Assembly (NCBI GenBank): GCA_965215615.1
Contig: OZ244068.1
Location: 1,648,223-1,712,222 of the forward strand
Direction: 5' to 3'
DNA from: Vicinamibacteria bacterium
Lineage (GTDB): Bacteria; Acidobacteriota; Vicinamibacteria; Marinacidobacterales; Marinacidobacteraceae
DNA length: 64,000 nucleotides
Shown here: one piece after another, positions 1 to 64,000 of the stretch
Numbering within the stretch: the first letter of the stretch is position 1
Layout of the letters: every line of letters begins with the position of its first letter
The notes under the pieces: model-generated
What the model was told of the DNA's origin: nothing
The model's database searches: none
Seen by the model: only the letters and a program-made list of their open reading frames with translations
Position numbers and translations under genes: made by a program

Positions 1-294
1 AAATTGGATGCGGATTTCTTCTCGGGCCGCTGGTCCCGGTTGACCGATCGCCAACGGGATCTACTGTCCGTGGTTGCTCACCTCGACCACCAGGACGGCG
101 AATTCAGTGTCCGGGACATCGTTCGGGCATCCGCCGAATTGCCGAGGCCGTTCAGCGCGAGCCACATCAACCAGATGCTCCTGAGTCTCGCCGGACAGGG
201 TCTGGTGTTCAAGAACCGTCACGGCAGCTACTCGTTCGCGGTTCCCCTGCTCGATGCTTTCATCCGAAGACGGACAGGCCCGGAGGGGGCATAG
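1..294 (+). CDS. C-terminal fragment of an ATPase with a winged-helix domain (partial at window start)
   Basis: Open frame from base 1; the tail '...LTDRQRDLLSVVAHL...FSVRDI...GLVFKNRHGSYSFAVPLL' resembles C-terminal wHTH domains of AAA/ORC-like ATPases; no start codon inside the window. Confidence 0.35.
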   Translation, partial: KLDADFFSGRWSRLTDRQRDLLSVVAHLDHQDGEFSVRDIVRASAELPRPFSASHINQMLLSLAGQGLVFKNRHGSYSFAVPLLDAFIRRRTGPEGA

Positions 295-1797
295 TCAGCG
301 GGCCCAGTCGAAGCTCCGCTCCACCGCGCGCCGCCAGTCGGCGAGCCGGGCTTCGCGGTCGCTTTCCGGCATCTTCGGCTCGAAACGGGCATCTTCGGCG
401 AGCGCCGCGCCGAGATCGGCTCCGGACTCCCAGAACCCCACCGCGAGTCCGGCCGCCACCGCCGCGCCGAGCGCCGTCGTCTCGCGCTGGAGCGGCCGGG
501 CCACCGGAACCCCGAGGATGTCTGCCTGGAATCCCAGCAGCAGGTCGGAGACGGTCATCCCGCCGTCCACCCGGAGCTCGGAAATGGTCTGGCCGGAGTC
601 CTGACGCATGGCCTCGAGCACCTCGGCGACCTGGAAGGCGGTGGACTCGAGGGCGGCCCGCGCGATGTGCCGCCGGTCGGCGAAGCGGGTGAGCCCGCAG
701 ATCGTCCCCCGGGCATCCGGCCGCCACCACGGCGCGAAAAGGCCGGAAAACGCGGGAACGATGTACACGCCGCCGCTATCCGGAACCTCGAGCGCGAGCC
801 GCTCGACACCGGCGGCGGTTTCCGCGAAGCCGAGCTGGTCACGGAGCCACTGGACGAGCGAACCCGCCACCGCGACCGCTCCTTCGAGCGCGTATTCGAC
901 CCCGTTCCGGTCCGCGAAGGCCACGGTGGTGAGCATCCCGGATCGGGAGGGAACCGGCCGGGTTCCGGTGTGGAGCAACAGGAACGCCCCGGTCCCGTAG
1001 GTGCACTTCGCCTCTCCCGGCCGCCGGCATTGCTGGCCGAGGAGCGCTGCCTGCTGGTCTCCGATCATTCCGGTGATCGGGATTTCCGCTCCGAACGGGC
1101 CGTCCTTGCGGGTGTGGCCGAAGGCTTCCGGGTGCGACGACGGAAGGATCTCCGGCAGCATCCGCTCGGGAACCTCGAGCGCCGCCAGGAGTTCGGGATC
1201 CCACCGGCAGCCATCGAGCGCCATCATCTGGGTCCGGCTCGCGTTGGTCGCATCGGTGCGGTGGTCGCGGTCTCCGGTGAGACAGGCGAGGATCCACGAA
1301 TCCACCGTGCCGAAGACGGCGCGCCCTTCCCCCGCCCGTTCGCGGAGTCCGGGCGTGTTGTCGAGCAGCCACCGCAGCTTCGGCCCCGAGAAATAGGTCG
1401 CGGGAGGAAGCCCGGTGCGCTTGCGAAGCCGCTCCTCGCCGACCGTTTCGCCGAACTGCTCGGCGAGCCCCCGGGTCCTCGTGTCCTGCCAGACGATCGC
1501 CGGGGCGAGGGGCGCTCCGGTTTCGGGGTCCCAGACCACGGCCGTCTCGCGCTGGTTGGTGATCCCGACCGCCGCCACGTCCTTCCCGGCGAGCCCGGAC
1601 TTCCCGAGTGCCCGCGAAACGGTCTCGAAAACCCGGTCGCGGATCTCGGCCGGATCGTGCTCGACGAGGCCGCGGTCCGGCGTGAACTGGCGGTGTTCGC
1701 GCTGGGCAGAGCCCACCACCCGTCCCTTTCGATCGAAGAGCAGGCAGCGGCTGCTGGTGGTCCCCTGGTCCACCGCCGCGATGACTCGTTCTGACAC
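295..1797 (-). CDS. glpK: glycerol kinase (FGGY family)
   Basis: Protein has 'VIAAVDQGTTSSRCLLFD', 'GTGAFLL' and full-length similarity to GlpK; likely GTG start at 1795-1797 preceded by GGAGG; the ATG 66 nt further upstream would add a non-conserved extension. Confidence 0.9.
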   Translation of the reverse strand: MSERVIAAVDQGTTSSRCLLFDRKGRVVGSAQREHRQFTPDRGLVEHDPAEIRDRVFETVSRALGKSGLAGKDVAAVGITNQRETAVVWDPETGAPLAPAIVWQDTRTRGLAEQFGETVGEERLRKRTGLPPATYFSGPKLRWLLDNTPGLRERAGEGRAVFGTVDSWILACLTGDRDHRTDATNASRTQMMALDGCRWDPELLAALEVPERMLPEILPSSHPEAFGHTRKDGPFGAEIPITGMIGDQQAALLGQQCRRPGEAKCTYGTGAFLLLHTGTRPVPSRSGMLTTVAFADRNGVEYALEGAVAVAGSLVQWLRDQLGFAETAAGVERLALEVPDSGGVYIVPAFSGLFAPWWRPDARGTICGLTRFADRRHIARAALESTAFQVAEVLEAMRQDSGQTISELRVDGGMTVSDLLLGFQADILGVPVARPLQRETTALGAAVAAGLAVGFWESGADLGAALAEDARFEPKMPESDREARLADWRRAVERSFDWAR

Positions 1798-1885
1798 CTT
1801 CGCCTCCTCGCGCCGAAACGCCTTCCGGTATTCTCTCCGCCCGCCAACCGATTTCCCCCCCAAGGAAATTTCTCAAGAAGATTTC

Positions 1886-3229
1886 ATGAAGATCGGCCGC
1901 CTTCTCGCTGCGCCCCTGCTGTTCGCCTCGCTCGCCTCGCTTGCCCCCGCCCAGCCGAGCGTCCTCCCGATGCGGGAGCGGGCAGCGCTCGTGGATCGCT
2001 GGCTCGACATCCGCTTCGAGACGGTGCTGCCGGAAATCATGCGGCGCGAAGGGGTGGATCTGTGGATCGTGGCGGCCCGCGAATACAACGAGGATCCGGT
2101 GATCCGGACCATGCTCCCCTACACCTGGCTCGCCGCCCGGCGGCGCACGGTGCTGATGTTCCATGACCTTGGAATGGAAGAAGGAGTCGAGCGGCTCGCG
2201 GTGGCCCGCTACGACATCGGCGGCATCCCGCGGGCCTGGGATCCCGATTCGGAGCCCGATCAATGGGGCCGGGTCGCGGAGCTCATCCGCGAACGGGATC
2301 CGGAGGTGATCGGGATCAACTGGTCCGAGGACTTCGGGCTCGCCGACGGTTTCACCGCGAGCGAGAACGCGGCGTTCCGGGAAGCGCTCGGGCCAGAACT
2401 CGCGGGCCGGGTGAAGCCGGTGGAGCGGCTCGCCATCGCCTGGCTCGAAACCCGGACCCCGGAGGAGATGGAGGTCTATCCGGGAGTGGTGCGGCTTGCC
2501 CGCTGGATCCTCTCGCGGGGGCTCTCCGGCGAAGTCATCCAGCCGGGGGCAACCACCACCGACGATGTCTCGTGGTGGTACCGGGAGAAAATCCGGGAAC
2601 TCAAGCTCCAGGCGTGGTTCCAGCCGGGCGTCTCGGTGCAGCGGCACGAAACCCAGGCCGTCGAGCTACGCGAGGACTACTCGGGGCGTCCGCCGCCGAA
2701 CACCATCCTCCCCGGTGACCTGATCCACGTGGACCTCGGGATCACCTACCTGCGGCTCAACACCGACACCCAGATGAATGCCTACGTGCTGCGGCCCGGC
2801 GAGACCGACGCTCCGGAAGGACTCCGCGAAGCGTTCGCAATCGGAAACCGGCTCCAGGACATCCTCACCGACGAGTTCGTCAGCGGCCGCACCGGGAACG
2901 AGATTCTCGGGGCGGCGCTCGAACAGGCGAGCCTCGAAGGAATCCGGGCTTCCATCTACACCCACCCGATCGGCTACCACGGCCACGGAGCCGGCCCCAC
3001 CATCGGCCTCTGGGATCGCCAGGAAGGCGTCCCCGGCAAGGGCGACTACCCGCTCTTCCCGATGACCGCCCACGCGATCGAGTTGAACGCGCGGGTTCCG
3101 GTCCCCGAGTGGGACGACCAGGAAGTCCGGATCGCTCTCGAAGAGGATGCCTTCTTCGACGGCGAAAGCACCTGGTACATCGATCCCCGCGCCGAACGGT
3201 TGCTGCTCATCCCCCGCCAGGAGAACTAG
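1886..3229 (+). CDS. secreted M24-family metallopeptidase (Xaa-Pro aminopeptidase/prolidase-like)
   Basis: ATG at 1886 gives signal peptide MKIGRLLAAPLLFASLASLAPA; creatinase/prolidase N-domain; metal-ligand region 'HPIGYHGHGAGPTIGLWD'; the upstream part of the track ORF is a non-coding extension. Confidence 0.8.
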   Translation: MKIGRLLAAPLLFASLASLAPAQPSVLPMRERAALVDRWLDIRFETVLPEIMRREGVDLWIVAAREYNEDPVIRTMLPYTWLAARRRTVLMFHDLGMEEGVERLAVARYDIGGIPRAWDPDSEPDQWGRVAELIRERDPEVIGINWSEDFGLADGFTASENAAFREALGPELAGRVKPVERLAIAWLETRTPEEMEVYPGVVRLARWILSRGLSGEVIQPGATTTDDVSWWYREKIRELKLQAWFQPGVSVQRHETQAVELREDYSGRPPPNTILPGDLIHVDLGITYLRLNTDTQMNAYVLRPGETDAPEGLREAFAIGNRLQDILTDEFVSGRTGNEILGAALEQASLEGIRASIYTHPIGYHGHGAGPTIGLWDRQEGVPGKGDYPLFPMTAHAIELNARVPVPEWDDQEVRIALEEDAFFDGESTWYIDPRAERLLLIPRQEN

Positions 3230-3234
3230 AAACA

Positions 3235-5192
3235 TGAATCAGGCATTGTCCCTGTCAGAAGTCTTCGACAAGCGGCTTTTCCGCATCCCCGACTACCAGC
3301 GTGGATATTCCTGGCGAGAGAAGCAACTCGAACAGTTCTGGGACGACCTCGTCTCCATGGGGGACCGACGCCACTACGCCGGTGTCCTCACCGTCCGCGC
3401 CGTATCCGTTGACAGTCCCAAATCACAGGAACACTGGCTTTGCCACGATCACAGTTATCGGTGCTACCACGTCGTGGACGGCCAGCAGCGCCTGACCAGT
3501 ATCGTTCTGCTCGTCGCAGCGATCGTTCACCACTTCCGGCCTTACGCTGATGGAAGTGACCCCCAGGTTGTCGGCACTCTCATGACGAGCAATCTCGAAG
3601 ATACATTTCTCTATCGCATTCATCCTGAAGGCGACATGGAGACGAATATCGTCAACTATGCCGTAGATGGCTCTCTCTGTCAGGTTCTTCATTCCTGTCT
3701 TCGATCCACAAGAATTGACGCATCTATTCGTAATGAAGCATCCAATCTGTACACGCGAAATCTTGTCTTCGCCCGCGAATTTTTCATTTCGCGCCTGAAA
3801 GATCTCGTACAGCAACAGGGGCCCGATGCCATCGGCCTGTTTTATCATCGGTTGACTCAAAATCTGTTCTTCAACATGTACGAGATTGAGGATGAATTCG
3901 ATGTCCATATCTCGTTCGAGACGATGAACAATCGTGGGTTGTCGCTTTCGACTCTTGACCTGGTCAAGAATCGCTTGATGTATCTGACTAATCTGTTTCA
4001 CCCCGGGAAGGAGCAAACTGCGGCCCGGCACACACTCCTCACCCATGTCAAGGACAATTGGCAGAAAATCTACGACGAATTGGGACACCACCCCACACAG
4101 CAACTGAATGAGGATTCGTTTCTTCGCGACCATTGGATCGCATACTTCGGGAAATCAGGTAGCGAGAATGAATGCGCCCGCTTTCTGCTCGAGGAGCGAT
4201 TCACAAAAGCAGCCGTTCATGGCTCATCGCCATCGATCTCCCCGGGTGACATTCACGATTACGTAGTTGACCTCGGAACATCTGTACGTCACTGGGTCTC
4301 GACCCATTTCCCAGAAAAAGTCCACAACACTCCTCTGCGAGCGGAACTCGAAAGACTCCAGCGAATGGGTGTGGGCTCTTTGCGGCCCCTCGTGATGGAG
4401 ATCCTGGGTCATCGAGATGATCTGCTTGCCGGAGAGGCGATACGAACAGTGGAGCGCTTCCGCTTCCTTGCATTTGCGATGGCGGGTCGGCGATCCGACT
4501 ACGGAAAGGCAGAGTTCCATAGGTTGGCTCACGCAATTCACAGTGACCAGAAGGAGCTGCGGGATGCGATCGACCAGATCCAGGCATGGACAACCGAGAG
4601 TGCCGAAAGTGTTGATCTGTTGGCAAATCGCTTCGCAGGAATTCTGACCAAAAACAGCGGCCAACTGGATTACTACCAATGGTCTGGCCTCAAACATCTA
4701 CTCTACGAATACGAACGATTCCTGGCAAGAGAGGATGGACCGGAGAAGGTAACCTGGCAAAAAATCGTCACGAACAGCGAAACAACGATATCCATCGAAC
4801 ACATTGCGCCGCAGACACCCACCCCCTACTGGGAGCAAAAAATTCCAGACGAGTACGAGGCATGGGCACAACAGCTGGGCAACCTCGTTCTCTTGGCCAA
4901 ACCGATCAATTCGGCATTGCAGAATCGACCCTTTGAGGAAAAGAAGAACGCCACGTGGGACAAGAGCGGCAAGGTCGCCCGCGTGGGATACAGCACCGGG
5001 AGCTATTCCGAGCTGGAAGTTGCCAGAGAGACCGAATGGAATGCGGATTCGATCCGCAGGCGTGGGTTGCGAATTCTCGAGTTCATGGCCGAACACTGGT
5101 CCATTCCCTTCTCGGATGCCCACAAGCAGCAGCTCGTCTCTCCGACCCCGAAGCGGCAGGTCCCAATATCGGATCCACTCGATTTCGAGTAG
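3235..5192 (+). CDS. DUF262 (ParB/GmrSD N-terminal, DGQQR) plus DUF1524 (HNH-like) nuclease, GmrSD-like type IV restriction protein
   Basis: Motifs 'IPDYQRGYSWREKQLEQFWDDL', 'VVDGQQRLTS', C-terminal 'IEHIAPQ'; AGGAGA SD 10 nt before the ATG; gene GC ~48% against ~70% in flanks. Confidence 0.8.
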
Positions 5193-5248
5193 CAAACCGG
5201 CGGCGAGAGATCAAGCGATAACCCGCGGCGTTCCGAGCGCGAAATCCC

Positions 5249-6319
5249 ATGCGGCGCTCCGATTTCCTCGCCGGGGTCGGGCTCGCGGCCGGGGTATCCC
5301 TCCTCGCGACCTTCGGGGCCGACTGGATCGCCGAGTCGCTGCTCGGCCTCTCGGGAAACCCGATCAGTGCCGTCGTGCTGGCCATCGTTCTCGGCATGGC
5401 CATCTCGAATGGAACCGGCTGGGCCCGCTCCGGTGCTTCGGGGCTTCGGTTCTGCTCCACCACCATCCTCCGGCTCGGCATCGTGCTGCTCGGCTTTCGG
5501 CTCAGCCTGCTCGCCGCCGGCCGCTTCACCCTTGCGGCCCTTCCCTTCGTCCTTTTTGCGATCGCGGCGGGGATTTCCGTGGTGCGGCTTTTCGGGTCGC
5601 GCTTCGGACTCTCCCGAACCCTCGCCGGGCTGATCGCGATCGGGACCAGCATCTGCGGTGCCACCGCCATCGTCGCGACCGCTCCCCTGCTCCGCGCCCG
5701 CGATTCCGAAGTGGGTTATGCGGTCACCTGCGTCACCGTGTTCGGCATCGCCGCGATGTTCGGCTATCCGATCCTCGCACACGCGATCTTCCCCGCCGAA
5801 CCGCAGCTCGCCGGGCTCTTCCTCGGAGCCTCCATCCACGAAACTGCCCAGGTCGCCGGCGCGGGAGTGATGTACGAAACCCGATACGGCGCGCCGGAAG
5901 CGCTCGACGTGGCCACCGTCACCAAACTGGTCCGGAATCTATCCATGCTGGCGCTGATCCCGCTGGTGGGCATCCTGTTCGCCGGCAAACGGGGCGAGAA
6001 CTCTCCCTCCTGGCTGCGGATGATCCCGTGGTTCGTCGTCGGCTTCGCGGCCTGCTCGGCGCTCCGGACCCTCGGAGATCACCTGTTCCCCGGCGCTGCG
6101 GCGTGGGAGCAGATGGTCTCGTTCTTCCGTCACGCTGCCGAAACCTGCCTGCTGCTCGCGATGGCCGGAGTGGGCCTTCAGTCGAGCTTCGTCGGCCTCC
6201 GGCGCATCGGCTTCCGCCCCTTCGCCTTCGGACTTCTCACCGCCCTCGTGACAGGCGCGGTCAGCCTGAGCCTGATTACGGCGTTCGGAGAATCAACCCT
6301 CGCCTTCTTCGGCGACTGA
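5249..6319 (+). CDS. YeiH/UPF0324-family inner-membrane protein (putative sulfate exporter family)
   Basis: Polytopic membrane protein, glycine-rich helices, typical YeiH length and N-terminus. Confidence 0.7.
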   Translation: MRRSDFLAGVGLAAGVSLLATFGADWIAESLLGLSGNPISAVVLAIVLGMAISNGTGWARSGASGLRFCSTTILRLGIVLLGFRLSLLAAGRFTLAALPFVLFAIAAGISVVRLFGSRFGLSRTLAGLIAIGTSICGATAIVATAPLLRARDSEVGYAVTCVTVFGIAAMFGYPILAHAIFPAEPQLAGLFLGASIHETAQVAGAGVMYETRYGAPEALDVATVTKLVRNLSMLALIPLVGILFAGKRGENSPSWLRMIPWFVVGFAACSALRTLGDHLFPGAAAWEQMVSFFRHAAETCLLLAMAGVGLQSSFVGLRRIGFRPFAFGLLTALVTGAVSLSLITAFGESTLAFFGD

Positions 6320-6748
6320 CATCAGCGAACCTGTCTCCCATGGGTTGTGGAGTCCAATCCCCAACCCCTCGAAATCACCGACGTTGCGCGTCACCACCGT
6401 CAACCCGCCCAGGCGGGCGATCGCGGCGATCTGGCAGTCGATCGGATCCGGATGAAGGCCGCGGGCGCGCCGCATGGCCGCCATCTCTGCGTAAACACAG
6501 GCCGCTTCGCGATCAAAGGGCAGGACGCGGTCGCCGAAAGCTCTCCGTAGCATCCCCTCCATGCGGGAGAACAGCGCTTCGCGCCGATGTCCCACCGGCA
6601 GGATCGCGACAGCGTAGCGGAGCTCTGCCTCGCTCACAGCAGACAGGAAAAGTTCTTCAGGAACCTGGGCGGCGATCCATGATTCGACAGTGCGCGCCGG
6701 TTCCAGACGCATCAATTCGGACACCACGTTCGTGTCCAGCAGAAACAC
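6293..6748 (-). CDS. vapC: PIN-domain toxin VapC
   Basis: 'MFLLDTNVVSEL...' N-terminus with conserved D; ~150 aa; directly downstream of an RHH antitoxin gene. Confidence 0.8.
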   Translation of the reverse strand: MFLLDTNVVSELMRLEPARTVESWIAAQVPEELFLSAVSEAELRYAVAILPVGHRREALFSRMEGMLRRAFGDRVLPFDREAACVYAEMAAMRRARGLHPDPIDCQIAAIARLGGLTVVTRNVGDFEGLGIGLHNPWETGSLMSVAEEGEG

Positions 6749-6759
6749 GTGGCTCTCGA

Positions 6760-7008
6760 TCAGTCGAAGGAGGGTGGCTCGCGGGAGCCGCCCCGCGGCG
6801 GCAGCTCCAGTTCCACGCCATTCTCCGGGCCGAAGTACGACCGAATGATGCTCGCAAGGTCACGACCAGCCGGCTCCGGGGCCACTGCGCCACCGAGAAT
6901 CCGGCGGGCTTCCTCTTCCATGGATCGGCCGTTGACGGCGGCACGAACCCGCAAGCGGGCTTTCACTTCGTCGTCGAGTTTGCGGATCGTGATACTCGCC
7001 ACGGTCAT
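6760..7008 (-). CDS. vapB: RHH (FitA/StbC-like) antitoxin VapB
   Basis: 'MTVASITIRKLDDEVKARLRVRAAVNGRSMEEEARRIL'; ATG at 7008; 11-nt gap to vapC. Confidence 0.7.
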   Translation of the reverse strand: MTVASITIRKLDDEVKARLRVRAAVNGRSMEEEARRILGGAVAPEPAGRDLASIIRSYFGPENGVELELPPRGGSREPPSFD

Positions 7009-7052
7009 CCTCCTGTTTTGATGGCATCGCAATCCTTTCGATTGTAACGCCA

Positions 7053-7676
7053 TCAATCTTCGGCGATGGCCTCGGTGCCGAGCAACTCGCCGACGAGGCG
7101 GCGCGCCCGCTCTTCGGTCTCCGGGAGCGAGCCGGAAGTGTCCACCAGATCGTCCGCTGCCGCCATCTTGGCGGCCACCGGCATCTGCGCCGCAATCCGG
7201 GCCCGGGCTTCGGCCTCGGTGAGGGAAGAGCGGGCGAGCAGACGCTCGATCTGCTGCTCCGGCGGGCAGTGGGCCACCACCAACCGGTCGTAGGTTTTCG
7301 CGCTTCCGGTTTCGACCATGAGCGCCGCCTCCACCCCGGCCGCCGCCGCGCCTGCGGCCGACCGCTGCTCGAGGAACTCCTGAATCGCGCGGCGCACCTC
7401 CGGGTGCACGATCCGGTTCAGCCGCTCGCGGGCCGCGGGGTCCGAAAACACGATCCCTCCGAGCTTCGAACGATCCACGCCGCCGGTCGAATCCCGGACA
7501 TCTCCGAACTCGCGCCCGAACTCCTGGACGATCGCTTGGATCAGCTCGCCGCCCGGCGCGAGAAAGTCGTGGGTCAGCCGGTCGGCATCCAGCATCGGGA
7601 TGCCGGCGCGCTCGAAGACCCGGCGAACGACCGATTTCCCCGACGCGATCCCCCCGGTCAGGCCGATCCGAAGCAT
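7053..7676 (-). CDS. coaE: dephospho-CoA kinase
   Basis: 'IGLTGGIASGKS' P-loop and full-length CoaE similarity. Confidence 0.9.
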   Translation of the reverse strand: MLRIGLTGGIASGKSVVRRVFERAGIPMLDADRLTHDFLAPGGELIQAIVQEFGREFGDVRDSTGGVDRSKLGGIVFSDPAARERLNRIVHPEVRRAIQEFLEQRSAAGAAAAGVEAALMVETGSAKTYDRLVVAHCPPEQQIERLLARSSLTEAEARARIAAQMPVAAKMAAADDLVDTSGSLPETEERARRLVGELLGTEAIAED

Positions 7677-7689
7677 CCGCGCTTTCCGG

Positions 7690-8616
7690 TCAGTCGCCGG
7701 CCTTTCGCCGCGCCTCGGCGAGCTCGATGGTGTTCTTCAGGAGCATGGCGATGGTCAGCGGGCCGACTCCCCCGGGGACCGGGGTGTAGGCAGAGGAAAG
7801 CTCGCGCATGAAGTGAGGATGCGCGTCGCCGACCAGCGCGTTCCCGTTCCGGCCAAACCGCTCGAGCCGCTTCGGTTCGGAACGGAAGAAATCGGCGGCG
7901 AGGGCCGGATCGGTGATGCGGTTCATCCCGACATCCACCACCACCGCTCCCGACCGGATGCTTTCCTCCCCTGCGAGCCCGGTCCGGCCGGTCGCAAGCA
8001 GCAGGATGTCGGCCTCCCGGCAGGCCGCCGGAAGATCGGCCGTCCGGGAATGACAGATGGTGACCGTCGCGTGAGCGTGGAGCAGCATCAAGGCGAGCGG
8101 CTTGCCGACGATGTCGCTCCGACCGACCACCACCGCGCGCTTTCCCTTGAGGTCCACGCCTTCCCGGTGGAACATTTCGAGAATGCCCGCCGGAGTGCAG
8201 GGGCGCGGCCCCGGCTGGTTCGCGACCAGTCGTCCCACGTTTTCCGGGTGGAAGCCGTCCACATCCTTGTCCGGCCGGATGCGGGCGAGGAAACGACCGG
8301 CATCGAGTCCCTCCGGCAGCGGCAACTGGAGCAGGATCCCGTCCACCGCGTCGTCCTCGTTCAGCTCGTCCAGCAGATCGCCGAGTTCCCCGGCAGTGGT
8401 TTCCGCCGGCCGCCGGTGGATCGTGGAGTGGAATCCGGCTTCGGTCGAGGCCCGGCCCTTGCCCCGCACATAGATCGCGGAAGCCGGGTCGTCCCCGACC
8501 AGGACCACCGCGAGTCCCGGAGGCCGGCCCTCCCGCGCGAAATCCCGCGCCGACTCCGCCGCTTCGGCCCGGATCGCGGCGGCGATCCGTTTTCCGTCCA
8601 GAATGCGTCCCGGCAT
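7690..8616 (-). CDS. folD: bifunctional methylenetetrahydrofolate dehydrogenase/cyclohydrolase
   Basis: 308-aa protein 'MPGRILDGKRIAAAIRAE...YVRGK...PGGVGPLTIAML'; ATG (cat) at 8614-8616; the longer track ORF is an upstream extension. Confidence 0.9.
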   Translation of the reverse strand: MPGRILDGKRIAAAIRAEAAESARDFAREGRPPGLAVVLVGDDPASAIYVRGKGRASTEAGFHSTIHRRPAETTAGELGDLLDELNEDDAVDGILLQLPLPEGLDAGRFLARIRPDKDVDGFHPENVGRLVANQPGPRPCTPAGILEMFHREGVDLKGKRAVVVGRSDIVGKPLALMLLHAHATVTICHSRTADLPAACREADILLLATGRTGLAGEESIRSGAVVVDVGMNRITDPALAADFFRSEPKRLERFGRNGNALVGDAHPHFMRELSSAYTPVPGGVGPLTIAMLLKNTIELAEARRKAGD

Positions 8617-8621
8617 CTCCC

Positions 8622-9329
8622 TCACCCCTTCCCGGTTTCTTCCCGGGCAGCGCGCAGCAGAACCCGCGCCGATTCCCGAGCCCTCGCGGGGCTCGTCATA
8701 TCGATCGCCGAAACGACCGCAAACGCGTCGGCTCCCGACGCGATCACTTCGGCGGCCCGCCTTCCCCGGATACCGCCGATCGCAACCAGCGACCGCCCTC
8801 CGGTTTCGCGGGTCGCGGCGCGCACTCCTTCGAGACCGACCACCGGCTCCGGGTTCGCCTTCGACCCGGTGGGAAAGACCGGGCCGATCGCCAGATAGTC
8901 GCAAGGTGCGGGGCGCGCTTTTTCCAGCTCGGCGAGGGAATGGGTGGACAAACCGAGAACCCGGCGGTCGCCGAGGAACTGCCGGGCGCGGCCGGCAGAG
9001 AGATCGTCCTGGCCGATGTGCGCGCCACCCGCGCCGGAAAGCAGCGCGATATCCACCCGGTCGTTCACGAGGAGCGTGACCCCTGCTCCGGCGGTGCCCC
9101 GGACACCCGCGCGAACCCAGTGCAGGAACTCCCTCGCGGACATGTTCTTGGCCCGGAGCTGCGCGACCCGGATCGAGAGATCGGCAAGGGCCCGGAACAA
9201 GGGGCCGGGGTCGGGGTCGCCGTGGACTTCCGCATCGAGAATCGGGTAGAGCGGCGCGCCGGGCCACCTTCCGGATCCGGCGCGATCACCCCATCCGCTC
9301 GAGGATTCCGGTGTCGAATCCGCCAGCAA
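8622..9329 (-). CDS. thiE: thiamine-phosphate synthase
   Basis: 'LYPILD', 'AHIGQDDL', 'AIGPVFPTGSK' motifs; start uncertain (ATG at 9329 overlaps accC 3' end by 44 nt). Confidence 0.75.
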   Translation of the reverse strand: MLADSTPESSSGWGDRAGSGRWPGAPLYPILDAEVHGDPDPGPLFRALADLSIRVAQLRAKNMSAREFLHWVRAGVRGTAGAGVTLLVNDRVDIALLSGAGGAHIGQDDLSAGRARQFLGDRRVLGLSTHSLAELEKARPAPCDYLAIGPVFPTGSKANPEPVVGLEGVRAATRETGGRSLVAIGGIRGRRAAEVIASGADAFAVVSAIDMTSPARARESARVLLRAAREETGKG

Positions 9330-10620
9330 CGAATTCCTCGTTCTCCAGCACCCGGAGGTGGAAAGGAAGGGTGGTGTGGACTCCCTCGATCACCATCTCA
9401 CGGAGCGCCCGGCGCATGCGCGCCACCGCCATCTCGCGATTCTCTCCGTGCGCGATGACCTTGGCCAGCAGCGAGTCGTACCACGGAGGCACGTCGGCAC
9501 CGGCGTGGAATGCGGTGTCCACCCGGATGCCCGGCCCGCCGGGGCTGTGGAATTCCCGGATGCGCCCCGGTGAAGGGGCGAAGGTCTCCGGGTGTTCGGC
9601 GTTGATGCGGCACTCGACGGCCGCCCCCGAAGGAGCGAACTCCTCGCCGGCGAACGAGAGAGGCTCTCCGGCGGCTACCAGGATCTGCTCCCGCACCAGA
9701 TCCTTTCCGGTCACCATCTCGGTCACCGGATGCTCGACCTGGATCCGGACGTTCATCTCGCTGAAGTAGAAGTTGCCTTCGGGATCCATCAGGAACTCGA
9801 CCGTCCCGGCGTTCCGGTAGGAGACCGCCTCGGCTGCCCGGACGGCCGCCTCGCCCAGCTCTTCGCGGAGCTTCGCGGAAATCCCGGGGGCCGGCGATTC
9901 CTCCACGAGCTTCTGGTGGCGACGCTGGACCGAACAATCCCGCTCGCCGAGATGGGTGGTGTTTCCGTGAGCATCGGCGAACACCTGCACCTCGACGTGG
10001 CGGACGCTCTGAAGGAAGCGCTCGAGGTAGAGAGCGCCGTCTCCGAAAGCCGCCTGCGCCTCGCTCGAAGCGGACTGGAAAGCAGCTTCGAGCTCCGGGA
10101 GCTCCCGGACGATCCGCATGCCGCGCCCACCACCGCCGAACGATGCCTTGAGCAACACCGGAAAGCCCACGTCCCGGGCGATGCGGGCTGCTTCCTCGGG
10201 GCTCGCAATGGGTTCCTCCACGCCGGGAAGCACCGGAACCCCGGCATCGCGCATGACCCGGCGGGCGAGCGCCTTGTCCCCCATGGTGCGAATCGCCTCC
10301 GGCCCCGGCCCGATGAAGGTCACCCGGCAGCTTTCGCACACTTCGGCGAGCGCCGCGCTCTCGGCCAGAAAGCCGTAGCCCGGATGGATGGCATCGGCAC
10401 CCGCGATCTCGGCAGCGGTGAGGATGCGGGGGACATCCAGATAGCTTTCCTTCGGTGCCGGAGGGCCGATGCAGATCGCCTCGTCGGCGAGGCGCGTCGG
10501 CAGGGAACCCGAATCGGCCGACGAATGAACGACCACCGTCTGGATCCCGAGGTCACGGCAGGCCGCGAGAATCCGGACCGCGATCTCTCCCCGGTTCGCG
10601 ATCAGAACCTTGTGGAACAT
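9286..10620 (-). CDS. accC: acetyl-CoA carboxylase biotin carboxylase subunit
   Basis: 'MFHKVLIANRGEIAVRI...' ATP-grasp biotin carboxylase, full length 444 aa. Confidence 0.95.
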   Translation of the reverse strand: MFHKVLIANRGEIAVRILAACRDLGIQTVVVHSSADSGSLPTRLADEAICIGPPAPKESYLDVPRILTAAEIAGADAIHPGYGFLAESAALAEVCESCRVTFIGPGPEAIRTMGDKALARRVMRDAGVPVLPGVEEPIASPEEAARIARDVGFPVLLKASFGGGGRGMRIVRELPELEAAFQSASSEAQAAFGDGALYLERFLQSVRHVEVQVFADAHGNTTHLGERDCSVQRRHQKLVEESPAPGISAKLREELGEAAVRAAEAVSYRNAGTVEFLMDPEGNFYFSEMNVRIQVEHPVTEMVTGKDLVREQILVAAGEPLSFAGEEFAPSGAAVECRINAEHPETFAPSPGRIREFHSPGGPGIRVDTAFHAGADVPPWYDSLLAKVIAHGENREMAVARMRRALREMVIEGVHTTLPFHLRVLENEEFVAGGFDTGILERMG

Positions 10621-10651
10621 CGGCTGGCGAACGTGGCCCTTCCGGGGCGAA

Positions 10652-11119
10652 TCAGCCCGGACGGATCGTGAGAAGGCGATCTCCGAACTGGACCGGCGAT
10701 CCGTCCTCGCAGGCGATCCCGACCACCTCGCCCGCGCATTCGGCGACGATGTTGTTCATCAGCTTCATGGCTTCGATGATGCAGAGCACCTGGCCTTCCT
10801 CGACCCGGTCTCCGGGCGCGACGAACGGGTCCGCATCGGGGCGGGGGCGCCGGTAGAAGGTGCCCACCATCGGTGCCTCGACGACGACGAGCCCGGCATC
10901 CTGATCCGATTCCGGAGGAGCGGGGGCGGGATCTGCGGGACTTCCCGAAGCGAGCGGAGGCGCGGATGCGGGGCCGAACACCGCCGCGGGAGCGCTCCGG
11001 GAGACCCGGACCCGGGCATCCCCGAGGCGGATTTCCACCTCGTGGAAACCACTCTCGCCAAGGCGCTCGACCGCTTCGAGCAGTTCGGGGAGAGTGGGAC
11101 CGGAAGGAGACGGGGACAC
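10652..11119 (-). CDS. accB: biotin carboxyl carrier protein
   Basis: Biotinyl motif 'EAMKLMN'; proline/alanine linker; immediately upstream of accC. Confidence 0.9.
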   Translation of the reverse strand: MSPSPSGPTLPELLEAVERLGESGFHEVEIRLGDARVRVSRSAPAAVFGPASAPPLASGSPADPAPAPPESDQDAGLVVVEAPMVGTFYRRPRPDADPFVAPGDRVEEGQVLCIIEAMKLMNNIVAECAGEVVGIACEDGSPVQFGDRLLTIRPG

Positions 11120-11170
11120 GGCAGCGCGGGGAACGGTACCACAGACAAACCGCCTCTTCCCGAACGGAAA

Positions 11171-12928
11171 TCAGCCCTCCCGAACCTCTTCTCCGGCCGG
11201 ATTCCGAAGGCGCGGCGTGAGAAAAATGATCAGCTCTTCCTCCCGCTCACGCGACCCGGAAGACCGGAAGAGCCTCCCCAGCAGCGGGATGCGATGGAGG
11301 AAGGGAACGCGCTGTTGGTCTTCCGATTCCTGGGTAACGAACACGCCCCCCAGAACCGTCGTCTGCCCGTCCACGACCCGGACCCGGGTGGTCGCCTGCT
11401 GGGTCAGGATGCTCGGGATTCCCCCGACCGCCTGCCCGAAGTCGAGGGTGTCGTTGTTGACCGCGAGATCCAGCAGGATGGTCCCGTCGGGGCCGATCTC
11501 GGGCGTGACGGTGAGCTCGAGCACCGCATCCTGGAATTGGACGGTCACCGTGTTGTTGGCCACCACCTGGACCGGGAAGGTGACTCCCTGCTTGATGGTC
11601 GCCGGACGGGCGTTCTGGGCCACGATGCGCGGCGCCGAAAGGATCCGGAGATCGCCACGCCGCTCGGCGGCGGTGAGCGCCAGATCGATGCGATCCACTC
11701 CGGGAATGGCACCGAGCGCGATCCCGAGCGCCCCGGTCGGCCTCCCGACAGCCGGGAGGTTCACCGCGTATCCCGGCCTGCTTCCGTCCGGTGCCGCAGG
11801 CGGGAGCAGGCCCCCTTCCGCTCCTTCGGTGAACCCGGACGTTCCGGAGGCTCCGAGCGCGCCACCGTCCACCCGGGCTTCTCCCCCGGAGCCGCCGCGG
11901 ATCACTTCCCCGCCCCACTGGATTCCGAGGCTGCGGCTCTCGGACCGGGTGGTCAGAACGATCCGCGCCTCGATTTCGACCCCCGGGACCGCCACGTCGA
12001 GAGCCGAGATCATGTCTTCCAGCGCTTCCATCCTCCCTTCCACTTCGCGAATCAGAAGAACACCGGTCCGGGCATCCGCGATCAGGGAGCCCCGCTCGCT
12101 CAGCCGTTCGGCGAGCAGATCCCGGACCTGCTCCGGAGAGACGTGCGCGAGCCGTCTCACCCGGCTCAGGAGGGCACCGGCCAACTCCTGCTCTTCCTCC
12201 TGCCGGGCGCGCTCGATTTCTTCGGCGGAAAGCTCGGAGAGCGTCCCGACCCGCAGCACGGTTCCCTCGAGAGTCCAGCCGAGCCCGCGCGAGCGAAGGA
12301 TCACATCGAGAGCCTGATCCCAGGGAGTTTCGGTGAGACGAAGGCTGATCCGCCCGGCGACCGTGGGCTGGAGCACGAAGTCGAGCCCGCTCACCTCCCC
12401 GAGCACCCGGAGCACGTCCCGGATGTCGGCATCCCGAAAATCGAGCGTGACCCGCTCCGCCTCCAGCTCTTCCATCTCCTGCTGCTCGATTTCCTTCTCT
12501 TCCTCCGGGGCCGGTGATTCTCCCGGCGGTTCCTCCAGCGGTTCGGGCGGGGCCGGAACATCCCCGGATGCCGAGGCGCAAGCGATTTCGAGACCGCCCG
12601 AGGCTTCGTCGAAATCACATCGGACCCCGGAGCTCAGTTCGAGCACGAGTTCGGCCTGCCCGTCCCCGGCGACGCGGATCCGCACGCTCCGGATCTCGGC
12701 AGTCCCGACTTCCCAGACACCCCGGACCGCGCCGATGTCCACCCGGCCGAGCCCGAGCGTCATCCGCTCGCTTCCCCGCAGGATGCTCACCGGCGACAAC
12801 GGGCCATCGGCGAGCAACCGCACCCGGGTGATTTCCAGATCGCGGCGCAACTCCACTGCGGTGACCGGAAGAAGCGGAGCTTCGGTCTGTGCTCCGAACG
12901 AACAGGCAAAAAGGACCGCGAGAATCAT
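11171..12928 (-). CDS. pilQ: type IV pilus secretin PilQ
   Basis: Signal peptide; AMIN-like N-domain; C-terminal secretin domain '...VPFLHRIPLLGRLF...LIIFLTPRL'; 4-nt overlap with the upstream pil gene. Confidence 0.85.
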   Translation of the reverse strand: MILAVLFACSFGAQTEAPLLPVTAVELRRDLEITRVRLLADGPLSPVSILRGSERMTLGLGRVDIGAVRGVWEVGTAEIRSVRIRVAGDGQAELVLELSSGVRCDFDEASGGLEIACASASGDVPAPPEPLEEPPGESPAPEEEKEIEQQEMEELEAERVTLDFRDADIRDVLRVLGEVSGLDFVLQPTVAGRISLRLTETPWDQALDVILRSRGLGWTLEGTVLRVGTLSELSAEEIERARQEEEQELAGALLSRVRRLAHVSPEQVRDLLAERLSERGSLIADARTGVLLIREVEGRMEALEDMISALDVAVPGVEIEARIVLTTRSESRSLGIQWGGEVIRGGSGGEARVDGGALGASGTSGFTEGAEGGLLPPAAPDGSRPGYAVNLPAVGRPTGALGIALGAIPGVDRIDLALTAAERRGDLRILSAPRIVAQNARPATIKQGVTFPVQVVANNTVTVQFQDAVLELTVTPEIGPDGTILLDLAVNNDTLDFGQAVGGIPSILTQQATTRVRVVDGQTTVLGGVFVTQESEDQQRVPFLHRIPLLGRLFRSSGSREREEELIIFLTPRLRNPAGEEVREG

Positions 12929-13323
12929 GGCGGAGCGCCCTCTTCGGCGGGGAGCGCGAGGGGAATCTGCAGCTCGTTTTCGGGGTCCGACCGAAGCACG
13001 AAAAAGACCCCTTCCCGATCGACCCCGGAAACGATGCCGTCCATCAGGGAATCACCAGGGCGTGCGACGAACCCGTCCCCACGGGGGGATTCGAGCACCG
13101 CCAGCCCGTCCCTCGGGATATCCCCGCGGACCAGCACTCCCCGGACACGGATCTCCGAAATCAGCCAGCCGGCGAGACCCGCCGGGCGCTCGGCATCGAT
13201 CGGAGCCGGCGGCGGCCGGAAGGGATCCCGTCCTTCCTCCCGTCTTTCCTGGGCGATTCCCGGAGAAGCCATGAGCAAGGCTGCTCCGGGGATCGAGGTG
13301 ACGATCCACCGGAAAACCATCAC
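12925..13323 (-). CDS. pilP: pilus assembly lipoprotein PilP-like
   Basis: Small signal-peptide protein in the pilO-pilQ position, translationally coupled (4-nt overlaps). Confidence 0.55.
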   Translation of the reverse strand: MMVFRWIVTSIPGAALLMASPGIAQERREEGRDPFRPPPAPIDAERPAGLAGWLISEIRVRGVLVRGDIPRDGLAVLESPRGDGFVARPGDSLMDGIVSGVDREGVFFVLRSDPENELQIPLALPAEEGAPP

Positions 13324-13901
13324 CGCCCCTCGTCAGCAGGTTCGGGCATAACCGATTCCGGGCCGATCACCACCGCGACGAATCGCCCGGAAAGCGCTCC
13401 GCCGGGCTCCGCGGGGGCCGAGAGCTCGAAGTCATCGATCACGATCGCCTTGCCGAACCCGGCGACTCTCTCGAAGAACCGAACGAAATCGAAGTAGTTG
13501 CCCTCCGCTTCCACCGCGGCCGAACGAGCCGTGAAGGGCCCCATCGAGAACGCCGGTTCCGGGGCGAACCGGCGCATGCGGAGGCCTTCCTCGGTGGCGG
13601 CGGCCGCCAGCGAATCCAGCAGATCCTGCGCTTGTTGGCCGGCGCTCAGAACCCCGCGAAGGATCTCGACCTGACGTGCCTGGCGGTCGAGGTCGGCGCG
13701 CGCCACTTCGGCCACCTTCCGATCTCCGTCGCCCCCGCTCGCTTCCGCCGAGCGCAGGTCGTCACCAAGCCGGGCCACCCGGCTCTCTTCCGCGAGAAGC
13801 GCCGCCTGCTTCGCGGGTCGCACGAAAAGGCGGAAGCCGAACTGAATCCCGAGCGCGATGACCAGAAAAGGGAGGATCCACCGCAGGGTGGACGCGGTCA
13901 T
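13320..13901 (-). CDS. pilO: type IV pilus assembly protein PilO
   Basis: 193-aa protein with one N-terminal TM helix then a coiled coil; ATG at 13899-13901; the track ORF is a 5' extension. Confidence 0.65.
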   Translation of the reverse strand: MTASTLRWILPFLVIALGIQFGFRLFVRPAKQAALLAEESRVARLGDDLRSAEASGGDGDRKVAEVARADLDRQARQVEILRGVLSAGQQAQDLLDSLAAAATEEGLRMRRFAPEPAFSMGPFTARSAAVEAEGNYFDFVRFFERVAGFGKAIVIDDFELSAPAEPGGALSGRFVAVVIGPESVMPEPADEGR

Positions 13902-14578
13902 GACCCCTCCCCGTCGCCGCCGAGCGCCGCGATCAGGGCGACGAGCGGTTCGGGTTCGCGCGAGTTGAACCGGAGCGCACCCGCGAGCGAGAAGCGGTGA
14001 TCCCCCAACATCGTGGCCCGAACGTCTCCTCCCCCTCCGCGTTCGACGTACTGGAGAGTCAACGTCCGGACCCGATCCATCCCGGCGAACCGCTCCGCGG
14101 CGCTCCGGGCCGCACCGGTGGACCCGGTCCGTCCGGTAATCACGAGCTCGTCTCCCCGGCGGCTCAGGTTCTCGAGAACGACCCCGTCTCCGATTTCGAG
14201 CGCGAGCTCCCGGAGCAGATCGGGGAGCACGTAGCGCTCCTCGTCCCAGCGCTCGAGACGGCCGGACACGATGTGCAGCCGTTCGAGATGTCTTCGATCC
14301 TCCGCAATCTGGCTGGCGAGTCCCTCGAGATCGGCGATCCGCGTCTCGATCTGGCCGGCGACGGCGGATTCGGCCCGATGGCGGGTGTCGAGGCGGCGCG
14401 CGTCGGTGATCGCGACCAGGGTGGAGAGCGCGACGAGCCCGGTGCCAGCGAGAAGCGGCAACGCCGCGCCCCGGACCCTCCATGGACGGGCGGACTTCTG
14501 AAGGAGGCCTTCTTCCGGAAGCAGGTTCAGGCCGCGCCGGGGGCGAGCGATGGCAGACGGGCGGGTTTCGCGTTTCAT
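13898..14578 (-). CDS. pilN: type IV pilus assembly protein PilN
   Basis: 'MKRETRPSAIARPRRGLNLLPEE' PilN-type N-terminus with TM helix; ATG at 14576-14578; overlaps pilM stop by 4 nt. Confidence 0.65.
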   Translation of the reverse strand: MKRETRPSAIARPRRGLNLLPEEGLLQKSARPWRVRGAALPLLAGTGLVALSTLVAITDARRLDTRHRAESAVAGQIETRIADLEGLASQIAEDRRHLERLHIVSGRLERWDEERYVLPDLLRELALEIGDGVVLENLSRRGDELVITGRTGSTGAARSAAERFAGMDRVRTLTLQYVERGGGGDVRATMLGDHRFSLAGALRFNSREPEPLVALIAALGGDGEGS

Positions 14579-15540
14579 GACGAGTCCTCTAGATGGTTCT
14601 TGGCGAGTCCGGCCGCAAATGCGAGCGCCGGATCCCGACGTTCGGAATCGAAAAAGCCGATCGGATCGAGAACGGCTGGCTCTCCACGGGCAAGCGGCCG
14701 GAGCACTTCGTGGATTTCCTTCTGCCCCGCCCCGCCGCCACTCAGACGCACGGAACACGGCGGAGCGAGTCCGGCCTCGGCCAGCGCTTCCGCGAGCGCA
14801 GCAGCGACGCGCTTCCCGAGCGGGGATTCGGAGAAAGCCTCCTCGGAGCCGGTGCCCACGCCCCCACCCGGAGCCTGGACGCTCGCCGCCAGATCGGCCC
14901 AGGGCACCGCATCCCCGCCCGGAGACGGCGATACGAAGCGGAATACGTGGACCGCCGCGTGGGAAGCGCCCACTTCGACGATCGAGATCGGTTGCTCCCC
15001 GACCGCCCGGGAGTCGCCGAGCCGGTTCTCGAGCTCCCAGGCGGCGAGCAGGCCGTACGGTTCGATCTCCACCCGTCGGGGCGCGAGACCGGCTCGCGCG
15101 ACCGCCCGTCCGTGGCTCAGAACCAGATCACGGCGCGCCGCGCCAAAAACGACGCACCTGCCGCCCTCGCCGTTCCACGCCCGACCCCGCTCGAAATCGA
15201 ACAGCAAATCCTGCATGTGAAACGGGATGTGCCGGGCCGCTTCGGCCTCGACCGCCTGCCGCAAGGAGCCTTCCTCCCCGGCGGAGCCTTCCGGCAGGAC
15301 GAGACGCTTGACCAGGTACGCCCTGCCGCCGACTCCCACCGAAGCCGTCCGGCTCCGGACTCCCAACCTGCCGACGAGGCGCTCCAGGGCATCGCCGGCG
15401 GCTTCCCCATCGAGTACCGCGCCTTCCCGCACCACCCCCGAAGGAAGCGGCTCGCTCCCGGCAGCAACCAGGCGGATTTCGGTCCGCTCCCGGGCGAGCG
15501 CCACCAGCTTCACCGAGGACGCACCGAAGTCCACGCCCAC
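14575..15540 (-). CDS. pilM: type IV pilus assembly ATPase-like protein PilM (actin-like)
   Basis: 'GVDFGASSVKLVAL' PilM/FtsA-like N-terminus; start uncertain (GTG at 15538-15540 just below the conserved 80-nt element, or ATG at 15618 inside it). Confidence 0.75.
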   Translation of the reverse strand: MGVDFGASSVKLVALARERTEIRLVAAGSEPLPSGVVREGAVLDGEAAGDALERLVGRLGVRSRTASVGVGGRAYLVKRLVLPEGSAGEEGSLRQAVEAEAARHIPFHMQDLLFDFERGRAWNGEGGRCVVFGAARRDLVLSHGRAVARAGLAPRRVEIEPYGLLAAWELENRLGDSRAVGEQPISIVEVGASHAAVHVFRFVSPSPGGDAVPWADLAASVQAPGGGVGTGSEEAFSESPLGKRVAAALAEALAEAGLAPPCSVRLSGGGAGQKEIHEVLRPLARGEPAVLDPIGFFDSERRDPALAFAAGLAKNHLEDSS

Positions 15541-15562
15541 CCCGAACTCGGGGCGGGACCAA

Positions 15563-15641
15563 CTGATTCGATCGGGGAACACACTTACATTGACGCAACA
15601 GCGCCCTTTTTGTCCCACCTGGGGTCCAAAATGTGGAAAAC
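15563..15641 (-). repeat. conserved ~80-nt intergenic element, copy A (inverted relative to copy B at 47215..47294)
   Basis: Reverse complement 'gttttccacattttggaccccaggtgggacaaaaagggcgctgttgcgtcaatgtaagtgtgttccccgatcgaatcag' matches 47215..47294 at ~90% identity; both copies follow a '...ATVRW' stop. Confidence 0.8.
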
Positions 15642-15660
15642 TTCTACCCCGCCCGCGCCC

Positions 15661-15985
15661 TCACCAGCGTACGGTGGCCTCGATCCCGAAGATGTGCACA
15701 CCGGGGCCAGGGGCTCCCCCTCGCGGCGGGCCGAACGCGAGGTCGGACGCCATCGGCGGACTCTGACAACTGTGTTTCTGCCCGCTACCTGCCTCAATGC
15801 GATGTCCACCGCCGAGATCACGTAGCCTTCGCGATTGGCCCCGGTGGTGCATTTCGTCGCAATTTCAGCGGGAGTACCGAGCCTTCCGTTTTCCTCTCAC
15901 CAGCGTCGTCTGCGCTTCGGCACCGGGAGCGAGGCCGAGCAGCAGCGGCAGGAAGAGAGGCACACGAAGAGAGGCACACAAAAAC
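15661..15985 (-). pseudogene. degraded paralog of the giant autotransporter-like gene (signal-peptide end fused to C-terminal beta-barrel tail)
   Basis: Minus strand encodes '...LAPGAEAQTT' (17/18-nt match to 'gccgaagcgcagacgac' at the signal-peptide end of 34409..47212). In another frame it encodes '...ASDLAFG...GVHIFGIEATVRW*', ~80% nt identity to the last ~100 nt of the giant gene; broken frames; the ~12-kb interior is missing. Confidence 0.55.
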
Positions 15986-16148
15986 GGGCGCGCCACCACG
16001 CGCGAGACGCGGGAACAACGCCTCAACCCGCCCGTTGTTGTTTCGTTGTTGGTTGGAGGGGGGCTGCACGATGTCCTGCCACCTCGTCGTTCCGGGCGAT
16101 AACGCAACCCGCAGTCATTTCGGCTGGCTTTCCGCCGTATTTCCCCTG

Positions 16149-16177
16149 TTGACCGTCGGGAGAGCCACGCCTATACT
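16149..16177 (+). promoter_or_regulatory. sigma70-type promoter candidate for rplM-rpsI
   Basis: TTGACC (16149-16154), 17-nt spacer, TATACT (16172-16177), ~100 nt upstream of the rplM ATG. Confidence 0.45.
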
Positions 16178-16276
16178 CCCGTCTCCCTTTGCGGGCGGCG
16201 GCCCCGGAGTTCGTTTCCGGTGACTGCGCCCGTCTTTTTTTGCAGGCGGATCCGAACCGCGTTTCCTTCCTCGTGC

Positions 16277-16735
16277 ATGCCTCGAACTGAATCCACCACC
16301 TTCCTGAAGGCGGGGGATGTGTCGCGTCGCTGGTACATCGTGGATGCGGATGGCCAGGTTCTCGGCAGGCTCGCCGCGCGGGTCGCCCGGGTTCTCTCCG
16401 GGAAACACAAGGCCGCCTGGACACCCTTTCTCGACTGTGGAGACCACGTCGTCGTCCTGAACGCGGCGCGGGTTCGTCTGAGCGGCAGAAAGGACGAACA
16501 GAAGATCTACTACCGGCAGAGCGGGCGTCCCGGAGGGCTGAAATCGGCAACCGCCGCCCAGGTCCGGGCGCGGCGGCCGGAGCGGCTCGTGGAAAGCGCG
16601 GTGCGCGGCATGCTGCCCAAGGGATCCCTCGGACGGAGCCAGTTCATGAAATTGAAGGTCTATGCGGGTGACCGGCATCCGCACGCGGCGCAGCAGCCCT
16701 CCCCGTTGCCGGCCGTCCTCGAGGCGCGCTCCTGA
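16277..16735 (+). CDS. rplM: 50S ribosomal protein L13
   Basis: 'RRWYIVDADGQVLGRLA...' L13 signature; ATG at 16277; stop overlaps the rpsI start (TGATG). Confidence 0.9.
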   Translation: MPRTESTTFLKAGDVSRRWYIVDADGQVLGRLAARVARVLSGKHKAAWTPFLDCGDHVVVLNAARVRLSGRKDEQKIYYRQSGRPGGLKSATAAQVRARRPERLVESAVRGMLPKGSLGRSQFMKLKVYAGDRHPHAAQQPSPLPAVLEARS

Positions 16736-17127
16736 TGTCGGCGCCTCTCGCCTACGGAACCGGGAAACGCAAGTGCTCCGTCGCCAAGGTCTTCCTCCGC
16801 GAAGGTAGCGGCGAGATCCGGATCAACCAGCGCCCGCTCGCCGACTACTTTCCCCGCTCCACCTACCAGGGGTGGGTCACCCAGCCTCTTCAGGCGACCG
16901 ATCGGACGGCCCGGTTCGACGTGGATGCCCGGGTCATGGGCGGCGGTCTCTCCGGCCAGGCCGCAGCCGTGAGGCTCGGCATCGCCCGTGCTCTCAGCGC
17001 GGGCGAGAGCGGGCTGCGGCCCGAGCTGAAACGCAGGGGGTTCCTGACGCGCGACGCAAGGCGCAAGGAACGCAAGAAGTACGGCCAGCCCGGTGCCCGC
17101 AAGCGGTTCCAGTACTCGAAGCGCTAG
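16735..17127 (+). CDS. rpsI: 30S ribosomal protein S9
   Basis: 'YGTGKRK...' and C-terminal '[10 protein letters not shown]' typical of S9. Confidence 0.9.
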
Positions 17128-17134
17128 ATCCCTC

Positions 17135-18046
17135 GTGTCCGAGACCACCATCAGCATGCGGGATCTGCTCGAGGCAGGTCTCCACTTCGGACACGAGACC
17201 AAGTGGTGGAACCCGAGGATGCGGCCGTATATCTACGGGACGCGCAGCGGTATCCACATCCTGGATCTCAACCAGACGCTCCCCATGTTCCGGGACGCGC
17301 TGCACTTCATCTCCCGTCTCGGGGCCGAAGGGAAGACGATCCTGTTCGTGGGAACGAAGCGCCAGGCCCAGGAAGTGATCGCGTCGGAAGCGAGCCGGGT
17401 GGACGCTTTCTACGTGAACCACCGGTGGCTCGGCGGCCTCCTCACCAACTTCAAGACGATCCGCAAGAGCATCGCGCGTTTCCAGGAGCTTCGGGACATC
17501 ACCGACAATGCGGATCCCGGTGGCTTCTCGAACAAGGCCCGGTCGCGACTCGACAAGCGCCGCCGCCGGCTCGAAAAGACGCTCGCCGGGATCGAGAAGA
17601 TGGAGCGGCTGCCGGATGCGATCTGCATCGTCGATCCGAAGAACGAAATGATCGCGGTGCACGAGGCGCGAAAGCTCGGGATTCCGATCATCGCCATCGT
17701 GGATTCGGACTGCGACCCGGATCTCATCGACTACATCATCCCCGGCAATGACGACGCGCTGCGCGCCATCCGCCTGTTCGCCTCCCGCGTCGCGAGTGCC
17801 TTCGAGGAAGGCCGCCGCCTTTACGGCAGCGTCGAGACCGAAGATTTCGCCGAACCGGTAGCGGAAACTCCTGACGCGCTCGAAGAGAACGGGGCCGAAG
17901 CGAGCCAGGAGACTTCCCCTAACCCGGAAGACCCTAACCCGGAAGAGCCCGTTGAAACCGCTGTCGAGACTCCCGAAGAAGCCGAAACACCGCCCCCCGA
18001 ACCGGAATTTCCCGCCGACTCCTCCTCCGACCCTTCGTCCGCCTGA
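17135..18046 (+). CDS. rpsB: 30S ribosomal protein S2
   Basis: '[14 protein letters not shown]'; probable GTG start at 17135 (the ATG at 17156 would cut off conserved N-terminal residues); acidic C-terminal tail. Confidence 0.85.
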
Positions 18047-18103
18047 AGGGCGACGGACGGACGGGCGAAACCCACGAAAAACCCATCGAGGATGTGACTT
18101 GAA

Positions 18104-18736
18104 ATGCCCGCCATCTCCGCCCAACAGGTCAAGAATCTCCGCGACCGGACCGGTGCCGGGTTCGCCGACTGCAAAAAGGCGCTCACCGAGGCCGGCGGCG
18201 ACTTCGACAAGGCCATCCGCCTGCTCCGCGAAAAGGGGGTGGCCGCCGCCGAAAAGCGTGCCGGCCGGCGCGCGAGCGAGGGGCTGATCCACTCCTACAT
18301 CCACGATGGCCGCATCGGCGTCATGGTGGAACTCTCCTGCGAGACGGATTTCGTCGCCCGCAACCAGACCTTCCGCCAACTCGCGAACGATGTTGCGATC
18401 CACATCGCGAGCAACTACCCGGCGCCGGCGCGCTGGGTGCGTCGGGAGGATGTGCCGGAATCGGTGCTGGATTCGGAGAAGGAGCTCATCCACACCCAGA
18501 TCGCGAACGACCCGAAGAACGCGAAGAAACCCCCGCAGGTCGTCGAGCGGATCGTCAGCGGGAAGCTGGATCGCTTCCTGTCGGAGCGAGTGCTGCTGGA
18601 TCAGCCCTGGGCGCTCGACGACAGCAAGGACATGAAGGTTCGGGATCGGGTGCTCGAAGCCGCGCAGGCCATCAAGGAGAACATCCAGATCCGCCGGTTC
18701 ATCCGATTCGAACGGGGCGAGGAATCAGGCGGCTGA
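18104..18736 (+). CDS. tsf: elongation factor Ts (short form)
   Basis: 'ISAQQVKNLRDRTGAGFADCKKALTEAGGDFDKAIRLLREKG' UBA-like N-terminus of EF-Ts. Confidence 0.9.
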   Translation: MPAISAQQVKNLRDRTGAGFADCKKALTEAGGDFDKAIRLLREKGVAAAEKRAGRRASEGLIHSYIHDGRIGVMVELSCETDFVARNQTFRQLANDVAIHIASNYPAPARWVRREDVPESVLDSEKELIHTQIANDPKNAKKPPQVVERIVSGKLDRFLSERVLLDQPWALDDSKDMKVRDRVLEAAQAIKENIQIRRFIRFERGEESGG

Positions 18737-18750
18737 CCGGAGCATCCCGG

Positions 18751-19467
18751 GTGAGCAGGCAGGCGGAGGATCGCCCCCGGCGGGTTCTGCTCAAGATGAG
18801 CGGGCAGGCTCTCGGAGGAGAGGAAGCCGGCGTTTCGGTGGAAGCGGTGGAGGCGATGGCCCGGCGGATCGCCGCGGTGCGCGCAAGCGGGATCGAGGCC
18901 GCCTGCGTGATCGGCGGCGGCAACATCTTCCGTGGACTGTCTCCCCGAACACGCGGGATGGATCGGGTCACCGCCGATTCCATGGGGATGCTCGCGACCC
19001 TGATCAACGCCCTCGCCCTCCAGGAGAGGCTCGAACTCCTCGGGTGCGATACGCGCCTGATGTCGGCCATCACCGTGCGACAGGTCGCCGAACCCTTCAT
19101 CCTGCGGCGCGCCCTGCGCCACCTCGAAAAGGGACGCATCGTTCTGTTCGCCGCCGGGACCGGCAGCCCGTACTTCTCCACCGACACCGCCGCCGCCCTC
19201 CGTGCCGCGGAAATCCGCGCTTCGGTTCTCATCAAGGCGACCCGGGTGCGGGGGGTGTTCACGAGCGACCCGGAAAAGGATGACGATGCCCGCCAGATCC
19301 GGCAGATCAGTCACCTCGAAGCCATCCGGCAAAAGCTCCGCTTCATGGATACCACCGCGATTTCTCTCTGCATGGAGAACGACATGCCCATCGTGATCTG
19401 CCATCAGGACGATCTCGAGCGCGCTGCGGCGGGGGAAGAAGTGGGGACCCGGGTCGGGAACCCATAG
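18751..19467 (+). CDS. pyrH: UMP kinase
   Basis: 'RVLLKMSGQALGGE' amino-acid kinase fold, PyrH length. Confidence 0.9.
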   Translation: MSRQAEDRPRRVLLKMSGQALGGEEAGVSVEAVEAMARRIAAVRASGIEAACVIGGGNIFRGLSPRTRGMDRVTADSMGMLATLINALALQERLELLGCDTRLMSAITVRQVAEPFILRRALRHLEKGRIVLFAAGTGSPYFSTDTAAALRAAEIRASVLIKATRVRGVFTSDPEKDDDARQIRQISHLEAIRQKLRFMDTTAISLCMENDMPIVICHQDDLERAAAGEEVGTRVGNP

Positions 19468-19478
19468 ACTTTCCGGAC

Positions 19479-20036
19479 ATGAACCACGAAGTCCTCGACG
19501 ACGTATCCCGTCGCATGTCCCGGACGGTCGAGAATCTGGAGAACGAGCTCGCGAGCATCCGGACCGGACGCGCCTCGGTGACGCTCCTCGACCCGGTTCG
19601 GGTGGAGTACTACGGCCAGATGGTTCCGTTGAATCAGGTGGCCACGCTCAAGACCCCGGATGCGCAGACCCTCACCGTGCAGCCGTGGGAACGCCAGATG
19701 CTCGGCCCGGTGGATCGCGCCATCCGCGCCGCCAACCTGGATCTGAACCCGGGTTCGGACGGCGAAATGCTCCGGATTCCCATCCCGCCGCTGAGCCAGG
19801 AGCGCCGCAAGCAGCTCTCGCGGAGCATCACCCGGATGGCCGAGGAGCACCGGAACGCGCTGCGCCAGATCCGTCGCGACGCGAACCAGAAGATCAAGAA
19901 ACTCGCGAAATCAGGCGAACTCTCCGAGGATCTCGGGCACGATCTCGAAGCGGAAGTTCAGAAATGCACCGACCGCCACGGCAAGCAGCTCTCCGAGCTC
20001 GCTACCAAAAAGACGGAGAGCATCCTCACGATCTGA
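19479..20036 (+). CDS. frr: ribosome recycling factor
   Basis: 185-aa protein with 'LASIRTGRA' and 'IRRDANQKIKKL' motifs. Confidence 0.9.
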   Translation: MNHEVLDDVSRRMSRTVENLENELASIRTGRASVTLLDPVRVEYYGQMVPLNQVATLKTPDAQTLTVQPWERQMLGPVDRAIRAANLDLNPGSDGEMLRIPIPPLSQERRKQLSRSITRMAEEHRNALRQIRRDANQKIKKLAKSGELSEDLGHDLEAEVQKCTDRHGKQLSELATKKTESILTI

Positions 20037-21368
20037 TCAGAACCCGGCAGCTTCCCGGAACGACTCCTTCCGGTCGAGGCGACGCAGGGTTTCGAGCATG
20101 ACCCGGGCACCTTGCGCCACCTGGCCGGCCTCGGTGAACTCGAGCGGGGAATGGCTGATCCCGTCGCGGCTCGGAACGAAGATCATCCCGATCGGCGCGA
20201 ACGCCGCGATGGACTGGGCATCGTGGCCCGCCCCGGAGGGCATCCGCCGCTGCGGATAGCCGAGATCCCGGGCCGATGCGGAAAGCAGCTCGAGGATCCC
20301 GGGATCGCAGGGAGCCGCCCGGCTCAGGTAGTACGGCTCGAAGTGGATGCTCGTGCCGTTCCTCTCCGCGATCCGGGCGCCGAGCTCCCGGTACCGGTCG
20401 TACATCTGCTGGATGACTTCCATGCTCAGATCGCGGATTTCGAGCGTCAGTTCGACTTCGCCGGGAATCACGTTGGCCGCCCCCGGATGCGCCTCCAGCC
20501 AGCCGACTGTGGCCACCTGGTGGCCCTCCCGGGCGAGCGTCTCGTCGTGGACCGCGGCGATGAAGCGGCCCGCCGTGACCATCGGATCCCTCCGCCGGGC
20601 CATCGCGGTGGTTCCGGCGTGGTTCGCGAAGCCGCGGATCGTCACCAGGAACCGCCGGATGCCGACGATGCCCTCCACGATCCCGATCGGGATACCCGAT
20701 TCGTGGAGGGTCGGGCTCTGCTCGATGTGGAGCTCGAGGAAAGCGTGATAGGCGCCCTGCGGGAGCGCCGCCTCGGTGATGCGCCCGGGGTCGCCTCCGA
20801 CGCGGGCGAGCGCCTCTCCGAGGGAGAAGCCTCCATACACTTCCCGGTCCATTTCTTCCGCGGACACTTCGCCGGCGAGCGCCCGGCTCCCGGTCTTGCC
20901 GTTCTCCTCGTTGAAGAAGACCACGACCTCGAAGGGGTGGCGCAGGCCGGAGCTTTCCCGAAGCGCCCGGGCGCACTCGAGAGCGGCCACCGATCCGGCC
21001 ACCCCGTCGAAGTTGCCGCCGTCCGGAACCGAATCGAGGTGCGAACCGGCGACCAGCGGCCGGAGCCCCGGCACCGAGCCCGGAATCGAGCCGATGAGAT
21101 TCCCGGCGAGATCCACCCGAACCGCCATGCCGGCCTCCTGCATCCAGGAGGCGAAGAGTTCCCGGGAGGCCCGATCCGCATCGCTCCCCGCGGTGCGGGA
21201 AACGCCGCCTTCCGGGGTCGCTCCGTGGCGGGCGAGCGCCTCGATCGCCGCCGCGACGCGGGACTCCGGAATGAGTTCCTGGATGGATCCCGCTTCCGCC
21301 GCCCGCATCATCACCCCTGCCCCGGCCGCGGCTCCGAGCCATTCCCTGCGCGTCAGTCCGGATTCCAT
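20037..21368 (-). CDS. M20-family Zn-dependent amidohydrolase (allantoate amidohydrolase / N-carbamoyl-L-amino-acid hydrolase family), Tat-exported
   Basis: Tat motif 'TRREWLGAAAGAG'; M20 metal-binding and dimerisation-domain similarity across 443 aa. Confidence 0.75.
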   Translation of the reverse strand: MESGLTRREWLGAAAGAGVMMRAAEAGSIQELIPESRVAAAIEALARHGATPEGGVSRTAGSDADRASRELFASWMQEAGMAVRVDLAGNLIGSIPGSVPGLRPLVAGSHLDSVPDGGNFDGVAGSVAALECARALRESSGLRHPFEVVVFFNEENGKTGSRALAGEVSAEEMDREVYGGFSLGEALARVGGDPGRITEAALPQGAYHAFLELHIEQSPTLHESGIPIGIVEGIVGIRRFLVTIRGFANHAGTTAMARRRDPMVTAGRFIAAVHDETLAREGHQVATVGWLEAHPGAANVIPGEVELTLEIRDLSMEVIQQMYDRYRELGARIAERNGTSIHFEPYYLSRAAPCDPGILELLSASARDLGYPQRRMPSGAGHDAQSIAAFAPIGMIFVPSRDGISHSPLEFTEAGQVAQGARVMLETLRRLDRKESFREAAGF

Positions 21369-21418
21369 CGGAGTCAGTCTATGCGGTGCCGAGCAATGGC
21401 GCGAGCCGGAGAATTCCC

Positions 21419-21605
21419 TTAACAGGCTGTGGATAAACTGGCGTGAGCACCGAGACGGGTGAGGCGCCCGGCTGACAAGGCGCGTGAATGAGCAATAGCA
21501 GCGCTATTTCGAGCGAATCGCAACGAAGAGCGAGCCTCCAGGCGAGCGTTCAGACGGGATGCATCGCTCGTCGAATGCCGCGTTAGTTTTTCCACAGCCT
21601 GTTAA
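21419..21605. repeat. 187-bp element bounded by 20-bp terminal inverted repeats (ttaacaggctgtggataaac ... gtttttccacagcctgttaa); MITE-like or large regulatory palindrome
   Basis: Arms at 21419-21438 and 21586-21605 match 19/20 as reverse complements; each arm carries a TTAA tetranucleotide at its outer edge; lies in the divergent intergenic region. Confidence 0.5.
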
Positions 21606-21640
21606 CCTAGTCAGGTATCAACCCCTTGGAGGCGTTTTTC

Positions 21641-23236
21641 ATGAACAGGTTCCTCGTTCCCCTCGTCGGGATCCTCGCCTTCGCCGCGTCGTCGTTCGGC
21701 CAGTCCCGACTCGGCACCGTGCATTTCCCGAACTCCGGCGCCGAAGAAGCGCAGGAGGCTTTCCAGCGCGGCATCGCCGCTCTCCACAGCTTCTGGTACG
21801 AAGAAGCCGCCGAGGCTTTCCGGAACGCCCAGGAGATCGATCCCGACTTCGCGCTCGCCTACTGGGGCGAGGCCCTGAGTCACAACCATCCGCTCTGGTC
21901 GGAGCAGGACATCAGCGCGGCGCGCGAGGTGCTGCGGCGCTTCGGCGACACCCGCGCCGAAAGGCTCCGGAAGACTCCCACCGAACGCGAGCGGATGTAC
22001 ATGGAAACGGTCGAGGTTCTCTACGGCGCGGGGGACAAGTACGAGCGGGATGAGCTCTACCACGAAGCGCTCGCCCGTCTGGTGGATGCCCATCCGGAGG
22101 ACAACGAAGCACAGGCCTTCAAAGCGCTCTCGTACCTGGGCCTCGTCCGGCGGGGCGAGCCGGGGTTCCACCGCCAGATGAGGGCGGGGGCCATCGCTAC
22201 CCGGCTCTTTCAGGAAGAGCCGAATCATCCGGGAGCGGCGCACTACGTGATCCACTCGTTCGATGATCCGGAACACGCTCCGCTGGCTCTCGATGCCGCG
22301 AACCGCTACGCCGAGATCGCTCCCGAAGCCCACCACGCCCAGCACATGCCGTCCCACATCTTCTTGCAGCACGGCATGTGGAACCGGGTCTCCCGCTCCA
22401 ACCAGGTGGCCTACGACGCCTCGGTGAAATGGGTGAAGGAGAAGAACCTCTCGATCACCAAGCACGACTTCCACAGCCTCGAGTGGAAGGCTTACGCCGA
22501 TCTCCAGCGCGGCCAGTACCAGGCCTCCGCGGAGGCCATCCGCGAAGTCGAGGAGTCCGCCGACACCACCGACGAGCTCCGCCTTCGCCGCCTCGCCGCC
22601 TCGATGGCGGCCCGGCACGCCATCGAGACCGGCCGCTTCGACGAGATCCGGATGCCGGGAGAGGAAGTGGACACCAGCCGGTACAACTCGACGGCGAACG
22701 TGCTGCTCGCGGTGGGAATGAAGGCATTTGCGATGGCGGATGCCGACCTGGCCGACGGGGCGGCGATGCGGCTCCGGAAGCTCGCCGAAGCGCGCGATGC
22801 GGAGGGCGAGAGCTACCAGGCCGACTCGGTGCGCATCATGCAGCACGGGATCGAAGCGCTGGCCGCCAGCGTGCGCGGGGATACCGAAGCGGCGCTCGAA
22901 CACGCGAGGATGGCCACCGACATCGAAGAGACGCAGGATCCGCCTTCCGGTCCGACCTACCCGATGAAGCCGTCCCACGAGCTGCGGGGTGAGCTGCTGC
23001 TCGCCGCCGGACAGTACGAAGAAGCGATCACCGTCCTCGAAGAGGGGCTTTCCCGCACGCCGAACCGATCCCTTTCGCTGCTGGCGCTCGCCCGCGCCCG
23101 GGCCGGGTTCGGCGATACCACGGGCGCGAACGCCGCCTACGCCACCCTCCAGACCTTCCTGAACGAAGCGGACAGCGATGTTCCCTTCCTCGACGAGGTC
23201 CGGCGCCACGCGGCACCGATGACCGACCAGCAGTAG
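21641..23236 (+). CDS. secreted TPR-like repeat protein (hypothetical)
   Basis: GGAGG 9 nt upstream of the ATG at 21641; signal peptide MNRFLVPLVGILAFAASSFG; helical repeat-rich 531-aa protein. Confidence 0.6.
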   Translation: MNRFLVPLVGILAFAASSFGQSRLGTVHFPNSGAEEAQEAFQRGIAALHSFWYEEAAEAFRNAQEIDPDFALAYWGEALSHNHPLWSEQDISAAREVLRRFGDTRAERLRKTPTERERMYMETVEVLYGAGDKYERDELYHEALARLVDAHPEDNEAQAFKALSYLGLVRRGEPGFHRQMRAGAIATRLFQEEPNHPGAAHYVIHSFDDPEHAPLALDAANRYAEIAPEAHHAQHMPSHIFLQHGMWNRVSRSNQVAYDASVKWVKEKNLSITKHDFHSLEWKAYADLQRGQYQASAEAIREVEESADTTDELRLRRLAASMAARHAIETGRFDEIRMPGEEVDTSRYNSTANVLLAVGMKAFAMADADLADGAAMRLRKLAEARDAEGESYQADSVRIMQHGIEALAASVRGDTEAALEHARMATDIEETQDPPSGPTYPMKPSHELRGELLLAAGQYEEAITVLEEGLSRTPNRSLSLLALARARAGFGDTTGANAAYATLQTFLNEADSDVPFLDEVRRHAAPMTDQQ

Positions 23237-23291
23237 CCGCCGGATCGGGCTTCCCTCCCTCCACCCTCACCGGGCTGGAGGGAGCGCGAGG

Positions 23292-24395
23292 TCACTCGAA
23301 GGACGGCGCGATATCCACGAAAGCTCCCGGATGGGAGAGCCGGATCTCGAATCCGGGGCCGAGTCGGATCGGCTCGCGGAACGCGTATTTCTCGACCCAG
23401 TCAGAATCCTCACGACGGATCCGCAGGAGGGGGGTCGTCGTTCCGTCCGGGCTCGCGAGTTCCGCGGAAAAGGCCGAACCCGGCGGCGGCATCAGCGCGA
23501 GAAGCACACCGGGGCCGGGGCGGAGAACCGGGCCGTCCGCGGGAAGCACCGTGATCGGAGCGTCGGCATCTTCGGGAGCCGGAAGGAGAACCACTTCCGG
23601 ACGATCCTCGAAGCCGGTTCCTTCGGTCTCGAAGCCCTTGCGATACTCGAGCAGCAGGAAGAGCCGCTCCTCCCGCCCCAGCGGGTCGAAGGTTCCGGCA
23701 GGGCGACGACGGACCTCCTGCCCCACGACCCAGGTGTAGAGCGGCTCACCCTCGCAGCCCGACCGATAGAGCCCCGACCGGTAGAGCCCCGACCGGTAAA
23801 GCACTGCCCGACGGAGCACCGGAGCCGCTTCGCCGGGCCGCAACTCGAAACCACCGGCTCCCGAAAGCGGCTCCCTCCCGTCGAGAACCAGCGGAACGCA
23901 GGTGGAAAGCTCCGAGAGCTCTTCGGAGATTTCGATCGGCGCAGCGGGCCGGGCCCGAACGGACCCCGGAATCATGCCGTCTGAAGGAGTTTCCGGTTGC
24001 TCCGGACCGGACTCCGGACGGGACTCCGGACGGGGCCCCTCGGGGGCGAGGCCGATCGCCCAATCCACCAGCATGTCGGTCTCCCGGTCGTCGAGCGTCC
24101 GGGCGTGGGCGAAAGCACCGATCCCGTCTTCGGGAAGCCACGGCGGCATCCGACGATGGAGCACCTGCCGGGCGATGGAGTTGGACCAGGACACCGCCTC
24201 CGCGTACCGCATCAGGTTCACCGGGGCCGGGCCGACTCCCGAATGACAGGACGCGCAGTGCTTTTGGAGAAGAGGGCGAATCTCTTCGTAGTAGGTGTAG
24301 CGGGAGAGTTCGGGTTCGTGCGCCCGCGCCTCGGGCGGGTTCCTTGCAGGGAACACGCAAAACAGCCCAGCCGCCAAAAGAAGGAGGAGCCTCAC
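23292..24395 (-). CDS. secreted protein with a c-type cytochrome-like CxxCH motif (hypothetical)
   Basis: Signal peptide; 'CASCHSG' heme-binding-type motif; contains 3x tandem 'LYRSG' encoded by three 15-bp repeats. Confidence 0.55.
   Translation of the reverse strand: MRLLLLLAAGLFCVFPARNPPEARAHEPELSRYTYYEEIRPLLQKHCASCHSGVGPAPVNLMRYAEAVSWSNSIARQVLHRRMPPWLPEDGIGAFAHARTLDDRETDMLVDWAIGLAPEGPRPESRPESGPEQPETPSDGMIPGSVRARPAAPIEISEELSELSTCVPLVLDGREPLSGAGGFELRPGEAAPVLRRAVLYRSGLYRSGLYRSGCEGEPLYTWVVGQEVRRRPAGTFDPLGREERLFLLLEYRKGFETEGTGFEDRPEVVLLPAPEDADAPITVLPADGPVLRPGPGVLLALMPPPGSAFSAELASPDGTTTPLLRIRREDSDWVEKYAFREPIRLGPGFEIRLSHPGAFVDIAPSFE
23758..23802. repeat. three tandem 15-bp repeats (cccgaccgRtaRagc) inside the CxxCH protein gene
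   Basis: Direct reading: units at 23758-23772, 23773-23787 and 23788-23802; they encode LYRSGLYRSGLYRSG on the minus strand. Confidence 0.85.
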
Positions 24396-25465
24396 CGATC
24401 TCCTCCCGGCAACCCCTGCATCCCCTCGGCAAAGATTTCATAGGCTTCGAGCACGCGCACCCGGTCGCCTTCGTCCCCGTAGAGATCGAGAAGCCAGGCG
24501 CCGCGGATGAGAGTCTTGAGCGCCGGCCACGGACGACCCGGAACCTGTTCGCCCCAGGCGAGCGCGAGCGATTTGGCTTCGAGCGCCGGGATGAAGAGAT
24601 CGGCCCAGCGGCCATCCGCGATCAATCGCTGGACGCGGACATCACGCTTGCGGATCTCCGCCAGAATCTCGTCGGCGCTCCCCGGAATCCGGAGCTCGGG
24701 AAGCGCGGAGGGGGGCACTTCCCGGCCCAGTTCGGCGAGCTCCGCCTCCGAGAGGAACACGAAGTCGAAGCGGTCGGAGGCATCGCGGCCGGGGAAGGTC
24801 ACGAACGCCGTGAAGGAGGAGCGCTCGGACCGGTCCCGGCCGACCTCTGCCCCGAGAAAGCCATCCGCCTCGGGAGCGGCATCGAGCGGGGCCGGCTCGC
24901 CGAGCGGGGCACCCATCCCGTCCGCTTCCACCACCTCGGCGGCGAAGAGCCGCGGATCGATCGGGCGAGTGAAGCTGTCGTAGAAATAGAGGCGGAACTG
25001 GCCGTCCTCGAGAGTTCCCTCCAGGTGATGCACTCCGTCCGGCGCCATGAACAGGACACCGCCGTGACGCGGGTTGTGGTCGCCATGTTCGGCAACCCGG
25101 GTCTCCATCGCCGCCGGAGATCCGTCGGAACAGACACCGGGTTCGACCTGCTCCTCGGCGGAGTCGCCGGAGCAGATCCAGACGACCTCGCGGGTGGTGG
25201 GAACGAGAGGCTCCCCGGTTTTCGGACAGGGGCCCGGCTCTTCGGCGACGAACCCTTCTTCCTCCCCGAGACAGACGTAGCGGGTGACGAGCGTCCGCCT
25301 CACGAGCGCCATGCCGCAAACCGGACAGTCGCCCTCGGCGTGGGACTGGTGGTCGCGGTGCATCGGGCAGAGCCAGACCGTGTATGCATCCGTCAGATTC
25401 TGGGCGGCCGCGGGGAGAGCGACGGAAAAAAGCGCGAGAAGAATCACGCCGATCCGGAGCTTCAT
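24392..25465 (-). CDS. secreted protein with N-terminal heavy-metal-binding domain (CPMH...CPVCGM)
   Basis: Signal peptide; 'WLCPMHRDHQSHAEGDCPVCGMAL' HMBD-type motif plus further Cys/His clusters; 4-nt overlap with the downstream CxxCH gene. Confidence 0.55.
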   Translation of the reverse strand: MKLRIGVILLALFSVALPAAAQNLTDAYTVWLCPMHRDHQSHAEGDCPVCGMALVRRTLVTRYVCLGEEEGFVAEEPGPCPKTGEPLVPTTREVVWICSGDSAEEQVEPGVCSDGSPAAMETRVAEHGDHNPRHGGVLFMAPDGVHHLEGTLEDGQFRLYFYDSFTRPIDPRLFAAEVVEADGMGAPLGEPAPLDAAPEADGFLGAEVGRDRSERSSFTAFVTFPGRDASDRFDFVFLSEAELAELGREVPPSALPELRIPGSADEILAEIRKRDVRVQRLIADGRWADLFIPALEAKSLALAWGEQVPGRPWPALKTLIRGAWLLDLYGDEGDRVRVLEAYEIFAEGMQGLPGGDR

Positions 25466-25476
25466 TCAGGCAGAGT

Positions 25477-25962
25477 CTAAGAGAGGCCGTCCCGCTCGGT
25501 GAGGTTCACCACCGTGGCATCCGTGGCGCGCACCAGGTCCCCGGGGGTCATCAGGATCTCCTCTCCCCAGACCCCGGCACCCACCCCGAGGAGCGGCTCC
25601 CGCATCAGCGCGAGGTCGAGGAAGGTGCGCGTGCCGGGCGACTGCCAACTGAACGGAGGGATCGAACCGACCGCGTAGCCGGTGCATGCCAGAACCTCTT
25701 CGGGGGGTGCGAGCCGGATGTTCCGGTTCCCCATGGCGCGCTTCAACCGGCCGGAAATCACGCTGCGGTCTCCTCCGACCCCGATGAGCGCGAGTTCCCC
25801 CACCCCCGACCGGAAGATCAGGGTCTTGACCATCTGGCTTTCGCGGAACCCGAGCGCACGGGCCACCGAAGCTGCGCCTTTCGGCGTGTCCTCGGGGAAG
25901 ACCCGCCTCTCCCACGGGATGCCCCGCTCGTCGAGAAAGCGGTGCGGCGGAAGCGGGGTCAC
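25477..25962 (-). CDS. ybaK: YbaK/ProX-type aminoacyl-tRNA deacylase domain protein
   Basis: 161 aa with 'MVKTLIF...', 'GYAVGSIPPF' motifs of the YbaK deacylase fold. Confidence 0.75.
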   Translation of the reverse strand: MTPLPPHRFLDERGIPWERRVFPEDTPKGAASVARALGFRESQMVKTLIFRSGVGELALIGVGGDRSVISGRLKRAMGNRNIRLAPPEEVLACTGYAVGSIPPFSWQSPGTRTFLDLALMREPLLGVGAGVWGEEILMTPGDLVRATDATVVNLTERDGLS

Positions 25963-26783
25963 CCGCGCGACTCCCGGGCCATTTGCCGCCCCACCCGGGC
26001 CCCGATCTTCCGCAGCGCGAAGCGCGGCACGAGGCGCGAAACCACCGGAACCAGCCGGGGAAGAAGGCCGGGGTGGATCGTCGCCTTGCCTTTCAGCGCT
26101 CCCCGGTACCCGGCGCGGGCCACCGAGACCGGATCGGCAAGCGCCAGTCGGCGAACCCCCGCGAGCCTCCGGATCCCCGCGGCCCCCAGAAAGGGAGTGT
26201 CCACCGGCCCCGGACAGAGCACGCTCACCGTCACCCCGGTTCCGCGCACCTCTTCGGCGAGCCCCTCGGAGAGGTGCTGCACGAAGGCCTTGGTCGCGGC
26301 ATAGACGGTGAATCCGAGGCCGGGAACGAACGCGGCGGCAGATCCCACGTTCAGGATCCGGCCCCTGCCCCGGCGCAGCATGTCAGGCAAACAGCGACGA
26401 CAGAGCTCGGCGACCGCCGAGACGTTCAGCCCGATCATCGCCTGCTGCCTTTCCGTTTCGACTTCCGGGAACCCGGCGCTGATCCCGAAACCGGCGTTGT
26501 TGACGAGGAAATCCACTTCGAGGTTTCGCCGGGCGATTTCTTCCACGAGTTCCGCCGAAGCCCCCGGGATGCCGAGATCCATCGGGACCGCCCACGCCTC
26601 GATCCCGTATTCGCGGGACAACTCGTTCGCCACCGCTTGGAGCCGGTCCGCACGACGGCTGACGAGGACCAGATCGCGCCCGTCCCTGGCCGCGATCCCG
26701 GCGATCTCCTTGCCGATCCCGGTAGATGCGCCGGTGACGAGCGTGACGAAGCGCGGCTCCCCACTCTCTGCTCCCGTTCGCAT
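25959..26783 (-). CDS. SDR-family oxidoreductase
   Basis: 'VTGASTGIGKEIA' Rossmann motif and 'YAATKAF' catalytic YxxxK. Confidence 0.85.
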   Translation of the reverse strand: MRTGAESGEPRFVTLVTGASTGIGKEIAGIAARDGRDLVLVSRRADRLQAVANELSREYGIEAWAVPMDLGIPGASAELVEEIARRNLEVDFLVNNAGFGISAGFPEVETERQQAMIGLNVSAVAELCRRCLPDMLRRGRGRILNVGSAAAFVPGLGFTVYAATKAFVQHLSEGLAEEVRGTGVTVSVLCPGPVDTPFLGAAGIRRLAGVRRLALADPVSVARAGYRGALKGKATIHPGLLPRLVPVVSRLVPRFALRKIGARVGRQMARESRG

Positions 26784-26853
26784 CTCCTGCCCATTCTACG
26801 GTCCGCCCGACTCTCCTCTCTTCCGCCGTGCGAAAGAATCCACCCTCCGCCCG

Positions 26854-28962
26854 ATGTCCAATCCGCCCCTTCGCGAAGAGCCCGCCCTCGCGCCGAAGGA
26901 GCTCTCGCAGCTCGCCTTCAACGCGCGCGTGCTGCAAGAAGCGCAGGACAAAAGCGTCCCGCTGCTGGAACGGCTTCGTTTCCTCGGAATCTTTTCGAGC
27001 AACCAGGATGAGTACTACCGGGTGCGGGTCGCCACCATCCAGCGGCTGGAGCGGCTCGGTTCGCGTGGCGCGGCTCTCCTCGGTTCGTCGCCCGCCGAAC
27101 TCCTCGAAGCGATCCAGGGGCGCATCCTCGACGATCAGGCCGTCTTTCTCGAAACCTACGAAAAGCTGCTTCGGGAACTCGAAGAGAACGGCATCCACAT
27201 CGTCACCGAAAGCGACCTGAACCGAAGACAACGGCGATTCGTCGCCGAATTCTTCGAGCGGGAAGTGCGGCCCCACCTCACCCCGATTCTCCTTCAGGAA
27301 ACCCCCCGCCGGCTGGTTCTCTCCGAGCGGGACATCTACCTCGGAGTTCGGGTCGAACGGGGCGAAAACCGCGACCCCATCTACGCGATCGTGGATGTCC
27401 CGACCCGGGTCCTGACCCGCTTCGTGCGGCTGCCGACGCAGCGGAAACAATCCGCCTTCATCCTGCTCGAAGACGTCATCCGCTTCGGCCTCGCCGACGT
27501 ATTTTCCGTTTTCGGCCCCGAACGCGCCGAGGGCTTCGTGGTCAAGCTCACCCGCGATGCCGAACTGGATCTCGACGGCCACCCCAAGGAGAGCTACCTG
27601 ACCAAGGTGGAGAAGAGCATCAGCCGGCGAAGGACTGCCGACCTCGTCCGCTTCGTCTATGACGAGAACATGCCGGAAGATCTGCTGCACGCGCTCCGCA
27701 AGAACCTCGACGTGGACGAGAGCACTTCGCTGGTCCCCGGCGGGAGACACCACAACTTCAAGGACTTCATCGATTTTCCCGATCTGGACCCGAACCTGCG
27801 CTACACCCCCGAAGAACCGCTGCCGCTGCCCGACATCGATTCCCGCAAAACCGTCCTGAGCGCGGTCCGGCGCGGGGACATCCTGCTCCACACGCCCTAT
27901 CAGCGTTTTTCCTATCTGATCGATCTCCTCCGCGAGGCGGCGATCGACCCCAAGGTCACCCGGATCGCGGTCACTCTCTATCGGGTCGCCACCAACTCGA
28001 GCATCGTCCGGGCGCTCATCGGGGCGGCGCGGAACGGCAAGCGGGTGACCGCGGTGGTCGAGCTCACCGCCCGCTTCGACGAGGCCGTCAACATCGGGTT
28101 CACCGAACGGCTGGTCCGCGAAGGGGTCCGGGTCGTCTTCGGGCCGGAGGATCTGAAGGTGCACGCCAAGCTCGGCCTGATCGAGCGTCGGGAGCACGGC
28201 CGGAAGGCTCTTTACGGGTTACTCGGCACCGGCAACATGAACGAGAACACCGGAAGGCTCTACACCGACCATTTCCTGCTGACCACCCACCGCGGGCTTT
28301 GCGAGGACATCGCGACGCTGTTCCGGATCATCCGGCATCCGTACGAGGATCGAAGGTTTCGTCATCTGCTGGTCGCCCCCTGGACGCTGCGCTCTTCCAT
28401 CGAAGAACGGATCGAGGCGGAGGCGGAGCGGGCCCGGAACAGGGAACCGGCGTTCATCGATGTGAAGCTGAACAACCTGACCCACCCCGAAACCATGCGC
28501 CGGCTCCTCGCCGCCGCGGAGGCCGGAGTCCGGGTGCGCCTGAACGTGCGCGGCGCACTCGCGCTTCCCACCGAAGAGAAGAGGATCCCCTCCCGCCTGA
28601 AGGCCATCGGTCTCATCGACCGGCGCCTCGAGCATTCCCGCTTCTTCACGTTCGGAAACGGCGGGCAGCCGCTGACCTTTGTCGCTTCCGCCGACTGGAT
28701 GCCCCGCAACTTCGAGCGACGGATCGAAATCGCGTTTCCGGTGTTCGAGCCGCGCCACCAGGAGGCCCTCCGCCAGTACTTCGAAATCCAGTGGGCGGAC
28801 AACACCAAGGCGCGCCTTCACGATCCGCGGGGGCGAAACCGGCGGGTCCGGCGCACCGGACGCGCGCGGCGGGCCCAGTCCGAGCTTCACGACTGGCTTG
28901 CCCGATCTTCCGAAGAGACGAGCGTCGCGGTGAGTCCTTCGCCGGCTTCGAGCCTTTCGTAG
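26854..28962 (+). CDS. ppk: polyphosphate kinase 1
   Basis: 'LERLRFLGIFSSNQDEYYRVR...' PPK N-domain, two PLD-like C-domains; ATG at 26854 (the track ORF starts 546 nt upstream in a non-coding extension). Confidence 0.9.
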   Translation: MSNPPLREEPALAPKELSQLAFNARVLQEAQDKSVPLLERLRFLGIFSSNQDEYYRVRVATIQRLERLGSRGAALLGSSPAELLEAIQGRILDDQAVFLETYEKLLRELEENGIHIVTESDLNRRQRRFVAEFFEREVRPHLTPILLQETPRRLVLSERDIYLGVRVERGENRDPIYAIVDVPTRVLTRFVRLPTQRKQSAFILLEDVIRFGLADVFSVFGPERAEGFVVKLTRDAELDLDGHPKESYLTKVEKSISRRRTADLVRFVYDENMPEDLLHALRKNLDVDESTSLVPGGRHHNFKDFIDFPDLDPNLRYTPEEPLPLPDIDSRKTVLSAVRRGDILLHTPYQRFSYLIDLLREAAIDPKVTRIAVTLYRVATNSSIVRALIGAARNGKRVTAVVELTARFDEAVNIGFTERLVREGVRVVFGPEDLKVHAKLGLIERREHGRKALYGLLGTGNMNENTGRLYTDHFLLTTHRGLCEDIATLFRIIRHPYEDRRFRHLLVAPWTLRSSIEERIEAEAERARNREPAFIDVKLNNLTHPETMRRLLAAAEAGVRVRLNVRGALALPTEEKRIPSRLKAIGLIDRRLEHSRFFTFGNGGQPLTFVASADWMPRNFERRIEIAFPVFEPRHQEALRQYFEIQWADNTKARLHDPRGRNRRVRRTGRARRAQSELHDWLARSSEETSVAVSPSPASSLS

Positions 28963-29918
28963 GCCGTCGCCGCGTCCGGGAACGCCACCCGGAACGACGG
29001 GAGTTCCTCGAGCGGAAGCTCCGCGAGAAGCGACCACGCCACCTCCCGGCGGCGGCCGATGCTCCAGGCCGGCCCGAGCGCCGGGAGATGGCTCACCTGG
29101 CTGGACACGATCCGCAACCGGCCCCGGTGGAACCAGCCGCCGAGATCGAGCGATGCCTTTCCCCCCGCGAGCCAGGAACCGGCGACGAGCTTCCCGTCGC
29201 GCGCCGTGAGGCCGATCGCCGCATCGAGGCCGGCCGGGCTCCCCGAGACTTCGAAGACGAGGTCCGCGCCGTTCGGGTGCTTGCGAGCGAGCGTCCCGAT
29301 CTCTTCCGGAGCGAGCACCGTCCGGGCACCCAGCCCGGCCGAAAGAGCCCGGCGTTCGGGAAGCGGATCCACCGCGACCAGATCGCCGAGCGGAAACCGG
29401 GCGAGCAGGGCCACGAGCGCAAGCCCGAGCATCCCCTGCCCGATCACCACCACCCGGTCTCCCACCCGGGGCGGGCCGTCGAGCAGCAGGTTCACTGCCG
29501 TTTCGCAATAGGGAAAGCGCACCGCGCGCTCGTCGGGGATTCCCGGGGGAACCGGAAGCAGCCCGGCGGGAGCGGCATGAAAGCGCGTTTCATGGGGGAC
29601 GAAGGCGAAGACCGGCCCCTCGGGCACCGACTCCGGGGAAACTCCGGCACCGACCTCCTCGATCTCTCCGAGGGTCGCGTAGCCGTAGCGAAAGGGAAAA
29701 CCGAACCCGCTCCCCCCGAGCGCCTCGATGGATTCATCGCGCACGAGAGACGGGTCCAGATCCCCGCGCCACGCCGCGAGTTCGGTTCCGGTGCTGATCA
29801 GCGCGAGCCGCGAGCGAACCTGAACCCGCTCCCTCGGTGGCGGGGGAAGCTCCTCCCGTCGGATGCCGATTCTTCGCGGCCCCTCGAACCAGACCGAAAG
29901 GCGCTCGCGCGGTGTCAT
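28887..29918 (-). CDS. medium-chain (Zn-dependent alcohol dehydrogenase-like) dehydrogenase/reductase
   Basis: MDR fold with 'VVVIGQGMLGL' nucleotide-binding motif; ATG at 29916-29918; the track ORF carries a 49-codon 5' extension. Confidence 0.7.
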   Translation of the reverse strand: MTPRERLSVWFEGPRRIGIRREELPPPPRERVQVRSRLALISTGTELAAWRGDLDPSLVRDESIEALGGSGFGFPFRYGYATLGEIEEVGAGVSPESVPEGPVFAFVPHETRFHAAPAGLLPVPPGIPDERAVRFPYCETAVNLLLDGPPRVGDRVVVIGQGMLGLALVALLARFPLGDLVAVDPLPERRALSAGLGARTVLAPEEIGTLARKHPNGADLVFEVSGSPAGLDAAIGLTARDGKLVAGSWLAGGKASLDLGGWFHRGRLRIVSSQVSHLPALGPAWSIGRRREVAWSLLAELPLEELPSFRVAFPDAATAYERLEAGEGLTATLVSSEDRASQS

Positions 29919-30679
29919 CGGCTGCGGAAATCCGGGACTCCGGCGACGACCAGATCGTCGTCGAAGCGCTCCCACTGCCAGCGGCGCAGGGAAACCGCGG
30001 CGGCGACCCGCGCGAGGGCCGGCTCTCCCCCGACGAGTCGGGGAGCGACGGTGATCACCGCGCAATCAGCCAGCCGGGCGGCGAAGAGCGAGGTGAGCAC
30101 CCGCCCTCCCCCTTCGACGAGCACCCGCCGGAATCCACGTTGCCAGAGGAGGCGCGCCAAAAGCGTCAGGGGAACCCTGCCGGCCCGATCCACCGGGAAT
30201 CGCAGGACGACGGCTCCCCGCTCCCGGAGCTGCTCTTCGGCCTCGGCGGGGGCATCTTCCGCAGCGGCGACCAAAAGGTTCCGCTTGTCGGGAATCCCCT
30301 TGAAAAGACGCGCTTCGAGCGGCAATCGCAACCGGCTGTCGAGGACGACCGGATCCGGGCTCTGGCCGGATGCCAGCCGGACATCGAGCCTCGGATCGTC
30401 GGAAAGCACCGTCCCGATTCCGACCAGGATGGCGTCGTGCTGGGAACGGAGCCGGTGGGTGAGTTCGAGGGCCGCGGAGCCGCTGAGTCGCAGCGGCTCG
30501 CTCGGGTTGGCGGCGATCGAGCCGTCGAGGCTCTGCGCGTAGGTGACGGTGATGGAGGGACGGCTCGGGCGACGACGACGCGCCCCTCCCACCAGCTCCC
30601 GGACGAGCGCTTCGATCCGGGAAGACGGCACCGCTTCGGAGGCCGGCCTCACTGCGGGTTTTCGGCCGGGTGCCACCAC
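29915..30679 (-). CDS. RibD C-terminal domain (DHFR-like) reductase
   Basis: 'ITVTYAQSLDGSIA...DAILVGIGTVLSDDPRL...RVLVEGGGRVLTSL' typical of 5-amino-6-(5-phosphoribosylamino)uracil reductase-like proteins; start uncertain. Confidence 0.65.
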   Translation of the reverse strand: MVAPGRKPAVRPASEAVPSSRIEALVRELVGGARRRRPSRPSITVTYAQSLDGSIAANPSEPLRLSGSAALELTHRLRSQHDAILVGIGTVLSDDPRLDVRLASGQSPDPVVLDSRLRLPLEARLFKGIPDKRNLLVAAAEDAPAEAEEQLRERGAVVLRFPVDRAGRVPLTLLARLLWQRGFRRVLVEGGGRVLTSLFAARLADCAVITVAPRLVGGEPALARVAAAVSLRRWQWERFDDDLVVAGVPDFRSR

Positions 30680-32868
30680 CCGATGTCGTCGAGCAGGACA
30701 TCACCCGCAACCGTCCCGCCAAAGGAGAACCGGACAGCCCGGACGAACACTTCGGCCTCGGTTCCGGTCAGCTCGCGAAGGGAGATGGCGCGCGCCTGGG
30801 GGATGGGCTCGGTCAGCCGCCGGTACCGCGCCCGGTTCATGCGCGCCGATTTCAGGAAACGCACTTCGAAGGCCGGTTCGGGAGAGGGGACGGCCACCGG
30901 CTGGAAGTCCGTCTCCTCGCAGGGAGTCTCGACGGGGACATCGGCCGGGCAATCGCCTTCGATGAGTTCCACGCTCATCGCGAGCGGAGGCGAGGGTTCG
31001 CCGCCCGTCCGGCCGGGTGTCCAGGTCACCGAGAAAACCAGCTCGTCGCTTCCATCGAGCCGCTGCGGTTCGGGAAACTGCAGTTCGTAGAAGGCCGGGG
31101 AAACGCTTTCGGCGATCCGGAGCCGCACCGCCGAGGTCGCCTGCTTCGAGCCGTCCCGGAACATCACTTCCTCTTCTCCCCATTCGGAAAACCCTTCGGC
31201 CTCGATGCGGATGCCCGGAGCGGTCCCGGAGACGAGATCGAGGTCTTCCTCGAACGTCGCAAGGTACGTGGTCTGTCCGTCCGCGTACTGGTTCTGGTAG
31301 GGAATGTCGGGCAGGAAGAGCATCCCCGCCCGGTAATCCCGGAGAAGCGGAAGCCATTCGGTCTCGCCCAGCAGGGTGACCCGGAGGAAGGCCGCGAGGT
31401 AGGAGCGGGCTACCTGTTGCTGGTCTTCCTCGGAGACGAGCGGTGTCCGGTTCAGATAGAGCGATCCGGGAAGGCCGGAATCCATGCCCCAGGTGCTGTT
31501 GAACTGCCCGTGGTTGCCTCCATGAAGGAGGATGCCCGCTTTCACGCCGTAGGGGATCGCGCCTTCGAGCGGCTCACCGCTGAACCGGACCCGGTGGTAC
31601 TGCCGCAACCCGTGGAAGCTCGGCTCGTCGGTGTCGTAGGAGCCGTGGATCGCGAGGAAATGCTTGTCCTCGAGGAACATCCGCCTCGAGTAGCGGCGAT
31701 CGATCTGGGCGATCGCGACGACGGCACGGATTCCGAATCCGTAGTCGAACTCCATCCCGGCGCGGTCGGGGAAGCGATCCAGATCGTTGAACACCGCCGC
31801 GATCGCCGCGGCTTCTCCGCCGCGGGAGTGGCCGACCAGAGCTACCTGGTCGAGATCGAGGCGCTGGTAGAGCGGGGAATCCGGGTCCATGTCCATCTCC
31901 CGGAGCGCCGCGAGGTGTTCGAGCAGCAAGATGCCGCGGGCGGGCATTTCCCGGCCCCCGAAATCACCGGACCAGGTTCCGTTCAGGAAGTTCGAGTCCA
32001 CGGAGATGCCCACGATCCCCATGCTCGCGAGCATCCCGGTCAGATAGCCGTATCCGTCGTCCGAAAAGTCTTCCATCGCGTGATTGCCGTGGACGATGAG
32101 GGCGACCGGATGCCGTTCCCCGGCCCCGCCTCGCGGCAGGTGCACCCGCCCGTTCACCGGCGCGTCGGAGATTCCGAAACCCCACCACCACTCCCGGTGA
32201 CTCGCGCGGAATCCGGCCCACTCCGGAAGCGCCGGGCCGAGATCCACCGGCTCGGTGCGGATATCGACGCGGGCACCGAACTCCTCGCGATGCGGATCTT
32301 CCCCGCTGCCGTAGGTGAGTGATTCGATCGGGCGGCGGCCCATTCCCGGATCGGCCTGAAGGATCACCGGAGCGCCTTCCCGATCGAGAGGCACCCGCGG
32401 GTACGGATCCGACCCGCTGTCGAAGAGCCACCAGATTCCCGGACCGAGCAGGAGGATGCCCCCGGAGAGGAGCAACCACCCGCCCCGCGTGCCGTAGCCC
32501 CCGTATCGCCCGAAGGACACCGAAAAACCCCAGCCGAGCAGGAAGGGGCCCCCCAGCGCGACGAGCAGGAACCAGAGGAACAACTCGTCCGGAACCCGCA
32601 GCAGATGGTTGCGCAGGAGCACGAGGCCGACCACCGAAGCGAGCGCGACGGCGATGGCGTCCGAACGCAGCCAATCCGCGTCGTGGAGCAGATTCCGGAT
32701 GAGAATCGCCGCGACGACCAGAACGACGATTCCGGCGAGAAGCGCCAGAAACGCCGTCAGGATGCCGAGCGCCCCCGGAGCGAACAGCAGCCCCCCCGTC
32801 ACGTACAGGAGCAGCGCGACGGTCGCCGCCGCCACGCCGCCGCCGCCGAGAACCCTGATGTCTCTCAT
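30649..32868 (-). CDS. membrane-anchored alpha/beta-hydrolase (lipase/esterase-like)
   Basis: Four to five N-terminal TM helices; 'GHSRGG' nucleophile elbow; 739 aa. Confidence 0.6.
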   Translation of the reverse strand: MRDIRVLGGGGVAAATVALLLYVTGGLLFAPGALGILTAFLALLAGIVVLVVAAILIRNLLHDADWLRSDAIAVALASVVGLVLLRNHLLRVPDELFLWFLLVALGGPFLLGWGFSVSFGRYGGYGTRGGWLLLSGGILLLGPGIWWLFDSGSDPYPRVPLDREGAPVILQADPGMGRRPIESLTYGSGEDPHREEFGARVDIRTEPVDLGPALPEWAGFRASHREWWWGFGISDAPVNGRVHLPRGGAGERHPVALIVHGNHAMEDFSDDGYGYLTGMLASMGIVGISVDSNFLNGTWSGDFGGREMPARGILLLEHLAALREMDMDPDSPLYQRLDLDQVALVGHSRGGEAAAIAAVFNDLDRFPDRAGMEFDYGFGIRAVVAIAQIDRRYSRRMFLEDKHFLAIHGSYDTDEPSFHGLRQYHRVRFSGEPLEGAIPYGVKAGILLHGGNHGQFNSTWGMDSGLPGSLYLNRTPLVSEEDQQQVARSYLAAFLRVTLLGETEWLPLLRDYRAGMLFLPDIPYQNQYADGQTTYLATFEEDLDLVSGTAPGIRIEAEGFSEWGEEEVMFRDGSKQATSAVRLRIAESVSPAFYELQFPEPQRLDGSDELVFSVTWTPGRTGGEPSPPLAMSVELIEGDCPADVPVETPCEETDFQPVAVPSPEPAFEVRFLKSARMNRARYRRLTEPIPQARAISLRELTGTEAEVFVRAVRFSFGGTVAGDVLLDDIGWWHPAENPQ

Positions 32869-32898
32869 CCCCGTCAGAGCGAATCCGGCCCGGCCGGA

Positions 32899-33282
32899 TC
32901 AGTCTCCCCTGATGTAATCGTCCGTCCCGTCCAGCCAGTCCTGCCGGGGAGGGGTGAAGATGTCCACGTCGAGAGTGTCTTCGAGCGCAAGCGCCTTGTG
33001 CGGAACCCAGGAAGGCAGCACCAGCACCTCCCCCTCCCGCACGTCGATGGGCGCGGAGTCCTCCGAGTCGATCCAGAAGCGGAGCGCCCCCTTCAGCACC
33101 CAGGTGATCTGCTCGTTCTCGTGGGAATGCATGGGAACCACCGCGCCCTTGTCCAGATGGACGTGCGTGAGCATGGCCCGCTCACCGGTGATGATCCGCC
33201 GTTTTATGGAACTGCTGAGGCGTTCCTTTTCCATCGCTTCCCAGCGAATGAGGCGAACCTCGTTCTTTTTGTTGTCTTTCAT
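32899..33282 (-). CDS. cupin-domain protein
   Basis: 'HSHENEQITWVLKGAL...' cupin motifs. Confidence 0.7.
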   Translation of the reverse strand: MKDNKKNEVRLIRWEAMEKERLSSSIKRRIITGERAMLTHVHLDKGAVVPMHSHENEQITWVLKGALRFWIDSEDSAPIDVREGEVLVLPSWVPHKALALEDTLDVDIFTPPRQDWLDGTDDYIRGD

Positions 33283-33359
33283 GTTGTTCCTTATGACCGC
33301 TCCTTCCGGGCCGCATCATACCGATCTGTCGGGCCGATCTGTCAGGAAGCGGTGGACCA

Positions 33360-33752
33360 TCATCTCCAGTAGCCGGAGAGGATGCCGAGCGCGAGGCCGA
33401 AAACGCCGACCACCGCCGGGAAGACGAGCAGCCCGGCGAAAAGCCGTCCCGGAAGGCCCAGCCGGCCCGGCCAGAAGATGACGAGCGCCTGCGCGCCCAT
33501 CGTCGCGTAGAGGCTTGCGTTCGCGATCTCCGGCCGGGCGCAGAACGGGCAATCGGGATGCCCGGGAGTCTGGATGTTGCAATACGCGATGCCCCCCGCC
33601 CAGAGCGAAACGCAACCACAGTCGTAGATCAGGTCGCAGAGATTGATGAAGAAGATTCCGGCGACCGCCGCCACGACTGCGAAAGCGCCGGCCCGCAGCA
33701 AAAGCCGGGAGAACAGGCCGGGCGGAAACCGCGGGGGCAGATCACTGGTCAC
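33360..33752 (-). CDS. DUF2752-family small membrane protein
   Basis: Cys-rich 'CDLIYDCGCVSLW...CPFCA' with flanking TM helices. Confidence 0.55.
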   Translation of the reverse strand: MTSDLPPRFPPGLFSRLLLRAGAFAVVAAVAGIFFINLCDLIYDCGCVSLWAGGIAYCNIQTPGHPDCPFCARPEIANASLYATMGAQALVIFWPGRLGLPGRLFAGLLVFPAVVGVFGLALGILSGYWR

Positions 33753-33808
33753 GACCCGCCCATTGTACGGAGCCGGAGGGCCGGGTTCACCCGGCTAGAC
33801 TGGCCCGG

Positions 33809-34138
33809 ATGCCCGAAGCTCCTCGCGGGAAGTTCGGTCGCGTGCACCAGCTCGTCCGCCGGATTCCGGCCGGCCGGGTCACGAGCTACGGCCGCCTGGC
33901 CCGCGCGGTCAGCGCCGAAGGACACCCGCTTTCAGCGCGGGAGGCCGGCTGGGCCATGCGGAACTGCCCCGACGGGGTGCCCTGGCACCGGGTGGTGAAC
34001 GCGGCGGGCGAGCTCTCGGCAGAGGCGCGGGGCGGCTGTCCGCAGGGCCTTCAGCGAGCCCTCCTCGAACGCGAACGGGTTTTGTTCGATTCTCGCGGGA
34101 AAGTCCGGATGGATCTCCACCTCTGGGAGCCCGCCTGA
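33809..34138 (+). CDS. atl: alkyltransferase-like protein (MGMT DNA-binding domain without the catalytic Cys; PWHRV)
   Basis: 'TSYGRLA' and 'PWHRVVNAAG' where MGMT has PCHRV; 109 aa. Confidence 0.7.
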   Translation: MPEAPRGKFGRVHQLVRRIPAGRVTSYGRLARAVSAEGHPLSAREAGWAMRNCPDGVPWHRVVNAAGELSAEARGGCPQGLQRALLERERVLFDSRGKVRMDLHLWEPA

Positions 34139-34235
34139 CAGGCTGTGGAAAAACCAACCTGACGCGGCATTCGCCGGGCGGTCGGGCGGTTCCCTGTTAC
34201 CATTCCGCTTGTGGGATGGGTGCCATTGGTGGACC

Positions 34236-34268
34236 GACAATCTCCACCGACAATCCCCACCGACCCGC
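34236..34268 (+). repeat. tandem direct repeats (caccgacaatcYc x2.5) in the 5' region of the giant gene
   Basis: 'gaccgacaatctccaccgacaatccccaccgacc' read directly, ~150 nt upstream of the ATG. Confidence 0.8.
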
Positions 34269-34382
34269 ACGGGAAGAGGACAGAACAGAGTGAGACGAAT
34301 GGACAGACCGGCGGTATGTGCGCCGAACACCCCGCTACGCACTGCCGGGCGGCTCACGGATAGCTCGCAGATAGCCCCTCTT

Positions 34383-34403
34383 CCCCCCCCCCCCCCCCCC
34401 CCC
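34383..34403 (+). repeat. homopolymeric poly-C tract (21 nt) ending 5 nt upstream of the giant gene ATG
   Basis: Direct reading: C run 34383-34403, then 'gaaaa', then ATG at 34409; no SD-like purine run; in-frame TAG 48 nt upstream rules out an earlier start. Confidence 0.95.
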
Positions 34404-34408
34404 GAAAA

Positions 34409-37400
34409 ATGCGCGGTGTAAGGGGCTGGTTTCGTGGGCGGGTAGCCCTGTCATGCAGGAGTCTCCGGGGCGTTCTCGCCGCCGCGCTGCTGTTCGGCAT
34501 CGCCACCGCCGCCGAAGCGCAGACGACCGTCACTTTCGTAAGCAATCTGAATAGCGAAGGCGGAACCGACAATGCTAATACATTTAGAGATCGCCTAGCG
34601 CAATCCTTCACCACGGGTGCCAGCAGTGGCGGCTATCTCCTGTCGTCCGTCGAGATCTACCTCGGTAGAAATGCCTATGTAGGGGGCACCCCTGTGGTCG
34701 TCATCCGTGCGGACAGCAGTGGCGACCCCGGTGATGTCGTAGTCACCCTGACCAATCCGGGAAGCTATCCCGGAAGGCAAGATAGAGATGGGGGCACTGC
34801 CATCTTCACCGCCCCAGCGGGCACGACGCTCGCCGCGAGCACCACCTACTGGGTGGTCATCAACGACGAAGATCGAAGTCTTTTCTGGGCGAGCGCCTAC
34901 AGCAAAAACCACACGACGACGGGACTGCCCGGCTGGAGCATGGGTGGTACAAAGATACGTCGACAGGGTGCTACTAATTGGGCAACTTTTGACGACCTAC
35001 TACCGATGGAACTCAGCGGCACGGTGGTCACTGCCAGCGGCCCCGACGCCCCCGCGAACCTGCAGGCGGTGGTGAGCAGCGGCCAGGTGGAGTTGACATG
35101 GGATGACCCGTCGGACGACACGATCACGAAGTACCAGTACCAGCAGCGGACGCCTCCCAGCACCGGCACCTGGGGAGAGTGGACGGACATTTCGAACAGC
35201 GACGAGGACACCACCGATCACACGGTGACGGGGTTGACGAACGGCACGGAGTACGAGTTCGGGGTGCGTGCAGTGGCGGGGAGCACGAACGGCACGGCGG
35301 CCACGGTGAGCGCGACGCCCGTCGCCCCACCGGCAGCGCCGACGAGCCTGACGGCCAGGGCGGGTGCCACCCAGGTCACGCTGAGCTGGACCGACCCGGG
35401 CAACGCCACGATCACGAAGTACCAGGTGCGTTACGGCGCGGGCCTGACCACCGATTCGGGCTTCAGTTGGGGGACGTGGGCAGACGTTTCGAGCAGCAGC
35501 GCGACCACCACGAGCGCCACGGTGACCGGGCTGACGAACGGCACGGAATACACCTTCGGGGTCCGCGCCGTCGGCCTTTCGGGGGATGGCGCGGAGGCGA
35601 CGGTGTCGGCGACGCCTTTGGCCTCGGGCGCCCCGGCCAAGCCGACGGGCCTGACGGCGACAGCGGGCGGTAGCAGCGTCACCCTGAGCTGGACCGCCCC
35701 GAGCGGCACGATCACGAAGTACCAGGTCCGTCAGGGGACGGGCGATCCGGTCATGTGGGGGGCGTGGGCGGACATCACGGGCACCACGAGCCACACGGTG
35801 ACGGGCCTGACGAACGGCACGGAATACAGCTTTCAGGTGCGCGCGGTGGCGAACACGGTGCTGGGTGCGATGTCGGACACGGCGTCCGCGACGCCGAACG
35901 CCCCGCCGGCGGCGCCCGCCGGCTTGAAGGCCGAGGCGTACCCCGCCGAGATCAGACTGGAGTGGACCGAGCAGACCGACGACACCATCACCGGGTACCA
36001 GTATCAGACCCGCGCCAGAAGCGAAGGCGACTGGGGCGACTGGAGCGGCTGGAGCAATGTGCCCCTCGGCGAAGTCGGCGAGGATGACAAGGTCTTCAGC
36101 TTTTCGGGCAAGAGCTATTACAAGGTGGCCGACCTGACCAACGGCACCGAGTACGGCGTCCGGATCCGGGCGGTGGCCGGAACGGTGCCCGGCGCGGCGT
36201 CGGCCATCGTGACCGGGACTCCGAACGTCCGGCCGCTCGCGCCCACGGGCCTGAGCGCCACGGCGGGCGACGGGCAGGTCAGCCTGACGTGGGACGATCC
36301 CTCGAACGCCGCGATCACCAAATACCAGGTGACTTACGAGGTGGTCGCCACGAGCGTGCCCGCGACGGAGGACGTCCCGGTCAACGGCGCCACCACCAGC
36401 CACACCGTGACGGGCCTGGTGAACGGCACCCTGTACAGCTTCGAACTCGTCCCCTTCGCCGGCACGGTGTCGGGCCCGTCTTCGGGCAAGGTGCGGGCGA
36501 CCCCGACGGCCCCGGCGGGCCTGACGCTGACGCAGCCGGACGACAGGCAGGTGGACGAGGGCGACACCGCGGACACGGCAACCTTCACGGTCGCGCTGAG
36601 GAGCTTGCCGGCCGCGGACGTGATGGTGACGGTGACCGCCCCCGCCGGGCTGGAACTCGACGGCCCGGATGCCGGCGGCGTGTTTGCTTCCAGCGAGGAC
36701 CTCGCCTTCACCACCGCGAACTGGAACAGCGCGCAGACGGTGACGGTGCGCGCCACCGACGACAGCACGGACAGCCCGAGCGGGCGGGAAGAGGTCATCG
36801 CCTGGTCCGCGACCTCGACGGACACCGACTACAGCGGCCTGAAAGGCGATGCGGCCACCGTCACGGTGGTGGACAACGACCCGACGACGGTGACGCTCGC
36901 GGGCGCCGCCGGGGATGTGACCGAGGGCGGGACGAAGGACTTCACCGTCACCCTGGGGCGCGGCCTGGTGAGCGGCGAGAGGCTGGTGGTGCCGCTGACC
37001 TTCGGCACCGGCACCGGCACCGCGACGCGGAACACGGACTACACGGTGGCGTGCCCCTCGCCGCTGCCGGACGGGGCCGGAGTGGTCTGCGCGAACCTGA
37101 ACACCGGAAACGCGGCGTTGACCTTCGCCGGTCCGAGCATGGGGGAGACGTTGAAGGAGGTGACGCTGACGCTGAGTGCGGCGAGCGACAACACGACCGA
37201 AACGGGCGGCGAGACGGTGATCATCGGCCTCGGCACGCTGAACGCGAGTTCGGGGACCGGTCTGGAGGGCGGGGCGAGCGGCACCGACAGCCTGGCGGAC
37301 TTCAAGATCACCGACCCGGACGCGAGTGTGCCGACGGTTGCGATCACCGGGATCCCGGCGAAGATCAACAACACGAACGCGCTGACGGCGACCTTCACCT

Positions 37401-40400
37401 TCTCGGAGGCGGTGACGGGCTTCGAGAAGGCCGACATCACGGTGACGGGCGGCACGGCGGGCACGTTCTCGGCGACGAGCACGACGGTCTATACGCTCGG
37501 GATCACTCCCGACGGCGATGCGAACGTGGTGGTGACGGTGGCGGCGAACAGCGCGACCGACGGCACGAACATGGGCCCGGCGAGCGCGGAGAGTGCGACG
37601 GCCGTGTGGGACGAGACGGCGCCGACGGTCGAGATCACCGGGGTACCCGGCAAGATCAGCAACCGCGATGCGTTCACCGTGACCTTCAGCTTCTCGGAGA
37701 CGGTGACGGGCTTCGACACGGACGATGTCAGCGTCACGAACGGCGACAAGAGCGCGTTCTCGGGCAGCGGCAGCAGCTATACGGTGGTGGTGACCCCGAA
37801 TGCCGACGCGGACGTGACGGTGACGGTGGCCGCGGGCGGCGCAACCGACGGGTTGAACACCGGCCCGGCGAACGCGGTGAGCGCGACGGCCACCTGGGAT
37901 GCGAGCGTGCCGACGGTCGAGATCAGCGGGGTACCGAAGAGGATCACGACCCGCGCCGCGTTCACGGTGACGTTCACCTTCTCGGAGTCGGTGACGGATT
38001 TCGTGACCGGCGATGTCACGGTCACGAACGGCGACAAGAGCTCGTTCACGGGCAGCGGCAGCAGCTATACGGTGGTGGTGACCCCGAATGCCGACGCGGA
38101 CGTGACGGTGACGGTGGATGCGAACTCGGCGACGGACGGCACGAACACCGGCCCGACGGCCGATGTGGTCGCGACCGCGGTGTTCGGCGCGCCGGCGGCG
38201 CCGACCGTGACGGCGACGGCGGGGAACGGTCAGGTCACTCTGAGCTGGACCGACCCGTCCGACGACACGATCACTGAGTACGAGTATCAGCAGCGGGAGG
38301 AGGGCGGCACCTGGCCGAACAGCTGGACGGACATCGCGAACAGCGCGAGTCTCACCGAGTACGCGGTCACCAGCCTGACGAACGGGACGACCTACGAGTT
38401 CCGGGTCCGCGCCGTGTCCGGGACGGTGACCAGCCCGGCCTCGAGCGTCGTGACCGCGACGCCTCTCGCGGCGACCGCCCCCGGCCCGCCGCGGGACCTG
38501 AGGGTCGCGCCGGGCGACGGGCAGGTCGTTCTGAATTGGCGTGTCCCCGGAACCAACGCCGACGCGATCACGAAGTACGAGTTCCGCCAGGGAACGGGCG
38601 ACCCCCTCGCCTGGGGTGCGTGGGGGGACGCCTCCGGCACCACCACGAGCCACACGGTGACGGGCCTGACGAACGGCACGGAATACAGCTTTCAGGTGCG
38701 CGCGGTGGCGAACACGGTGCTGGGTGCGATGTCGGACACCGTGGAAGCGACTCCCAACCCGGTACCGGCCGCCCCGACGAACTTCACGGCCACGAAGGGG
38801 ACAGCCAGCGGCGCTATCGCCCTGAGCTGGACCGCCCCGAGCGGCACGATCACCAGGTATGAATACCGGCTCCGCCCTGTCGGTGGTGACTGGCCACAAA
38901 GCTGGACCCGCTTGACTGTCCTCGTCACCAGCTTCACGGTGGGGAGCCAGACGGACGGCACGGAGTACGAGATCGAACTCCGCGCCGTCAACGATTCGGG
39001 CGCGGGTGCCGCCGCCAGCGCGACCGCGACCCCGTTGGACCCGACCGCCGCGGCGGCGCCGACGAGCTTCACGGCGACGGCGGGGAGCGGTCAGGTCGCT
39101 CTGGCATGGACGGCCCCGAGCGGCACGATCACGAAGTACCAGGTGCGGCAGGGGACGGGCGATCCGGTCGTGTGGGGGGCGTGGGCGGACATCACGGGCA
39201 CCACGAGCCACACGGTGACGAGTCTGACGAACGGCACGGAATACAGCTTCCAGGTGCGTGCGGTGACCGGGACTTCGGTGCTGGGTGCGATGTCGGCGAC
39301 CGCGACGGCGACGCCGACGGCCGCGCCGGGGGTGACGATCTCGGTGACGGACGCGTCGGTGAGCGAGGCCGACCAGACGGACACGGCGACCTTCACGGTG
39401 GTGCTGAACACGGAGCCGTCGTCGGGGCTGGTGGTCGTGAGCGTGGATGCAAGCGGAGCCCCCGGGCTGGAGCTCGACGGCCCGGACGCCCCCACTGCGT
39501 TCAGCAACGCCGAGGTCCTGACGTTCACCACCACGAACTGGAACAGCCCGCGGACGATCAGGGTGCGCGCCACTTCCGAGGCCACGGACAACCCGAGCGG
39601 CCGGGAGGAGACGATCACCTGGACCGCGACTGCGACCGCGGATACCGACTACCAGAACCTGACCGGGGATGCGGCGACGGTCACGGTGGTGGACAACGAC
39701 CCGACGACGGTGACGCTCGCGGGCGCGGCGGGGGATGTGGCCGAGGGGGCGACGAAGACCTTCACGGTGACCCTGGGCCGGGGTCTGGTGGACGGCGAGA
39801 CGCTCGGGGTGCCGCTGGCCTTCACCGGTACCGCGACGCGGGGCACGGACTACATGACGGCGTGCCCGACGACACTTCCGACCGGGGTGACCTGTAACGA
39901 CCTCGACGACACGAGCCTGACCCCGACGGTGACCTTCACGGGGCCGACCTCGGGGGCGACGGCGCGGACGGTGACGCTGACGCTGAGTGCGGCGAGCGAC
40001 AACACGACCGAAACGGGCGGCGAGACGGTGATCATCGGCTTCGGCACGCTGACGGCCACCGGTCTGGAGGGTGGCACGAGCACCACCGACAGCCTGGCGG
40101 ACTTCAAGATCACGGACCCGGACGCGAGTGTGCCGACGGTTGCGATCACCGGGATCCCGGCGAAGATCAACAACACGAATGCGCTGACGGCGACCTTCAC
40201 CTTCTCGGAGGCGGTGACGGGCTTCGAGAAGGCCGACATCGCGGTGACGGGCGGCACGGCGGGCACGTTCTCGGCGACGAGCACGACGGTCTATACGCTC
40301 GGGATCACTCCCGACGGCGACGCGAACGTGGTGGTGACGGTGGCGGCGAACAGCGCGACCGACGGCACGAACATGGGCCCGGCGAGCGCGGAGAGTGCGA

Positions 40401-43400
40401 CGGCCGTGTGGGACGAGACGGCACCGACGGTGGAGATCACCGGGGTACCCGGCAAGATCAGCAACCGCGATGCGTTCACCGCGACCTTCAGCTTCTCGGA
40501 GACGGTGACGGGCTTCGACACGGACGATGTCAGCGTCACGAACGGCGACAAGAGCGCGTTCTCGGGCAGCGGCAGCAGCTATACGGTGGTGGTGACCCCG
40601 AATGCCGACGCGGACGTGACGGTGACGGTGGCCGCGGGCGGCGCAACCGACGGGTTGAACACCGGCCCGGCGAACGCGGTGAGCGCGACGGCCGTGTGGG
40701 ACGAGACGGCGCCGACGGTGGATATCACCGGGATACCGGCGAAGATCAACAACACGAATGCGCTGACGGCGACCTTCACCTTCTCGGAGTCGGTGACGGG
40801 CTTCGCGAAGAGCGACATCACGGTGACGGGCGGCACGGCGGGGGCGTTCGGGGGCAGCGGCACCACCTATACGCTCGCGATCACCCCGACGAGCGGTTCG
40901 AACGTGGTGGTGACGGTGGCTGCGAACAGCGCGACCGACGGCACGAACATGGGCCCGGCGAGCGCGGAGACGGCGACGGCCACCTGGGATGCGAGCGTGC
41001 CGACGGTCGGGATCACCGGGGTGCCGGCGCGGATCAGCGGCACGAGCGACCTGACGGCGACGTTCACCTTCTCGGAGGATGTCACGGGCTTCGTGAAGAA
41101 CGACATCACGGTGACGGGCGGCACGGCGGGCACGTTCACGGAGAGCAGTTCCACGGTCTATACGCTCGTGATCACCCCCGACGGCGACGCGAACGTGGTG
41201 GTGACGGTGACGGCGGACAGCGCGACCGACGGGTTGAACATGGGCCCGGCGAGCGCGGAGACGGCGACGGCGGTGTGGACCGCCCTGGTCTTCAACCCGG
41301 CGGCGGTGACCGTGGTCGAGGAGGCGAGCGCGACCTACACGGTGGAACTCTCGAGCCAGCCCGATGGGAACGTCACGGTGACGGTCTCGGGGGCGAGCGG
41401 GGAGGTGACGTTCGACACCGACTCCACGACGCCGGGCACCCAGACGACGGCGCTGACCTTCACGACGACCACCTGGGACGATGCGCAGACGGTGACGGTG
41501 TTGGCGGCGGCCGACGGCGACACGGCGAACGACAGCGCGACGCTGACGCACACCGCGTCGGGCGGCGGGTACGGCTCGGTGACCGGGGATGTGGAGGTGA
41601 CGGTGACCGACAACGACACGCCGGGTCTCGTCCTCGATCCGACGAGCCTGACGGTGGCGGAGGGCGGCAGCGGCACCTACACGGTGGCGCTCGCGACCCA
41701 GCCGACGGCGAGCGTGACGGTGACGGTCGCGGGGGCGAGCGGCGAGGTGACGTTCGACACCGACGGCGACACGGGCGGCAACCAGAACACGCTGACCTTC
41801 ACGACGAGCGACTGGGGCACGGCGCAGACGGTGACGGTGTCGGCGGGTCAGGACAACGATGCCGACGACGACAGCGCGACGCTGACGCACAGCGCGTCGG
41901 GTGGCGGCTACGGCTCGGTGACCGGGAACGTGGCGGTGACGGTGACCGACGACGACACGGCGAGCGTGGTCACGACAGAACCCGACGCGACGGCGACCGA
42001 GGGCAGCACCACGGACGAGGCGACCTTCACGGTGGCGCTGAACACCCGGCCGTCGAGCGATGTCACGGTGACGGTGACCGCGCCGACGGGTCTGACGCTC
42101 GACGGCCCGGACAGCGCCACCACGTTCACGAGCAGCGAGGGCCTCACCTTCACCAGCACGAACTGGAGCACGGCGCAGACGGTGACGGTGCGCGCGACCG
42201 ACGACAACGATGACAGCCCGATCGGTCGGGAACTGACGGTCACCTACGCCGTGACTTCGTCGGACAGTGGCTACAGCGGCCTGAGCGGGGATGCGGCGAC
42301 GGTCACGGTGGTGGACGACGACCCGACGACGGTGACGCTCGCGGGCACTGCCGGGGATGTCGTGGAGGGCGGGACGAAGACCTTCACGGTCACGCTGGAG
42401 CGCGGCCTCGTGAACGGCGAGACGTTGCCGGTGCCGCTGACCTTCGGCGGGGACGCGACGCGGGGCACGGACTACACGACGGCGTGTCCCACGACACTGC
42501 CGACGGGGGTGACCTGCGCGAACCTCGACTCGGGGACCCCGACGGTGACCTTCACGGGGCCGAGCACGGGGGCGACGGCGACGACGGTGACGCTGACCTT
42601 GACGGCGACGACGGACAACACCGCGGAGGCGGGCGGCGAGTCGGTGGTCATCGGCCTCGGCACGCTGAACGCGAGTTCGGGGACCGGTCTCGGGGGCGGC
42701 GCGAGCGGCACCGACAGCCTGGCGGACTTCGACATCACCGACCCGGACGCGAGCGCGCCGACGCTCGAGATCAGCGGGGTACCGAAGAGGATCACGACCC
42801 GCGCCGCGTTCACGGTGACGTTCACCTTCTCGGAGTCGGTGACGGACTTCGTCACCGGCGATGTCACGGTCACGAACGGCGACAAGAGCTCGTTCACGGG
42901 CAGCGGCAGCAGCTATACGGTGGTGGTGACCCCGAATGCCGACGCGGACGTGACGGTGACGGTGGATGCGGACTCGGCGACGGACGGCACGAACACCGGC
43001 CCGCCGGCCGATGTGGTCGCGACCGCGGTGTTCGGCGCGCCGGCGGCGCCGGCCAGTCTCTCCGCCACGGCGGGCAACGCCGCGGTCACCTTGAGCTGGA
43101 CCGACCCGATGGACGACACGATCACCGGGTACGAGTTCCGTCAGGGTGTCCAGAGTTCGCCCGTCACCTGGGGCAGCTGGACGCCCATCACGAACAGCGA
43201 CAAGGACACCACCTCCCACACGGTGACGGGTTTGACCGACGGCACGGAGTACTACTTCCAGGTCCGCGCGGTGTCCGATGCGGTGATGGGCGAGCCCTCG
43301 GCCGAGGAGAACCGGGACGCGGTGGTAACACCGGTGGCGGTGAACGCGCCGGCGGCGCCGACGGGCCTCGGGGCGACGGCGGGCAACGGCCAGGTGGCCT

Positions 43401-46400
43401 TGAGCTGGACGGCCTCGAGCAGCAACGGCATCACGAAGCACCAGGTGCGCAGCGGATCGGGCGATCCGCTCGTCTGGGGGAGTTGGACGGACATCGCGAA
43501 CAGCGCCAGTATCACGAGCCACACGGTGACGGGGCTGACGAACGGGACGGAGTACAGCTTCCAGGTGCGCGCGGTGGCGACGGCGGTGCTGGGTGTGACG
43601 TCGGACACGGCGGTCGCGACCCCGAGGGGTGCCGCGGGCGTGACGACGACGCAGCCGAGCGACCGGCAAGTGACCGAGGGTGACACTTCGGACACGGCGA
43701 CCTTCACGGTGGAACTCGACACCCAGCCGTCGAGCGATGTCACGCTGACGGTCGAGGCTGTCGCCGGGCTGGAACTCGACGGCCCGGACGGCGCCACCGC
43801 GTTCACGGCGAGCGAGGCGCTGACCTTCACGAGCAGCAACTGGGGCACGGCGCAGACGGTGACGGTGCGCGCCACGGACGACAGTGTTGACAGGCCCAGC
43901 GGGGGCGATCTGACCGTGAGCTACTCGATAGCATCGTCGGACAGTGGCTACAACTTGCTCTTCGGTGTGGCCGCCCTCGTCACCGTCATCGACAACGACC
44001 CGACCGCGGTGACCCTTGCGGGGGCCGCCGGGGACATCACCGAGGGCGAGACGAAGGACTTCACCGTCACGCTGGGCGTGCGCGGTCTGGTGAGCGGCGA
44101 GACGCTCGGGGTGCCGCTGACCTTCACCGGTGGCGCGACGCGGGGCACGGACTACACGACGGCGTGTCCCTCGTCGCTGCCGACCGGGGTGACGTGTAAC
44201 GACCTGAACACGGCGGCGACTCCGACCGTGACCTTCACCGGGCCGAGCACGGGGGAGACGGCGCGGACGGTGACGCTGACGCTGAGTGCGGCGACGGACA
44301 ACACGGCCGAGACGGGCGGCGAGACGGTGATGATCGGCCTCGGCACGCTGACGGCTACCGGTCTGGAGGGCGGGGCGAGCGGCACGGGCAGTCTGGCGGA
44401 CTTCCGGATCACCGACCCGTCGGCGACGGACACGACGGTACCGACGCTTTCGATCTCGGGAGTACCGGGGACGATCAGCACGAGGGCGGCGTTCACGGCG
44501 AACTTCACCTTCAGCGAGTCGGTGACGGACTTCGATACGAACGACATCACGGTGACCGGCGGGAGCAAGGGCACGCTCTCGGGCAGCGGGAGGAGCTACC
44601 GGATGCGGATCACGCCGACCGGCGGGGTGAACGTGGTGGTGACGGTGCGTCGAAATGCGGCGACCGACGGCACGAACCGGGGCCCGGCGGCGGCGGTGTC
44701 GCGGACCGCGACCTGGCGTGCCCCGAGTCCGCCGCCGCAGCAGCCGCCAGCGGAGGAAGACGACGACGATCCGCCTTCTTCCGGTGGTGGCGGCGGTGGT
44801 GGGGGTAGTACCCCGTCCCTCCCCTCGGCTTCTCTGTCCGCCGTCTCGGTGAGCGCGGGGCAGATGGTGATCGAGGGCGGCGAGGCGCTGTTCCGGATCA
44901 CCGCGAGTCCGGTGCCGAGCGACGAGATCACGGTGCGGGTGCGGGTGTCGGCGACGGGCGACTTCGTGGACGGGGTGCAGCTCGGCGAGCGGCTCGTCAC
45001 GCTCTCGGCTTCGGCGCCCACGGCGAGTCTGCGGGTAGCCACCATCGATGACCGCCGGAACGAGGCGGACGGGACGGTGACGGTGACGGTGCTTTCGGGC
45101 GAGGACTACCGCCTGTCGCAGGCCTCGGCCTCGCTCGCGGTCACGGACGACGACACGCCCGCGCTGGTCCTGACTCCGGAGACGCTGACGGTGGACGAGG
45201 GCGGCAGCGGGAACTACCGGGTGGCGCTCGCCACCGAACCCGCCGGCGATGTGACGGTGAGCATCGCGGGCACGGGTGAGGTGACGACGGCGCAGAACAC
45301 GCTGACCTTCACCGCGGGGAACTGGAACGTGGCGCAACCGGTGACAGTGTCGGCGGGGCAGGACGCGGATGCGGCGGACGACCGGGCGAGACTGGATCAC
45401 CGCGCGAGCGGCGGCGGCTACGACTCGGTGACCGGCAGCGTGGCGGTGACCGTCATGGACGACGACACGCCGGGCCTGATCCTGACTCCGGCGGCGCTGA
45501 CGCTGGCGGAAGGCGCGAGCGCGAGCTACACGGTGGCACTCGCCACCGAGCCGACGGGGAACGTGACGGTGAGCATCGCGGGCACGGGCGATGTGACGGT
45601 GGACCGGAGCACGCTGAGCTTCACCGCCCGGAACTGGAGCGCGGCGCAGACGGTGACGCTCTTCGCGGCGCGGGACGAGGATGTGGCGAACGACAGCGCG
45701 ACGCTGGCGCACCACGCACGGGGCGGTGACTACTCATCGGTCACCGGCAGCGTGGAGGTGACGGTGACGGATGCGGGCGCGGCGGTGGTGTCGGCGCATC
45801 TGGCACGGTTCGGCCGGACGGTGGCGGAGCAGGCGCTCGACGGGATCGCGGGAAGGCTGCGGGCGCCGCGCACGGCGGGGATGCAGAAGACGCTCGCAGG
45901 TCCCCGCCTGAACGTTCCGCGCGAAGGAGATACGGCGCAGGGCACGATGCACGCCGAGGCGCGGAGGACCGGCTTCGAGAACGAGTACGAGAGCCAAAAC
46001 CGCGACCTGCTGCACCTCCCGAACGCCCGGGAAATGCTGCTCGGGTCGAGCTTCACGCTCACGACCCAGGAGGCGGAGGGAACCGGGGGCAGCTTCGCCT
46101 TCTGGGGCCGGGCGAGCGCGAACCGCTTCGACGGCGCCACGAACGACGGAGCCACGGCGATCGGCCTCGACGGCGAGGTGCTGACGGGTCTCGTGGGCGC
46201 GGACTATGCGCGGGGCGACTGGCTCTTCGGCCTGGCGCTGACCCACAGCCTCTCCGAGGGGGGCTACACCAGCGAAGGTGCCAGCGGCGGCAAGGTGGAT
46301 GCGTCGCTGACGGCGGCGCTGCCGTATGCGTCGATCCAGGCGAACCCGCGGCTGAAGCTCTGGGGTGCGGGCGGCTACGGCATCGGCGAGGTGACGCTCA

Positions 46401-47212
46401 AGACCGGAGGCGAGAGCCACCGGGCGGACACCGACTGGACGATGGCGGCGGCGGGAATACGGGGAGACCTGCTGGATCCGGCGGGCGGGCCGCTCGCGGT
46501 AGCGGTGATCGGCGACGGACTGTGGACGCGGAGCACATCGGATGAGATCGCCGCGCTTTCGACGGCGGATACCTTCGTGACCCGGCTGCGGCTCGGGGTG
46601 GAGGCCAGCTACGACTTCAACTTCGACGGCATGGGCGATCTCACGCCGCGGGTGGAAGCGGGCGCCCGCCACGACGGGGGCGATGCGGAGACCGGGGCCG
46701 GGATGGATCTCGGTGTCGGAATCAACTGGAAGGCACCGGTCTTCGGATTGAGCCTCGATGTCGCGGGACGGATGCTGATCCTCCACGAGAACGAGGACTT
46801 CGCGGACCGGGGGATTTCGGCGGCGGTGGTCTTCGACCCGAACCCGGAGAGCGAGCGGGGGCCGTCGCTTTCGCTGCGCCAGGCGATCGGCGGGAGCGCC
46901 GACGGGGGGATCGAGGCGCTGTTCGCGACGACGACCCCACTCGGCGACGGCGGGAACATCGGGAGCGGAGCGGGAATGCGACGGACGCTTGAGACCGCGT
47001 ACGGCTTCTCCGCCTTCGGGGGGCGCTTCACGGCGAGTCCGCACGCCGAGGTGGACTTCACGGAGCGGGCGCGGGACTACGCGCTCGGCTGGCGGTTCGT
47101 GCCGCACAAGCTGGCATCGGACCTCGCGTTCGGCATCAAGGCCACCCGCCGGGAAGGCGAGACCCTGGCCCCGGTGCACGTCTTCGGGGTCGAGGCCACC
47201 GTGCGCTGGTGA
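34409..47212 (+). CDS. giant (4267 aa) autotransporter-like surface adhesin with FN3, Ig-like and Calx-beta-like repeat arrays and a C-terminal outer-membrane beta-barrel
   Basis: Single 12,804-nt ORF; signal peptide ending AEAQT; >15 FN3-like modules ('TITKYQVR...GTEYSFQVRAV'); Calx-beta-like 'VTVVDNDPTTVTLAG' modules; Ig-like 'PTVAITGIPAKINN...' modules; last ~450 aa autotransporter-type barrel ending 'VEATVRW'. Confidence 0.9.
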   Translation: MRGVRGWFRGRVALSCRSLRGVLAAALLFGIATAAEAQTTVTFVSNLNSEGGTDNANTFRDRLAQSFTTGASSGGYLLSSVEIYLGRNAYVGGTPVVVIRADSSGDPGDVVVTLTNPGSYPGRQDRDGGTAIFTAPAGTTLAASTTYWVVINDEDRSLFWASAYSKNHTTTGLPGWSMGGTKIRRQGATNWATFDDLLPMELSGTVVTASGPDAPANLQAVVSSGQVELTWDDPSDDTITKYQYQQRTPPSTGTWGEWTDISNSDEDTTDHTVTGLTNGTEYEFGVRAVAGSTNGTAATVSATPVAPPAAPTSLTARAGATQVTLSWTDPGNATITKYQVRYGAGLTTDSGFSWGTWADVSSSSATTTSATVTGLTNGTEYTFGVRAVGLSGDGAEATVSATPLASGAPAKPTGLTATAGGSSVTLSWTAPSGTITKYQVRQGTGDPVMWGAWADITGTTSHTVTGLTNGTEYSFQVRAVANTVLGAMSDTASATPNAPPAAPAGLKAEAYPAEIRLEWTEQTDDTITGYQYQTRARSEGDWGDWSGWSNVPLGEVGEDDKVFSFSGKSYYKVADLTNGTEYGVRIRAVAGTVPGAASAIVTGTPNVRPLAPTGLSATAGDGQVSLTWDDPSNAAITKYQVTYEVVATSVPATEDVPVNGATTSHTVTGLVNGTLYSFELVPFAGTVSGPSSGKVRATPTAPAGLTLTQPDDRQVDEGDTADTATFTVALRSLPAADVMVTVTAPAGLELDGPDAGGVFASSEDLAFTTANWNSAQTVTVRATDDSTDSPSGREEVIAWSATSTDTDYSGLKGDAATVTVVDNDPTTVTLAGAAGDVTEGGTKDFTVTLGRGLVSGERLVVPLTFGTGTGTATRNTDYTVACPSPLPDGAGVVCANLNTGNAALTFAGPSMGETLKEVTLTLSAASDNTTETGGETVIIGLGTLNASSGTGLEGGASGTDSLADFKITDPDASVPTVAITGIPAKINNTNALTATFTFSEAVTGFEKADITVTGGTAGTFSATSTTVYTLGITPDGDANVVVTVAANSATDGTNMGPASAESATAVWDETAPTVEITGVPGKISNRDAFTVTFSFSETVTGFDTDDVSVTNGDKSAFSGSGSSYTVVVTPNADADVTVTVAAGGATDGLNTGPANAVSATATWDASVPTVEISGVPKRITTRAAFTVTFTFSESVTDFVTGDVTVTNGDKSSFTGSGSSYTVVVTPNADADVTVTVDANSATDGTNTGPTADVVATAVFGAPAAPTVTATAGNGQVTLSWTDPSDDTITEYEYQQREEGGTWPNSWTDIANSASLTEYAVTSLTNGTTYEFRVRAVSGTVTSPASSVVTATPLAATAPGPPRDLRVAPGDGQVVLNWRVPGTNADAITKYEFRQGTGDPLAWGAWGDASGTTTSHTVTGLTNGTEYSFQVRAVANTVLGAMSDTVEATPNPVPAAPTNFTATKGTASGAIALSWTAPSGTITRYEYRLRPVGGDWPQSWTRLTVLVTSFTVGSQTDGTEYEIELRAVNDSGAGAAASATATPLDPTAAAAPTSFTATAGSGQVALAWTAPSGTITKYQVRQGTGDPVVWGAWADITGTTSHTVTSLTNGTEYSFQVRAVTGTSVLGAMSATATATPTAAPGVTISVTDASVSEADQTDTATFTVVLNTEPSSGLVVVSVDASGAPGLELDGPDAPTAFSNAEVLTFTTTNWNSPRTIRVRATSEATDNPSGREETITWTATATADTDYQNLTGDAATVTVVDNDPTTVTLAGAAGDVAEGATKTFTVTLGRGLVDGETLGVPLAFTGTATRGTDYMTACPTTLPTGVTCNDLDDTSLTPTVTFTGPTSGATARTVTLTLSAASDNTTETGGETVIIGFGTLTATGLEGGTSTTDSLADFKITDPDASVPTVAITGIPAKINNTNALTATFTFSEAVTGFEKADIAVTGGTAGTFSATSTTVYTLGITPDGDANVVVTVAANSATDGTNMGPASAESATAVWDETAPTVEITGVPGKISNRDAFTATFSFSETVTGFDTDDVSVTNGDKSAFSGSGSSYTVVVTPNADADVTVTVAAGGATDGLNTGPANAVSATAVWDETAPTVDITGIPAKINNTNALTATFTFSESVTGFAKSDITVTGGTAGAFGGSGTTYTLAITPTSGSNVVVTVAANSATDGTNMGPASAETATATWDASVPTVGITGVPARISGTSDLTATFTFSEDVTGFVKNDITVTGGTAGTFTESSSTVYTLVITPDGDANVVVTVTADSATDGLNMGPASAETATAVWTALVFNPAAVTVVEEASATYTVELSSQPDGNVTVTVSGASGEVTFDTDSTTPGTQTTALTFTTTTWDDAQTVTVLAAADGDTANDSATLTHTASGGGYGSVTGDVEVTVTDNDTPGLVLDPTSLTVAEGGSGTYTVALATQPTASVTVTVAGASGEVTFDTDGDTGGNQNTLTFTTSDWGTAQTVTVSAGQDNDADDDSATLTHSASGGGYGSVTGNVAVTVTDDDTASVVTTEPDATATEGSTTDEATFTVALNTRPSSDVTVTVTAPTGLTLDGPDSATTFTSSEGLTFTSTNWSTAQTVTVRATDDNDDSPIGRELTVTYAVTSSDSGYSGLSGDAATVTVVDDDPTTVTLAGTAGDVVEGGTKTFTVTLERGLVNGETLPVPLTFGGDATRGTDYTTACPTTLPTGVTCANLDSGTPTVTFTGPSTGATATTVTLTLTATTDNTAEAGGESVVIGLGTLNASSGTGLGGGASGTDSLADFDITDPDASAPTLEISGVPKRITTRAAFTVTFTFSESVTDFVTGDVTVTNGDKSSFTGSGSSYTVVVTPNADADVTVTVDADSATDGTNTGPPADVVATAVFGAPAAPASLSATAGNAAVTLSWTDPMDDTITGYEFRQGVQSSPVTWGSWTPITNSDKDTTSHTVTGLTDGTEYYFQVRAVSDAVMGEPSAEENRDAVVTPVAVNAPAAPTGLGATAGNGQVALSWTASSSNGITKHQVRSGSGDPLVWGSWTDIANSASITSHTVTGLTNGTEYSFQVRAVATAVLGVTSDTAVATPRGAAGVTTTQPSDRQVTEGDTSDTATFTVELDTQPSSDVTLTVEAVAGLELDGPDGATAFTASEALTFTSSNWGTAQTVTVRATDDSVDRPSGGDLTVSYSIASSDSGYNLLFGVAALVTVIDNDPTAVTLAGAAGDITEGETKDFTVTLGVRGLVSGETLGVPLTFTGGATRGTDYTTACPSSLPTGVTCNDLNTAATPTVTFTGPSTGETARTVTLTLSAATDNTAETGGETVMIGLGTLTATGLEGGASGTGSLADFRITDPSATDTTVPTLSISGVPGTISTRAAFTANFTFSESVTDFDTNDITVTGGSKGTLSGSGRSYRMRITPTGGVNVVVTVRRNAATDGTNRGPAAAVSRTATWRAPSPPPQQPPAEEDDDDPPSSGGGGGGGGSTPSLPSASLSAVSVSAGQMVIEGGEALFRITASPVPSDEITVRVRVSATGDFVDGVQLGERLVTLSASAPTASLRVATIDDRRNEADGTVTVTVLSGEDYRLSQASASLAVTDDDTPALVLTPETLTVDEGGSGNYRVALATEPAGDVTVSIAGTGEVTTAQNTLTFTAGNWNVAQPVTVSAGQDADAADDRARLDHRASGGGYDSVTGSVAVTVMDDDTPGLILTPAALTLAEGASASYTVALATEPTGNVTVSIAGTGDVTVDRSTLSFTARNWSAAQTVTLFAARDEDVANDSATLAHHARGGDYSSVTGSVEVTVTDAGAAVVSAHLARFGRTVAEQALDGIAGRLRAPRTAGMQKTLAGPRLNVPREGDTAQGTMHAEARRTGFENEYESQNRDLLHLPNAREMLLGSSFTLTTQEAEGTGGSFAFWGRASANRFDGATNDGATAIGLDGEVLTGLVGADYARGDWLFGLALTHSLSEGGYTSEGASGGKVDASLTAALPYASIQANPRLKLWGAGGYGIGEVTLKTGGESHRADTDWTMAAAGIRGDLLDPAGGPLAVAVIGDGLWTRSTSDEIAALSTADTFVTRLRLGVEASYDFNFDGMGDLTPRVEAGARHDGGDAETGAGMDLGVGINWKAPVFGLSLDVAGRMLILHENEDFADRGISAAVVFDPNPESERGPSLSLRQAIGGSADGGIEALFATTTPLGDGGNIGSGAGMRRTLETAYGFSAFGGRFTASPHAEVDFTERARDYALGWRFVPHKLASDLAFGIKATRREGETLAPVHVFGVEATVRW

Positions 47213-47214
47213 CA

Positions 47215-47294
47215 GTTTTCCACATTCTGGCCCCCAGGCGGGACAAAACGGGCGCTGTTGCGTCAATGTATGTATGTTCCCCGATCGAATCAGG
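47215..47294 (+). repeat. conserved ~80-nt intergenic element, copy B (pairs with 15563..15641)
   Basis: See copy A; sits 2 nt after the giant gene stop. Confidence 0.8.
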
Positions 47295-47347
47295 CGTGAC
47301 GATGCGGGGCAGGTGGATACGGCTACACTGAACCACGGACCCGTTCG

Positions 47348-47944
47348 ATGACCGACGAAAAAATGACCGACGCAGAGCTGAAAGCGCTGGTTGCTGGCCT
47401 GGCCACGGCGCAGGACCGCACCGATGCCCAGATGGCGAAGACCGATGCCAAGATCGACCGGCTGGTGGACCGAATTGCGGAGACCGAGGTCCTGGTGAGG
47501 GAAACCTCCGTCGAAATCAAAGAGCTGTCGAAAATGTACGGCGGTGCCAGCAACAACCTGGGCGCGGCGGTCGAGGAGTTCTTCTACAACAGCCTCAAGG
47601 CCCATCCGGTTCTCGGTGGGGTGCGCTTCGAATCCGTCGAAAGGAACGTCCCGGGCCGCGACGACAAAACCGGCCAGAAGGACGAGTTCGACCTGCTGCT
47701 CGTGAACGGCAGCGAGGTGTTCGTCGTGGAGGTGAAGCACAGGGCGCACAAGGACGACCTGAAGGACCTGCTGGACGAGAAGGCACCGAACTCCCGGCGG
47801 ATGTTCCCGAAGTACGCCGGCCACCGGCACCGGTTCGCTCTCGCCACGTTCCACATCCATGACGAACTGAAGGAGTCGGCTCTGGAGAAGGGGGTGACCG
47901 TGCTGCAGCGCAAGGGCGACGTGATCGAAACCTCCCCGGCCTGA
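47348..47944 (+). CDS. hypothetical protein: N-terminal coiled coil plus C-terminal PD-(D/E)xK-like nuclease fold
   Basis: N-terminus is a heptad-like K/E/D-rich helix; C-terminal 'DEFDLLLVNGSEVFVVEVKHR' fits a D...E-x-K restriction-endonuclease-like core. Confidence 0.5.
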   Translation: MTDEKMTDAELKALVAGLATAQDRTDAQMAKTDAKIDRLVDRIAETEVLVRETSVEIKELSKMYGGASNNLGAAVEEFFYNSLKAHPVLGGVRFESVERNVPGRDDKTGQKDEFDLLLVNGSEVFVVEVKHRAHKDDLKDLLDEKAPNSRRMFPKYAGHRHRFALATFHIHDELKESALEKGVTVLQRKGDVIETSPA

Positions 47945-48046
47945 AGCGGGGCGAACGGCGCTCGGCAGGCTCTTCGGAGGGTAGCTCAGCCTCCCTCCGC
48001 GCCGCTCCACCCGGGTCACGATGAGCCGCTGCTACTCTCGCGTGCC

Positions 48047-49378
48047 ATGAACCGAACCGGACTCACCAGAAGACAATGGCTCGCCGCCGGAGCGGCCGCC
48101 GCCACCATCCCGCAGACGCTCGGCGCCGCCCCCCGGGCACCGCTCGCGGCTTCACCGATTCCGCTGGTCCGGATCGGTTTCGTCGGGATCGGTGGCATGG
48201 GGTCGGTCCACGTCCGCAATCTTCTCGCCATCGGCAAGGCCATCGGCGGCGTGGAGATTCGGGCGCTTGGCGACATCCGCCGGGAGCATGCCGAGCGCGC
48301 CCGGGAATGGGTACGGGAAGCGGGCGGCCCCGAACCCCGGCTCTACACCCGAGGAGAACGGGATTTCGAGCGCCTCTGCGCCGAAGAGGATCTCGACCTG
48401 ATCTTCACCGCCACCCCCTGGCGCTGGCACGTCCCGGTGATGCTCGCGGCGATGGAAAACGGAAAACACGCGGCCACCGAAGTCCCGGCGGCGACCACCC
48501 TCGACGAATGCTGGCAACTGGTCGAGACCGCCGAGAGCACCGGCCGGCACGCGGTGATGATGGAGAACTGCAACTACGGGCGCTTCGAGATGCTGGTCTT
48601 CCATCTGACCCGGCTCGGCATGTTCGGAGACATCCTCCACGCCGAAGGCGGCTATCTCCACGATCTGCGGTCGGTCAAGTTTTCGGACCGGGGCGAGGGA
48701 CTCTGGCGGCGCGCCCACTCGCGGACCCGGAACGCCAACCTCTACCCCACCCACGGGCTCGGGCCGGTGGCGAACTGCATGGACATCGGGCGCGGCGACC
48801 GCTTCGAATATCTGGTCTCGATGAGCGGCCCTTCGCGGGGGCTTCAGGAATACGCACGGGAGCGCTTCCCCGAAAAAGCCCCCGAGCGACGGGAGCACTT
48901 CCTGCTCGGGGATGTGAACCTGAGCCTCATCCGCACCGCCCGGGGACGCACCATCACCGTCGTCCACGACACGAATCTGCCCCGGCCCTACAGCCGCATC
49001 CATGCGGTGCAGGGGACGAAAGGGATTTTCAACGGGTACCCCAACCGCATCCATCTCGAAGGCCGAAGCCCGGAGCACCAGTGGGAGGATGCCGCCGACT
49101 ACCTCGCCGAGTTCGAGCATCCGCTCTGGCGCGAGGTTGCGGGACCGGGCGAGGAGCTCGGCCACGGACGGATGGATTACCTCGAGGACTACCGGCTGAT
49201 CCGCTGCCTCCAGCAGGGACTGCCCACCGAGATGAACGTTTATGACGCCGCGGCTCTTTCGGTGGTCACCGACCTCTCGGAGCGTTCGGCGGCGGACCGC
49301 AGCCGCCCGGTGGATTTCCCGGACTTCACCCGCGGCGGCTGGCGCAGTTTTCCGAAACTTCCGCTGGTCGCCGCCTGA
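48047..49378 (+). CDS. Tat-exported Gfo/Idh/MocA-family oxidoreductase (GH109-like)
   Basis: 'LTRRQWLAAGAAAA' Tat signal; 'IGFVGIGGMGSVH' Rossmann motif. Confidence 0.8.
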   Translation: MNRTGLTRRQWLAAGAAAATIPQTLGAAPRAPLAASPIPLVRIGFVGIGGMGSVHVRNLLAIGKAIGGVEIRALGDIRREHAERAREWVREAGGPEPRLYTRGERDFERLCAEEDLDLIFTATPWRWHVPVMLAAMENGKHAATEVPAATTLDECWQLVETAESTGRHAVMMENCNYGRFEMLVFHLTRLGMFGDILHAEGGYLHDLRSVKFSDRGEGLWRRAHSRTRNANLYPTHGLGPVANCMDIGRGDRFEYLVSMSGPSRGLQEYARERFPEKAPERREHFLLGDVNLSLIRTARGRTITVVHDTNLPRPYSRIHAVQGTKGIFNGYPNRIHLEGRSPEHQWEDAADYLAEFEHPLWREVAGPGEELGHGRMDYLEDYRLIRCLQQGLPTEMNVYDAAALSVVTDLSERSAADRSRPVDFPDFTRGGWRSFPKLPLVAA

Positions 49379-49381
49379 AAG

Positions 49382-50044
49382 TCACGGCTCTACCCGTCCC
49401 CGACGGACCACCCAGTAACCGCCCCGGAACACTTCGGCGACGTTCGCGATCGCCCCGATCTGGGTCAGCGGATCCCCTTCGACGACCAGGATATCCGCGA
49501 GCTTGCCGACCTCGAGGCTTCCGAGTCGATCGTCCACTCCCAGAACCCGCGCACCGTCGAGCGTGGCCGCCCGAAGCGCTCCGGCTTCGGAAAGACCCGC
49601 CTCGACAAGGGCCTCCAGTTCGAGGACATAGGCCCGCACCACTTCTTCCGGGCTCGCACCGGTCCCTACTCCGGACTCGCGCGGCCCGGGCCCCGGCGCG
49701 AAGACGCGGGGACCGGAAATCCCGCTCTCGACCTCCTCGTCGAAGCGCACCGAAGTGATTCCGGCCCCGAGGAAAGCGACAGGGTCCCCGGATGAGCGTG
49801 CCTCGATATCGATCAGACCCGGCAGCACGGTGTGCCCGGAGACATCCAGCACCATCGCGCCCCGGGGCCATCCGGTTTCTCCCTCGGGCAGGATGGCGAC
49901 GATCCGGCCCCCTTCGAGAACGAGGCTCCCCGGAACGGATTCCGAGCCGGTCCCGTCGAAGAGGAAGCCGTTCCAGAGCACGGTGGTTCGAGGTGGCGGG
50001 AGCCCGGCCTGCACTGCGGCGAGAACCAGCAGGAGGCCAGGCAT
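49382..50044 (-). CDS. amidohydrolase-like protein lacking the catalytic TIM-barrel core (internally deleted paralog or mini-protein)
   Basis: N-terminal beta-sandwich segment '...GHTVLPGLIDIEARSS' (HxH ligands replaced) joined directly to C-terminal segment '...GSLEVGKLADILVVEGDPL...'; only 220 aa; signal peptide present. Confidence 0.5.
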   Translation of the reverse strand: MPGLLLVLAAVQAGLPPPRTTVLWNGFLFDGTGSESVPGSLVLEGGRIVAILPEGETGWPRGAMVLDVSGHTVLPGLIDIEARSSGDPVAFLGAGITSVRFDEEVESGISGPRVFAPGPGPRESGVGTGASPEEVVRAYVLELEALVEAGLSEAGALRAATLDGARVLGVDDRLGSLEVGKLADILVVEGDPLTQIGAIANVAEVFRGGYWVVRRGRVEP

Positions 50045-51766
50045 TCAGGCCTGATGCATCGTCTTTCCGCCCACCACCGTCCGATGGATGGCGATCTCCT
50101 TCAGACGGTCGGGGTCGGATGCGGCGACGTCGTGCGGGTCTTCCTCGAGCATCACGAAATCGGCCACCTTGCCGATCTTGATGCTCCCCTTGATGTTCTC
50201 CTCGAAGGAAGCCCAGGCACCGTGGATCGTGCCGATGCGGATCGCCTCGTCCATCGTCACCTTCTGGTTCCCACCCCAGACCCGGCCCTCCAGATCCTTG
50301 CGGGTGAGCATCGCCTGAAGCGCCATCATCGGCTCGTAGGGCCCCGGAACGTAGTCGGAGGCACCCGCTACCTTGATGTCGTAGTCGAGGAACGAACGGT
50401 GGGCGAACATCCACTTCATCTTCTCCTCGCCGTACTCCACCCACTTGTTCCCGTGGTAATGGACATAGGTCCAGAACGGAGTGGGGATCGAGCCGGAGTC
50501 GTGGATCCGCTGGAGCAGCTCCGGATTCACGAGCGAACAGTGTTCGATCCGGTGGCGGGCATCGCGCGGCGCGTCGCGGAGAACCTTTTCGTAGGCATCG
50601 AGCACGTACTGGATGGTCAGGTCGCCGTTCGCGTGGATCCCGATGTGGAAATCGTGGGCGTGAGAATCCTCCACCGCCTCCATGATCTCCTCGGGGGTCA
50701 TGGTCAGGATGCCGTGATCGTGAGTCCCTTCGTACGGCGTGCTCATGTACATGGTGCGGCCGGAGGCGGAACCGTCGGCCCCGTACTTGATCGCCCCGAG
50801 CCGCAGCCACTCGTCGCCGAAACCCCGATGGATGCCGGCGCTCTTCAAGCCGCGGTGGAGATCGGAATCCGCGGACGCGAAGTAGTACATCCGGTAGCGG
50901 AGCTCGCCGGCCGCATAGGCATCCTCGAGCGCCCGGAGACCGTTCGCGTCGCCGCCGGTCTGGTGCACGCTCGTGATCCCCGCCGCGGTCATGAGCCCCG
51001 ACATGTGCGCGACCCCGGCCTGGTAATCGGCCCGCGAAAAGACCCGGCGCTCGCCCACTCCGTCGAAGACCTCGTCGGCCTTTTCCTCCACGAGGCCGGT
51101 CAGTTCGCCGTTCGCGTCCCGCTCGAAACGGCCGCCCGGCGGGTCGGCGATGTCCCTCGTCACCCCGGCCATCTCGAGCGCCTTCGAGTTGTACCAGTAG
51201 ATGTGGCCGCCCCGGTGCGAGACCCGCACTGGAACCCGGGTCGTCGCCTCGTCCAGATCGTGCCGGTTGATGCGACGGTACTCCCCGTTTTCGTCGGTGA
51301 CCTTGGTGTCGTCGTACTTGAACCCGCGCACCCAGTGCCCCGGCCGGGTATCGGCGGCGGCCGCCCGGATGGCGAGCTTGATGTCCTCGATGGTCCGGAC
51401 ATCGAGGTTTACCTCGAACAGATCCCGCATGCCGTTCGGATGGCAATGGGCATCGATGAAGCCGGGAACCACGGTCATCCCGCCGGCATCCACGACCTCG
51501 GTGGCTGGCCCGGCGAGGTTCATCACGTCCTCGTCGGAGCCCACCGCGACGAACTTGCCGTGGTTCACCGCGAGCGCTTCAGCCCGGTCCATGGTCTCCC
51601 CGCCCTCGCTGTACTCCGAGGTATAGACCCGGGCGTTCCTCACGATCATCTGGGGGCTGACCGACTCCGGAGCACCACAGGCATTCGCGAGACCGGCCGC
51701 CGCGGCGGCGGTTCCGAGCTTCAGGAACTCGGTGCGACTCAATTTGTTATCGAGCAAACGGGACAT
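50045..51766 (-). CDS. amidohydrolase-family protein (YtcJ-like, Amidohydro_3)
   Basis: 'VPGFIDAHCHP', 'HIGIHANGD', 'GKVADFVML' motifs; 573 aa. Confidence 0.8.
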   Translation of the reverse strand: MSRLLDNKLSRTEFLKLGTAAAAAGLANACGAPESVSPQMIVRNARVYTSEYSEGGETMDRAEALAVNHGKFVAVGSDEDVMNLAGPATEVVDAGGMTVVPGFIDAHCHPNGMRDLFEVNLDVRTIEDIKLAIRAAAADTRPGHWVRGFKYDDTKVTDENGEYRRINRHDLDEATTRVPVRVSHRGGHIYWYNSKALEMAGVTRDIADPPGGRFERDANGELTGLVEEKADEVFDGVGERRVFSRADYQAGVAHMSGLMTAAGITSVHQTGGDANGLRALEDAYAAGELRYRMYYFASADSDLHRGLKSAGIHRGFGDEWLRLGAIKYGADGSASGRTMYMSTPYEGTHDHGILTMTPEEIMEAVEDSHAHDFHIGIHANGDLTIQYVLDAYEKVLRDAPRDARHRIEHCSLVNPELLQRIHDSGSIPTPFWTYVHYHGNKWVEYGEEKMKWMFAHRSFLDYDIKVAGASDYVPGPYEPMMALQAMLTRKDLEGRVWGGNQKVTMDEAIRIGTIHGAWASFEENIKGSIKIGKVADFVMLEEDPHDVAASDPDRLKEIAIHRTVVGGKTMHQA

Positions 51767-51768
51767 GG

Positions 51769-54700
51769 TCAGTCCTCCTGATTGGGACGGGGAGTGAGAC
51801 GCGGGGGGCCGCCGGCGCGGAGCTCATCGCCCAGTGGGCCGATGCGGGCACGCACCGCATCCCACGCGGCGATCCGCTCCCCGTACTCGGCGGCGAGCGC
51901 CTCGATGCGGGCAAGGGTTTCCGGTCCGGGGGCCTCGGTGTAGGCATCGAGATTTCGCGCGATCGCCGCCAAACGGGCGAAGAGCGGCCGGGGCCAGGCA
52001 CCGAAACCGGGCCGGCCCTCGTTCCGGGAGAGATTTCGGGCCGCTTCGGTGGCCGCCTCGTGGAATTCGCCGACCCGGGTCTTGAGCTCGCTGTCCGGCT
52101 CTTCGGCGAAGGCCGCGACCAGCGCTTCGGCTTCTTCGGCGGTGGCTTCCGCCTGCTCGTTAGCGCGATGCATCCCGGAAATCATCCCGGCGAGCCGCAG
52201 GAGCGCCGCGTGGTTCGCCCGCCGGTCGGCATCCGAAATCCGGATGCGCGGGTCTTCGGAAACCCGGACGGTCTCCTCGGCGGAGGCCTCGCCGCTCTCG
52301 ATCCGGACCCGGTACTCGCCGGGGAGCGCCCGTGGGCCGGCCGGCGGGCCGCCGAACCCCTGCCCGCCTCCGGGAATCGGCGAGTCGTGACGAAGGTTCC
52401 AGTTCACCCGGTTGAGTCCGGGCTCGAAGTCCGCTTCGAGGGTTCGCACCACCATCCCCCCGGCGTCGCGGACCGTGACCTCAGCCTTGCCGGCGGTGGA
52501 CGCATACACGTGCAGCAGCGCTCCTTCCGGAGGGTTCTCCGCGAGGAAGAACTTGTGACCGGTGTTTCCCTTGTGGTTGTAGATGCGAAAGGCGTGAGCC
52601 TCCCGGATCGGGAAAAGGTGGAGCTCCTTCTCGAAGACCGAGGCATCGAGAGTGGTGAGCGGGGCGATGTCGTCGGCGATCCAGACGCTCCGGCCGTGAG
52701 TGCCGAGAATCAGGTCGTTCTCCCGGGGGTGGATCGCGAGGTCGTCCACCGGGACGGTCGGAATCTGGCCGCCGATCCGGTGCCAGTTCTCTCCCCGGTC
52801 GAGGGTCAGATAGACGCCGAATTCGCCGCCCGTCACCAGGAAGTTCTCGTTCTCGTGGTGCTCGCGGATGACGTTCAGCGCAGCTTCCGGCGGGAGAGCG
52901 GCCGCGAGCGAGCGGAAACTGTCTCCGTAGTCCTCGCTCGCGAACACGTAAGTCGCGTAGTCGTTGTTGCGGTGGCCGTCGAGCGTCACATAGACCCGCG
53001 AAGCCGAATGCGCGGAAGCGACCAGCCGGGTGACATAGGTCTGGTCGGGCACGCCGGGGAGATTCCCGGTCAGGTTTTCCCAGGTTTCGCCGCCGTCCCG
53101 ACTCCGCTGGAGGTTGCCGTCGTCGGCCCCCACATAGATCACCCCCGCTTCCACCGGCGAGACCGCGATGGTCACGATCTGGCCGAAAGTCGAAATCCCG
53201 TCATGGCGGGAGAGGGTGTCCTCGGTCACCGGCGCGCCCATGATCGGCAGTTCATCGCGGTCGAGGCGCTTGGTCAGATCTTCGGTACGGGTCCAGGCAT
53301 CGCCCCGATTCTTCGAGATGAAGAGGCGGTTGCCTCCGTAGAAGACGGTGTCGGGGTCGTGCGGGGAAACCACGATCGGGCTGTTCCAGTCGAAGCGGTA
53401 GCGCTCGCCGTCCGCTTCCGGCTCGGGCCGGATCGTCTTGGTCTCCGAGGTAAGCCGGTTGAGGCGGCGCAGGTTGCCGTTCTGGGATTCGATATAGACG
53501 GTGTCCGGATCGTCCGGAATCACCTGGGTGTAGAAGCCGTCGCCCCCGCCGATCCGGAACCAGTCCTCGTTGCTGATCCCCTGCCGGAAGAGGGTCCGCG
53601 AGGGGCCGGCCCAGCTCCCGTTGTCCTGAAGTCCCCCATAGACGAGGTAGGGAGCGTTCATGTCGTAGCCGATCTCGTAGAACTGGCCGAGCGGGATCGT
53701 GTTCACGAAGTCCCAGCTCCGCCCGCGATCCCACGAGAGATGGATGCCGCCGTCGTTGCCGAGCACCATGTGGTTCGAATCGGCAGGGTTGATCCAGAGC
53801 GCGTGGTGATCCACGTGGATGCGCTGGACCCAGTCGGTATCGAAGGTTCGCCCGCCATCCTGCGAGTAGTGCATCCGGGTTCCCAGCACCCAGATGCGCT
53901 GGTCGTTGTTCGGGTCGATCCGGATCTGACTGTAGTACATCGGCCGCGGGTTGGTGTCGCTCATCCGCTCCCAGGTGAGTCCACGATCCTCCGAGCGGAA
54001 AACGCCGCCTTCGCGGTTTTCGACGATCGCATAGACGACGCGCGGATCGCGGCGATAGACCGCGAGGCCGATCCGGCCGGTGTCGCCTTCGGGGAGGCCG
54101 CCCCCGAGCTTCGTCCAGCTCTCGCCGCCGTCGGTGGTGCGATGGATGCCGCTCCCCGGCCCGCCGCCCGCGAATCCGTAGGCGCGCCGTCGCCGCTGGT
54201 AGAGCGCCGCGTAGAGGATGTCCGGGCTTTCCGGATCCATCGCGATCTCCACCGCTCCGGTGTTCTCGTCCCCGTGAAGCACCCGGTCCCAGCTCGCGCC
54301 GCCGTCGCGGGTCCGATAGACACCCCGCTCGTCGTTCGGCCCCCAGAGATGGCCGAGCGCGGCGACATACACGGTGTCGGGGTCAGCCGGATGGACCAGA
54401 ACCCGGCCGATGTGGTGGGTATCCGCGAGTCCCTTGTGCTCCCAGGTGGTCCCTCCGTCGCCCGACCGATAGACCCCGTTCCCCCACGAACTGCTCTGCC
54501 GGTTCGCGGGCTCCCCGGTCCCCACCCAGACGACCGAGGGATCCGAAGCGGCCACCGCCACCGAGCCGATGGAAGAGACTTCTTCGTTCTGGAACTGCGG
54601 AATCCAGGTCGTGCCGTGGTTCATCGTCTTCCAGAGACCGGCGCTCGCGGTGGCCACCCAGAAGGTCTTCGGATCGGACTCGACGACCGCCAGATCATCG

Positions 54701-54849
54701 ATCCGGCCGCCCATGATGGCCGGGCCGATGTTCCGCCACTCGATCCGGTTCAGGATGGATTCGACCTGCTCGGGGGTCTGCCCTGCCGCCGGAAGCGCCG
54801 GCAACACGAAAGCCACGAAGAGCAGGGCACGTGCGAAAGGAACGTTCAT
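51769..54849 (-). CDS. secreted BNR/Asp-box repeat protein (sortilin/VPS10-like glycoside-hydrolase-type beta-propeller)
   Basis: Signal peptide after the ATG at 54847-54849; multiple 'S.DGG.TW' Asp-box repeats; ~1026 aa. Confidence 0.75.
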   Translation of the reverse strand: MNVPFARALLFVAFVLPALPAAGQTPEQVESILNRIEWRNIGPAIMGGRIDDLAVVESDPKTFWVATASAGLWKTMNHGTTWIPQFQNEEVSSIGSVAVAASDPSVVWVGTGEPANRQSSSWGNGVYRSGDGGTTWEHKGLADTHHIGRVLVHPADPDTVYVAALGHLWGPNDERGVYRTRDGGASWDRVLHGDENTGAVEIAMDPESPDILYAALYQRRRRAYGFAGGGPGSGIHRTTDGGESWTKLGGGLPEGDTGRIGLAVYRRDPRVVYAIVENREGGVFRSEDRGLTWERMSDTNPRPMYYSQIRIDPNNDQRIWVLGTRMHYSQDGGRTFDTDWVQRIHVDHHALWINPADSNHMVLGNDGGIHLSWDRGRSWDFVNTIPLGQFYEIGYDMNAPYLVYGGLQDNGSWAGPSRTLFRQGISNEDWFRIGGGDGFYTQVIPDDPDTVYIESQNGNLRRLNRLTSETKTIRPEPEADGERYRFDWNSPIVVSPHDPDTVFYGGNRLFISKNRGDAWTRTEDLTKRLDRDELPIMGAPVTEDTLSRHDGISTFGQIVTIAVSPVEAGVIYVGADDGNLQRSRDGGETWENLTGNLPGVPDQTYVTRLVASAHSASRVYVTLDGHRNNDYATYVFASEDYGDSFRSLAAALPPEAALNVIREHHENENFLVTGGEFGVYLTLDRGENWHRIGGQIPTVPVDDLAIHPRENDLILGTHGRSVWIADDIAPLTTLDASVFEKELHLFPIREAHAFRIYNHKGNTGHKFFLAENPPEGALLHVYASTAGKAEVTVRDAGGMVVRTLEADFEPGLNRVNWNLRHDSPIPGGGQGFGGPPAGPRALPGEYRVRIESGEASAEETVRVSEDPRIRISDADRRANHAALLRLAGMISGMHRANEQAEATAEEAEALVAAFAEEPDSELKTRVGEFHEAATEAARNLSRNEGRPGFGAWPRPLFARLAAIARNLDAYTEAPGPETLARIEALAAEYGERIAAWDAVRARIGPLGDELRAGGPPRLTPRPNQED

Positions 54850-54907
54850 GGGATTCCTCCTCGTGCGAGCGTACACCACATGGACTCGGGAACCCCGGAG
54901 GCCCGCC

Positions 54908-55168
54908 TTGCGCACCGTGAACCTGCGTTACGCCAAGGCCCACCACTCCCGCCTCGTGCGCGAAGCGGTGAGCGGGCAGCCGTTCGTCATCGCCCGCGCC
55001 GGGAAACCGCTGGTGCGGGTCACGGCCATACCGGAGGAGACCCCGGCGAAGCGACTGATCGGTTGTCTCGACGGGCAGTTCTCGGTTCCCGACGACTTCG
55101 ACACCATGATGGCGGATGAGATCCAGGCGATGTTCGAAGGCAAGCCCAAGGAACCAATCCCGAAATAG
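54908..55168 (+). CDS. Phd/YefM-family antitoxin, orphan upstream copy (TTG start)
   Basis: 'RTVNLRYAKAHHSRLVREAVSGQPFVIARAGKPLVRV...'; ~119 nt identical to copy 2; the ATG is replaced by TTG; no toxin gene follows. Confidence 0.55.
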   Translation: MRTVNLRYAKAHHSRLVREAVSGQPFVIARAGKPLVRVTAIPEETPAKRLIGCLDGQFSVPDDFDTMMADEIQAMFEGKPKEPIPK

Positions 55169-55202
55169 ACTAAGCTGACTGAACTAACCCCGGAGATCCA
55201 CC

Positions 55203-55478
55203 ATGCGCACCGTGAACATGCACCACGCCAAAACCCACCTCTCGCGTCTCGTCCGCGAAGCGGTGAGCGGGCAGCCGTTCGTCATCGCCCGCGCCGGGAA
55301 ACCGCTGGTGCGGGTCACGGCCATACCGGAGGAGACCCCGGCGAAGCGACTGATCGGTTGTCTCGACGGCCAGTTCTCCGTACCGGACGACTTCGACACC
55401 ATGATGGCGGACGAGATTCAGGCGATGTTCGAGGGCAAGTACAAGGGCGTTCTCGATGAGGGACACGAACAGGAGTGA
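55203..55478 (+). CDS. Phd/YefM-family antitoxin (copy 2)
   Basis: 'MRTVNMHHAKTHLSRLVREAVSGQPFVIARAGKPLVRV'; stop overlaps the toxin GTG start (GTGA). Confidence 0.8.
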   Translation: MRTVNMHHAKTHLSRLVREAVSGQPFVIARAGKPLVRVTAIPEETPAKRLIGCLDGQFSVPDDFDTMMADEIQAMFEGKYKGVLDEGHEQE

Positions 55479-55867
55479 AATTTCTTCTCGACACCCACGT
55501 CCTTCTCTGGGCCACGAGCATTCCGGAAAAACGGACCCCGGAACTGCTGGCGCTTCTCGAAGCACCCCGAACGGAGTTGTTTTTCAGTGCGGTATCCATC
55601 TGGGAAGTCGCGATCAAGAACCAGCACCATTCGGGGAACCTCTTTTCTGCCGACACGCTCCGTTCCAGGCTCCTTGAAGTCGGATGCATCGAACTCCCTG
55701 TCACCAGCACCCACGCGGTCGCGATCCGGAACCTCCCTCCGATCCACAAGGATCCATTCGACCGGCTTCTGATCGCCCAGGCTCAGGTAGAAGGAGTCAC
55801 CCTACTGACCGCGGATCGGACCATCGCGCGGTACCCCGGCCCAATCCGCCTGCTCGGGAGGCGCTGA
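55475..55867 (+). CDS. PIN-domain (VapC-family) toxin
   Basis: 'KFLLDTHVLLWA...SIWEVAIK...' PIN acidic residues; GTG start overlapping the antitoxin stop. Confidence 0.8.
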   Translation: MKFLLDTHVLLWATSIPEKRTPELLALLEAPRTELFFSAVSIWEVAIKNQHHSGNLFSADTLRSRLLEVGCIELPVTSTHAVAIRNLPPIHKDPFDRLLIAQAQVEGVTLLTADRTIARYPGPIRLLGRR

Positions 55868-56081
55868 CGCGCGGAGCGTTGCTGATTTCGCCTACGCGAC
55901 GCGGCCTGTCGCGGTGGCCCCGGCTTGATCTGGCGGCAGAGAGGCGGGCCACTCGCTCGGCGATGGCGTGGATGCCATGACGGATCGCCTGACGTTCCTT
56001 GCTGGCGGTCCGCTGCCCGGTGAGGATGAGCCCGGCAAGACTCACCCCGACGGCGAGGATGGCGTAGAACTCGGGGGTCAT
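55797..56081 (-). CDS. possible small membrane protein (hypothetical, weak)
   Basis: ORF with an N-terminal TM helix 'EFYAILAVGVSLAGLILTG'; no clear RBS; overlaps the vapC-like 3' end. Confidence 0.2.
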   Translation of the reverse strand: MTPEFYAILAVGVSLAGLILTGQRTASKERQAIRHGIHAIAERVARLSAARSSRGHRDRPRRVGEISNAPRVSASRAGGLGRGTARWSDPRSVG

Positions 56082-56173
56082 GCGCTGAATCGTACGCCGA
56101 CCCCCCTTTCTGTCAGCACTCGTGAGACACTCGGCCGGATATGGTCAGAACAGTATATCGTCCGCGTCGCCGG

Positions 56174-57679
56174 TCATCGGTCGATGTGCTCTGGGGGCGA
56201 ACCTTTCGGAGGTATCGGAAGAAATCCCTCGTCACCGCTCGTCTGTTCAATACGCCTGTAAATCTCCATCATATTTTCCCCGTAGCGCTTGAGTTGAAGA
56301 TCGCGATCAGCTTGCGCCTCCTGCGATTCGAACTTTTTTTTGACCGACGGAAGTTTCTTCCAATCATCAAGCTCCTTCAGCCCCCCGCGCGTGGCTTCGC
56401 GTACAGCTTCCCACACGATCGGGTTCGTCATGCAGATATTTCTCCAAGGATCTAGTCTCATCTCTTTTCGAATCTCGTCACGTAGTTCTCGCAACGCCTT
56501 TTCTGCTTGAGTGGGATCAAGTCGTTTCTTTTGCTGCCAGTCAACCCGCGCTTTGGCTGACTTCTGTGCCACCCCGGTGTCGCCCGACTCCGCCTTCTGA
56601 CCCGTCTTTCGCACACCGATTCCTTCGGCCGACGTAAGCTTCGCGATGTCCTTGCGCAGACTATCGAGCAGTTCTGCCAGACCGCGTTCGATATGCTCGT
56701 GAACCCTGGCATCGAGCCGACCCATCCGGTCCTTGATTCCAGAATCCAGGCCGTCCAGCCTGGCGCTCCATTCCTTGCGACTCTCGTTCTGCTCCACCGC
56801 ACCTGAGATCTTCCGAAATATGTCTTCGATGCGCTTGTAGATCTTGTGAATCTTTTCGTGTTCTCCGACGACCACAGCCTTGACTTCGTCGTGGACTTTA
56901 CCGACCGTTTTGTGACGCTCTCCAGCAATCAACGCCGCGATCTGATCCGTTATTTCGCTACCTTTCGGCAATTCGTCAAGCGTCTTGATCAGTTCCTGGT
57001 TTTTCTCCTGCCGCTTCTGAAGTTCAACGCGTAATTCCTTCTCGTTCTCCTTCAGCTTGCGAATCGTCTCATCTCGATCTTGAATCTTCTCGAGGAGTTC
57101 TTTGCGGTCGGACTCCGCTCGCTCCCGTTCTTTCGATACAGAACGGGGAGAAGGAAGGTCGTCAACCCTTGCGAGCGCCTCCTGGCACAATTTTTCCAGA
57201 TTTTCGATCTTGTGCTTTTGCGGAAATTCGGGATAGGCCAGGTCCGTCGCATGCAAGATGGCACTGGCCGCAGATCGCAGCATGTGCTTGGTCAGTTGCC
57301 GTGAGTGGTTTGCACAGTTTCGAAGTTCCTGGATATACCAAAAAAGTCGCGAGAGTTCATAGCAGCGACGCTCGATCCATTTCCTATTGATATTGTTGTG
57401 CTTTTCCAGTTTGTCTTCGAACACACCGGGCAATTTCCAGAAGGGCATTCGTCCTTTGGTCGTTTCGATGTCACGGCGCAGGACTTGCAGTGTCTCGAAA
57501 TCCGGGTTCTCTCGTGGATCTCGTACTCTCGGGTTGAAGTTTCGGACACACTTCATTTTGACGAATATATCGACCGTTCTTCGATGAATATCTTCTGCGA
57601 GTTCGATCAGCAGAGTCATATTGTTGGGTTGGAGCAGCTCGTTATAGGCATCTCGGAGCTCCTCGGGTTTCAAGCTCAT
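56174..57679 (-). CDS. 501-aa hypothetical protein: N-terminal HEPN-like domain (Rx4H motif 'RNCANH'), long central coiled coil, C-terminal domain of unknown function
   Basis: GGAGGG SD 7 nt before the ATG at 57677-57679; gene GC ~53% against ~70%; K/E-rich heptad region ~aa 170-330; 'LFWYIQELRNCANHSRQL'. Confidence 0.7.
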   Translation of the reverse strand: MSLKPEELRDAYNELLQPNNMTLLIELAEDIHRRTVDIFVKMKCVRNFNPRVRDPRENPDFETLQVLRRDIETTKGRMPFWKLPGVFEDKLEKHNNINRKWIERRCYELSRLFWYIQELRNCANHSRQLTKHMLRSAASAILHATDLAYPEFPQKHKIENLEKLCQEALARVDDLPSPRSVSKERERAESDRKELLEKIQDRDETIRKLKENEKELRVELQKRQEKNQELIKTLDELPKGSEITDQIAALIAGERHKTVGKVHDEVKAVVVGEHEKIHKIYKRIEDIFRKISGAVEQNESRKEWSARLDGLDSGIKDRMGRLDARVHEHIERGLAELLDSLRKDIAKLTSAEGIGVRKTGQKAESGDTGVAQKSAKARVDWQQKKRLDPTQAEKALRELRDEIRKEMRLDPWRNICMTNPIVWEAVREATRGGLKELDDWKKLPSVKKKFESQEAQADRDLQLKRYGENMMEIYRRIEQTSGDEGFLPIPPKGSPPEHIDR

Positions 57680-57740
57680 CCGCCACCCTCCGAGGTCGTC
57701 AGCAGGGAGCCTTCTTTCACGAGCGCCCCGTAAATTTCCC

Positions 57741-58169
57741 TCATCCTGTCTCTTCGTATTCGTTCAGCATCAACACCGCCTCGCCATGCATGGAGGACGC
57801 GACGGCGTTCGCGAATCGCGAGTCGGCCGTCACTACCTTCGCGCCGACCCGGTGCGCGAGGGCGAGGTACACACAGTCGTACACGGGATGGTCAAGGGAT
57901 AGCGCCAAGCGAACGGCATCCGTGCTGACCGTCTCGTCGCCCGCCCAGCGCACCGGAATGCCAGACAGTTCAGCCATGGCGGTGCTTGCGTGGGCTCGAT
58001 CGATCTCGCCCACCCGCGCCTTGCGCCACAGCGCATTCGCAACCTCGGTCGCCATCAAGCGCGGCGCATGCAGCTCCTGGCCGCTCGCCACCAGTTTTCG
58101 CGCAGCTTCCGAAGTGCGCTCGTCCACCAGCAACTTGACCGCCACGCTGGCATCCATCACGAGACGCAT
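57741..58169 (-). CDS. vapC: PIN-domain toxin VapC
   Basis: 'MRLVMDASVAV...' PIN fold; ATGA overlap with the upstream antitoxin. Confidence 0.8.
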   Translation of the reverse strand: MRLVMDASVAVKLLVDERTSEAARKLVASGQELHAPRLMATEVANALWRKARVGEIDRAHASTAMAELSGIPVRWAGDETVSTDAVRLALSLDHPVYDCVYLALAHRVGAKVVTADSRFANAVASSMHGEAVLMLNEYEETG

Positions 58170-58429
58170 CAGAACCCGTCGCGATGGCCGCGGTCGCGGT
58201 CCTCCCGGATCAGCTCTTCGGCGGGAGTCTGCTTGCTTCCCCTCGTCTTCTCCCGCAGCCGGTCTGATGCCACGAGGAAAGCGGCCCGTTTCCCGGCCAC
58301 GTCGTCGTCGGACGCGCTCTCCAGAATGTGGCGCACCTCACCCTCGAGCGACCGATTGCTCGAGGCGGCGCGACGCTTGAGACGCTCCACGATGTCATCG
58401 CGGAGTTGTCGTACGAGGATCGTCGCCAT
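58169..58429 (-). CDS. vapB: RHH (FitA/StbC-like) antitoxin VapB
   Basis: 'MATILVRQLRDDIVERLKRRAASSNRSLEGEVRHIL'; ATG at 58427-58429. Confidence 0.7.
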   Translation of the reverse strand: MATILVRQLRDDIVERLKRRAASSNRSLEGEVRHILESASDDDVAGKRAAFLVASDRLREKTRGSKQTPAEELIREDRDRGHRDGF

Positions 58430-58504
58430 GGGTTCGTTCCACGAAGCTATCACATGGATAGCGTGCTCCCTGCGCTCGATGGGCGGCGGTCGCACTCACG
58501 CTGC

Positions 58505-61500
58505 CTACTCCGGGATCGTGAGCAGCGAGCCCTCCTTCGCGAGCGAGCCGTCCGCCACCAGCCCGTCGAGCACCTGCCGGAATCGCTCGACAACCGGCTT
58601 CGTCACCCGCTCGAAGCCGAACAGACGCGCCGCCTCCCGGGCCGCAGCTTCCGGCTCGATCCCGTAGCTCACCCGCGCCGCCTGGATCAGCGCGGTCGCG
58701 ATCTCTTCTTTCGCGATCCGCTCCGGCTTGCGGAGGGATGGGGGGAGCTCTCCGCTGCGAACGCGGACTTCCGCAGTCGCGCTCTCTCGCCGCCAGAGGA
58801 ATCCTTCCGCATCCATCCGGCAGAGGCCGCTGCGCTCCGCTTCCGCTACGCCGAGCCGCATCTGCTCGCGGATTCGGGACCCGGTGCGCCCGACACCCGT
58901 CGCCTCGCGGATGCGCAGCAGGACTTCCTCCTCGTGGACCGGACTCTCCACCGCGACCACTTTCCCGATCCAGTCGGCGAACCGGGCGGCCGGCGCCTCG
59001 TGGAGCGGGGTGGCCAGGATGAGAATTCCGAGATCGGCCACTTCGTAGGGGCGGGTGGGCACCGCGACTTCCCGCTCGGCCTCCGGGGCGCGATCGAGCG
59101 GCTTCGCCCGCTGCGGCGGTGCAGGCGGGGCCGGGCCGGTCGTCTCGGAGGCTGCCCGGATAGCCGCCTCCACCTTCTTCATCTCGGTATCCGGGTCGCG
59201 GAACCAGTCGGTGCTCCAGATGCGGTGGATCGTCCAGCCCAGCCCTTCGAGCACCTGCTGGCGGAGCCGGTCGCGATCGCGGGCGGAGCGGGAGCTGTGG
59301 TAGGTCGCGCCGTCACACTCGATCCCGAGGAGGTACCGGCCCGGCTGGCGGGGATCGCGCACCGCCAGATCGATGAAAAAGCCCACCGAGCCGACTTGGT
59401 GCTCCACCTCGAAGCCGAGCGCCCGCACCCGGTCGGCGACCGCTTCCTCGAAGGGAGAATCGGCACCGCGCCCGGTGGTCCGGGGGGTGTCCAGCTTGCC
59501 GGTTTCGGCATATTCGAGGAAGGTCTTGAGCGCGGCGATGCCCCGCGCATCCGAACGCCGCAGATCGAGGTCCGCGCCGGTGAAGTTGCAAAAGACCACC
59601 GAACGCCGCCGCGCCCGGGTGATCAGCACGTTCAGGCGGCGCTCCCCGCCCTCGCGGTTGAGCGGGCCGAAGTTCATCGGCAGGTAGGTTCCTTCGACCT
59701 TGCCGTAGCCGACGCTGATCAGGATCACGTCCCGTTCGTCGCCCTGGACGTTTTCGAGGTTCTTCACGAAGAAGGGCTCTTCCGGGTGCGCGCCGAAGAA
59801 TCCCTCGCCGCCGGATTCCTTCCGTCGCAGGATGTCCACCTCGTCCTCGATGCGCCGCGCCTGGGCGTTGCTGAAGGCGGCGACCCCGAGCGTGAGTCCG
59901 GGTGACTCGCGGGCGTGCTCCATCACCGCCTGCGCGATCCCTTTCGCCTCGGCGATGTTGATCCCCTTGCGTTCGTAGTGGTTTTCGGGGTTCTGGCGGA
60001 AGAGGAGCCCCGCGTCTTTCTTCCCGGCATCGGGGCTCGGGAAAACGATCAACCGATCGTCGTAGAACTCGTGGTTCGAGACCGCGATGAGCGATTCGTG
60101 CCGGCTGCGGTAGTGCCACTTGAGCATCCGCTCCGGCGCACCCTGCGCCGAGAACATCCCGAGGATGCTCTCCATGTCCGCCGTCAGGCTCCCCTCCTCT
60201 TCGTCCTCGTCCACCATCCGGTCGAAGAAGCTGGTGGGCGGGAGCTGCTTGCTGTCGCCGACCACCACCGTCTGCGCGCCGCGAAGAATCGCCCCGAGCG
60301 CGTCCACCGGCCGCACCTGACTCGCCTCGTCGAAAACCACCAGATCGAAGCGGATCGACCCCGGCGGGATGTACTTGGCGATCGAAAGCGGGCTCATCAT
60401 GAAGACCGGCTTGATGCTCTGGATGGCGCGCCCCGCCTCCCGCATGAGACGCCGGACCGGAAGATGGCGGCTCTTCTTCTGGAACTCCCGCTTGAGCACC
60501 CCGAGCTGGCCGCCTCCCTCGTGGCGCGGCAGTCGCTTCCAGTGCTGTTCGGCGATCCGTGCCTGGTTCTCGTGGAATTGCTCGGTATCCAGCTCGCGGA
60601 ACCGCTCGACGACCCCCGCGTGGGTCGCCCCGTCGAACTCGGCGAGCGGGAGGCGATCACGGAACGCGATGTCCAGCCAGCCGCCATAGCAGGCGTGCTC
60701 GAAGCGCGCGGTCAGGTTCCGGGCTGCATCCGCTGAGGAAGCGGCGAGGGCCGCCACCTCGGGGATTCCCTCCTCCGCCCCGCGGTGTTCGTACTGGTTG
60801 AAGCGGACCACATCGAAAGCGGAGTCGGCATCCGCGTGAGCTTCCTGTAGCCAGCCCCCGAGAGCGCCGAAGTTTCGATCCGCGAGCGGCCCCTCGTCAC
60901 CGAGCCGGTCAGGGCGCACTTCGAGAAACTCCTCGAGATCCCCGAGCGCCCGCCCGAATGCCTCTCTGGCGGCATCCGCGGCTTCGGCGGAAGTTTCGAG
61001 CTCAGGGAGGTCGGGCCGGTCGTCGAGAAGGGCGTGGATTTCGGGAGCGATCCGCCCCTCGGCCAGATCCCGGTGAAGCGCCGCGAGCCATTCCGCCGCC
61101 TCGGCGAAACTCCGGTATGTCTCCACCCGGTCCCCGAGACGGAGCCCGGGAAACAGCCGTTCCACGAGGTCGGCAGATTCCGCGACCTCTCGCCGCAGCC
61201 GACGGGCTTCGAGGATCGCGTCGAGGAGCTCGATCTGCTCGGAAACGGCCCCCGTTGCGGTATCGCGGCAGAGCCCGCCCACTTGGCGGCTCGCCTCCCG
61301 GAATCGTCCGGAAAGGAAGCGCCACCACTTGCTACCGACCGTGCGAAGCGTCTGGCGGATAGCCAGCACGTCCTGATCCCAAGCCTCGGGGATCAGAACA
61401 CGGTCGCGCTCTTCGCGGATTTCGGCGTAGCGCCGGGCGGCCTCTGCCACCAGTCCGGCCGGCTCGGAATCGCGATGCCTCGCCCCGAGCAGATCCGGCG

Positions 61501-63196
61501 CTTCCCGGACCCGACGGGCAGTCCGTGCCAGTCGCTCCAGATCCTCCCGCGTCAGCGCGGAAAACCTTTCCTCGCAACCCATCCGGCCGCGGAGTGCTTC
61601 GGAGCCTTCTTCGAGGCGGCGAAGGCTCGCCGTCACGCTCGCGACGAGCTCCCGGAGCCGGGGCGCATCGCTCGGGAGGAAGTTCCGACGGCCCGAGATC
61701 CACCAGCGGTGCCCGCCCGGAAGCCCGATCGTCGCCACCAGGGCCTCGATCTCCCGGACGAGCGCCCGGCGGCGAGCGAAATCCCCGGCAGTCCAGGAAG
61801 CCAGGTTTTCGATCCCGAGCGCGGCCTCTTCCGGATCGAGCCCTTTGGCTCTGAGCGCGGTGATCCGCCCCACGAGGTCGTGGGGAGTCAGCCGGCTCTC
61901 CCCGACCGGAGTGCCCACCGCTTCCGAATAGTCGTTGAGCCGCTCGCGGCTCGCCTCGAGGAGGGCGCGTCGCTCGCCCGTGTCCTGGGTCTTCGGGCAT
62001 CCGAGCGCGAGGGTCCGCTTGAGCTCGTCGAGCACCGCCCGCTTGTTCGTCTGGTGGCTGTGGAGTTCGAGGCACGCCTCCCCCAGATGGACGGAGTCGA
62101 GGCGGCGCTTCACGACCTCGAGCGCGGCCATCTTCTCCGCGACGAACAGGATCGTCTTGCCGCGGGCCAGCGCCTCGCCGATCAGGTTGGTGATCGTCTG
62201 GGACTTGCCGGTTCCGGGCGGCCCCTGGATGACCAGATTGCGTCCGGCCATCGCATCGAGCACCGCGAGCGCCTGCGAGCTGTCGGCATCCACCACCGGA
62301 TGGAGGCCAGCCTCCTCGACATCCCCCGTCCCCTCCCCGCCTGCCTCGAAATCGGGAGGCTCTTCCCGAAAACCCGCCTCGCTGAAGAGCTTCCGGGCGA
62401 CCGGGTGCTCCGAAGGCCCGGCTCCCTCCGGCCAGCTCGCCGGGTCCAGATCCTTGTAGATCAGCAACTTGTTGAAGGAAAAGAAGTCGAGATGGATGTC
62501 GTTCCGCTCGACCGACCAGCCGTTCTGGCTCTCCACCGCGCGTTCGACTTCGGTCAGGTACGTCTCCACGTCCAGCTCGTCTTCGGCCGGCATCCCGGGG
62601 AAACGCACGTCGAAATCGGTTCGCAGCTTGGTTTCGAGCGAGAGATTGGGTTCGATGTCTTCTCCGGTCCAGGAGAGCTTGAAACTCTCGCGACCACCCG
62701 ACCGGACGAGCTGCGCCGGCAGCAGGATCAGAGGGGCGCAGCGGTCGGCTTCGCTCTGATCGGATTCGCGCCAACGGAGCGTTCCGAGGGCGAGGAAGAG
62801 GAAGTTCACCCCCTGCTCTTCGGTCATGAGGCGTGCCTGCCTCGAGGTCTCGCGGAGGCGCAGGTTGAGGTTCGGGAGGGAGAGCGCGGTCTGGAGCTTG
62901 TTGTCGGTGTGCCTCGCGGCAGGTTCCGCATCGTCCGGCGGCTCGGCAAGGATCGCGAGCAGTTCCTCGGGAGCATCCGAGCGGGTTTCTTCCGTGTCTT
63001 CCCCGGGGAGGAAATACATGACGCGCTCCTCGCGGACCAGAATCCGGAACACCTCCCGGGAGAGTTCGTCCACGATCCGAACCCCCCGTCGCCTTCCCGG
63101 ACGGAAGCTCAGTAGCGGGTTGCGAAACGAGAAGTCGAGAACGTCGCGGCGGGAGCCCTCGATGGCGAGCGCGACCGGATCGGCAGCAGAGGACAT
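58505..63196 (-). CDS. 1563-aa DUF4011 / Upf1-DNA2-like SF1 helicase / DUF559 (Vsr-like PD-(D/E)xK) nuclease / DUF3320 fusion protein
   Basis: Walker A 'GPPGTGKSQTI', motif II 'VVFDEASQ', 'VVVGDSKQLPPT', motif VI 'NVLITRARR'; C-terminal 'FFIDLAV...LGIECDGATYHSS' nuclease core. Confidence 0.85.
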   Translation of the reverse strand: MSSAADPVALAIEGSRRDVLDFSFRNPLLSFRPGRRRGVRIVDELSREVFRILVREERVMYFLPGEDTEETRSDAPEELLAILAEPPDDAEPAARHTDNKLQTALSLPNLNLRLRETSRQARLMTEEQGVNFLFLALGTLRWRESDQSEADRCAPLILLPAQLVRSGGRESFKLSWTGEDIEPNLSLETKLRTDFDVRFPGMPAEDELDVETYLTEVERAVESQNGWSVERNDIHLDFFSFNKLLIYKDLDPASWPEGAGPSEHPVARKLFSEAGFREEPPDFEAGGEGTGDVEEAGLHPVVDADSSQALAVLDAMAGRNLVIQGPPGTGKSQTITNLIGEALARGKTILFVAEKMAALEVVKRRLDSVHLGEACLELHSHQTNKRAVLDELKRTLALGCPKTQDTGERRALLEASRERLNDYSEAVGTPVGESRLTPHDLVGRITALRAKGLDPEEAALGIENLASWTAGDFARRRALVREIEALVATIGLPGGHRWWISGRRNFLPSDAPRLRELVASVTASLRRLEEGSEALRGRMGCEERFSALTREDLERLARTARRVREAPDLLGARHRDSEPAGLVAEAARRYAEIREERDRVLIPEAWDQDVLAIRQTLRTVGSKWWRFLSGRFREASRQVGGLCRDTATGAVSEQIELLDAILEARRLRREVAESADLVERLFPGLRLGDRVETYRSFAEAAEWLAALHRDLAEGRIAPEIHALLDDRPDLPELETSAEAADAAREAFGRALGDLEEFLEVRPDRLGDEGPLADRNFGALGGWLQEAHADADSAFDVVRFNQYEHRGAEEGIPEVAALAASSADAARNLTARFEHACYGGWLDIAFRDRLPLAEFDGATHAGVVERFRELDTEQFHENQARIAEQHWKRLPRHEGGGQLGVLKREFQKKSRHLPVRRLMREAGRAIQSIKPVFMMSPLSIAKYIPPGSIRFDLVVFDEASQVRPVDALGAILRGAQTVVVGDSKQLPPTSFFDRMVDEDEEEGSLTADMESILGMFSAQGAPERMLKWHYRSRHESLIAVSNHEFYDDRLIVFPSPDAGKKDAGLLFRQNPENHYERKGINIAEAKGIAQAVMEHARESPGLTLGVAAFSNAQARRIEDEVDILRRKESGGEGFFGAHPEEPFFVKNLENVQGDERDVILISVGYGKVEGTYLPMNFGPLNREGGERRLNVLITRARRRSVVFCNFTGADLDLRRSDARGIAALKTFLEYAETGKLDTPRTTGRGADSPFEEAVADRVRALGFEVEHQVGSVGFFIDLAVRDPRQPGRYLLGIECDGATYHSSRSARDRDRLRQQVLEGLGWTIHRIWSTDWFRDPDTEMKKVEAAIRAASETTGPAPPAPPQRAKPLDRAPEAEREVAVPTRPYEVADLGILILATPLHEAPAARFADWIGKVVAVESPVHEEEVLLRIREATGVGRTGSRIREQMRLGVAEAERSGLCRMDAEGFLWRRESATAEVRVRSGELPPSLRKPERIAKEEIATALIQAARVSYGIEPEAAAREAARLFGFERVTKPVVERFRQVLDGLVADGSLAKEGSLLTIPE

Positions 63197-63200
63197 CCGG

Positions 63201-63971
63201 TCAGGCGCGCGCTTCCACGACGACCGTCACCACGTCCACCTCGTTGTATTGCTGGTGGCGGACCGAGGCCGCATGATGGCGGAGAAGACGCAGGGAAATC
63301 TCCTGCTCGGCGGCGACTCCGGAATCACCGAGTGTCAGGAGCTGGTCCTCGAAGTTCGTTTCCGAAGGGGCCGCGACGAACTCCACTTCCACCGAGCGGG
63401 CATCCCCGCGGGCGGTCACCCGGAGCTTGCGGTCCGCTGTCTTGCGGTCCGCTGTCCCGTCCTCCGGAGCGATCAGCAAAAAGGCTTCCTCCCCGCTCGA
63501 ACGAAGGCGCTCCCGCGAGCGGTCGCTCCACTTCCGCCGCTCGGCCCACCGGACGAGGAATTCATCCAGCCGGGGCATCGCCTTCCGGTCCAGCGCGGCT
63601 TCGAAGCGGACCGCGCGGGGGCCGGTCGCGACCAGAAACAGCATCAACAGCAGGATCACCCCTCCGCCAGCGGTCATCCCGTTGCCGAGCAGGGATTCCC
63701 AGAACTCCCCGAAGCGACCCGGAAAGATGGCTCGCGACTGGAAACCCACACCCACCCAGTACGCGACTCCGACCACCGTCGCGGTTCGGAGATCCATGCC
63801 GTCGCGCGACGCGATGCGGAACCCGACCATGAACAGCACCGCGATCAGCACGAAGGTATAGGCGGCGATGACCGGATCCGGAATCGAGACGACGAGCGCG
63901 GTCGCCTTGGGCATGAACGCGAGCACGAGGAAGGCGATCCCGACGTGGACACCCACGAGCCGCGATGCCAC
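63201..63971 (-). CDS. NCS2/xanthine-uracil-permease-like membrane protein C-terminal part with extra cytoplasmic domain (probably extends beyond the window)
   Basis: TM helices 'VVGVAYWVGVGF...GGGVILLLMLFLVATG' typical of nucleobase permease C-termini; the frame may continue past 64000. Confidence 0.45.
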   Translation of the reverse strand: MASRLVGVHVGIAFLVLAFMPKATALVVSIPDPVIAAYTFVLIAVLFMVGFRIASRDGMDLRTATVVGVAYWVGVGFQSRAIFPGRFGEFWESLLGNGMTAGGGVILLLMLFLVATGPRAVRFEAALDRKAMPRLDEFLVRWAERRKWSDRSRERLRSSGEEAFLLIAPEDGTADRKTADRKLRVTARGDARSVEVEFVAAPSETNFEDQLLTLGDSGVAAEQEISLRLLRHHAASVRHQQYNEVDVVTVVVEARA

Positions 63972-64000
63972 CCCGGTGAGCTCGACGAGCGAAATGCTGG

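Follow-up and report, generated by a model that had tools for sequence, protein, structure and literature searches.

HEC-06 (Hma-embedded candidate 06) is a validated single-gene system resembling GmrSD which joins a DUF262 domain with a DGQQR motif, a helical linker and a DUF1524 domain in one protein, and in which the Q79A/R80A and E471A/H472A substitutions abolish defence (Payne et al., bioRxiv 10.1101/2024.01.29.577857). DndI, the ORF5 product of Salmonella Cerro 87 (PDB 9JFL), belongs to a dndBCDE-dndI-dndFGH cluster, and phosphorothioate regulates it; its R87, equivalent to the arginine of DGQQR, is essential, as judged from R87A, and N541A loses both nuclease activity and defence (PMC11662687). 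SspE (PDB 6JIV, 7DRS and 7DRI) is a phosphorothioate-dependent nicking enzyme of ~770 aa that is coupled to sspABCD, whereas GmrSD and BrxU (PDB 7P9K and 7P9M) act alone on phage DNA, with glucosyl-hmC, hmC or 5mC as targets. RloF-type DUF262 genes, a name taken from the record of Streptococcus phage Javan575, include copies carried as prophage cargo in Firmicutes.

Analysis of a 64-kb window (the whole stretch of DNA studied) from a Vicinamibacteria genome confirmed, from the sequence and the ORF list, a real 652-aa ORF of this superfamily among housekeeping genes (Table 1). The earlier note had recognized the ORF but started it at 3235, one base off, the ATG being 3234–3236. Alignment with 24 homologues placed residue 1 at this codon rather than at the upstream in-frame ATG at 3147. 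The proposed architecture of a DUF262 domain with DGQQR and a DUF1524 tail held, with 110.9 bits for GmrSD_N (PF03235; Pfam gathering cut-off 33.2) and 67.7 bits for GmrSD_C (PF07510; cut-off 23); no NCBIfam model matched the protein. Across a family alignment of 25 sequences (the nuclease protein plus the 24 homologues), the positions essential to HEC-06 (Q79, R80, E471 and H472) or to DndI (R87 and N541, the latter aligned with N559) were all present and invariant. The DUF1524 catalytic residues, the absence of which would, according to the earlier note, have spoken against its reading, are all in place (E522, H523, N550 and N559). Most members of the family have an acidic insertion of ~45 residues, which this protein lacks.

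Table 1. Coordinates of the features at the nuclease gene locus, numbered from the first base of the window
Feature	Position	Strand	Basis
M24-family peptidase, host gene, upstream neighbour	1886–3229	+	Pfam; synteny of relatives ends at stop codon
AGGAGA, Shine-Dalgarno-like sequence	3219–3224	+	Read in sequence; 9 nt 5' of ATG
GmrSD-superfamily (HEC-06-like) NTPase-nuclease gene, 652 aa, GC 53.4%	3234–5192	+	Pfam, PADLOC, composition, fold
DUF262/ParB-like NTPase domain, residues 8–249	3255–3980	+	Pfam PF03235, 1.1e-31
Segment missing from sister genome L087, ~1.82 kb	3337–5155	+	blastn of L087 against window; junction sequences
DGQQR, D82–R86, NTP-hydrolysis motif	3477–3491	+	Invariant in 25-member family alignment
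DUF1524 His-Me finger nuclease domain, residues 477–615	4662–5078	+	Pfam PF07510, 1.3e-18
E522-H523 in IEHIAPQ nuclease motif	4797–4802	+	Invariant in family alignment; corresponds to HEC-06 EHICP
G549-N550 ... N559, His-Me finger	4878–4910	+	Invariant in family alignment
yeiH-family transporter (PF03601), host composition (GC3 0.84)	5249–6319	+	Pfam, NCBIfam; kept in L087
vapC, PIN toxin	6293–6748	-	Pfam PIN, 7.5e-14; NCBIfam VapC below cut-off
vapB, FitA-like RHH antitoxin	6760–7008	-	Pfam, 1.5e-19

PADLOC analysis revealed that the best match was HEC-06 (PDLC04157; 6e-52, 175 bits), with residues 4–623 aligned to positions 11–556 of the 558-position model. The runners-up were Orf5 (135 bits, 6e-40 to 1e-35), SspE (67 bits, 2e-19) and the type IV model mREase_IV (40 bits, 3e-11), the last matching within the N-terminal domain only (residues 4–249). 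Orf5 in PADLOC is presumably the DndI of Salmonella Cerro 87, encoded by ORF5 of its dnd cluster. The likeness to HEC-06, which here takes the form of a profile match and residue conservation, extends to the C-terminal EH(I)xP nuclease motif and to the residues essential for HEC-06 function. The two differ in length (models of ~560 positions vs 652 aa) and in setting, the Hma or type I RM embedding being replaced here by a position behind a peptidase gene.

DndI was the closest solved structure both by sequence (3e-8) and by fold, and it shares DGQQR, EH and the essential asparagine with the nuclease protein, although the two are 16% identical and no dnd genes were found in the window. The AlphaFold model (mean pLDDT 76.7) was compared with the PDB using Foldseek, and only DndI (3.5e-13, a whole-length alignment), BrxU (2e-3) and, from SspE, the C-terminal domain (1e-2) stood ahead of noise; TM-scores were modest (0.25–0.49), as expected for flexible multi-domain proteins. 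SspE shares the two-domain architecture, and the DUF1524 domain aligns with the nuclease regions of both SspE and DndI (for SspE, C-terminal nuclease region 1.5e-5, DUF1524 domain structure 2.2e-5), but no ssp genes lie in the window. BrxU gave no sequence match in the PDB search at a cut-off of 0.01, and the likeness to GmrSD/BrxU consists of superfamily, domain order and the fold match to BrxU. The earlier assignment to a GmrSD/BrxU-type enzyme directed against modified phage DNA therefore stands for the superfamily architecture and not for the target, since classical type IV enzymes match less well than HEC-06, DndI/Orf5 and SspE, and targeting of glucosyl-hmC, hmC or 5mC cannot be read from that match. 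The protein may recognize modified bases, as GmrSD and BrxU do, or a different feature of DNA, and stand-alone action against phage DNA serves as a working analogy. Prophage copies of the RloF type were 34–35% identical over 99% of the length (3e-114); they differ from the present gene in that it is chromosomal and has no mobile-element genes nearby.

Base composition set the gene apart from its surroundings. No other 1959-bp stretch of the 64 kb was as low in GC as the ORF (GC1/2/3 of 0.60/0.38/0.62), which lay ~4 sd below the average of such stretches (0.669, sd 0.033), and the fall in GC began at ~3200 and ended at ~5200, matching the extent of the ORF. Neighbouring genes were far richer in GC (M24, 67.2%; yeiH, 67.6%; glpK, 70.7%; coaE, 70.2%), and GC3 was 0.84–0.86 for all four. 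A drop to ~48% had been described; the drop is real, but that figure is too low as a mean, GC of 44–48% being reached only at 3600–4000 and 4600–4800 within the ORF. The gene is compositionally foreign.

The nearest homologue of the protein was 38% identical, placing it on a long branch, and the family has a patchy distribution that takes in Proteobacteria, Cyanobacteria, Planctomycetes and ANME archaea. Plasmids of Acinetobacter and Picosynechococcus carry members of it, as do prophages of Streptococcus suis. Four homologue genes were each lower in GC than their own flanks, and the four loci had no common neighbour. Relatives were compared with the window by filtered tblastn, which replaced a raw tblastx swamped by high-GC noise. 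In 80 related loci spanning several phyla, the nuclease gene did not follow the M24 gene, and alignment revealed that homology with relatives breaks off at the M24 stop codon. Together with the composition and the 38% nearest homologue, the scattered family and this absence identify the gene as foreign. Orthologues rich in GC at the same position in all relatives, which the earlier note had set against acquisition, were not what emerged; the gene is absent at the site in all more distant relatives, and the orthologues found are low in GC. The empty site that it had suggested between the peptidase gene and yeiH was not encountered either: the nearest relative carries a deletion scar, further relatives have different genes after M24, and the 80 loci also lack yeiH and vapBC, so that none is a true empty site. 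Relatives of yeiH (72–75% identity), tried as a junction test, had the order amidohydrolase-yeiH-TonB receptor and were uninformative for the junction. Flanking direct or inverted repeats did not exceed chance, and the window gave no match when scanned for tRNA genes and Rfam families; hence there is no tRNA-type integration site. Proteins identical to the GmrSD and YeiH proteins were sought in a contig index, where neither is on record, and a metagenome scan with the nuclease protein returned only two distant relatives (24–26% identity) and missed the L090 population.

Two metagenomic contigs, L090 and L091 (93–94% nucleotide identity; population in JGI 3300009875 and SRR10406112), carry orthologues at the same site with ~52% GC. 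Over the N-terminal 260 codons, where the orthologous contigs end, dN/dS was 0.16, compared with 0.17 for the M24 gene, and the gene is under purifying selection over this part. Measured against the L090 orthologue, synonymous divergence was 2.4 times as large as in the M24 gene. The sister genome L087, which is 97% identical to the window and collinear with it over positions 1–16365, has lost the interior of the nuclease ORF by a deletion whose junction lies at a CAG microhomology; a frameshifted stub remains, where gene calling gives a 54-aa product that still matches GmrSD_N weakly. Because selection in the orthologues coincides with loss in this strain, the gene appears functional but dispensable, and the loss indicates that it is not strongly required.

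The M24 gene ends with TAG at 3227–3229, which leaves a spacer of 4 nt before the nuclease-gene ATG. Translational coupling had been proposed with a spacer of 5 nt; the presence of a Shine-Dalgarno sequence and the close position of the ATG 3' of the M24 stop were upheld, and the spacer was corrected. This AGGAGA overlaps the final M24 codons (Q-E-N), and alignment of the M24 ends shows that relatives have part of it at the 3' end of their own M24 genes. Searches for promoters and terminators at the nuclease gene locus, including between the M24 and nuclease genes, gave nothing above chance. The nuclease gene is probably transcribed together with M24, and its own Shine-Dalgarno sequence would serve for translation.

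Downstream, a vapBC module 3' of yeiH had been reported, and its domains match; the PIN toxin gene immediately follows that of the small RHH antitoxin on the same strand, which is the VapBC arrangement. Its GC3 is mildly atypical (0.72–0.75), it is absent beside yeiH in more distant relatives, and it is a separate accessory module. The two FitA-PIN modules of the window were considered as paralogues and rejected (E 0.035). The earlier view of 3.2–7.0 kb as one defence insertion did not survive the comparison, since yeiH has host composition and L087 retains yeiH, vapBC and everything downstream; the variable unit is accordingly the nuclease ORF alone.

We consider it likely that the product is a GmrSD-superfamily defence enzyme that works alone and stands nearest the HEC-06 branch, and that the ancestor of a small marine clade of Vicinamibacteria (Acidobacteriota) acquired its gene horizontally. 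In that ancestor, insertion would have placed the gene immediately 3' of the M24 peptidase gene. The N-terminal DUF262/ParB-like domain is predicted to bind and hydrolyse NTP through DGQQR, acting as sensor and switch, and the long helical linker may mediate oligomerization, solved relatives being dimers. The C-terminal His-Me finger (E522-H523, N550 and N559) would then nick or cut invading DNA, and a partner gene would not be needed. Both the enzymatic activity and the anti-phage role are here predicted from sequence.

An effector of the DndI/SspE type would instead sense a mark on host DNA, such as phosphorothioate or similar, made elsewhere in the genome, and attack unmarked DNA. The solved-structure matches to DndI and SspE and the PADLOC scores of Orf5 and SspE point in this direction, and the tyrosines with which DndI (Y25) and SspE (Y30) sense phosphorothioate have their counterpart in Y21 of the PDYQR motif. 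This tyrosine, however, is near-invariant across the aligned family as well as in SspE and DndI, and is non-discriminating. HEC-06 models score higher (175 vs 135 bits), and whereas SspE and DndI adjoin their own modification operons, no dnd, ssp, BREX, Hma or type I RM protein was found among the 45 ORFs of the window (E ≤ 1e-5), nor any dnd/ssp modification gene beside the four homologues examined. We regard such an effector as unlikely. The dependence of DndI, the best solved-structure match, on host phosphorothioation nevertheless counts against a stand-alone enzyme.

A passenger gene, decaying or selfish, that serves no present defence function in its host would fit the deletion in the sister strain, where the locus is otherwise unchanged, the long branch without the acidic insertion, and the raised synonymous divergence from L090. 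The loss and the missing insertion also count against the stand-alone defence enzyme, and the protein may, given its long branch, have altered or lost its activity. Against a passenger stand an intact 652-codon ORF with all catalytic residues, a dN/dS equal to that of a housekeeping neighbour, and a Shine-Dalgarno sequence and 4-nt spacing kept in L090 and L091, which make this reading very unlikely. Most improbable is a two-gene operon in which, for example, the M24 peptidase activates or regulates the nuclease: the shared strand, the 4-nt gap and the lack of a terminator or promoter between the genes would agree with it, but M24 is conserved without the nuclease gene in the 80 loci, family members at the four other loci have no peptidase neighbour, and the signal-peptide-like N-terminus of M24 suggests that the peptidase is exported.

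Returning to the stand-alone defence enzyme, its site of insertion invites a speculative reading that we hold to be doubtful, namely that the 3' flank of glpK-M24 is an integrase-less hotspot of defence-gene exchange in marine, host-associated Vicinamibacteria, and that the long-branch protein may recognize a DNA feature different from that of all characterized members. In related genomes the glpK-M24 area carries the GmrSD/HEC-06-like gene in the source genome, L090 and L091, a PDC-M57B plus an IrrE/M78 protein in L035, a D12 methyltransferase in L088, and an MmeI-like type IIG enzyme adjoining glpK in L089.

The gain and loss of a defence gene seen here is of an ordinary, well-documented type, and knowledge of how GmrSD-superfamily enzymes work is unchanged by it. 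The locus adds a divergent, apparently functional HEC-06/DndI-like branch member to the GmrSD superfamily from Acidobacteriota, a phylum whose defence systems are almost unstudied, and provides a clean natural example of defence-gene turnover, the gene having been gained, kept under purifying selection in certain populations and deleted at a microhomology in the 97%-identical sister.

The GmrSD-like gene, a candidate defence gene with DUF262 and DUF1524 domains, encodes a 652-aa protein on the + strand (window 3234–5192). Its ATG follows the TAG stop codon of the M24 peptidase gene (3227–3229) by four bases (AAAC), placing the start one base before the 3235 proposed in the earlier note; the Shine-Dalgarno sequence AGGAGA claimed there is present at 3219–3224, within the final M24 codons and 9 nt 5' of the ATG. 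A second in-frame ATG occurs upstream at 3147, and alignment with 24 homologues showed that family residue 1 corresponds to ATG 3234. The ORF has a GC content of 53.4% and a GC3 of 0.62, compared to 67–71% and 0.82–0.86 for the flanking glpK, M24, yeiH, coaE, and accC, and it is the GC minimum of all 1959-bp stretches in the 64 kb, approximately 4 sd under the mean of 0.669. The previously noted GC of ~48% applies to its central stretches only. GC steps in 100-bp windows coincide with the ORF ends, from 0.63 to 0.55 near 3200 and from 0.59 to 0.70 near 5200.

Pfam analysis identified GmrSD_N (PF03235) at residues 8–249 (1.1e-31) and GmrSD_C (PF07510) at residues 477–615 (1.3e-18). Among the PADLOC defence models, HEC-06 ranked first (6e-52, residues 4–623 against model positions 11–556 of 558), followed by Orf5 (6e-40) and SspE (2e-19), while the type IV model mREase_IV matched the N-terminal domain only (3e-11). 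A preprint describes HEC-06 as a single-gene GmrSD-like system protecting E. coli against phages, with defence lost in the Q79A/R80A (DGQQR) and E471A/H472A (EHICP) mutants (bioRxiv 10.1101/2024.01.29.577857). In the 24-homologue alignment, PDxQRG, DGQQR (82–86), FETMNNRG, EH (522–523), GN (549–550), N559, and Q563...F567..K570 were invariant. An AlphaFold model built from the homologue alignment (mean pLDDT 76.7) had only three meaningful PDB fold matches: DndI (9JFL, 3.5e-13, whole length), BrxU (7P9M, 2e-3), and the SspE C-terminal domain (7DRI, 1e-2). DndI, a phosphorothioate-regulated ATPase and nickase, is the current name of ORF5 of Salmonella Cerro 87 (PMC11662687), a gene of the dnd cluster (PMC2978375); the shared name and the top PDB match make it most likely that the PADLOC Orf5 model represents this protein. 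HMMER alignment paired R86 and N559 with DndI R87 and N541, both of which are essential (PMC11662687). The domains, PADLOC models, invariant motifs, and fold matches therefore place the protein solidly in the GmrSD superfamily, as initially proposed, but its nearest branches are HEC-06 and DndI-like proteins rather than the classical GmrSD/BrxU type IV enzymes to which it had been assigned.

A search of 5.8 billion proteins, excluding the protein itself, returned a closest homologue with 38% identity (1e-138). The family is tight (~700 aa, mean column identity 66%) and occurs in Burkholderiales, Cyanobacteria, Planctomycetes, Desulfobulbaceae, and ANME archaea. A member is present on 180 plasmid records, among them those of large Acinetobacter baumannii plasmids and one Picosynechococcus plasmid; Streptococcus suis prophages also carry members, with one annotated as RloF. 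Four homologue loci had no neighbour in common, the neighbours being transposases, AAA ATPases, HipA, an Mrr-methyltransferase pair, or plasmid RepB/ParB, and homologue GC was below that of its own flanks in all four.

Relatives of the M24 gene indicate that the host is a Vicinamibacteria / 'Ca. Marinacidobacterium' acidobacterium. The glpK and M24 synteny was kept in the ten closest GTDB representatives, with nucleotide homology ending at the M24 stop codon, and none of 80 M24 loci contained the GmrSD-like gene, yeiH, or vapBC. More distant relatives carry, 3' of M24, a GntP permease, a GFO/IDH/MocA oxidoreductase, a 3-keto-disaccharide hydrolase, and, further on, a PD40 protein and the rplM block. 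In the closest GTDB relative (L035, M24 91% identical; region 11295–13749), a 385-aa gene of lower GC (58%) matching the defence candidate PDC-M57B (1e-83) begins 17 nt past M24, followed by an IrrE/M78-domain protein with RmrA/CapP-like matches and then metG. Of two further relatives, L088 has a D12-class type II methyltransferase ~2 kb downstream of M24 (13502–14380) and L089 an MmeI-like type IIG restriction-methylase adjoining glpK (3044–5833). The glpK-M24 neighbourhood is therefore variable, with recurrent defence-type cargo. Between glpK and M24, L088 has two genes, one encoding an amidohydrolase and one encoding a 187-aa protein (7594–9758), L089 likewise has an amidohydrolase, and other syntenic relatives have a 1.5–2 kb gap. 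The two genes are nearly adjacent in the window (22 nt apart, 1863–1886) and in the sister genome, implying that the intervening sequence was deleted in this clade.

Clustering at 90% identity grouped the window YeiH with a second protein, encoded on a 2.9-Mb circular contig of that sister genome. The locus (L087) is collinear with window 1–16365 at ~97% nucleotide identity, and its genes follow one another as in the window (glpK, M24, yeiH, vapC, vapB, coaE, folD, thiE, accC, accB). The sole exception is window 3337–5155, which is missing. No empty site between M24 and yeiH was found; L087 instead has a deletion scar, in which 103 nt from the start of the ORF and 37 nt from its end remain. 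A CAG microhomology marks their junction, and the product is a frameshifted 54-aa stub with a weak GmrSD_N match. Two metagenomic contigs 93–94% identical to the window, L090 (JGI 3300009875) and L091 (SRR10406112), contain glpK, M24, the same 4-nt gap, and an orthologue, covered up to the contig end for 260 and 91 codons, respectively. The L090 fragment (GC 51.9%) retains DGQQR and FETMNNRG and differs from the window gene by 32 non-synonymous and 50 synonymous changes over 260 codons, giving a dN/dS of 0.16, compared to 0.17 for the adjacent M24. Its dS was 0.35 (window 3234–4013 vs. L090 4006–4785), 2.4 times the M24 value of 0.15, for which relaxed constraint on codon usage, amelioration, or a recombination history of its own are possible causes. 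At the sequence level, the scar, the orthologues, and the dN/dS indicate that the common ancestor of the window, L087, L090, and L091 populations already had the gene, that purifying selection has maintained it in two or more lineages, and that its deletion in the sister strain is secondary. The refuting case named in the earlier note, a high-GC orthologue in every relative, was not found, and the proposed foreign origin stands.

The foreign segment is essentially this ORF alone, and the earlier view of 3.2–7.0 kb as a single defence insertion was not upheld: yeiH has host composition (GC3 0.84), and yeiH and the mildly atypical vapBC (GC3 0.72–0.75) are both kept in L087 without the ORF interior. 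In relatives with 72–74% identical YeiH, yeiH has an amidohydrolase gene on one side and a TonB-dependent receptor gene on the other, and vapBC is absent; thus, vapBC is a separate accessory module. No flanking repeats, promoters, terminators, tRNAs, or Rfam RNAs marking the ORF were found. The convergent yeiH and vapC overlap by 27 nt at their 3' ends (6293–6319). One relative (YeiH 74% identical) has IS1595 and IS110 transposases, together with small unknown ORFs, in a 7-kb insert directly upstream of yeiH (L082 931–7185), so this flank is also insertion-prone.

Other features of the window, including a second defence-type cluster at 55203–63196, are listed below.

Features of the window outside the GmrSD-like locus
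Feature	Position	Strand	Remark
Phd/YefM antitoxin	55203–55478	+	second defence-type cluster
PIN toxin, partner of Phd/YefM	55475–55867	+	second defence-type cluster
501-aa ORF, low GC, GC3 0.60	56174–57679	-	second defence-type cluster
PIN toxin, partner of FitA-like RHH	57741–58169	-	second defence-type cluster
FitA-like RHH	58169–58495	-	second defence-type cluster
Helicase-nuclease, 1563 aa	58505–63196	-	second defence-type cluster; PADLOC PDC-S37 + Hhe
Direct repeat, 261 nt, 91% identity	54891–55151 and 55186–55446
Giant ORF, 4267 aa, GC3 0.91	34409–47212	+	probably a repeat-rich surface protein
Inverted repeat, ~200 nt, 77% identity	15563–15752 and 47112–47293

The PDC-S37 model matched the entire helicase-nuclease (1809 bits), Hhe matched it at 5e-234, and the DUF4011 and MTES_1575 Pfam matches in the window probably belong to it. 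The helicase-nuclease is also encoded in the sister genome, whereas the 501-aa protein, for which neither Pfam nor PADLOC gave a family, clusters with no other protein at 90% identity and is the most novel item of the window. Through the direct repeat, the beginning of the Phd/YefM antitoxin region is present twice, at the left edge of this second low-GC island. The giant ORF contains many internal repeats (~290 nt to 2.8 kb, 67–87% identity). One copy of the inverted repeat, which matched no Rfam family, lies 5' of a conserved block from 16220 that L087 gene calls suggest begins with rplM; the other lies just past the giant ORF.

By analogy with HEC-06, for which such action has been shown, the best-supported reading of the GmrSD-like protein is a His-Me nuclease that is gated by its NTPase, works on its own, and would attack invading DNA. 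Its main competitor is the reading as a DndI/SspE-type effector dependent on host phosphorothioation, which the structural similarity and the Orf5 and SspE model matches favour; however, no dnd or ssp genes occurred among the 45 window ORFs or beside the homologues, and the HEC-06 model scored above both. The 'sensing' Tyr does not discriminate, because it is near-invariant in the aligned family and common to SspE and DndI. A decaying passenger is unlikely given the dN/dS of 0.16 and the intact motifs, and functional pairing with the M24 peptidase is likewise unlikely because the 80 M24 loci lack the GmrSD-like gene.

The GmrSD-like gene, as a predicted stand-alone nuclease, thus reads as an ordinary defence gene, a new and divergent member of a known superfamily, which comes from an under-studied phylum and for which the evidence of gain and loss is clear.

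Follow-up and report, generated by a model that had tools for sequence, protein, structure and literature searches.

A repeated 80-nt element behind autotransporter genes of a Vicinamibacteria bacterium is very probably a copied pilM 5′ end

Why does a nearly identical stretch of 80 nt follow both a giant autotransporter (AT) gene and the remnant of another AT gene on the opposite strand? In the window analyzed here (the whole 64-kb stretch of DNA from a Vicinamibacteria bacterium), this element formed an inverted pair at 15563-15642 on the minus strand (copy A) and 47214-47293 on the plus strand (copy B), the arms of which lay ~31.6 kb apart. Each copy was 80 nt long, and the two shared 93% identity, with six substitutions and no indels. 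Both followed the stop codon of a coding sequence ending in ATVRW, with a spacer of 18 nt in copy A and 1 nt in copy B, and the inverted pair described by the initial annotation is thus real. These were the only two copies in the window, and a 21-nt core occurred exactly twice, compared with 0.00 occurrences expected from shuffled sequences. The homology of the pair continued 5′ into ~100 nt of coding sequence (repeat pairs I4 and I7). The element had a GC content of 54%, which was AT-richer than its surroundings, and contained the palindrome TTGCGTCAA and the motif TGTGGAAAAC. The evidence given below makes it highly likely that the element is the 5′ end of pilM, which was copied together with an AT gene into a multi-copy cassette consisting of an AT and a NERD gene, and that it is an ordinary relic of duplication.

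Copy A lies at the start of a minus-strand gene cluster (pilM–pilN/O–pilP–pilQ), which is oriented divergently to rplM-rpsI. Pfam matches in this cluster included PilM_2, PilO, and Secretin (the secretin at 11171-12928), and the same arrangement (rpsI-rplM divergent from pilMNOPQ) was found in a conspecific genome (L081) and in three related species (L001, L082, and L083). L13 similarity placed the organism among the Vicinamibacteria of the Acidobacteriota, with "Ca. Marinacidobacterium sp." (L001, 85% L13 identity) as the nearest named relative. The same 80 nt were present, ungapped, directly before pilM in L001, L082, and L083 to L086, in the intergenic region between the divergent rplM and pilM genes. 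The PilM proteins of L001, L082, and L083 were 57, 62, and 55% identical to that of the window, respectively, and the homology of these three species to the window began exactly at element position 1. None of the three carried an AT remnant near pilM. The element was restricted to this genus-level group and was lacking in the more distant L021.

The initial annotation had placed copy A between the remnant and the pilM start, but copy A contains the GTG start codon (15582-15580) and the first seven codons of the gene. Element positions 61-80 (15563-15582, minus strand) correspond to this GTG and to codons 2-7 (F P D R I S), as indicated by the PilM alignment, the TIGR01175 profile, and the codon-position bias. 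The complete pilM coding sequence (14575-15582, minus strand) encodes 335 aa and is the first gene of pilM-N-O-P-Q, an assignment based on Pfam, TIGR01175, and synteny. An ATG or GTG was found at element position 61 in nine of the nine copies examined, and the protein alignment gave the PilM N-terminus as MF(P/S/Q)DRI(S/G)W(S/T)R(P/V)E.G.GV(D/E)FG, which is equal in length to that of distant PilMs such as MSRLSFRFQRPLHGVGVDFG. Position 5 of the TIGR01175 profile aligned to PilM residue 14, and the start of this model falls near residue 10. Over the first 40 codons from position 61 onward, the counts of variable sites at codon positions 1, 2, and 3 were 12/7/25; upstream, they were 12/11/12, i.e., without a 3-nt periodicity. 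Element positions 1-60 (15583-15642, minus strand) are non-coding native pilM upstream DNA, as shown by ungapped positional orthology in L082, L001, and L083. Twenty-five of these 60 positions were invariant across the four species, and the conserved blocks included GTTWTCCACA, an A-run at positions 32-35, and C42/G44/T46/CGT48-50. The spacing of the blocks relative to the start was fixed in all four species (GTTWTCCACA at -59 to -50, the A-run at -29 to -26, and YTRCGT at -16 to -11). As read from these alignments, the 80-nt element is 60 nt of pilM upstream DNA followed by 20 nt from the beginning of the pilM coding sequence.

Gene callers extended PilM upstream through the element (15583-15618) and yielded proteins of 347 and 370 aa (P0121 and P0124) because the upstream frame is open by chance. 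Judging from the alignment, the public annotation of the pilM start (the calls of 347-370 aa) is probably too far upstream, and the true protein here probably has 335 aa. A pilM start at a GTG near 15540, with a GC-rich hairpin as 5′UTR, was ruled out since the PilM alignment places this hairpin in codons 8-16. The hairpin (CCCGCCCCGA…TCGGGGTGGG, 15536-15557, minus strand) was kept in four species, with one compensatory change from C-G to G-C in L083, and may represent a structure of the translation-initiation region or a by-product of codon conservation. The palindrome of the element was lost in the orthologous pilM regions of the other species (CTGCGTGTA, CTGCGTCCT, and TTACGTGTT) and is therefore probably not a functional unit. 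A further palindrome, GTTTTCCA-N5-TGGAAAAC, was perfect in L001 only and degenerate elsewhere, and was discarded as a candidate for a conserved operator.

The 60 nt upstream of the start codon most likely constitute the promoter/operator of pilM together with a leader that lacks a Shine-Dalgarno sequence. On direct reading of the L001 sequence, a candidate -35 box of the rplM promoter lies at most ~5 nt from element position 1, so any pilM promoter must fall within these 60 nt. Consensus scans found no sigma-70 -35/-10 pair (16-19 nt spacer) at either copy, and a relaxed -35/-10 scan of six copies, comprising pilM orthologs and cassettes, found none at a conserved position. Hand inspection of the element gave no convincing fit to sigma-54 (GG-N10-GC), sigma-28, or ECF (AAC-N16-CGT) promoters, and a Shine-Dalgarno sequence was absent ahead of the pilM start. 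Since no sigma-70 pair could be placed in any ortholog, the promoter role rests on position and conservation; a pilM promoter with hexamers that cannot be placed would be non-canonical or activator-dependent and would have a short AU-rich leader. Searches of the literature on the genus name and on pilM promoters yielded nothing useful. The proposal that the element is a promoter for the downstream gene was thus nearly right in the case of copy A, as this copy comprises the native 5′ control region of pilM along with its start.

The neighboring rplM gene has a canonical promoter, TTGACC-17-TATACT (16149-16177, plus strand), which is followed by a leader of ~100 nt and then by rplM. The TATACT box recurred in L081, L082, L083, and L001, and the TTGACC box in L081 and L083. 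The canonical form of this promoter indicates that the organism uses sigma-70-type promoters.

A collapsed AT pseudogene (15643-16148, minus strand), recognized from repeat pairs I3, I4, and I7 and from alignments, separates the rplM promoter from the pilM upstream region. This remnant of ~500 nt was internally deleted and its reading frames were broken. It retained an AT 5′ region with a poly-C relic, a signal-peptide piece of 43 nt (15905-15947, matching 34485-34527 as repeat pair I3), C-terminal codons at ~15760-15661 that end in ATVRW and a stop codon, and the 18-nt spacer at 15643-15660. The block 15643-16148 was present in the conspecific L081, which is ~97% identical to the window. It was absent from L082, L001, and L083, in which homology stopped at 15641/15642 and resumed at ~16149. 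Because the block is missing from these relatives and its flanks are homologous, the AT remnant is a species-specific, and hence lineage-specific, insertion. No second partial copy of the element was found on the far side of the remnant.

Copy B lies in a different setting. It begins 1 nt past the stop codon of a giant AT gene (34409-47212, plus strand) and comprises the pilM-derived 60 nt of upstream DNA, an ATG (47274-47276), and six codons. The giant gene encodes 4267 aa with Fn3/Big_12 repeats, a signal peptide that ends between AEA and QTT, and a C-terminal AT-type beta-barrel. It matched TIGR01414 marginally (17.7 bits, with a cut-off of 16), and its homologues were named autotransporters or matched PF03797. 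The signal peptide, passenger, and C-terminal beta-barrel of a type Va autotransporter were thus all found, the barrel with a marginal score. Copy B ends 54 nt before a gene of 198 aa (47348-47944, plus strand) that encodes a coiled coil and a NERD/PD-(D/E)xK-like domain (24.9 bits against Pfam NERD, with a cut-off of 22.1). This gene belongs to a multi-copy family, with at least three paralogs on a 3.0-Mb source-like contig and at least six in the conspecific genome. A short ORF of 25 codons (MFPDRIRRDDAGQVDTATLNHGPVR; 47274-47351, plus strand) runs from the pilM-derived ATG to a TGA overlapping the NERD ATG.

The AT end, the pilM fragment, and the NERD gene together form a 4.4-kb dispersed repeat (43636-48003, plus strand), which starts ~3.6 kb before the end of the AT gene and continues for ~60 nt past the NERD gene. 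In the conspecific genome, the orthologous locus (L087) contained an AT gene of 5082 aa, then the element, and then NERD. Two paralogous cassettes, L088 (AT of 2204 aa) and L090 (AT of at least 2104 aa), likewise had the element between the AT stop codon and NERD. The window repeat was ~90% identical to L088 and L090 overall, and 95-100% identical in most segments of 60 nt; the block was common to the window, L087, L088, and L090, and its identity collapsed ~50 nt past the NERD stop codon. L089 contained a divergent tandem pair of NERD genes with neither an AT gene nor the element. Among distant NERD loci from metagenomes, 0 of 80 had an AT barrel or the element upstream, and no such NERD locus was found in viral contigs. 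A general rule that NERD genes follow autotransporters was ruled out by these 0 of 80 distant loci.

At least three cassettes with the element, plus the pilM copy, gave a minimum of four copies in the conspecific genome, from which the copy number was taken and which was ~97% identical over the compared stretches. The initial annotation had proposed that a lack of further copies, together with the lack of a transcript boundary, would reduce the element to a relic of duplication. Taken literally, further copies do occur; they exist because the element is embedded in the repeated 4.4-kb cassette. As to whether copies always follow AT-like genes, a check suggested by the initial annotation, the four or more conspecific copies all follow an AT gene or the remnant, and those of L001, L082, and L083 have no AT nearby. 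Every known copy was either at pilM or in the interior of an AT–NERD cassette. The exact 21-mer had no match in the genome and metagenome contig collections, both without this species, and exact searches with the conserved core patterns of the element found nothing in the collections of genomes, metagenomes, and viruses. The element also differed from dispersed repeats of the REP/MITE type, as its copies were tied to flanking genes and the palindromic core was not conserved.

The cassette genes showed several further features. A run of 21 C (34383-34403, plus strand) stops 5 nt short of the start codon (ATG) of the giant AT gene, and the AT gene of L088 has a run of 12 C (~3204-3215) that is followed by the same GAAAA and lies ~20 nt before the ATG. 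A short C-rich relic was also seen in the remnant beside pilM (~16055-16062). The C-run looks like a slipped-strand phase-variation tract for adhesin expression. The giant AT has 4267 aa here and 5082 aa in the ~97%-identical conspecific (L087, 1-9831), and its interior is built of repeats of ~290 nt and ~2.6-2.8 kb, which points to a repeat array that expands and contracts rapidly between strains. The closest database homologues of the AT beta-barrel (46070-47212) were just 50-55% identical and came from metagenome-assembled genomes assigned to many different phyla or classes, namely Rhodospirillaceae, Chromatiales, Deltaproteobacteria, Spirochaetaceae, and Acidobacteriota, with OX.. and OY.. 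locus tags. This distribution suggests that the barrel domain is shared horizontally in one community type, possibly sponge microbiomes. The acidobacterium studied here is likely sponge-associated. Lengths in the NERD family stepped by exactly 7 aa (170, 177, 184 … 247; P0129-P0248) in many members, owing to a variable number of heptads after a highly conserved N-terminus, MTD.ELKALVAGLA.AQDRTDAQ. The family matched no NCBIfam model, and its PADLOC match was faint. Elsewhere in the window, a tandem direct repeat of 261 nt (54891-55151 and 55186-55446, plus strand; 91% identity; D16) was found, and the syntenic site in L087 contained a PIN toxin gene preceded by a pair of adjacent PhdYeFM antitoxin genes; the repeat is probably a duplicated antitoxin.

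The direction of copying can be read from the cassettes. L087 and L090 kept ~18 decayed pilM codons (MFPDRIIWPRSGFGVTVV, compared with MFPDRISWSRPEFGVGVDFG in PilM), and the window copy and L088 lacked 15 nt of the pilM-derived stretch that is present in L087 and L090. Because the pilM coding sequence is complete and conserved at its own locus, whereas the cassettes carry a decayed part of it, copying proceeded from pilM to the cassette. We infer the following order of events. In the first step, an AT gene would have entered the space that separates the divergent rplM promoter from the pilM upstream region. The AT gene and ~115 nt of the pilM 5′ end, reaching ~55 nt into pilM, would then have been duplicated and joined before a NERD gene, and the resulting AT–pilM′–NERD cassette would have been multiplied or homogenized at several loci. 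The AT gene next to pilM would finally have shrunk through internal deletion to the remnant seen today. Copy A is the working original at its native site, and copy B is accordingly a hitchhiking pilM fragment within the 4.4-kb repeat. The 5′ edge of the element would mark the old AT insertion junction, and its 3′ edge the point at which the pilM fragment decayed or was deleted.

Two other explanations were considered for the element as such. The initial annotation had regarded it as a conserved RNA element of the AT transcript, either a 3′UTR-derived sRNA or a terminator/antiterminator. Its consistent position behind the stop codon in all AT copies observed and its AT-richness would fit such a role, but its origin lies in the 5′ end of pilM, and it is present without any AT gene in three species. 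No stable fold was predicted, with z-scores of -0.45 to +1.16 for both strands of both copies, with and without flanks, and scans found no terminator-like site at either copy. None of 4227 Rfam covariance models matched the window, L001, L082, or L083 at the gathering score. RNAalifold, applied to only four species, gave a covariation term of -0.25 kcal/mol and no covarying pair inside the element; the short helix at columns 20-29 was broken in one of the four species, and no helix that all four kept within the element contained a pair with both sides changed. The sole well-supported compensatory pair among the four species was located 3′ of the element, in the hairpin of pilM codons 8-16. Neither structure prediction nor the four-species covariance analysis of the 80-mer thus supported the RNA reading, be it as a 3′ element associated with autotransporters or as a terminator or antiterminator, and we consider it extremely improbable. 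Equally improbable is that the element serves in recombination or attachment, or marks a mobile-element end, and so directs the cassettes to new loci or lets the 31.6-kb segment invert. The element does lie at the AT/NERD junction in every cassette, and the inverted pair of A and B extends over ~200 nt at ~90% homology. However, the element is interior to the 4.4-kb repeat rather than at its ends, no integrase or transposase genes were called beside the cassettes, viral contigs gave no matches, and a second partial copy beyond the AT remnant, as noted above, is missing. Furthermore, the two copies have the same relative orientation in the conspecific, where their spacing is 33.8 kb instead of 31.6 kb, and this difference equals the difference in AT length. 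A pilM 5′ end that was duplicated along with the AT gene remains by far the preferred reading.

A separate question is whether the copied fragment acquired a role in the cassettes. The initial annotation had concluded from conservation beyond the coding sequence that the element was under selection or recently copied. The duplication does extend past the AT coding sequence, and recent copying suffices for copy B because divergence between A and B was similar in the element (6-8 of 80 positions) and in the flanking AT C-terminus (~10% plus two indels), which beside copy A is a pseudogene. The cassette copies of the element were nearly identical to each other, and their flanks were equally so. 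Nothing in these comparisons points to extra selection on copy B, which is most likely passenger DNA, and they lend no support to the part of the earlier claim that invoked selection for this copy. Nevertheless, the captured pilM promoter and start might function in the cassettes by driving or tuning NERD expression, with NERD translation coupled to the leader ORF and possibly to pilus-type regulation. An ATGA overlap is a classical layout for translational coupling. Such an overlap (47348-47351 in the window), together with the start and an open frame, was found in four of four cassette copies (window, L087, L088, and L090) and survived an in-frame 15-nt indel between variants, as the leader ORF has 25 codons in the window and L088 and 30 in L087 and L090. 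The element was also somewhat better preserved than the following pilM codons, with 8 of 33 positions diverged in the pilM-coding stretch 3′ of the element in the cassettes against 8 of 80 in the element (Fisher p = 0.07), and all six A/B differences fell at sites that vary between species and avoided ortholog-invariant ones ((42/80)^6 = 0.02, a value inflated by the constraint on copy A). The last two patterns are weak hints that leave room for some constraint or gene conversion on the cassettes.

On the other hand, the four cassette copies are recent or were homogenized from one arrangement, so their shared features are not independent, and the two probabilities are statistically weak. G44A, a change at a site otherwise invariant in the pilM orthologs, occurred in two of the four cassette copies (L088 and L090). 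In addition, a box, GGCTACACTG, located ~20-25 nt before the NERD ATG (47321-47330 in the window), was shared by the element-less NERD pair of L089, and NERD therefore probably has its own promoter at this box. A function of the captured promoter and start in NERD expression is thus unlikely. The more specific idea that the pilM fragment couples the NERD nuclease to the type IV pilus program through the leader ORF, perhaps under pilus-type control, is a long shot on the sequence evidence; if true, this coupling would act in giant adhesin loci that evolve in concert and are possibly phase-variable through their poly-C tracts.

The inverted pair itself was confirmed, and its earlier interpretation holds only in part. 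The main value of the analysis lies in a correction, as an apparent conserved 3′ RNA element of autotransporters turned out to be a copied gene start. The 80-nt element by itself raises no major question. The analysis also revealed a lineage-specific multi-copy cassette composed of a giant Fn3 autotransporter, a pilM fragment, and a NERD nuclease. The strong homogenization and strain-to-strain length variation of this cassette may be relevant to surface variation in uncultured, possibly host-associated Acidobacteriota.

Compared with known systems, the element resembles 3′UTR-derived sRNAs and intrinsic terminators solely in its position right after a stop codon; unlike them, it lacks a stem-loop with a U-tract as well as any structural signal or covariation, and it derives from the 5′ end of another gene. 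The short ORF of the cassettes is similar to translationally coupled upstream ORFs in that it is initiated by an ATG and has a TGA overlapping the downstream ATG, but this predicted ORF would be the chance product of a gene fragment and has no Shine-Dalgarno sequence. Like a promoter/leader region of pilMNOPQ, copy A lies directly 5′ of pilM, the first gene of the cluster, and is conserved in four species; on the other hand, it has no recognizable sigma-70, sigma-54, or Shine-Dalgarno sequence, and its GTTWTCCACA, A-run, and YTRCGT blocks match nothing assignable. The event is of a known kind, i.e., a segmental duplication carrying a gene start, rather than an sRNA, a terminator, a REP/MITE repeat, or an attachment site. 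As in other segmental duplications that include the 5′ fragment of a gene, the repeat continues into the AT-side flank, the coding piece is truncated and decaying, divergence is about that of the neighboring sequence, and pilM codons 1-7 were carried along, up to ~18 in the sister copies. It differs from such duplications in that the fragment spread secondarily as the interior of a multi-copy 4.4-kb AT–NERD cassette and by chance makes a short ORF that overlaps the start of the next gene.

Follow-up and report, generated by a model that had tools for sequence, protein, structure and literature searches.

Genes for autotransporters and other surface antigens occur in eroded and split form, as in Rickettsia, with its truncated and fragmented sca genes, and in host-restricted pathogens, with their inactivated autotransporters. 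Relocation of a gene by duplication, with loss of the parental copy and transport of flanking sequence to the new site, is a general mechanism of genome evolution, and silent cassette systems such as pilS of Neisseria serve surface-protein variation. The locus described here is the spacer between rplM and pilM in a member of the Vicinamibacteria, within a window of 64,000 nt (the whole stretch of DNA that was analyzed). It contains the remnant of a giant adhesin gene, an intact relative of which is located 31 kb from it.

As in the erosion of the Rickettsia sca genes, a large surface-protein family is represented by intact, truncated and remnant copies. Unlike in that case, the remnant has kept both extreme ends of the gene after one large internal deletion, and a fragment of pilM accompanies the intact copy, which gives the direction of copying. 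The likeness to relocation by duplication lies in the daughter carrying 80 nt of the parental neighbor and in the degraded state of the parental copy; here, however, confident tracing is limited to the 3′ end, and the 5′ end is mosaic. With pilS of Neisseria the locus shares the presence, elsewhere in the genome, of a partial surface-protein gene that is promoterless or defective. Here, however, there is one such copy, which contains conserved ends rather than variable segments and has frameshifts, and recombination signals were not observed. The silent-cassette model does not fit the remnant.

A further family member was observed in another genome (L007, positions 10001-10900), where a 299-aa gene encodes the signal peptide and N-domain of the family (58% identity) and one Ig-like repeat, after which it breaks off with no barrel. 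It is a second truncated member of the family, at an unrelated locus. The features of the window that are discussed below are collected in Table 1.

Table 1. Coordinates of the remnant, the giant gene and the pilM-derived sequences in the window (L001, sister strain; L002-L004, three more distant relatives).
Feature	Position	Strand	Evidence or remark
pilM, first gene of the pilMNO…secretin cluster	14575..15582	-	Pfam PilM_2, E=1e-27
pilM upstream element (start GTTTTCCACA) and first 20 nt of the pilM CDS	15563..15642	-	conserved before pilM in L001-L004; original of the 80-nt repeat
~17-nt stretch GGGCGCGGGCGGGGTAGA between the remnant stop and the pilM element	15643..15660	-	without counterpart in the intact copy; present in L001
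Last ~33 codons and TGA stop (…ASDLAFG…VHIFGIEATVRW*)	15661..15755	-	blastn, tblastn
Choice-of-anchor R domain fragment	15756..15863	-	tblastn, shuffle test; frame differs from that of the signal peptide
Signal-peptide remnant (…LLLGLAPGAEA/QTT)	15901..15978	-	tblastn, 43-nt DNA match (86%), exact 17-nt core
14-nt tandem duplication (GTGTGCCTCTCTTC x2) in the signal-peptide remnant	15952..15979	-	disrupts the frame; absent from the sister strain (15-nt gap against L001)
Sigma-70-like rplM promoter, TTGACC-17-TATACT	16149..16177	+	motif GGGAGTATAGG conserved in relatives; far edge of the inserted remnant
MGMT-like DNA-binding gene, other neighbor of the giant gene	33809-34138		
Giant gene, 4267 aa: signal peptide, choice-of-anchor R, Fn3 and Ig-like repeats, C-terminal outer-membrane beta-barrel (predicted)	34409..47212	+	domain searches, AlphaFold, Foldseek
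Derived copy of the pilM upstream element and pilM codons 1-7 (ATG 47274)	47214..47293	+	93% over 80 nt to 15563-15642
25-codon ORF opening with the first 7 codons of pilM	47274..47351	+	TGA overlaps the ATG of the NERD-like gene (ATGA)
NERD-like gene	47348-47944	+	Pfam NERD, E=3.2e-5

The remnant between rplM and pilM

Three pieces of the spacer, all on the minus strand, match the giant gene: (i) 15901-15978 encodes a sequence ending in CASLRVPLFLPLLLGLAPGAEAQTTL, corresponding to residues 16-41 of the giant protein (15/26 identical, tblastn), (ii) 15756-15863, read in another frame, encodes IATKCTTGANREGYVISAVDIALRQVAGRNTVVRVR, which tblastn aligned with residues 63-100 (LAQSFTTGASSGGYLLSSVEIYLGRNAYVGGTPVVVIR) of the N-terminal choice-of-anchor R domain, and (iii) 15661-15753 encodes MASDLAFGPPRGGAPGPGVHIFGIEATVRW followed by a stop codon, corresponding to residues 4235-4267 (19/33 identical, tblastn, E=4e-7). 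At the DNA level, the signal-peptide piece aligns over 15905-15947 with 34485-34527 (37/43 identical, 86%, E=9.5e-8), and the core of this alignment, GCCGAAGCGCAGACGAC, is exact at all 17 positions and found at two sites only in the window, against 0.05 expected. The DNA of the N-domain fragment gave a local alignment with 34608-34657 at z=4.6, a score reached by none of 300 shuffles. For the third piece, 15563-15752 matched 47112-47293 (blastn, E=1e-38); the coding part of this match comprises 82 identities in 92 aligned bases, with 13 gap columns, and the similarity continues past the stop codon for another 80 nt, 74 of which are identical (93%).

The pieces follow one another in the order of the intact gene (16-41, 63-100, 4235-4267). 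The remnant, of about 420 nt (15661 to ~16000, the 80-nt pilM element excluded), contains residues ~16-100 of the adhesin, including ~38 residues of the choice-of-anchor R domain, and then residues ~4235-4267. The junction of the deletion, between the C-terminal piece and the N-domain fragment, lies at about 15753-15765, where the sequence is too decayed for microhomology to be called. No significant similarity was detected in the sequence upstream of the two signal peptides: a local alignment of 15948-16160 with the 5′ UTR of the giant gene, which includes a poly-C tract, was no better than those of shuffled sequences, and the left boundary of the copied segment was not found.

The preliminary description of this region had reported the signal-peptide and C-terminal matches, and both were recovered by blastn and tblastn where it had placed them, far beyond chance. 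The figures changed: the 17 of 18 nt given for the signal-peptide region proved to be an exact 17/17, the C-terminal match was reproduced and extends beyond the 30 residues claimed, to ~33 residues and 80 nt past the stop, and the N-domain match (residues 63-100) was added, which makes the estimate of about 300 nt for the surviving sequence too low. The proposed loss of ~12 kb of interior holds as far as an internal deletion is concerned, but its size was overstated, the length of the parental gene being an assumption.

The reading frame of the remnant is broken several times. Its pieces lie in frames 3, 1 and 3, the C-terminal piece differs from the intact gene by an 11-nt deletion and a 2-nt insertion, stops occur after QTTLVRGKRKARYSR, and the signal-peptide piece is interrupted by a short tandem duplication (Table 1). 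The ORFs that can still be drawn in the region encode 63 aa (15661-15852) and 80 aa (15865-16107), with another of 78 aa; their GC3 of 0.65-0.70, compared with 0.78-0.91 in most genes of this genome, lacks the coding signature seen there, and none of the three has a Pfam match. Neither the Rfam scan nor the tRNA scan gave a match anywhere in the window.

The closest genome compared, that of a sister strain ~97% identical overall, has the remnant too, joined at the same junction, with no gene called between rplM and pilM. Near the end of the L001 locus, no protein of the sister strain was identical to a protein of the window. In the 5′ part of the remnant the two strains differ by indels of 36 nt, 15 nt and 1 nt, the last of which breaks the 80-aa ORF; these indels suggest decay. 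The 3′ part has 2 differences in ~340 nt. Across the region as a whole, a tract of ~99.5% identity between the strains extends over 3.2 kb (12.7-15.95 kb), covers the whole pil operon and ends inside the remnant, with flanks at ~97%, and this tract (12700-15950) suggests recent recombination between the strains. Since the identity of the 3′ part belongs to this tract, it reflects the region rather than the remnant in particular, and is uninformative about selection.

The preliminary interpretation as a degraded paralog in opposite orientation that has lost its interior is borne out by the ordered matches, the broken frames and the absence of such sequence from the spacers of three relatives (see below). 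On this evidence, the region from 15661 to ~16000 is an internally deleted pseudogene of the same adhesin family as the gene at 34409-47212, and the remnant itself is probably functionless.

The intact giant gene

The choice-of-anchor R domain of the giant protein spans residues 45-205, which score 97.9 bits with NCBIfam NF041539 (cutoff 30; E=5.6e-28). Its last 336 aa have hundreds of homologs with ~50% identity, mostly proteins of 300-570 aa from marine MAGs. Most homologs of the barrel (46202-47209) stand alone, and they are common in sponge-type MAGs and distributed over several phyla. A short protein joining a choice-of-anchor R domain to a barrel was considered as the parent of the remnant and rejected, as none of 10 short barrel homologs (488-574 aa) contained such a domain.

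Like a type Va autotransporter, the giant protein starts with a signal peptide, continues with a long repetitive passenger and closes with a C-terminal barrel whose last residue is aromatic; some homologs of the barrel are named autotransporter beta-barrel proteins, and five of the 10 tested pass TIGR01414. Unlike such proteins, the giant C-terminus itself stays below PF03797 and TIGR01414, matching just OMP_b-brl at 17.9 bits, below the cutoff of that family. In the AlphaFold model (pLDDT 77), the last 336 aa form an all-beta barrel with ~16 strands, where a classical autotransporter has 12, and neither a linker helix nor any other helix is present. Foldseek searches with this model returned generic outer-membrane barrels only (TM ≤0.48), and a sequence profile search of the C-domain against solved structures gave nothing relevant. 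The predicted structure supports the assignment of the C-terminus as an outer-membrane beta-barrel, and does not support a classical 12-strand autotransporter barrel.

The 5′ end of the giant gene has an atypical composition. Its N-domain codons (34409-35053) have a GC3 of 0.67 vs 0.91 for the whole gene, and the GC content is 62.5% in 34001-35000 vs ~70% in the subsequent intervals of the gene, which points to a 5′ end that is mosaic or was exchanged recently. The comparison with the remnant gives a similar contrast: the 5′ pieces are identical to the intact gene at 70 of 92 positions (76%) and the 3′ pieces at 156 of 172 (91%; Fisher p=0.003). As the 5′ identity is far lower than the 3′ identity, the two adhesin genes are not simple recent twins from end to end. 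To judge from these alignments, they are mosaic relatives, and copying from the pilM locus is demonstrable for the 3′ end only.

Several observations concern the immediate surroundings of the gene. An uninterrupted run of 21 C residues (34383-34403) lies 5 nt before its ATG (34409), at the place expected for the ribosome-binding site, and is a candidate tract for phase variation by slipped-strand mispairing, or else a place prone to assembly error. The inverted sequences TGTGGAAAAA (34144-34153) and GTTTTCCACA (47215-47224), which surround the gene, were considered as transposon-like terminal inverted repeats and rejected: TGTGGAAAAA belongs to a separate intergenic repeat motif, also present at 21570-21606, and so is not evidence of a mobile element. 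This motif, GAATGCCGCGTYAG…TTTTTCCACAGCCTGTYA, was found at 21570-21606 (plus strand) and 34135-34175 (minus strand); its core, TTTTCCACA, is common to the start of the pilM upstream element, and GTTTTCCACA with up to one mismatch occurs five times in contrast to 1.3 expected. A role in regulator binding or as a promoter is possible for this motif.

Elsewhere in the window, a restriction endonuclease of the GmrSD type (Pfam GmrSD_N and GmrSD_C) is encoded by a low-GC (54%) island at 3147-5192. The sister strain lacks a counterpart of 3329-5155 and has just a GmrSD_N fragment of 54 aa. A 261-nt tandem duplication (54891-55151 and 55186-55446, 91% identity) overlaps a gene for a Phd/YefM antitoxin (55188-55478). 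At 56174-63196, a low-GC (55%) ORF of 501 aa with no Pfam match lies beside a gene for a 1563-aa helicase-nuclease (DUF4011/AAA_11/AAA_12/MTES_1575), and this segment may be a defense island.

The pilM upstream element and its copy

By its PilM homologs, the organism falls among MAGs of Vicinamibacteria and ‘Candidatus Marinacidobacterium’ (Acidobacteriota). Three of the relatives compared are complete genomes (PilM identity 63, 57 and 55%) and have the same arrangement as here, frr-pyrH-tsf-rpsB-rpsI-rplM followed by pilMNO-secretin. The rplM-pilM spacer measures 330, 227 and 254 nt in these genomes, respectively, against 739 nt here and 689 nt in the sister strain, and the three shorter spacers contain no similarity to the adhesin. 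Because the remnant is absent from the spacers of the relatives, the insertion is specific to this lineage. No adhesin similarity was detected within 10 kb of pilM in any of 30 species-level relatives; the second, intact adhesin gene that relatives had been suggested to retain in the spacer was found in none of them.

The sequence shared by the two loci past the adhesin stop codon consists of the region preceding pilM and the start of its coding sequence. In all four genomes compared, GTTTTCCACA…ATGTTCCCCGATCGAATC stands before pilM and runs into its first codons, and the element has the form GTTTTCCACA…GACAAAA…CTG.TGCGT…(A/G)TGTTC…GATCG.ATC in the relatives. The final 20 nt of the element encode the true N-terminus of PilM, which a protein alignment shows to be conserved as MF(P/S/Q)DRI(S/G)W. 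The start codon of pilM is GTG 15582, and an ORF from GTG 15618, as in the annotation of the sister strain (347 aa), is 12 codons too long. In the flank of the giant gene the homology begins 2 nt past the stop codon and ends inside pilM codon 7.

All six differences between the two copies fall in columns that vary among pilM loci, while none of the 38 invariant columns differ (p=0.026), and at each of the six positions the base of the flank copy is also found in the pilM locus of some relative. The 80 nt, including pilM codons 1-7, are present in relatives that have no adhesin there, which shows that the element is native to pilM and that the copy in the flank of the giant gene, at 47214-47293, is the derived one. 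The preliminary description had the opposite direction, with the pilM promoter rebuilt from the 3′ flank of the adhesin; the presence of the element before pilM in relatives without the adhesin reverses it.

The 25-codon ORF downstream of the giant gene looks like a coupled leader made by the pilM fragment, and what would be a spare pilM promoter and start codon now stand before the NERD-like gene and might drive its expression. At the pilM locus, we infer that the remnant has moved the divergent promoters of rplM and pilM ~450 nt further apart.

History of the two adhesin loci

Taken together, these results give a high probability to the reading that the spacer holds the dead remnant of an adhesin gene that once lay between the rplM promoter and pilM, and the 3′ end of which was copied elsewhere. 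It belongs to this reading, with the same high probability, that the lost gene read into pilM and that the intact gene, at least in its 3′ end, came from the pilM-adjacent adhesin gene. The following course of events is proposed: (i) an adhesin gene would have inserted between the rplM promoter and the pilM leader in the lineage of this species, (ii) at least its 3′ part, together with 60 nt of the leader and 20 nt of the CDS of pilM, would have been copied in inverted orientation from this genome or from a close relative ~7% diverged, and landed between the MGMT-like and NERD-like genes, and (iii) the pilM-adjacent copy would have lost its interior by a deletion joining ~codon 100 to ~codon 4235, and would have decayed since then through small indels. 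A simple inversion was also considered and rejected; it cannot explain the pattern, because it would duplicate nothing and because the rplM side is in the ancestral orientation.

The 80 nt that directly follow the stop codon in both copies would, taken alone, look like the 3′ flank of an adhesin gene, as if the gene at 34409-47212 were the original and a second copy had landed by pilM and decayed, with the pilM promoter rebuilt from that flank. We regard this as very improbable, since the element and pilM codons 1-7 occupy the same position in three relatives without an adhesin there. It is equally hard to credit that the spacer has been kept for small functional proteins (the 63-aa product of 15661-15852 and the 80-aa product of 15865-16107) or for a selected regulatory element. 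The 99.4% identity of 15563-15950 between the two strains would fit such a role, but belongs to the pil-operon tract as a whole; furthermore, a frameshift interrupts the 80-aa ORF of the sister strain, neither Pfam nor Rfam gave a match, there is no coding GC3 signature, and the region is absent from the relatives. Inverted repeats of 190 nt and ~90% identity do exist in the window (15563-15752 and 47112-47293), and could be taken for a switch that inverts the 31.5 kb between them or for a silent donor cassette of adhesin ends, and the poly-C21 tract before the adhesin start also suggests phase variation, but by another route. Such an inversion would swap just the last ~30 codons, the two strains are collinear at the left repeat, no recombinase domain was found in the neighboring genes, and the single remnant is without the variable interior typical of donor cassettes, all of which leaves this explanation with almost no probability.

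A variant of the favored history, in which the giant gene was imported, is unlikely but carries distinctly more weight than these three alternatives; it overlaps with the history proposed above, and its probability is not to be added to that of the latter. The giant gene, with its 80-nt pilM tag, would have come from a relative, at strain or species level, in which the adhesin gene still adjoins pilM and would have entered at a non-homologous site, the local remnant being the recipient’s own, separately decayed copy. The divergence of the tag (6/80, 7%) against 0-3% between the two strains speaks for such an origin, as do the mosaic 5′ and 3′ identities and the atypical GC3 of the N-domain. 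Protein searches with the N- and C-domains of the giant protein found nothing above 58% identity in a database that includes the proteins of the sister genome, that is, no close ortholog. As no better match was found although the sister proteins were included, the sister strain may lack the intact gene, and in that case import from a relative fits better than an old intragenomic duplication. On the other side, no integrase, transposase or terminal repeats flank the giant gene, and no donor genome emerged: exact 21-mer scans for the pilM element gave no match in collections of species-representative genomes and JGI metagenomes.

It is improbable that the copied pilM promoter is active, so that the NERD-like nuclease gene would have come under type IV pilus regulation, and that the repeats in addition allow a 31.5-kb inversion flipping the ribosomal-protein cluster. 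If true, promoter capture during the relocation of a 13-kb adhesin gene would tie a nuclease gene to the regulation of type IV pili.

For annotation, the start of pilM is corrected to GTG 15582 in place of 15618, and the rplM-pilM spacer holds no gene; beyond these corrections no general view is changed. Under the favored history, with the remnant as the trace of the parental adhesin gene, the pilM fragment behind the giant gene would be a hitchhiking tag that shows the source locus, a direction rarely readable from a single genome. The locus would thus provide a clean case of giant surface-protein turnover in an uncultured lineage of Vicinamibacteria (Acidobacteriota), which is probably associated with marine invertebrates. 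Gain, relocation and decay of large adhesin genes are to be expected, and the event would be ordinary gene turnover with an unusually clear direction.

Follow-up and report, generated by a model that had tools for sequence, protein, structure and literature searches.

Between an M20-family hydrolase gene and a divergently transcribed TPR-protein gene, the 64-kb stretch of DNA analysed here (referred to as the window) carries a non-coding feature of 187 bp whose two ends are inverted copies of each other. The same arm is found at a second place in the window, beside another gene. This poses the question whether the feature is a piece of mobile DNA, or instead a regulatory site that connects several loci. 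We propose that it is very probably a MITE of the IS5 family, that is, a small non-coding element that duplicated a TTAA target, and that the window also holds a second, truncated copy. The full-length copy has recently inserted in the source strain.

Element anatomy and empty sites

An inverted-repeat search of the window returned an arm pair of 21 nt (21419-21439 and 21585-21605) that is complementary at 20 of 21 positions, with 145 nt between the arms. Given the base composition of the window, chance would produce ~0.002 inverted pairs of this quality (≥ 20/21, spacer ≤ 300 nt) in 64 kb. An earlier note on this DNA had described the arms as 19/20 complementary over 20 nt, with a spacer of 147 nt and TTAA at each outer edge. 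This description is correct on recount, and TTAA is present on both sides. If the TTAA and one inner base are left out of the count, the arms are 16 nt long and match at 15 positions. The 16-mer CAGGCTGTGGAWAAAC occurs exactly three times in the window (21423+, 21586-, 34139+), against an expectation of 0.34. A MITE should be short (< ~500 bp), lack coding capacity and carry terminal inverted repeats. The body of the element has all of these properties; its sole ORF, of 58 aa, is without a Pfam match. The coordinates are collected in Table 1. Here, the + strand of the body is the orientation homologous to the family alignment described below, and it is also the strand that folds better.

Table 1. 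Positions of the element, its parts, its truncated copy and its neighbouring genes in the window.
Feature	Position	Strand	Basis or remark
Left target-site duplication copy, TTAA	21419..21422	.	single TTAA(C) in the empty L092 and L186
MITE body, 179 bp, non-coding, CAGGCTGTGGATAAAC…GTTTTTCCACAGCCTG	21423..21601	+	absent from two conspecific strains; hairpin; family alignment
Left terminal inverted repeat, CAGGCTGTGGATAAAC	21423..21438	+	fits family/IS consensus CAGGnTGnnGAWAAAS
DnaA-box consensus match in left arm, TTATCCACA	21428..21436	-	consensus scan
Sub-terminal motif, CAAGGCGCG	21476..21484	+	common to family members and the transposase-proximal end of the L260/L268 IS
Right terminal inverted repeat, GTTTTTCCACAGCCTG on +, CAGGCTGTGGAAAAAC on -	21586..21601	-	arm pairing
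DnaA-box consensus match in right arm, TTTTCCACA	21588..21596	+	consensus scan
Right target-site duplication copy, TTAA	21602..21605	.	empty-site comparison
Truncated/decayed second copy, one arm and ~26 nt sub-terminal	34139..34180	+	alignment to the right end of the full copy
M20-family hydrolase gene	20037-21368	-	divergent neighbour
TPR-protein gene, ATG at 21641	21641-23236	+	divergent neighbour

Close relatives of the M20-family hydrolase in public assemblies led to three syntenic loci. L186 is a closed 2.9-Mb genome with 97.4% nucleotide identity to the window over 21.4 kb, L092 is a JGI metagenome contig with 95.4% nucleotide identity, and L097 belongs to a more distant lineage with 75% protein identity. 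All three keep the divergent hydrolase/TPR gene pair with only ~90-100 bp between the genes, and all three are without the element. In L092 and L186 the empty allele reads …GAATTCCCTTAAC|CTAG/CTAA… (also given as CCCTTAAC|CTAG…), with one TTAA, while the filled allele in the window reads CCC-TTAA-(CAGGCTGTGG…CCACAGCCTG)-TTAA-CCTAG. The BLAST alignment between L186 and the window breaks exactly at 21423/21602, with an overlap of 5 nt. TTAA is doubled where the site is filled and single in both strains where it is empty, as is expected of a target-site duplication. The 179-bp element with its duplicated TTAA is a within-species insertion polymorphism, filled in the window and empty in the 97.4% and 95.4% relatives. 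The comparison with related strains that the earlier note had recommended thus yields exact empty sites.

The 21 kb compared contain one more minor difference between strains, located in the rplM-pilM intergenic region (window ~16055-16089), where the window has an extra ~15-nt tandem copy (GTGTGCCTCTCTTC) relative to L186.

Short relatives and IS5-family elements with the same ends

The bare 17-mer of the arm is unspecific. We searched species-representative genomes with the 19-mer TAACAGGCTGTGGAWAAAC, in which the 17-mer is extended by TA ahead of ACAGG. This gave 88 matches. The Firmicutes matches were rejected as family members, as they are coding (TTA ACA GGC TGT GGA AAA encodes the lipobox LTGCGK), and so were two Paenibacillus matches, which are real DnaA boxes upstream of dnaA. 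Apart from coding matches and chance matches in DnaA arrays, the 19-mer marks the ends of non-coding elements of 83-355 bp that carry the arm again in inverted orientation. The arm, whose recurrence had been noticed within the window, bounds short elements that form a multi-copy family spread over many genomes. One Desulfobacteraceae MAG holds at least 20 copies, many of them at contig ends or N gaps, and several other genomes also hold multiple copies. Further hosts are other Desulfobacterota, many Nitrospira MAGs, a Planctomycetaceae MAG, Pseudomonas, Acidobacteriota and others. The 64-kb window contributes a single complete copy and a single truncated one.

On either side, the tetranucleotide that adjoins CAGG…CCTG is YTAR, and in the family copies the two flanks co-vary as a direct repeat. 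The left/right combinations are CTAA/CTAA (12 copies), CTAA/CTAG (3), CTAA/TTAA (2), CTAA/TTAG (0) and TTAA/TTAA (3), and the covariation of the first base is significant (Fisher's exact p = 0.003). Non-canonical flanks, CCAG/CCAG in L207 and CTAG/CTAG in L102, confirm the 4-bp duplication. The earlier note had offered two explanations for the TTAA, either as part of the palindrome or as a target-site duplication. Direct-repeat flanks across the family exclude the former, and together with the single TTAA of the empty alleles they establish the latter. Where the arms of the short elements were not forced by the search pattern, their consensus is CAGGnTGnnGAWAAAS.

A degenerate arm pattern scanned over viral contigs revealed an autonomous element whose termini match and which makes the same duplication. 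This element (L260/L268) is 1,355 bp long, is flanked by TTAA/TTAA and has the arms CAGGCTGGTGAAAAAC. Its sole ORF encodes 370 aa that match the curated NCBIfam model NF033581, "IS5 family transposase", with 269.5 bits (cutoff 140) and contain the Pfam domains DUF772 and DDE_Tnp_1. Relatives of this transposase with 54-56% identity from four further sources are bounded by the arms CAGG(C/A/T)(C/T)GC(G/T)GAAAAA(G/C) and YTAR flanks; L269, L270 and L272 are complete (1.31-1.35 kb), and L271 and L273 show one end only. Taken together, the complete elements (L260/L268, L269, L270, L272) measure 1.31-1.36 kb and share CAGGnnGnnGAAAAAS arms and YTAR flanks. The likeness extends beyond the arms. The transposase-proximal end of the L260 element carries CAAGGCGC 18 nt inside its arm, and a sub-terminal CAAGGCGC(G) is common to this IS end, the MITE family and the window copy. 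In most short elements, CAAGGC(G/C) sits ~18 nt inside the arm, the same place as in the IS; in the window copy, CAAGGCGCG lies at N37 from the terminus, against ~N18 in the IS and most family members.

A 4-bp YTAR duplication is a documented signature of IS5 (PMC10359306), and the IS5-family element ISXo1 likewise makes 4-bp YTAR duplications (bioRxiv 10.1101/2023.04.27.538605). Because the termini, the YTAR duplication and the arm consensus of the short family match those of elements that encode an IS5-family transposase, we assign the window element to the IS5-family MITEs. The MITE interpretation, one of two put forward in the earlier note, is borne out by the empty sites, the multi-copy family, the direct 4-bp flanks and the autonomous IS5 elements with the same termini.

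Other candidates for autonomous elements were discarded. Among the long-spaced arm pairs (3.5-7.5 kb; L184, L118, L156 and L140), those of L184, L118 and L156 enclose urease, proteasome/Pup-ligase and CNNM genes and therefore represent independent MITEs. A relaxed search for arm pairs at IS spacing in all fetched loci returned noise, and its candidates, in L175 and L102, enclose ordinary membrane-protein genes. Judged by reading their translations, the inward ORFs beside unpaired termini include no transposase. No IS5-family transposase gene is found in the window or in the ~21 kb seen of each relative.

A metagenome scan tuned to the window sub-family gave no further copy with the interior of the window element, and BLAST of the element against 72,556 plasmids returned chance-level matches only. 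A full-text literature search for the terminal sequence found nothing relevant, and a review of MITEs (PMC10969869) mentions no such family. The IS5-derived MITE family with these termini appears, in the sources searched, to be unnamed, and it is unusually widespread. Since its termini are conserved between Pseudomonas, Nitrospira, Desulfobacterota, Planctomycetota and the source lineage, its definition will be useful for annotation. It also accounts for assembly breaks and gaps in MAGs, as hairpin repeats of this kind break or gap short-read assemblies. In the Desulfobacteraceae assembly UBA5852 (L102, 1988-2074 and ~2857-2980; L115, L126, L142, L147, L178 and L179), N runs fall exactly inside MITE copies whose arms are intact, and several contigs end in an arm. 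More short copies lie in contigs classified as viral, namely L258 (669-825, 157 bp) and L262 (3582-3749 and 10677-10844, 168 bp each). Phage or prophage DNA is thus a further carrier of the family.

The second copy in the window had been described as a solo arm that overlaps the stop codon of atl. It is more than an arm, since it aligns with the reverse complement of the right end of the full copy over ~42 nt, with 34 of 37 positions identical and a 5-nt insertion. Judged by this alignment, it is a truncated and older copy of the same element. Beyond 34180 the similarity fades; …GGTTCCCTG|TTAC near 34196 may be a remnant. Folding the copy gives no significant structure. There is no overlap with the stop codon: the copy begins directly after the TGA (34136-34138) of the alkyltransferase-like (atl-like) gene (PF01035), and its flank, CTGA, includes this stop codon. 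A site just behind a stop codon agrees with the target preference, as YTAR includes TAA or TAG. Many family copies lie only a few bases from the end of an ORF, and in high-GC DNA a target that contains TAA or TAG would be rare outside stop codons, which would fit this placement.

Further downstream, a homopolymer of 21 C (34383-34403) precedes the first in-frame ATG (34409) of a giant gene (34409-47212) by a few nucleotides; this gene encodes a 4,267-aa autotransporter-like protein. The poly-C run is a candidate slipped-strand phase-variation switch for this giant surface protein.

The core of the arm had also been reported inside two 80-nt elements of the window. While TGTGGAAAAC is indeed shared (15632-15641, 47215-47224), the overlap consists of this DnaA-box-like 10-mer only, and the 80-nt elements are unrelated to the MITE. 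The copy upstream of pilM (15557-15643, -) is conserved in place in L186, L092 and L097, with an invariant, DnaA-box-like AGTTTTCCACA, which identifies it as a leader or promoter region of pilM passed on by vertical descent. The other copy (47213-47293, +) follows the giant gene and lies within a longer inverted duplication ~31 kb away, which includes the last ~50 nt of the autotransporter gene (…GGCCCCGGTG.GCAC.TCTTCGGG.TCGAGGCCACCGT.CGCTGGTGA). In the window as well as in L186, the pilM copy has a remnant of this gene end beside it. The inverted repeats that flank these 31 kb could mediate their inversion.

Hairpin, DnaA boxes and alternative readings

Folding the RNA of the feature, another of the checks suggested earlier, gives a long and stable hairpin. 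The entire 187 nt, rather than just the two arms, form one long imperfect hairpin, with a minimum free energy of -97.3 kcal/mol (z = -8.2) on the + strand and -77.8 kcal/mol (z = -5.6) on the - strand. When 12 members of the Desulfobacterota-type and Pseudomonas-type sub-families are aligned, a rod-like consensus of 45 pairs emerges, 25 of which show compensatory changes. In this alignment 91% of cells are paired, compared with 29-41% when the partners are slid by 1-3 columns, and 0 of 500 shuffles reach the observed covariation. The internal loops contain the conserved motifs CAAGGC, AAGCG·AGC … GAGCA and CAACGC. A simple deletion of an IS does not explain such an interior, which the alignment describes as a full-length hairpin with compensatory changes. 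Of 29 family members, 25 fold better on the strand homologous to the + strand of the window, although these copies are related by descent. As the copies are kin, and as the arms of a palindrome can be homogenised by templated repair, neither the strand bias nor the covariation proves selection on a single-stranded form.

Two readings make more of the fold. One sees a cross-phylum lineage of hairpin MITEs that is under selection for its rod structure, loop motifs and strand-asymmetric folding and that acts single-stranded, either as ssDNA aiding its own mobilisation or as a mobile RNA module altering adjacent genes; its arms would double as DnaA boxes in some sub-lineages, including that of the window. 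We regard this as unlikely. The other, which we hold to be very unlikely, takes the feature primarily as a gene for a structured non-coding RNA, or as a cis-regulatory RNA in the 5'-UTR of the TPR gene, with the inverted repeats at its edges a coincidence. In line with such a role, the + strand is the sense strand for the TPR gene 39 nt downstream and folds far better than its complement (9 against 4 G:U pairs). The shared folding orientation of 25/29 members, the compensatory changes in 25/45 consensus pairs and the conserved loop motifs would be expected as well. However, Rfam gives no match at the gathering threshold in the window (between 21300 and 21720, chance-level matches with E > 1) and the elements at 12 family loci have no Rfam match either. 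A scan of the element and its surroundings found neither a sigma-70-like promoter nor an intrinsic terminator, and with a crude gene calling the copies show no consistent orientation towards neighbouring genes. Moreover, the insertion is too recent to have been shaped by local selection, the kinship of the copies reduces the 25/29 to fewer than 25 independent events, and templated repair can keep the palindrome arms matched without any selection on RNA.

The arms could, alternatively, be operators of a chromosomal regulator, DnaA or another, that controls the M20/TPR locus and also the atl/giant-gene and pilM loci. Both arms of the window copy match the DnaA-box consensus TTWTNCACA, of which the window contains five matches against 0.41 expected. 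Every relative carries the box upstream of pilM unchanged. In addition, the 17-mer ACAGGCTGTGGAWAAAC occurs in many phage- and plasmid-like contigs (L001-L091), mostly in genuine head-to-head DnaA-box arrays, TTATCCACAGGCTGTGGATAAACCTGTGGATAA, which are presumably replication origins; the MITE arm corresponds to one half of this palindromic double box. Against this stands the absence of the 183-bp block from the same intergenic region of two conspecific strains with near-identical flanks, and it is likewise absent at the orthologous position in L097, so there is no conserved operator or DnaA-box cluster here. The five boxes reduce to two independent events because they stem from one mobile family and one duplicated pilM leader. 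Furthermore, the consensus is kept in only 6 of 29 independent, unforced family arms, and the variable arm positions 8 and 9 lie in the CACA core of the box. The DnaA box is therefore not family-defining, nor is it what conserves the termini, although the window copy may bind DnaA incidentally. A role as replication origin was likewise rejected, given the empty sites and the loss of the box in family arms, and the GC skew in the window tracks the giant gene with no sign of an origin. We consider a binding site for a shared regulator, the other proposal of the earlier note, highly improbable.

Two further readings invoke other kinds of mobility. A REP- or PATE-type palindrome moved as ssDNA by an HUH (Y1) transposase of the IS200/IS605 or RAYT type would insert 3' of TTAA(C) without duplication. 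The full-length hairpin with its strand-asymmetric folding would suit this, and the filled and empty alleles in the window and its relatives formally fit a 183-bp insertion beside TTAA. We nevertheless judge it extremely improbable: the element has genuine terminal inverted repeats, the transposases of the autonomous relatives are of the DDE rather than the HUH type, and the flanking tetranucleotides, CCAG/CCAG included, co-vary as direct repeats family-wide, which requires a duplication. The insertion of an ORF-less cassette in the form of an integron attC-like site, or of a different hairpin used in site-specific recombination, is practically excluded. Size and imperfect hairpin resemble those of attC sites, and in TTAA-flanked copies the left boundary YTAAC resembles an R'' box (RYYYAAC), with a right boundary, GTTAAC/GTTAAG, similar to an R' core. 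In attC sites, however, R'' and R' (GTTRRRY) are reverse complements of each other, as in CTAAC with GTTAG, whereas in the family a left CTAA is combined with CTAA or CTAG 15 times and with TTAG 0 times. The direct-repeat flanks rule out an attC-like site. Most right boundaries are GCTAA and lack the near-invariant GTT, neither an integrase nor a cassette array is present nearby, and the autonomous copies carry a DDE transposase.

Mobilisation, locus and comparison with known systems

For the IS5-family MITE that we favour, mobilisation would proceed in trans. An IS5-family DDE transposase supplied by another element would recognise the 16-nt terminal inverted repeats (CAGGnTGnnGAWAAAS), excise or copy the element and insert it at a YTAR tetranucleotide by a 4-bp staggered cut. 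Repair of this cut would then duplicate the target, giving the TTAA at 21419 and 21602.

At the locus studied here, where frr, pyrH, tsf and rpsB are found close by on the far side of the hydrolase gene, the insertion lies upstream of both neighbours, 54 bp from the start codon of the hydrolase gene and 39 bp from that of the TPR gene. It splits the 90-bp upstream region that the two genes share in the empty strains. Any divergent promoters would be parted, with a hairpin and two consensus DnaA boxes set between them. For a TPR promoter located beyond the insertion point, the distance to the gene would grow by 183 bp, and the transcript would include the -97 kcal/mol hairpin. The filled and empty strains form a natural pair in which the effect of a MITE hairpin on two flanking genes could be tested. 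Across the family, the orientation of copies relative to neighbouring genes follows no pattern under crude gene calling.

Several other features of the window are of interest in their own right. A low-GC island (56174-57679, -; GC 0.48-0.56, compared with ~0.67 elsewhere) contains a 501-aa ORF without Pfam domain and was probably acquired horizontally. Two possible defence genes were found as well. One encodes a GmrSD-type restriction endonuclease (3147-5192, +) in a stretch of lower GC (0.60-0.61), the other a small NERD-domain protein (47348-47944, +) directly downstream of the duplicated copy of the pilM leader.

The finding amounts to mobile DNA and ordinary biology, and it will not surprise a specialist in mobile elements. 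Its practical consequence is that the motif shared between these loci should not be read as a regulon.

With the IS5 of E. coli (insH), the element shares the 4-bp YTAR duplication (PMC10359306), and the autonomous relatives encode the same type of DDE transposase, composed of DUF772 and DDE_Tnp_1. The termini of E. coli IS5, GGAAGGTGCGAATAAG, are weakly and not convincingly similar to the window arms, and InsH is 23% identical to the L260 transposase, a relationship at the family level only. Much closer are the IS5-family elements of the NF033581 'transpos_IS5_4' type, such as L260/L268, which have CAGGnTGnnGAWAAAS termini, the YTAR duplication and CAAGGCGC in common with the window element. 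The latter differs from them in its length of 179 bp, in having no transposase gene and in an interior that is a foldback hairpin instead of two unrelated ends.

A DnaA box inside the terminal repeat of a DDE transposon, as seen in the window copy, is known from the outside end of IS50/Tn5. There, the box has the opposite orientation relative to the terminus; in the window family, moreover, the box is not conserved.

In its general design, the element resembles the classical bacterial MITEs, Correia/NEMIS in Neisseria, ERIC in enterobacteria and RUP in Streptococcus. These are ~100-200 bp long, with terminal inverted repeats and a short target duplication, and like the window element they are intergenic, can form a long hairpin and vary in presence from strain to strain. 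They derive from other parent families, and the duplication is TA in Correia and RUP, compared with the 4-bp YTAR described here. The family of the window element spans at least five phyla rather than a single genus, and unlike them it forms a hairpin with compensatory substitutions between its sub-families.
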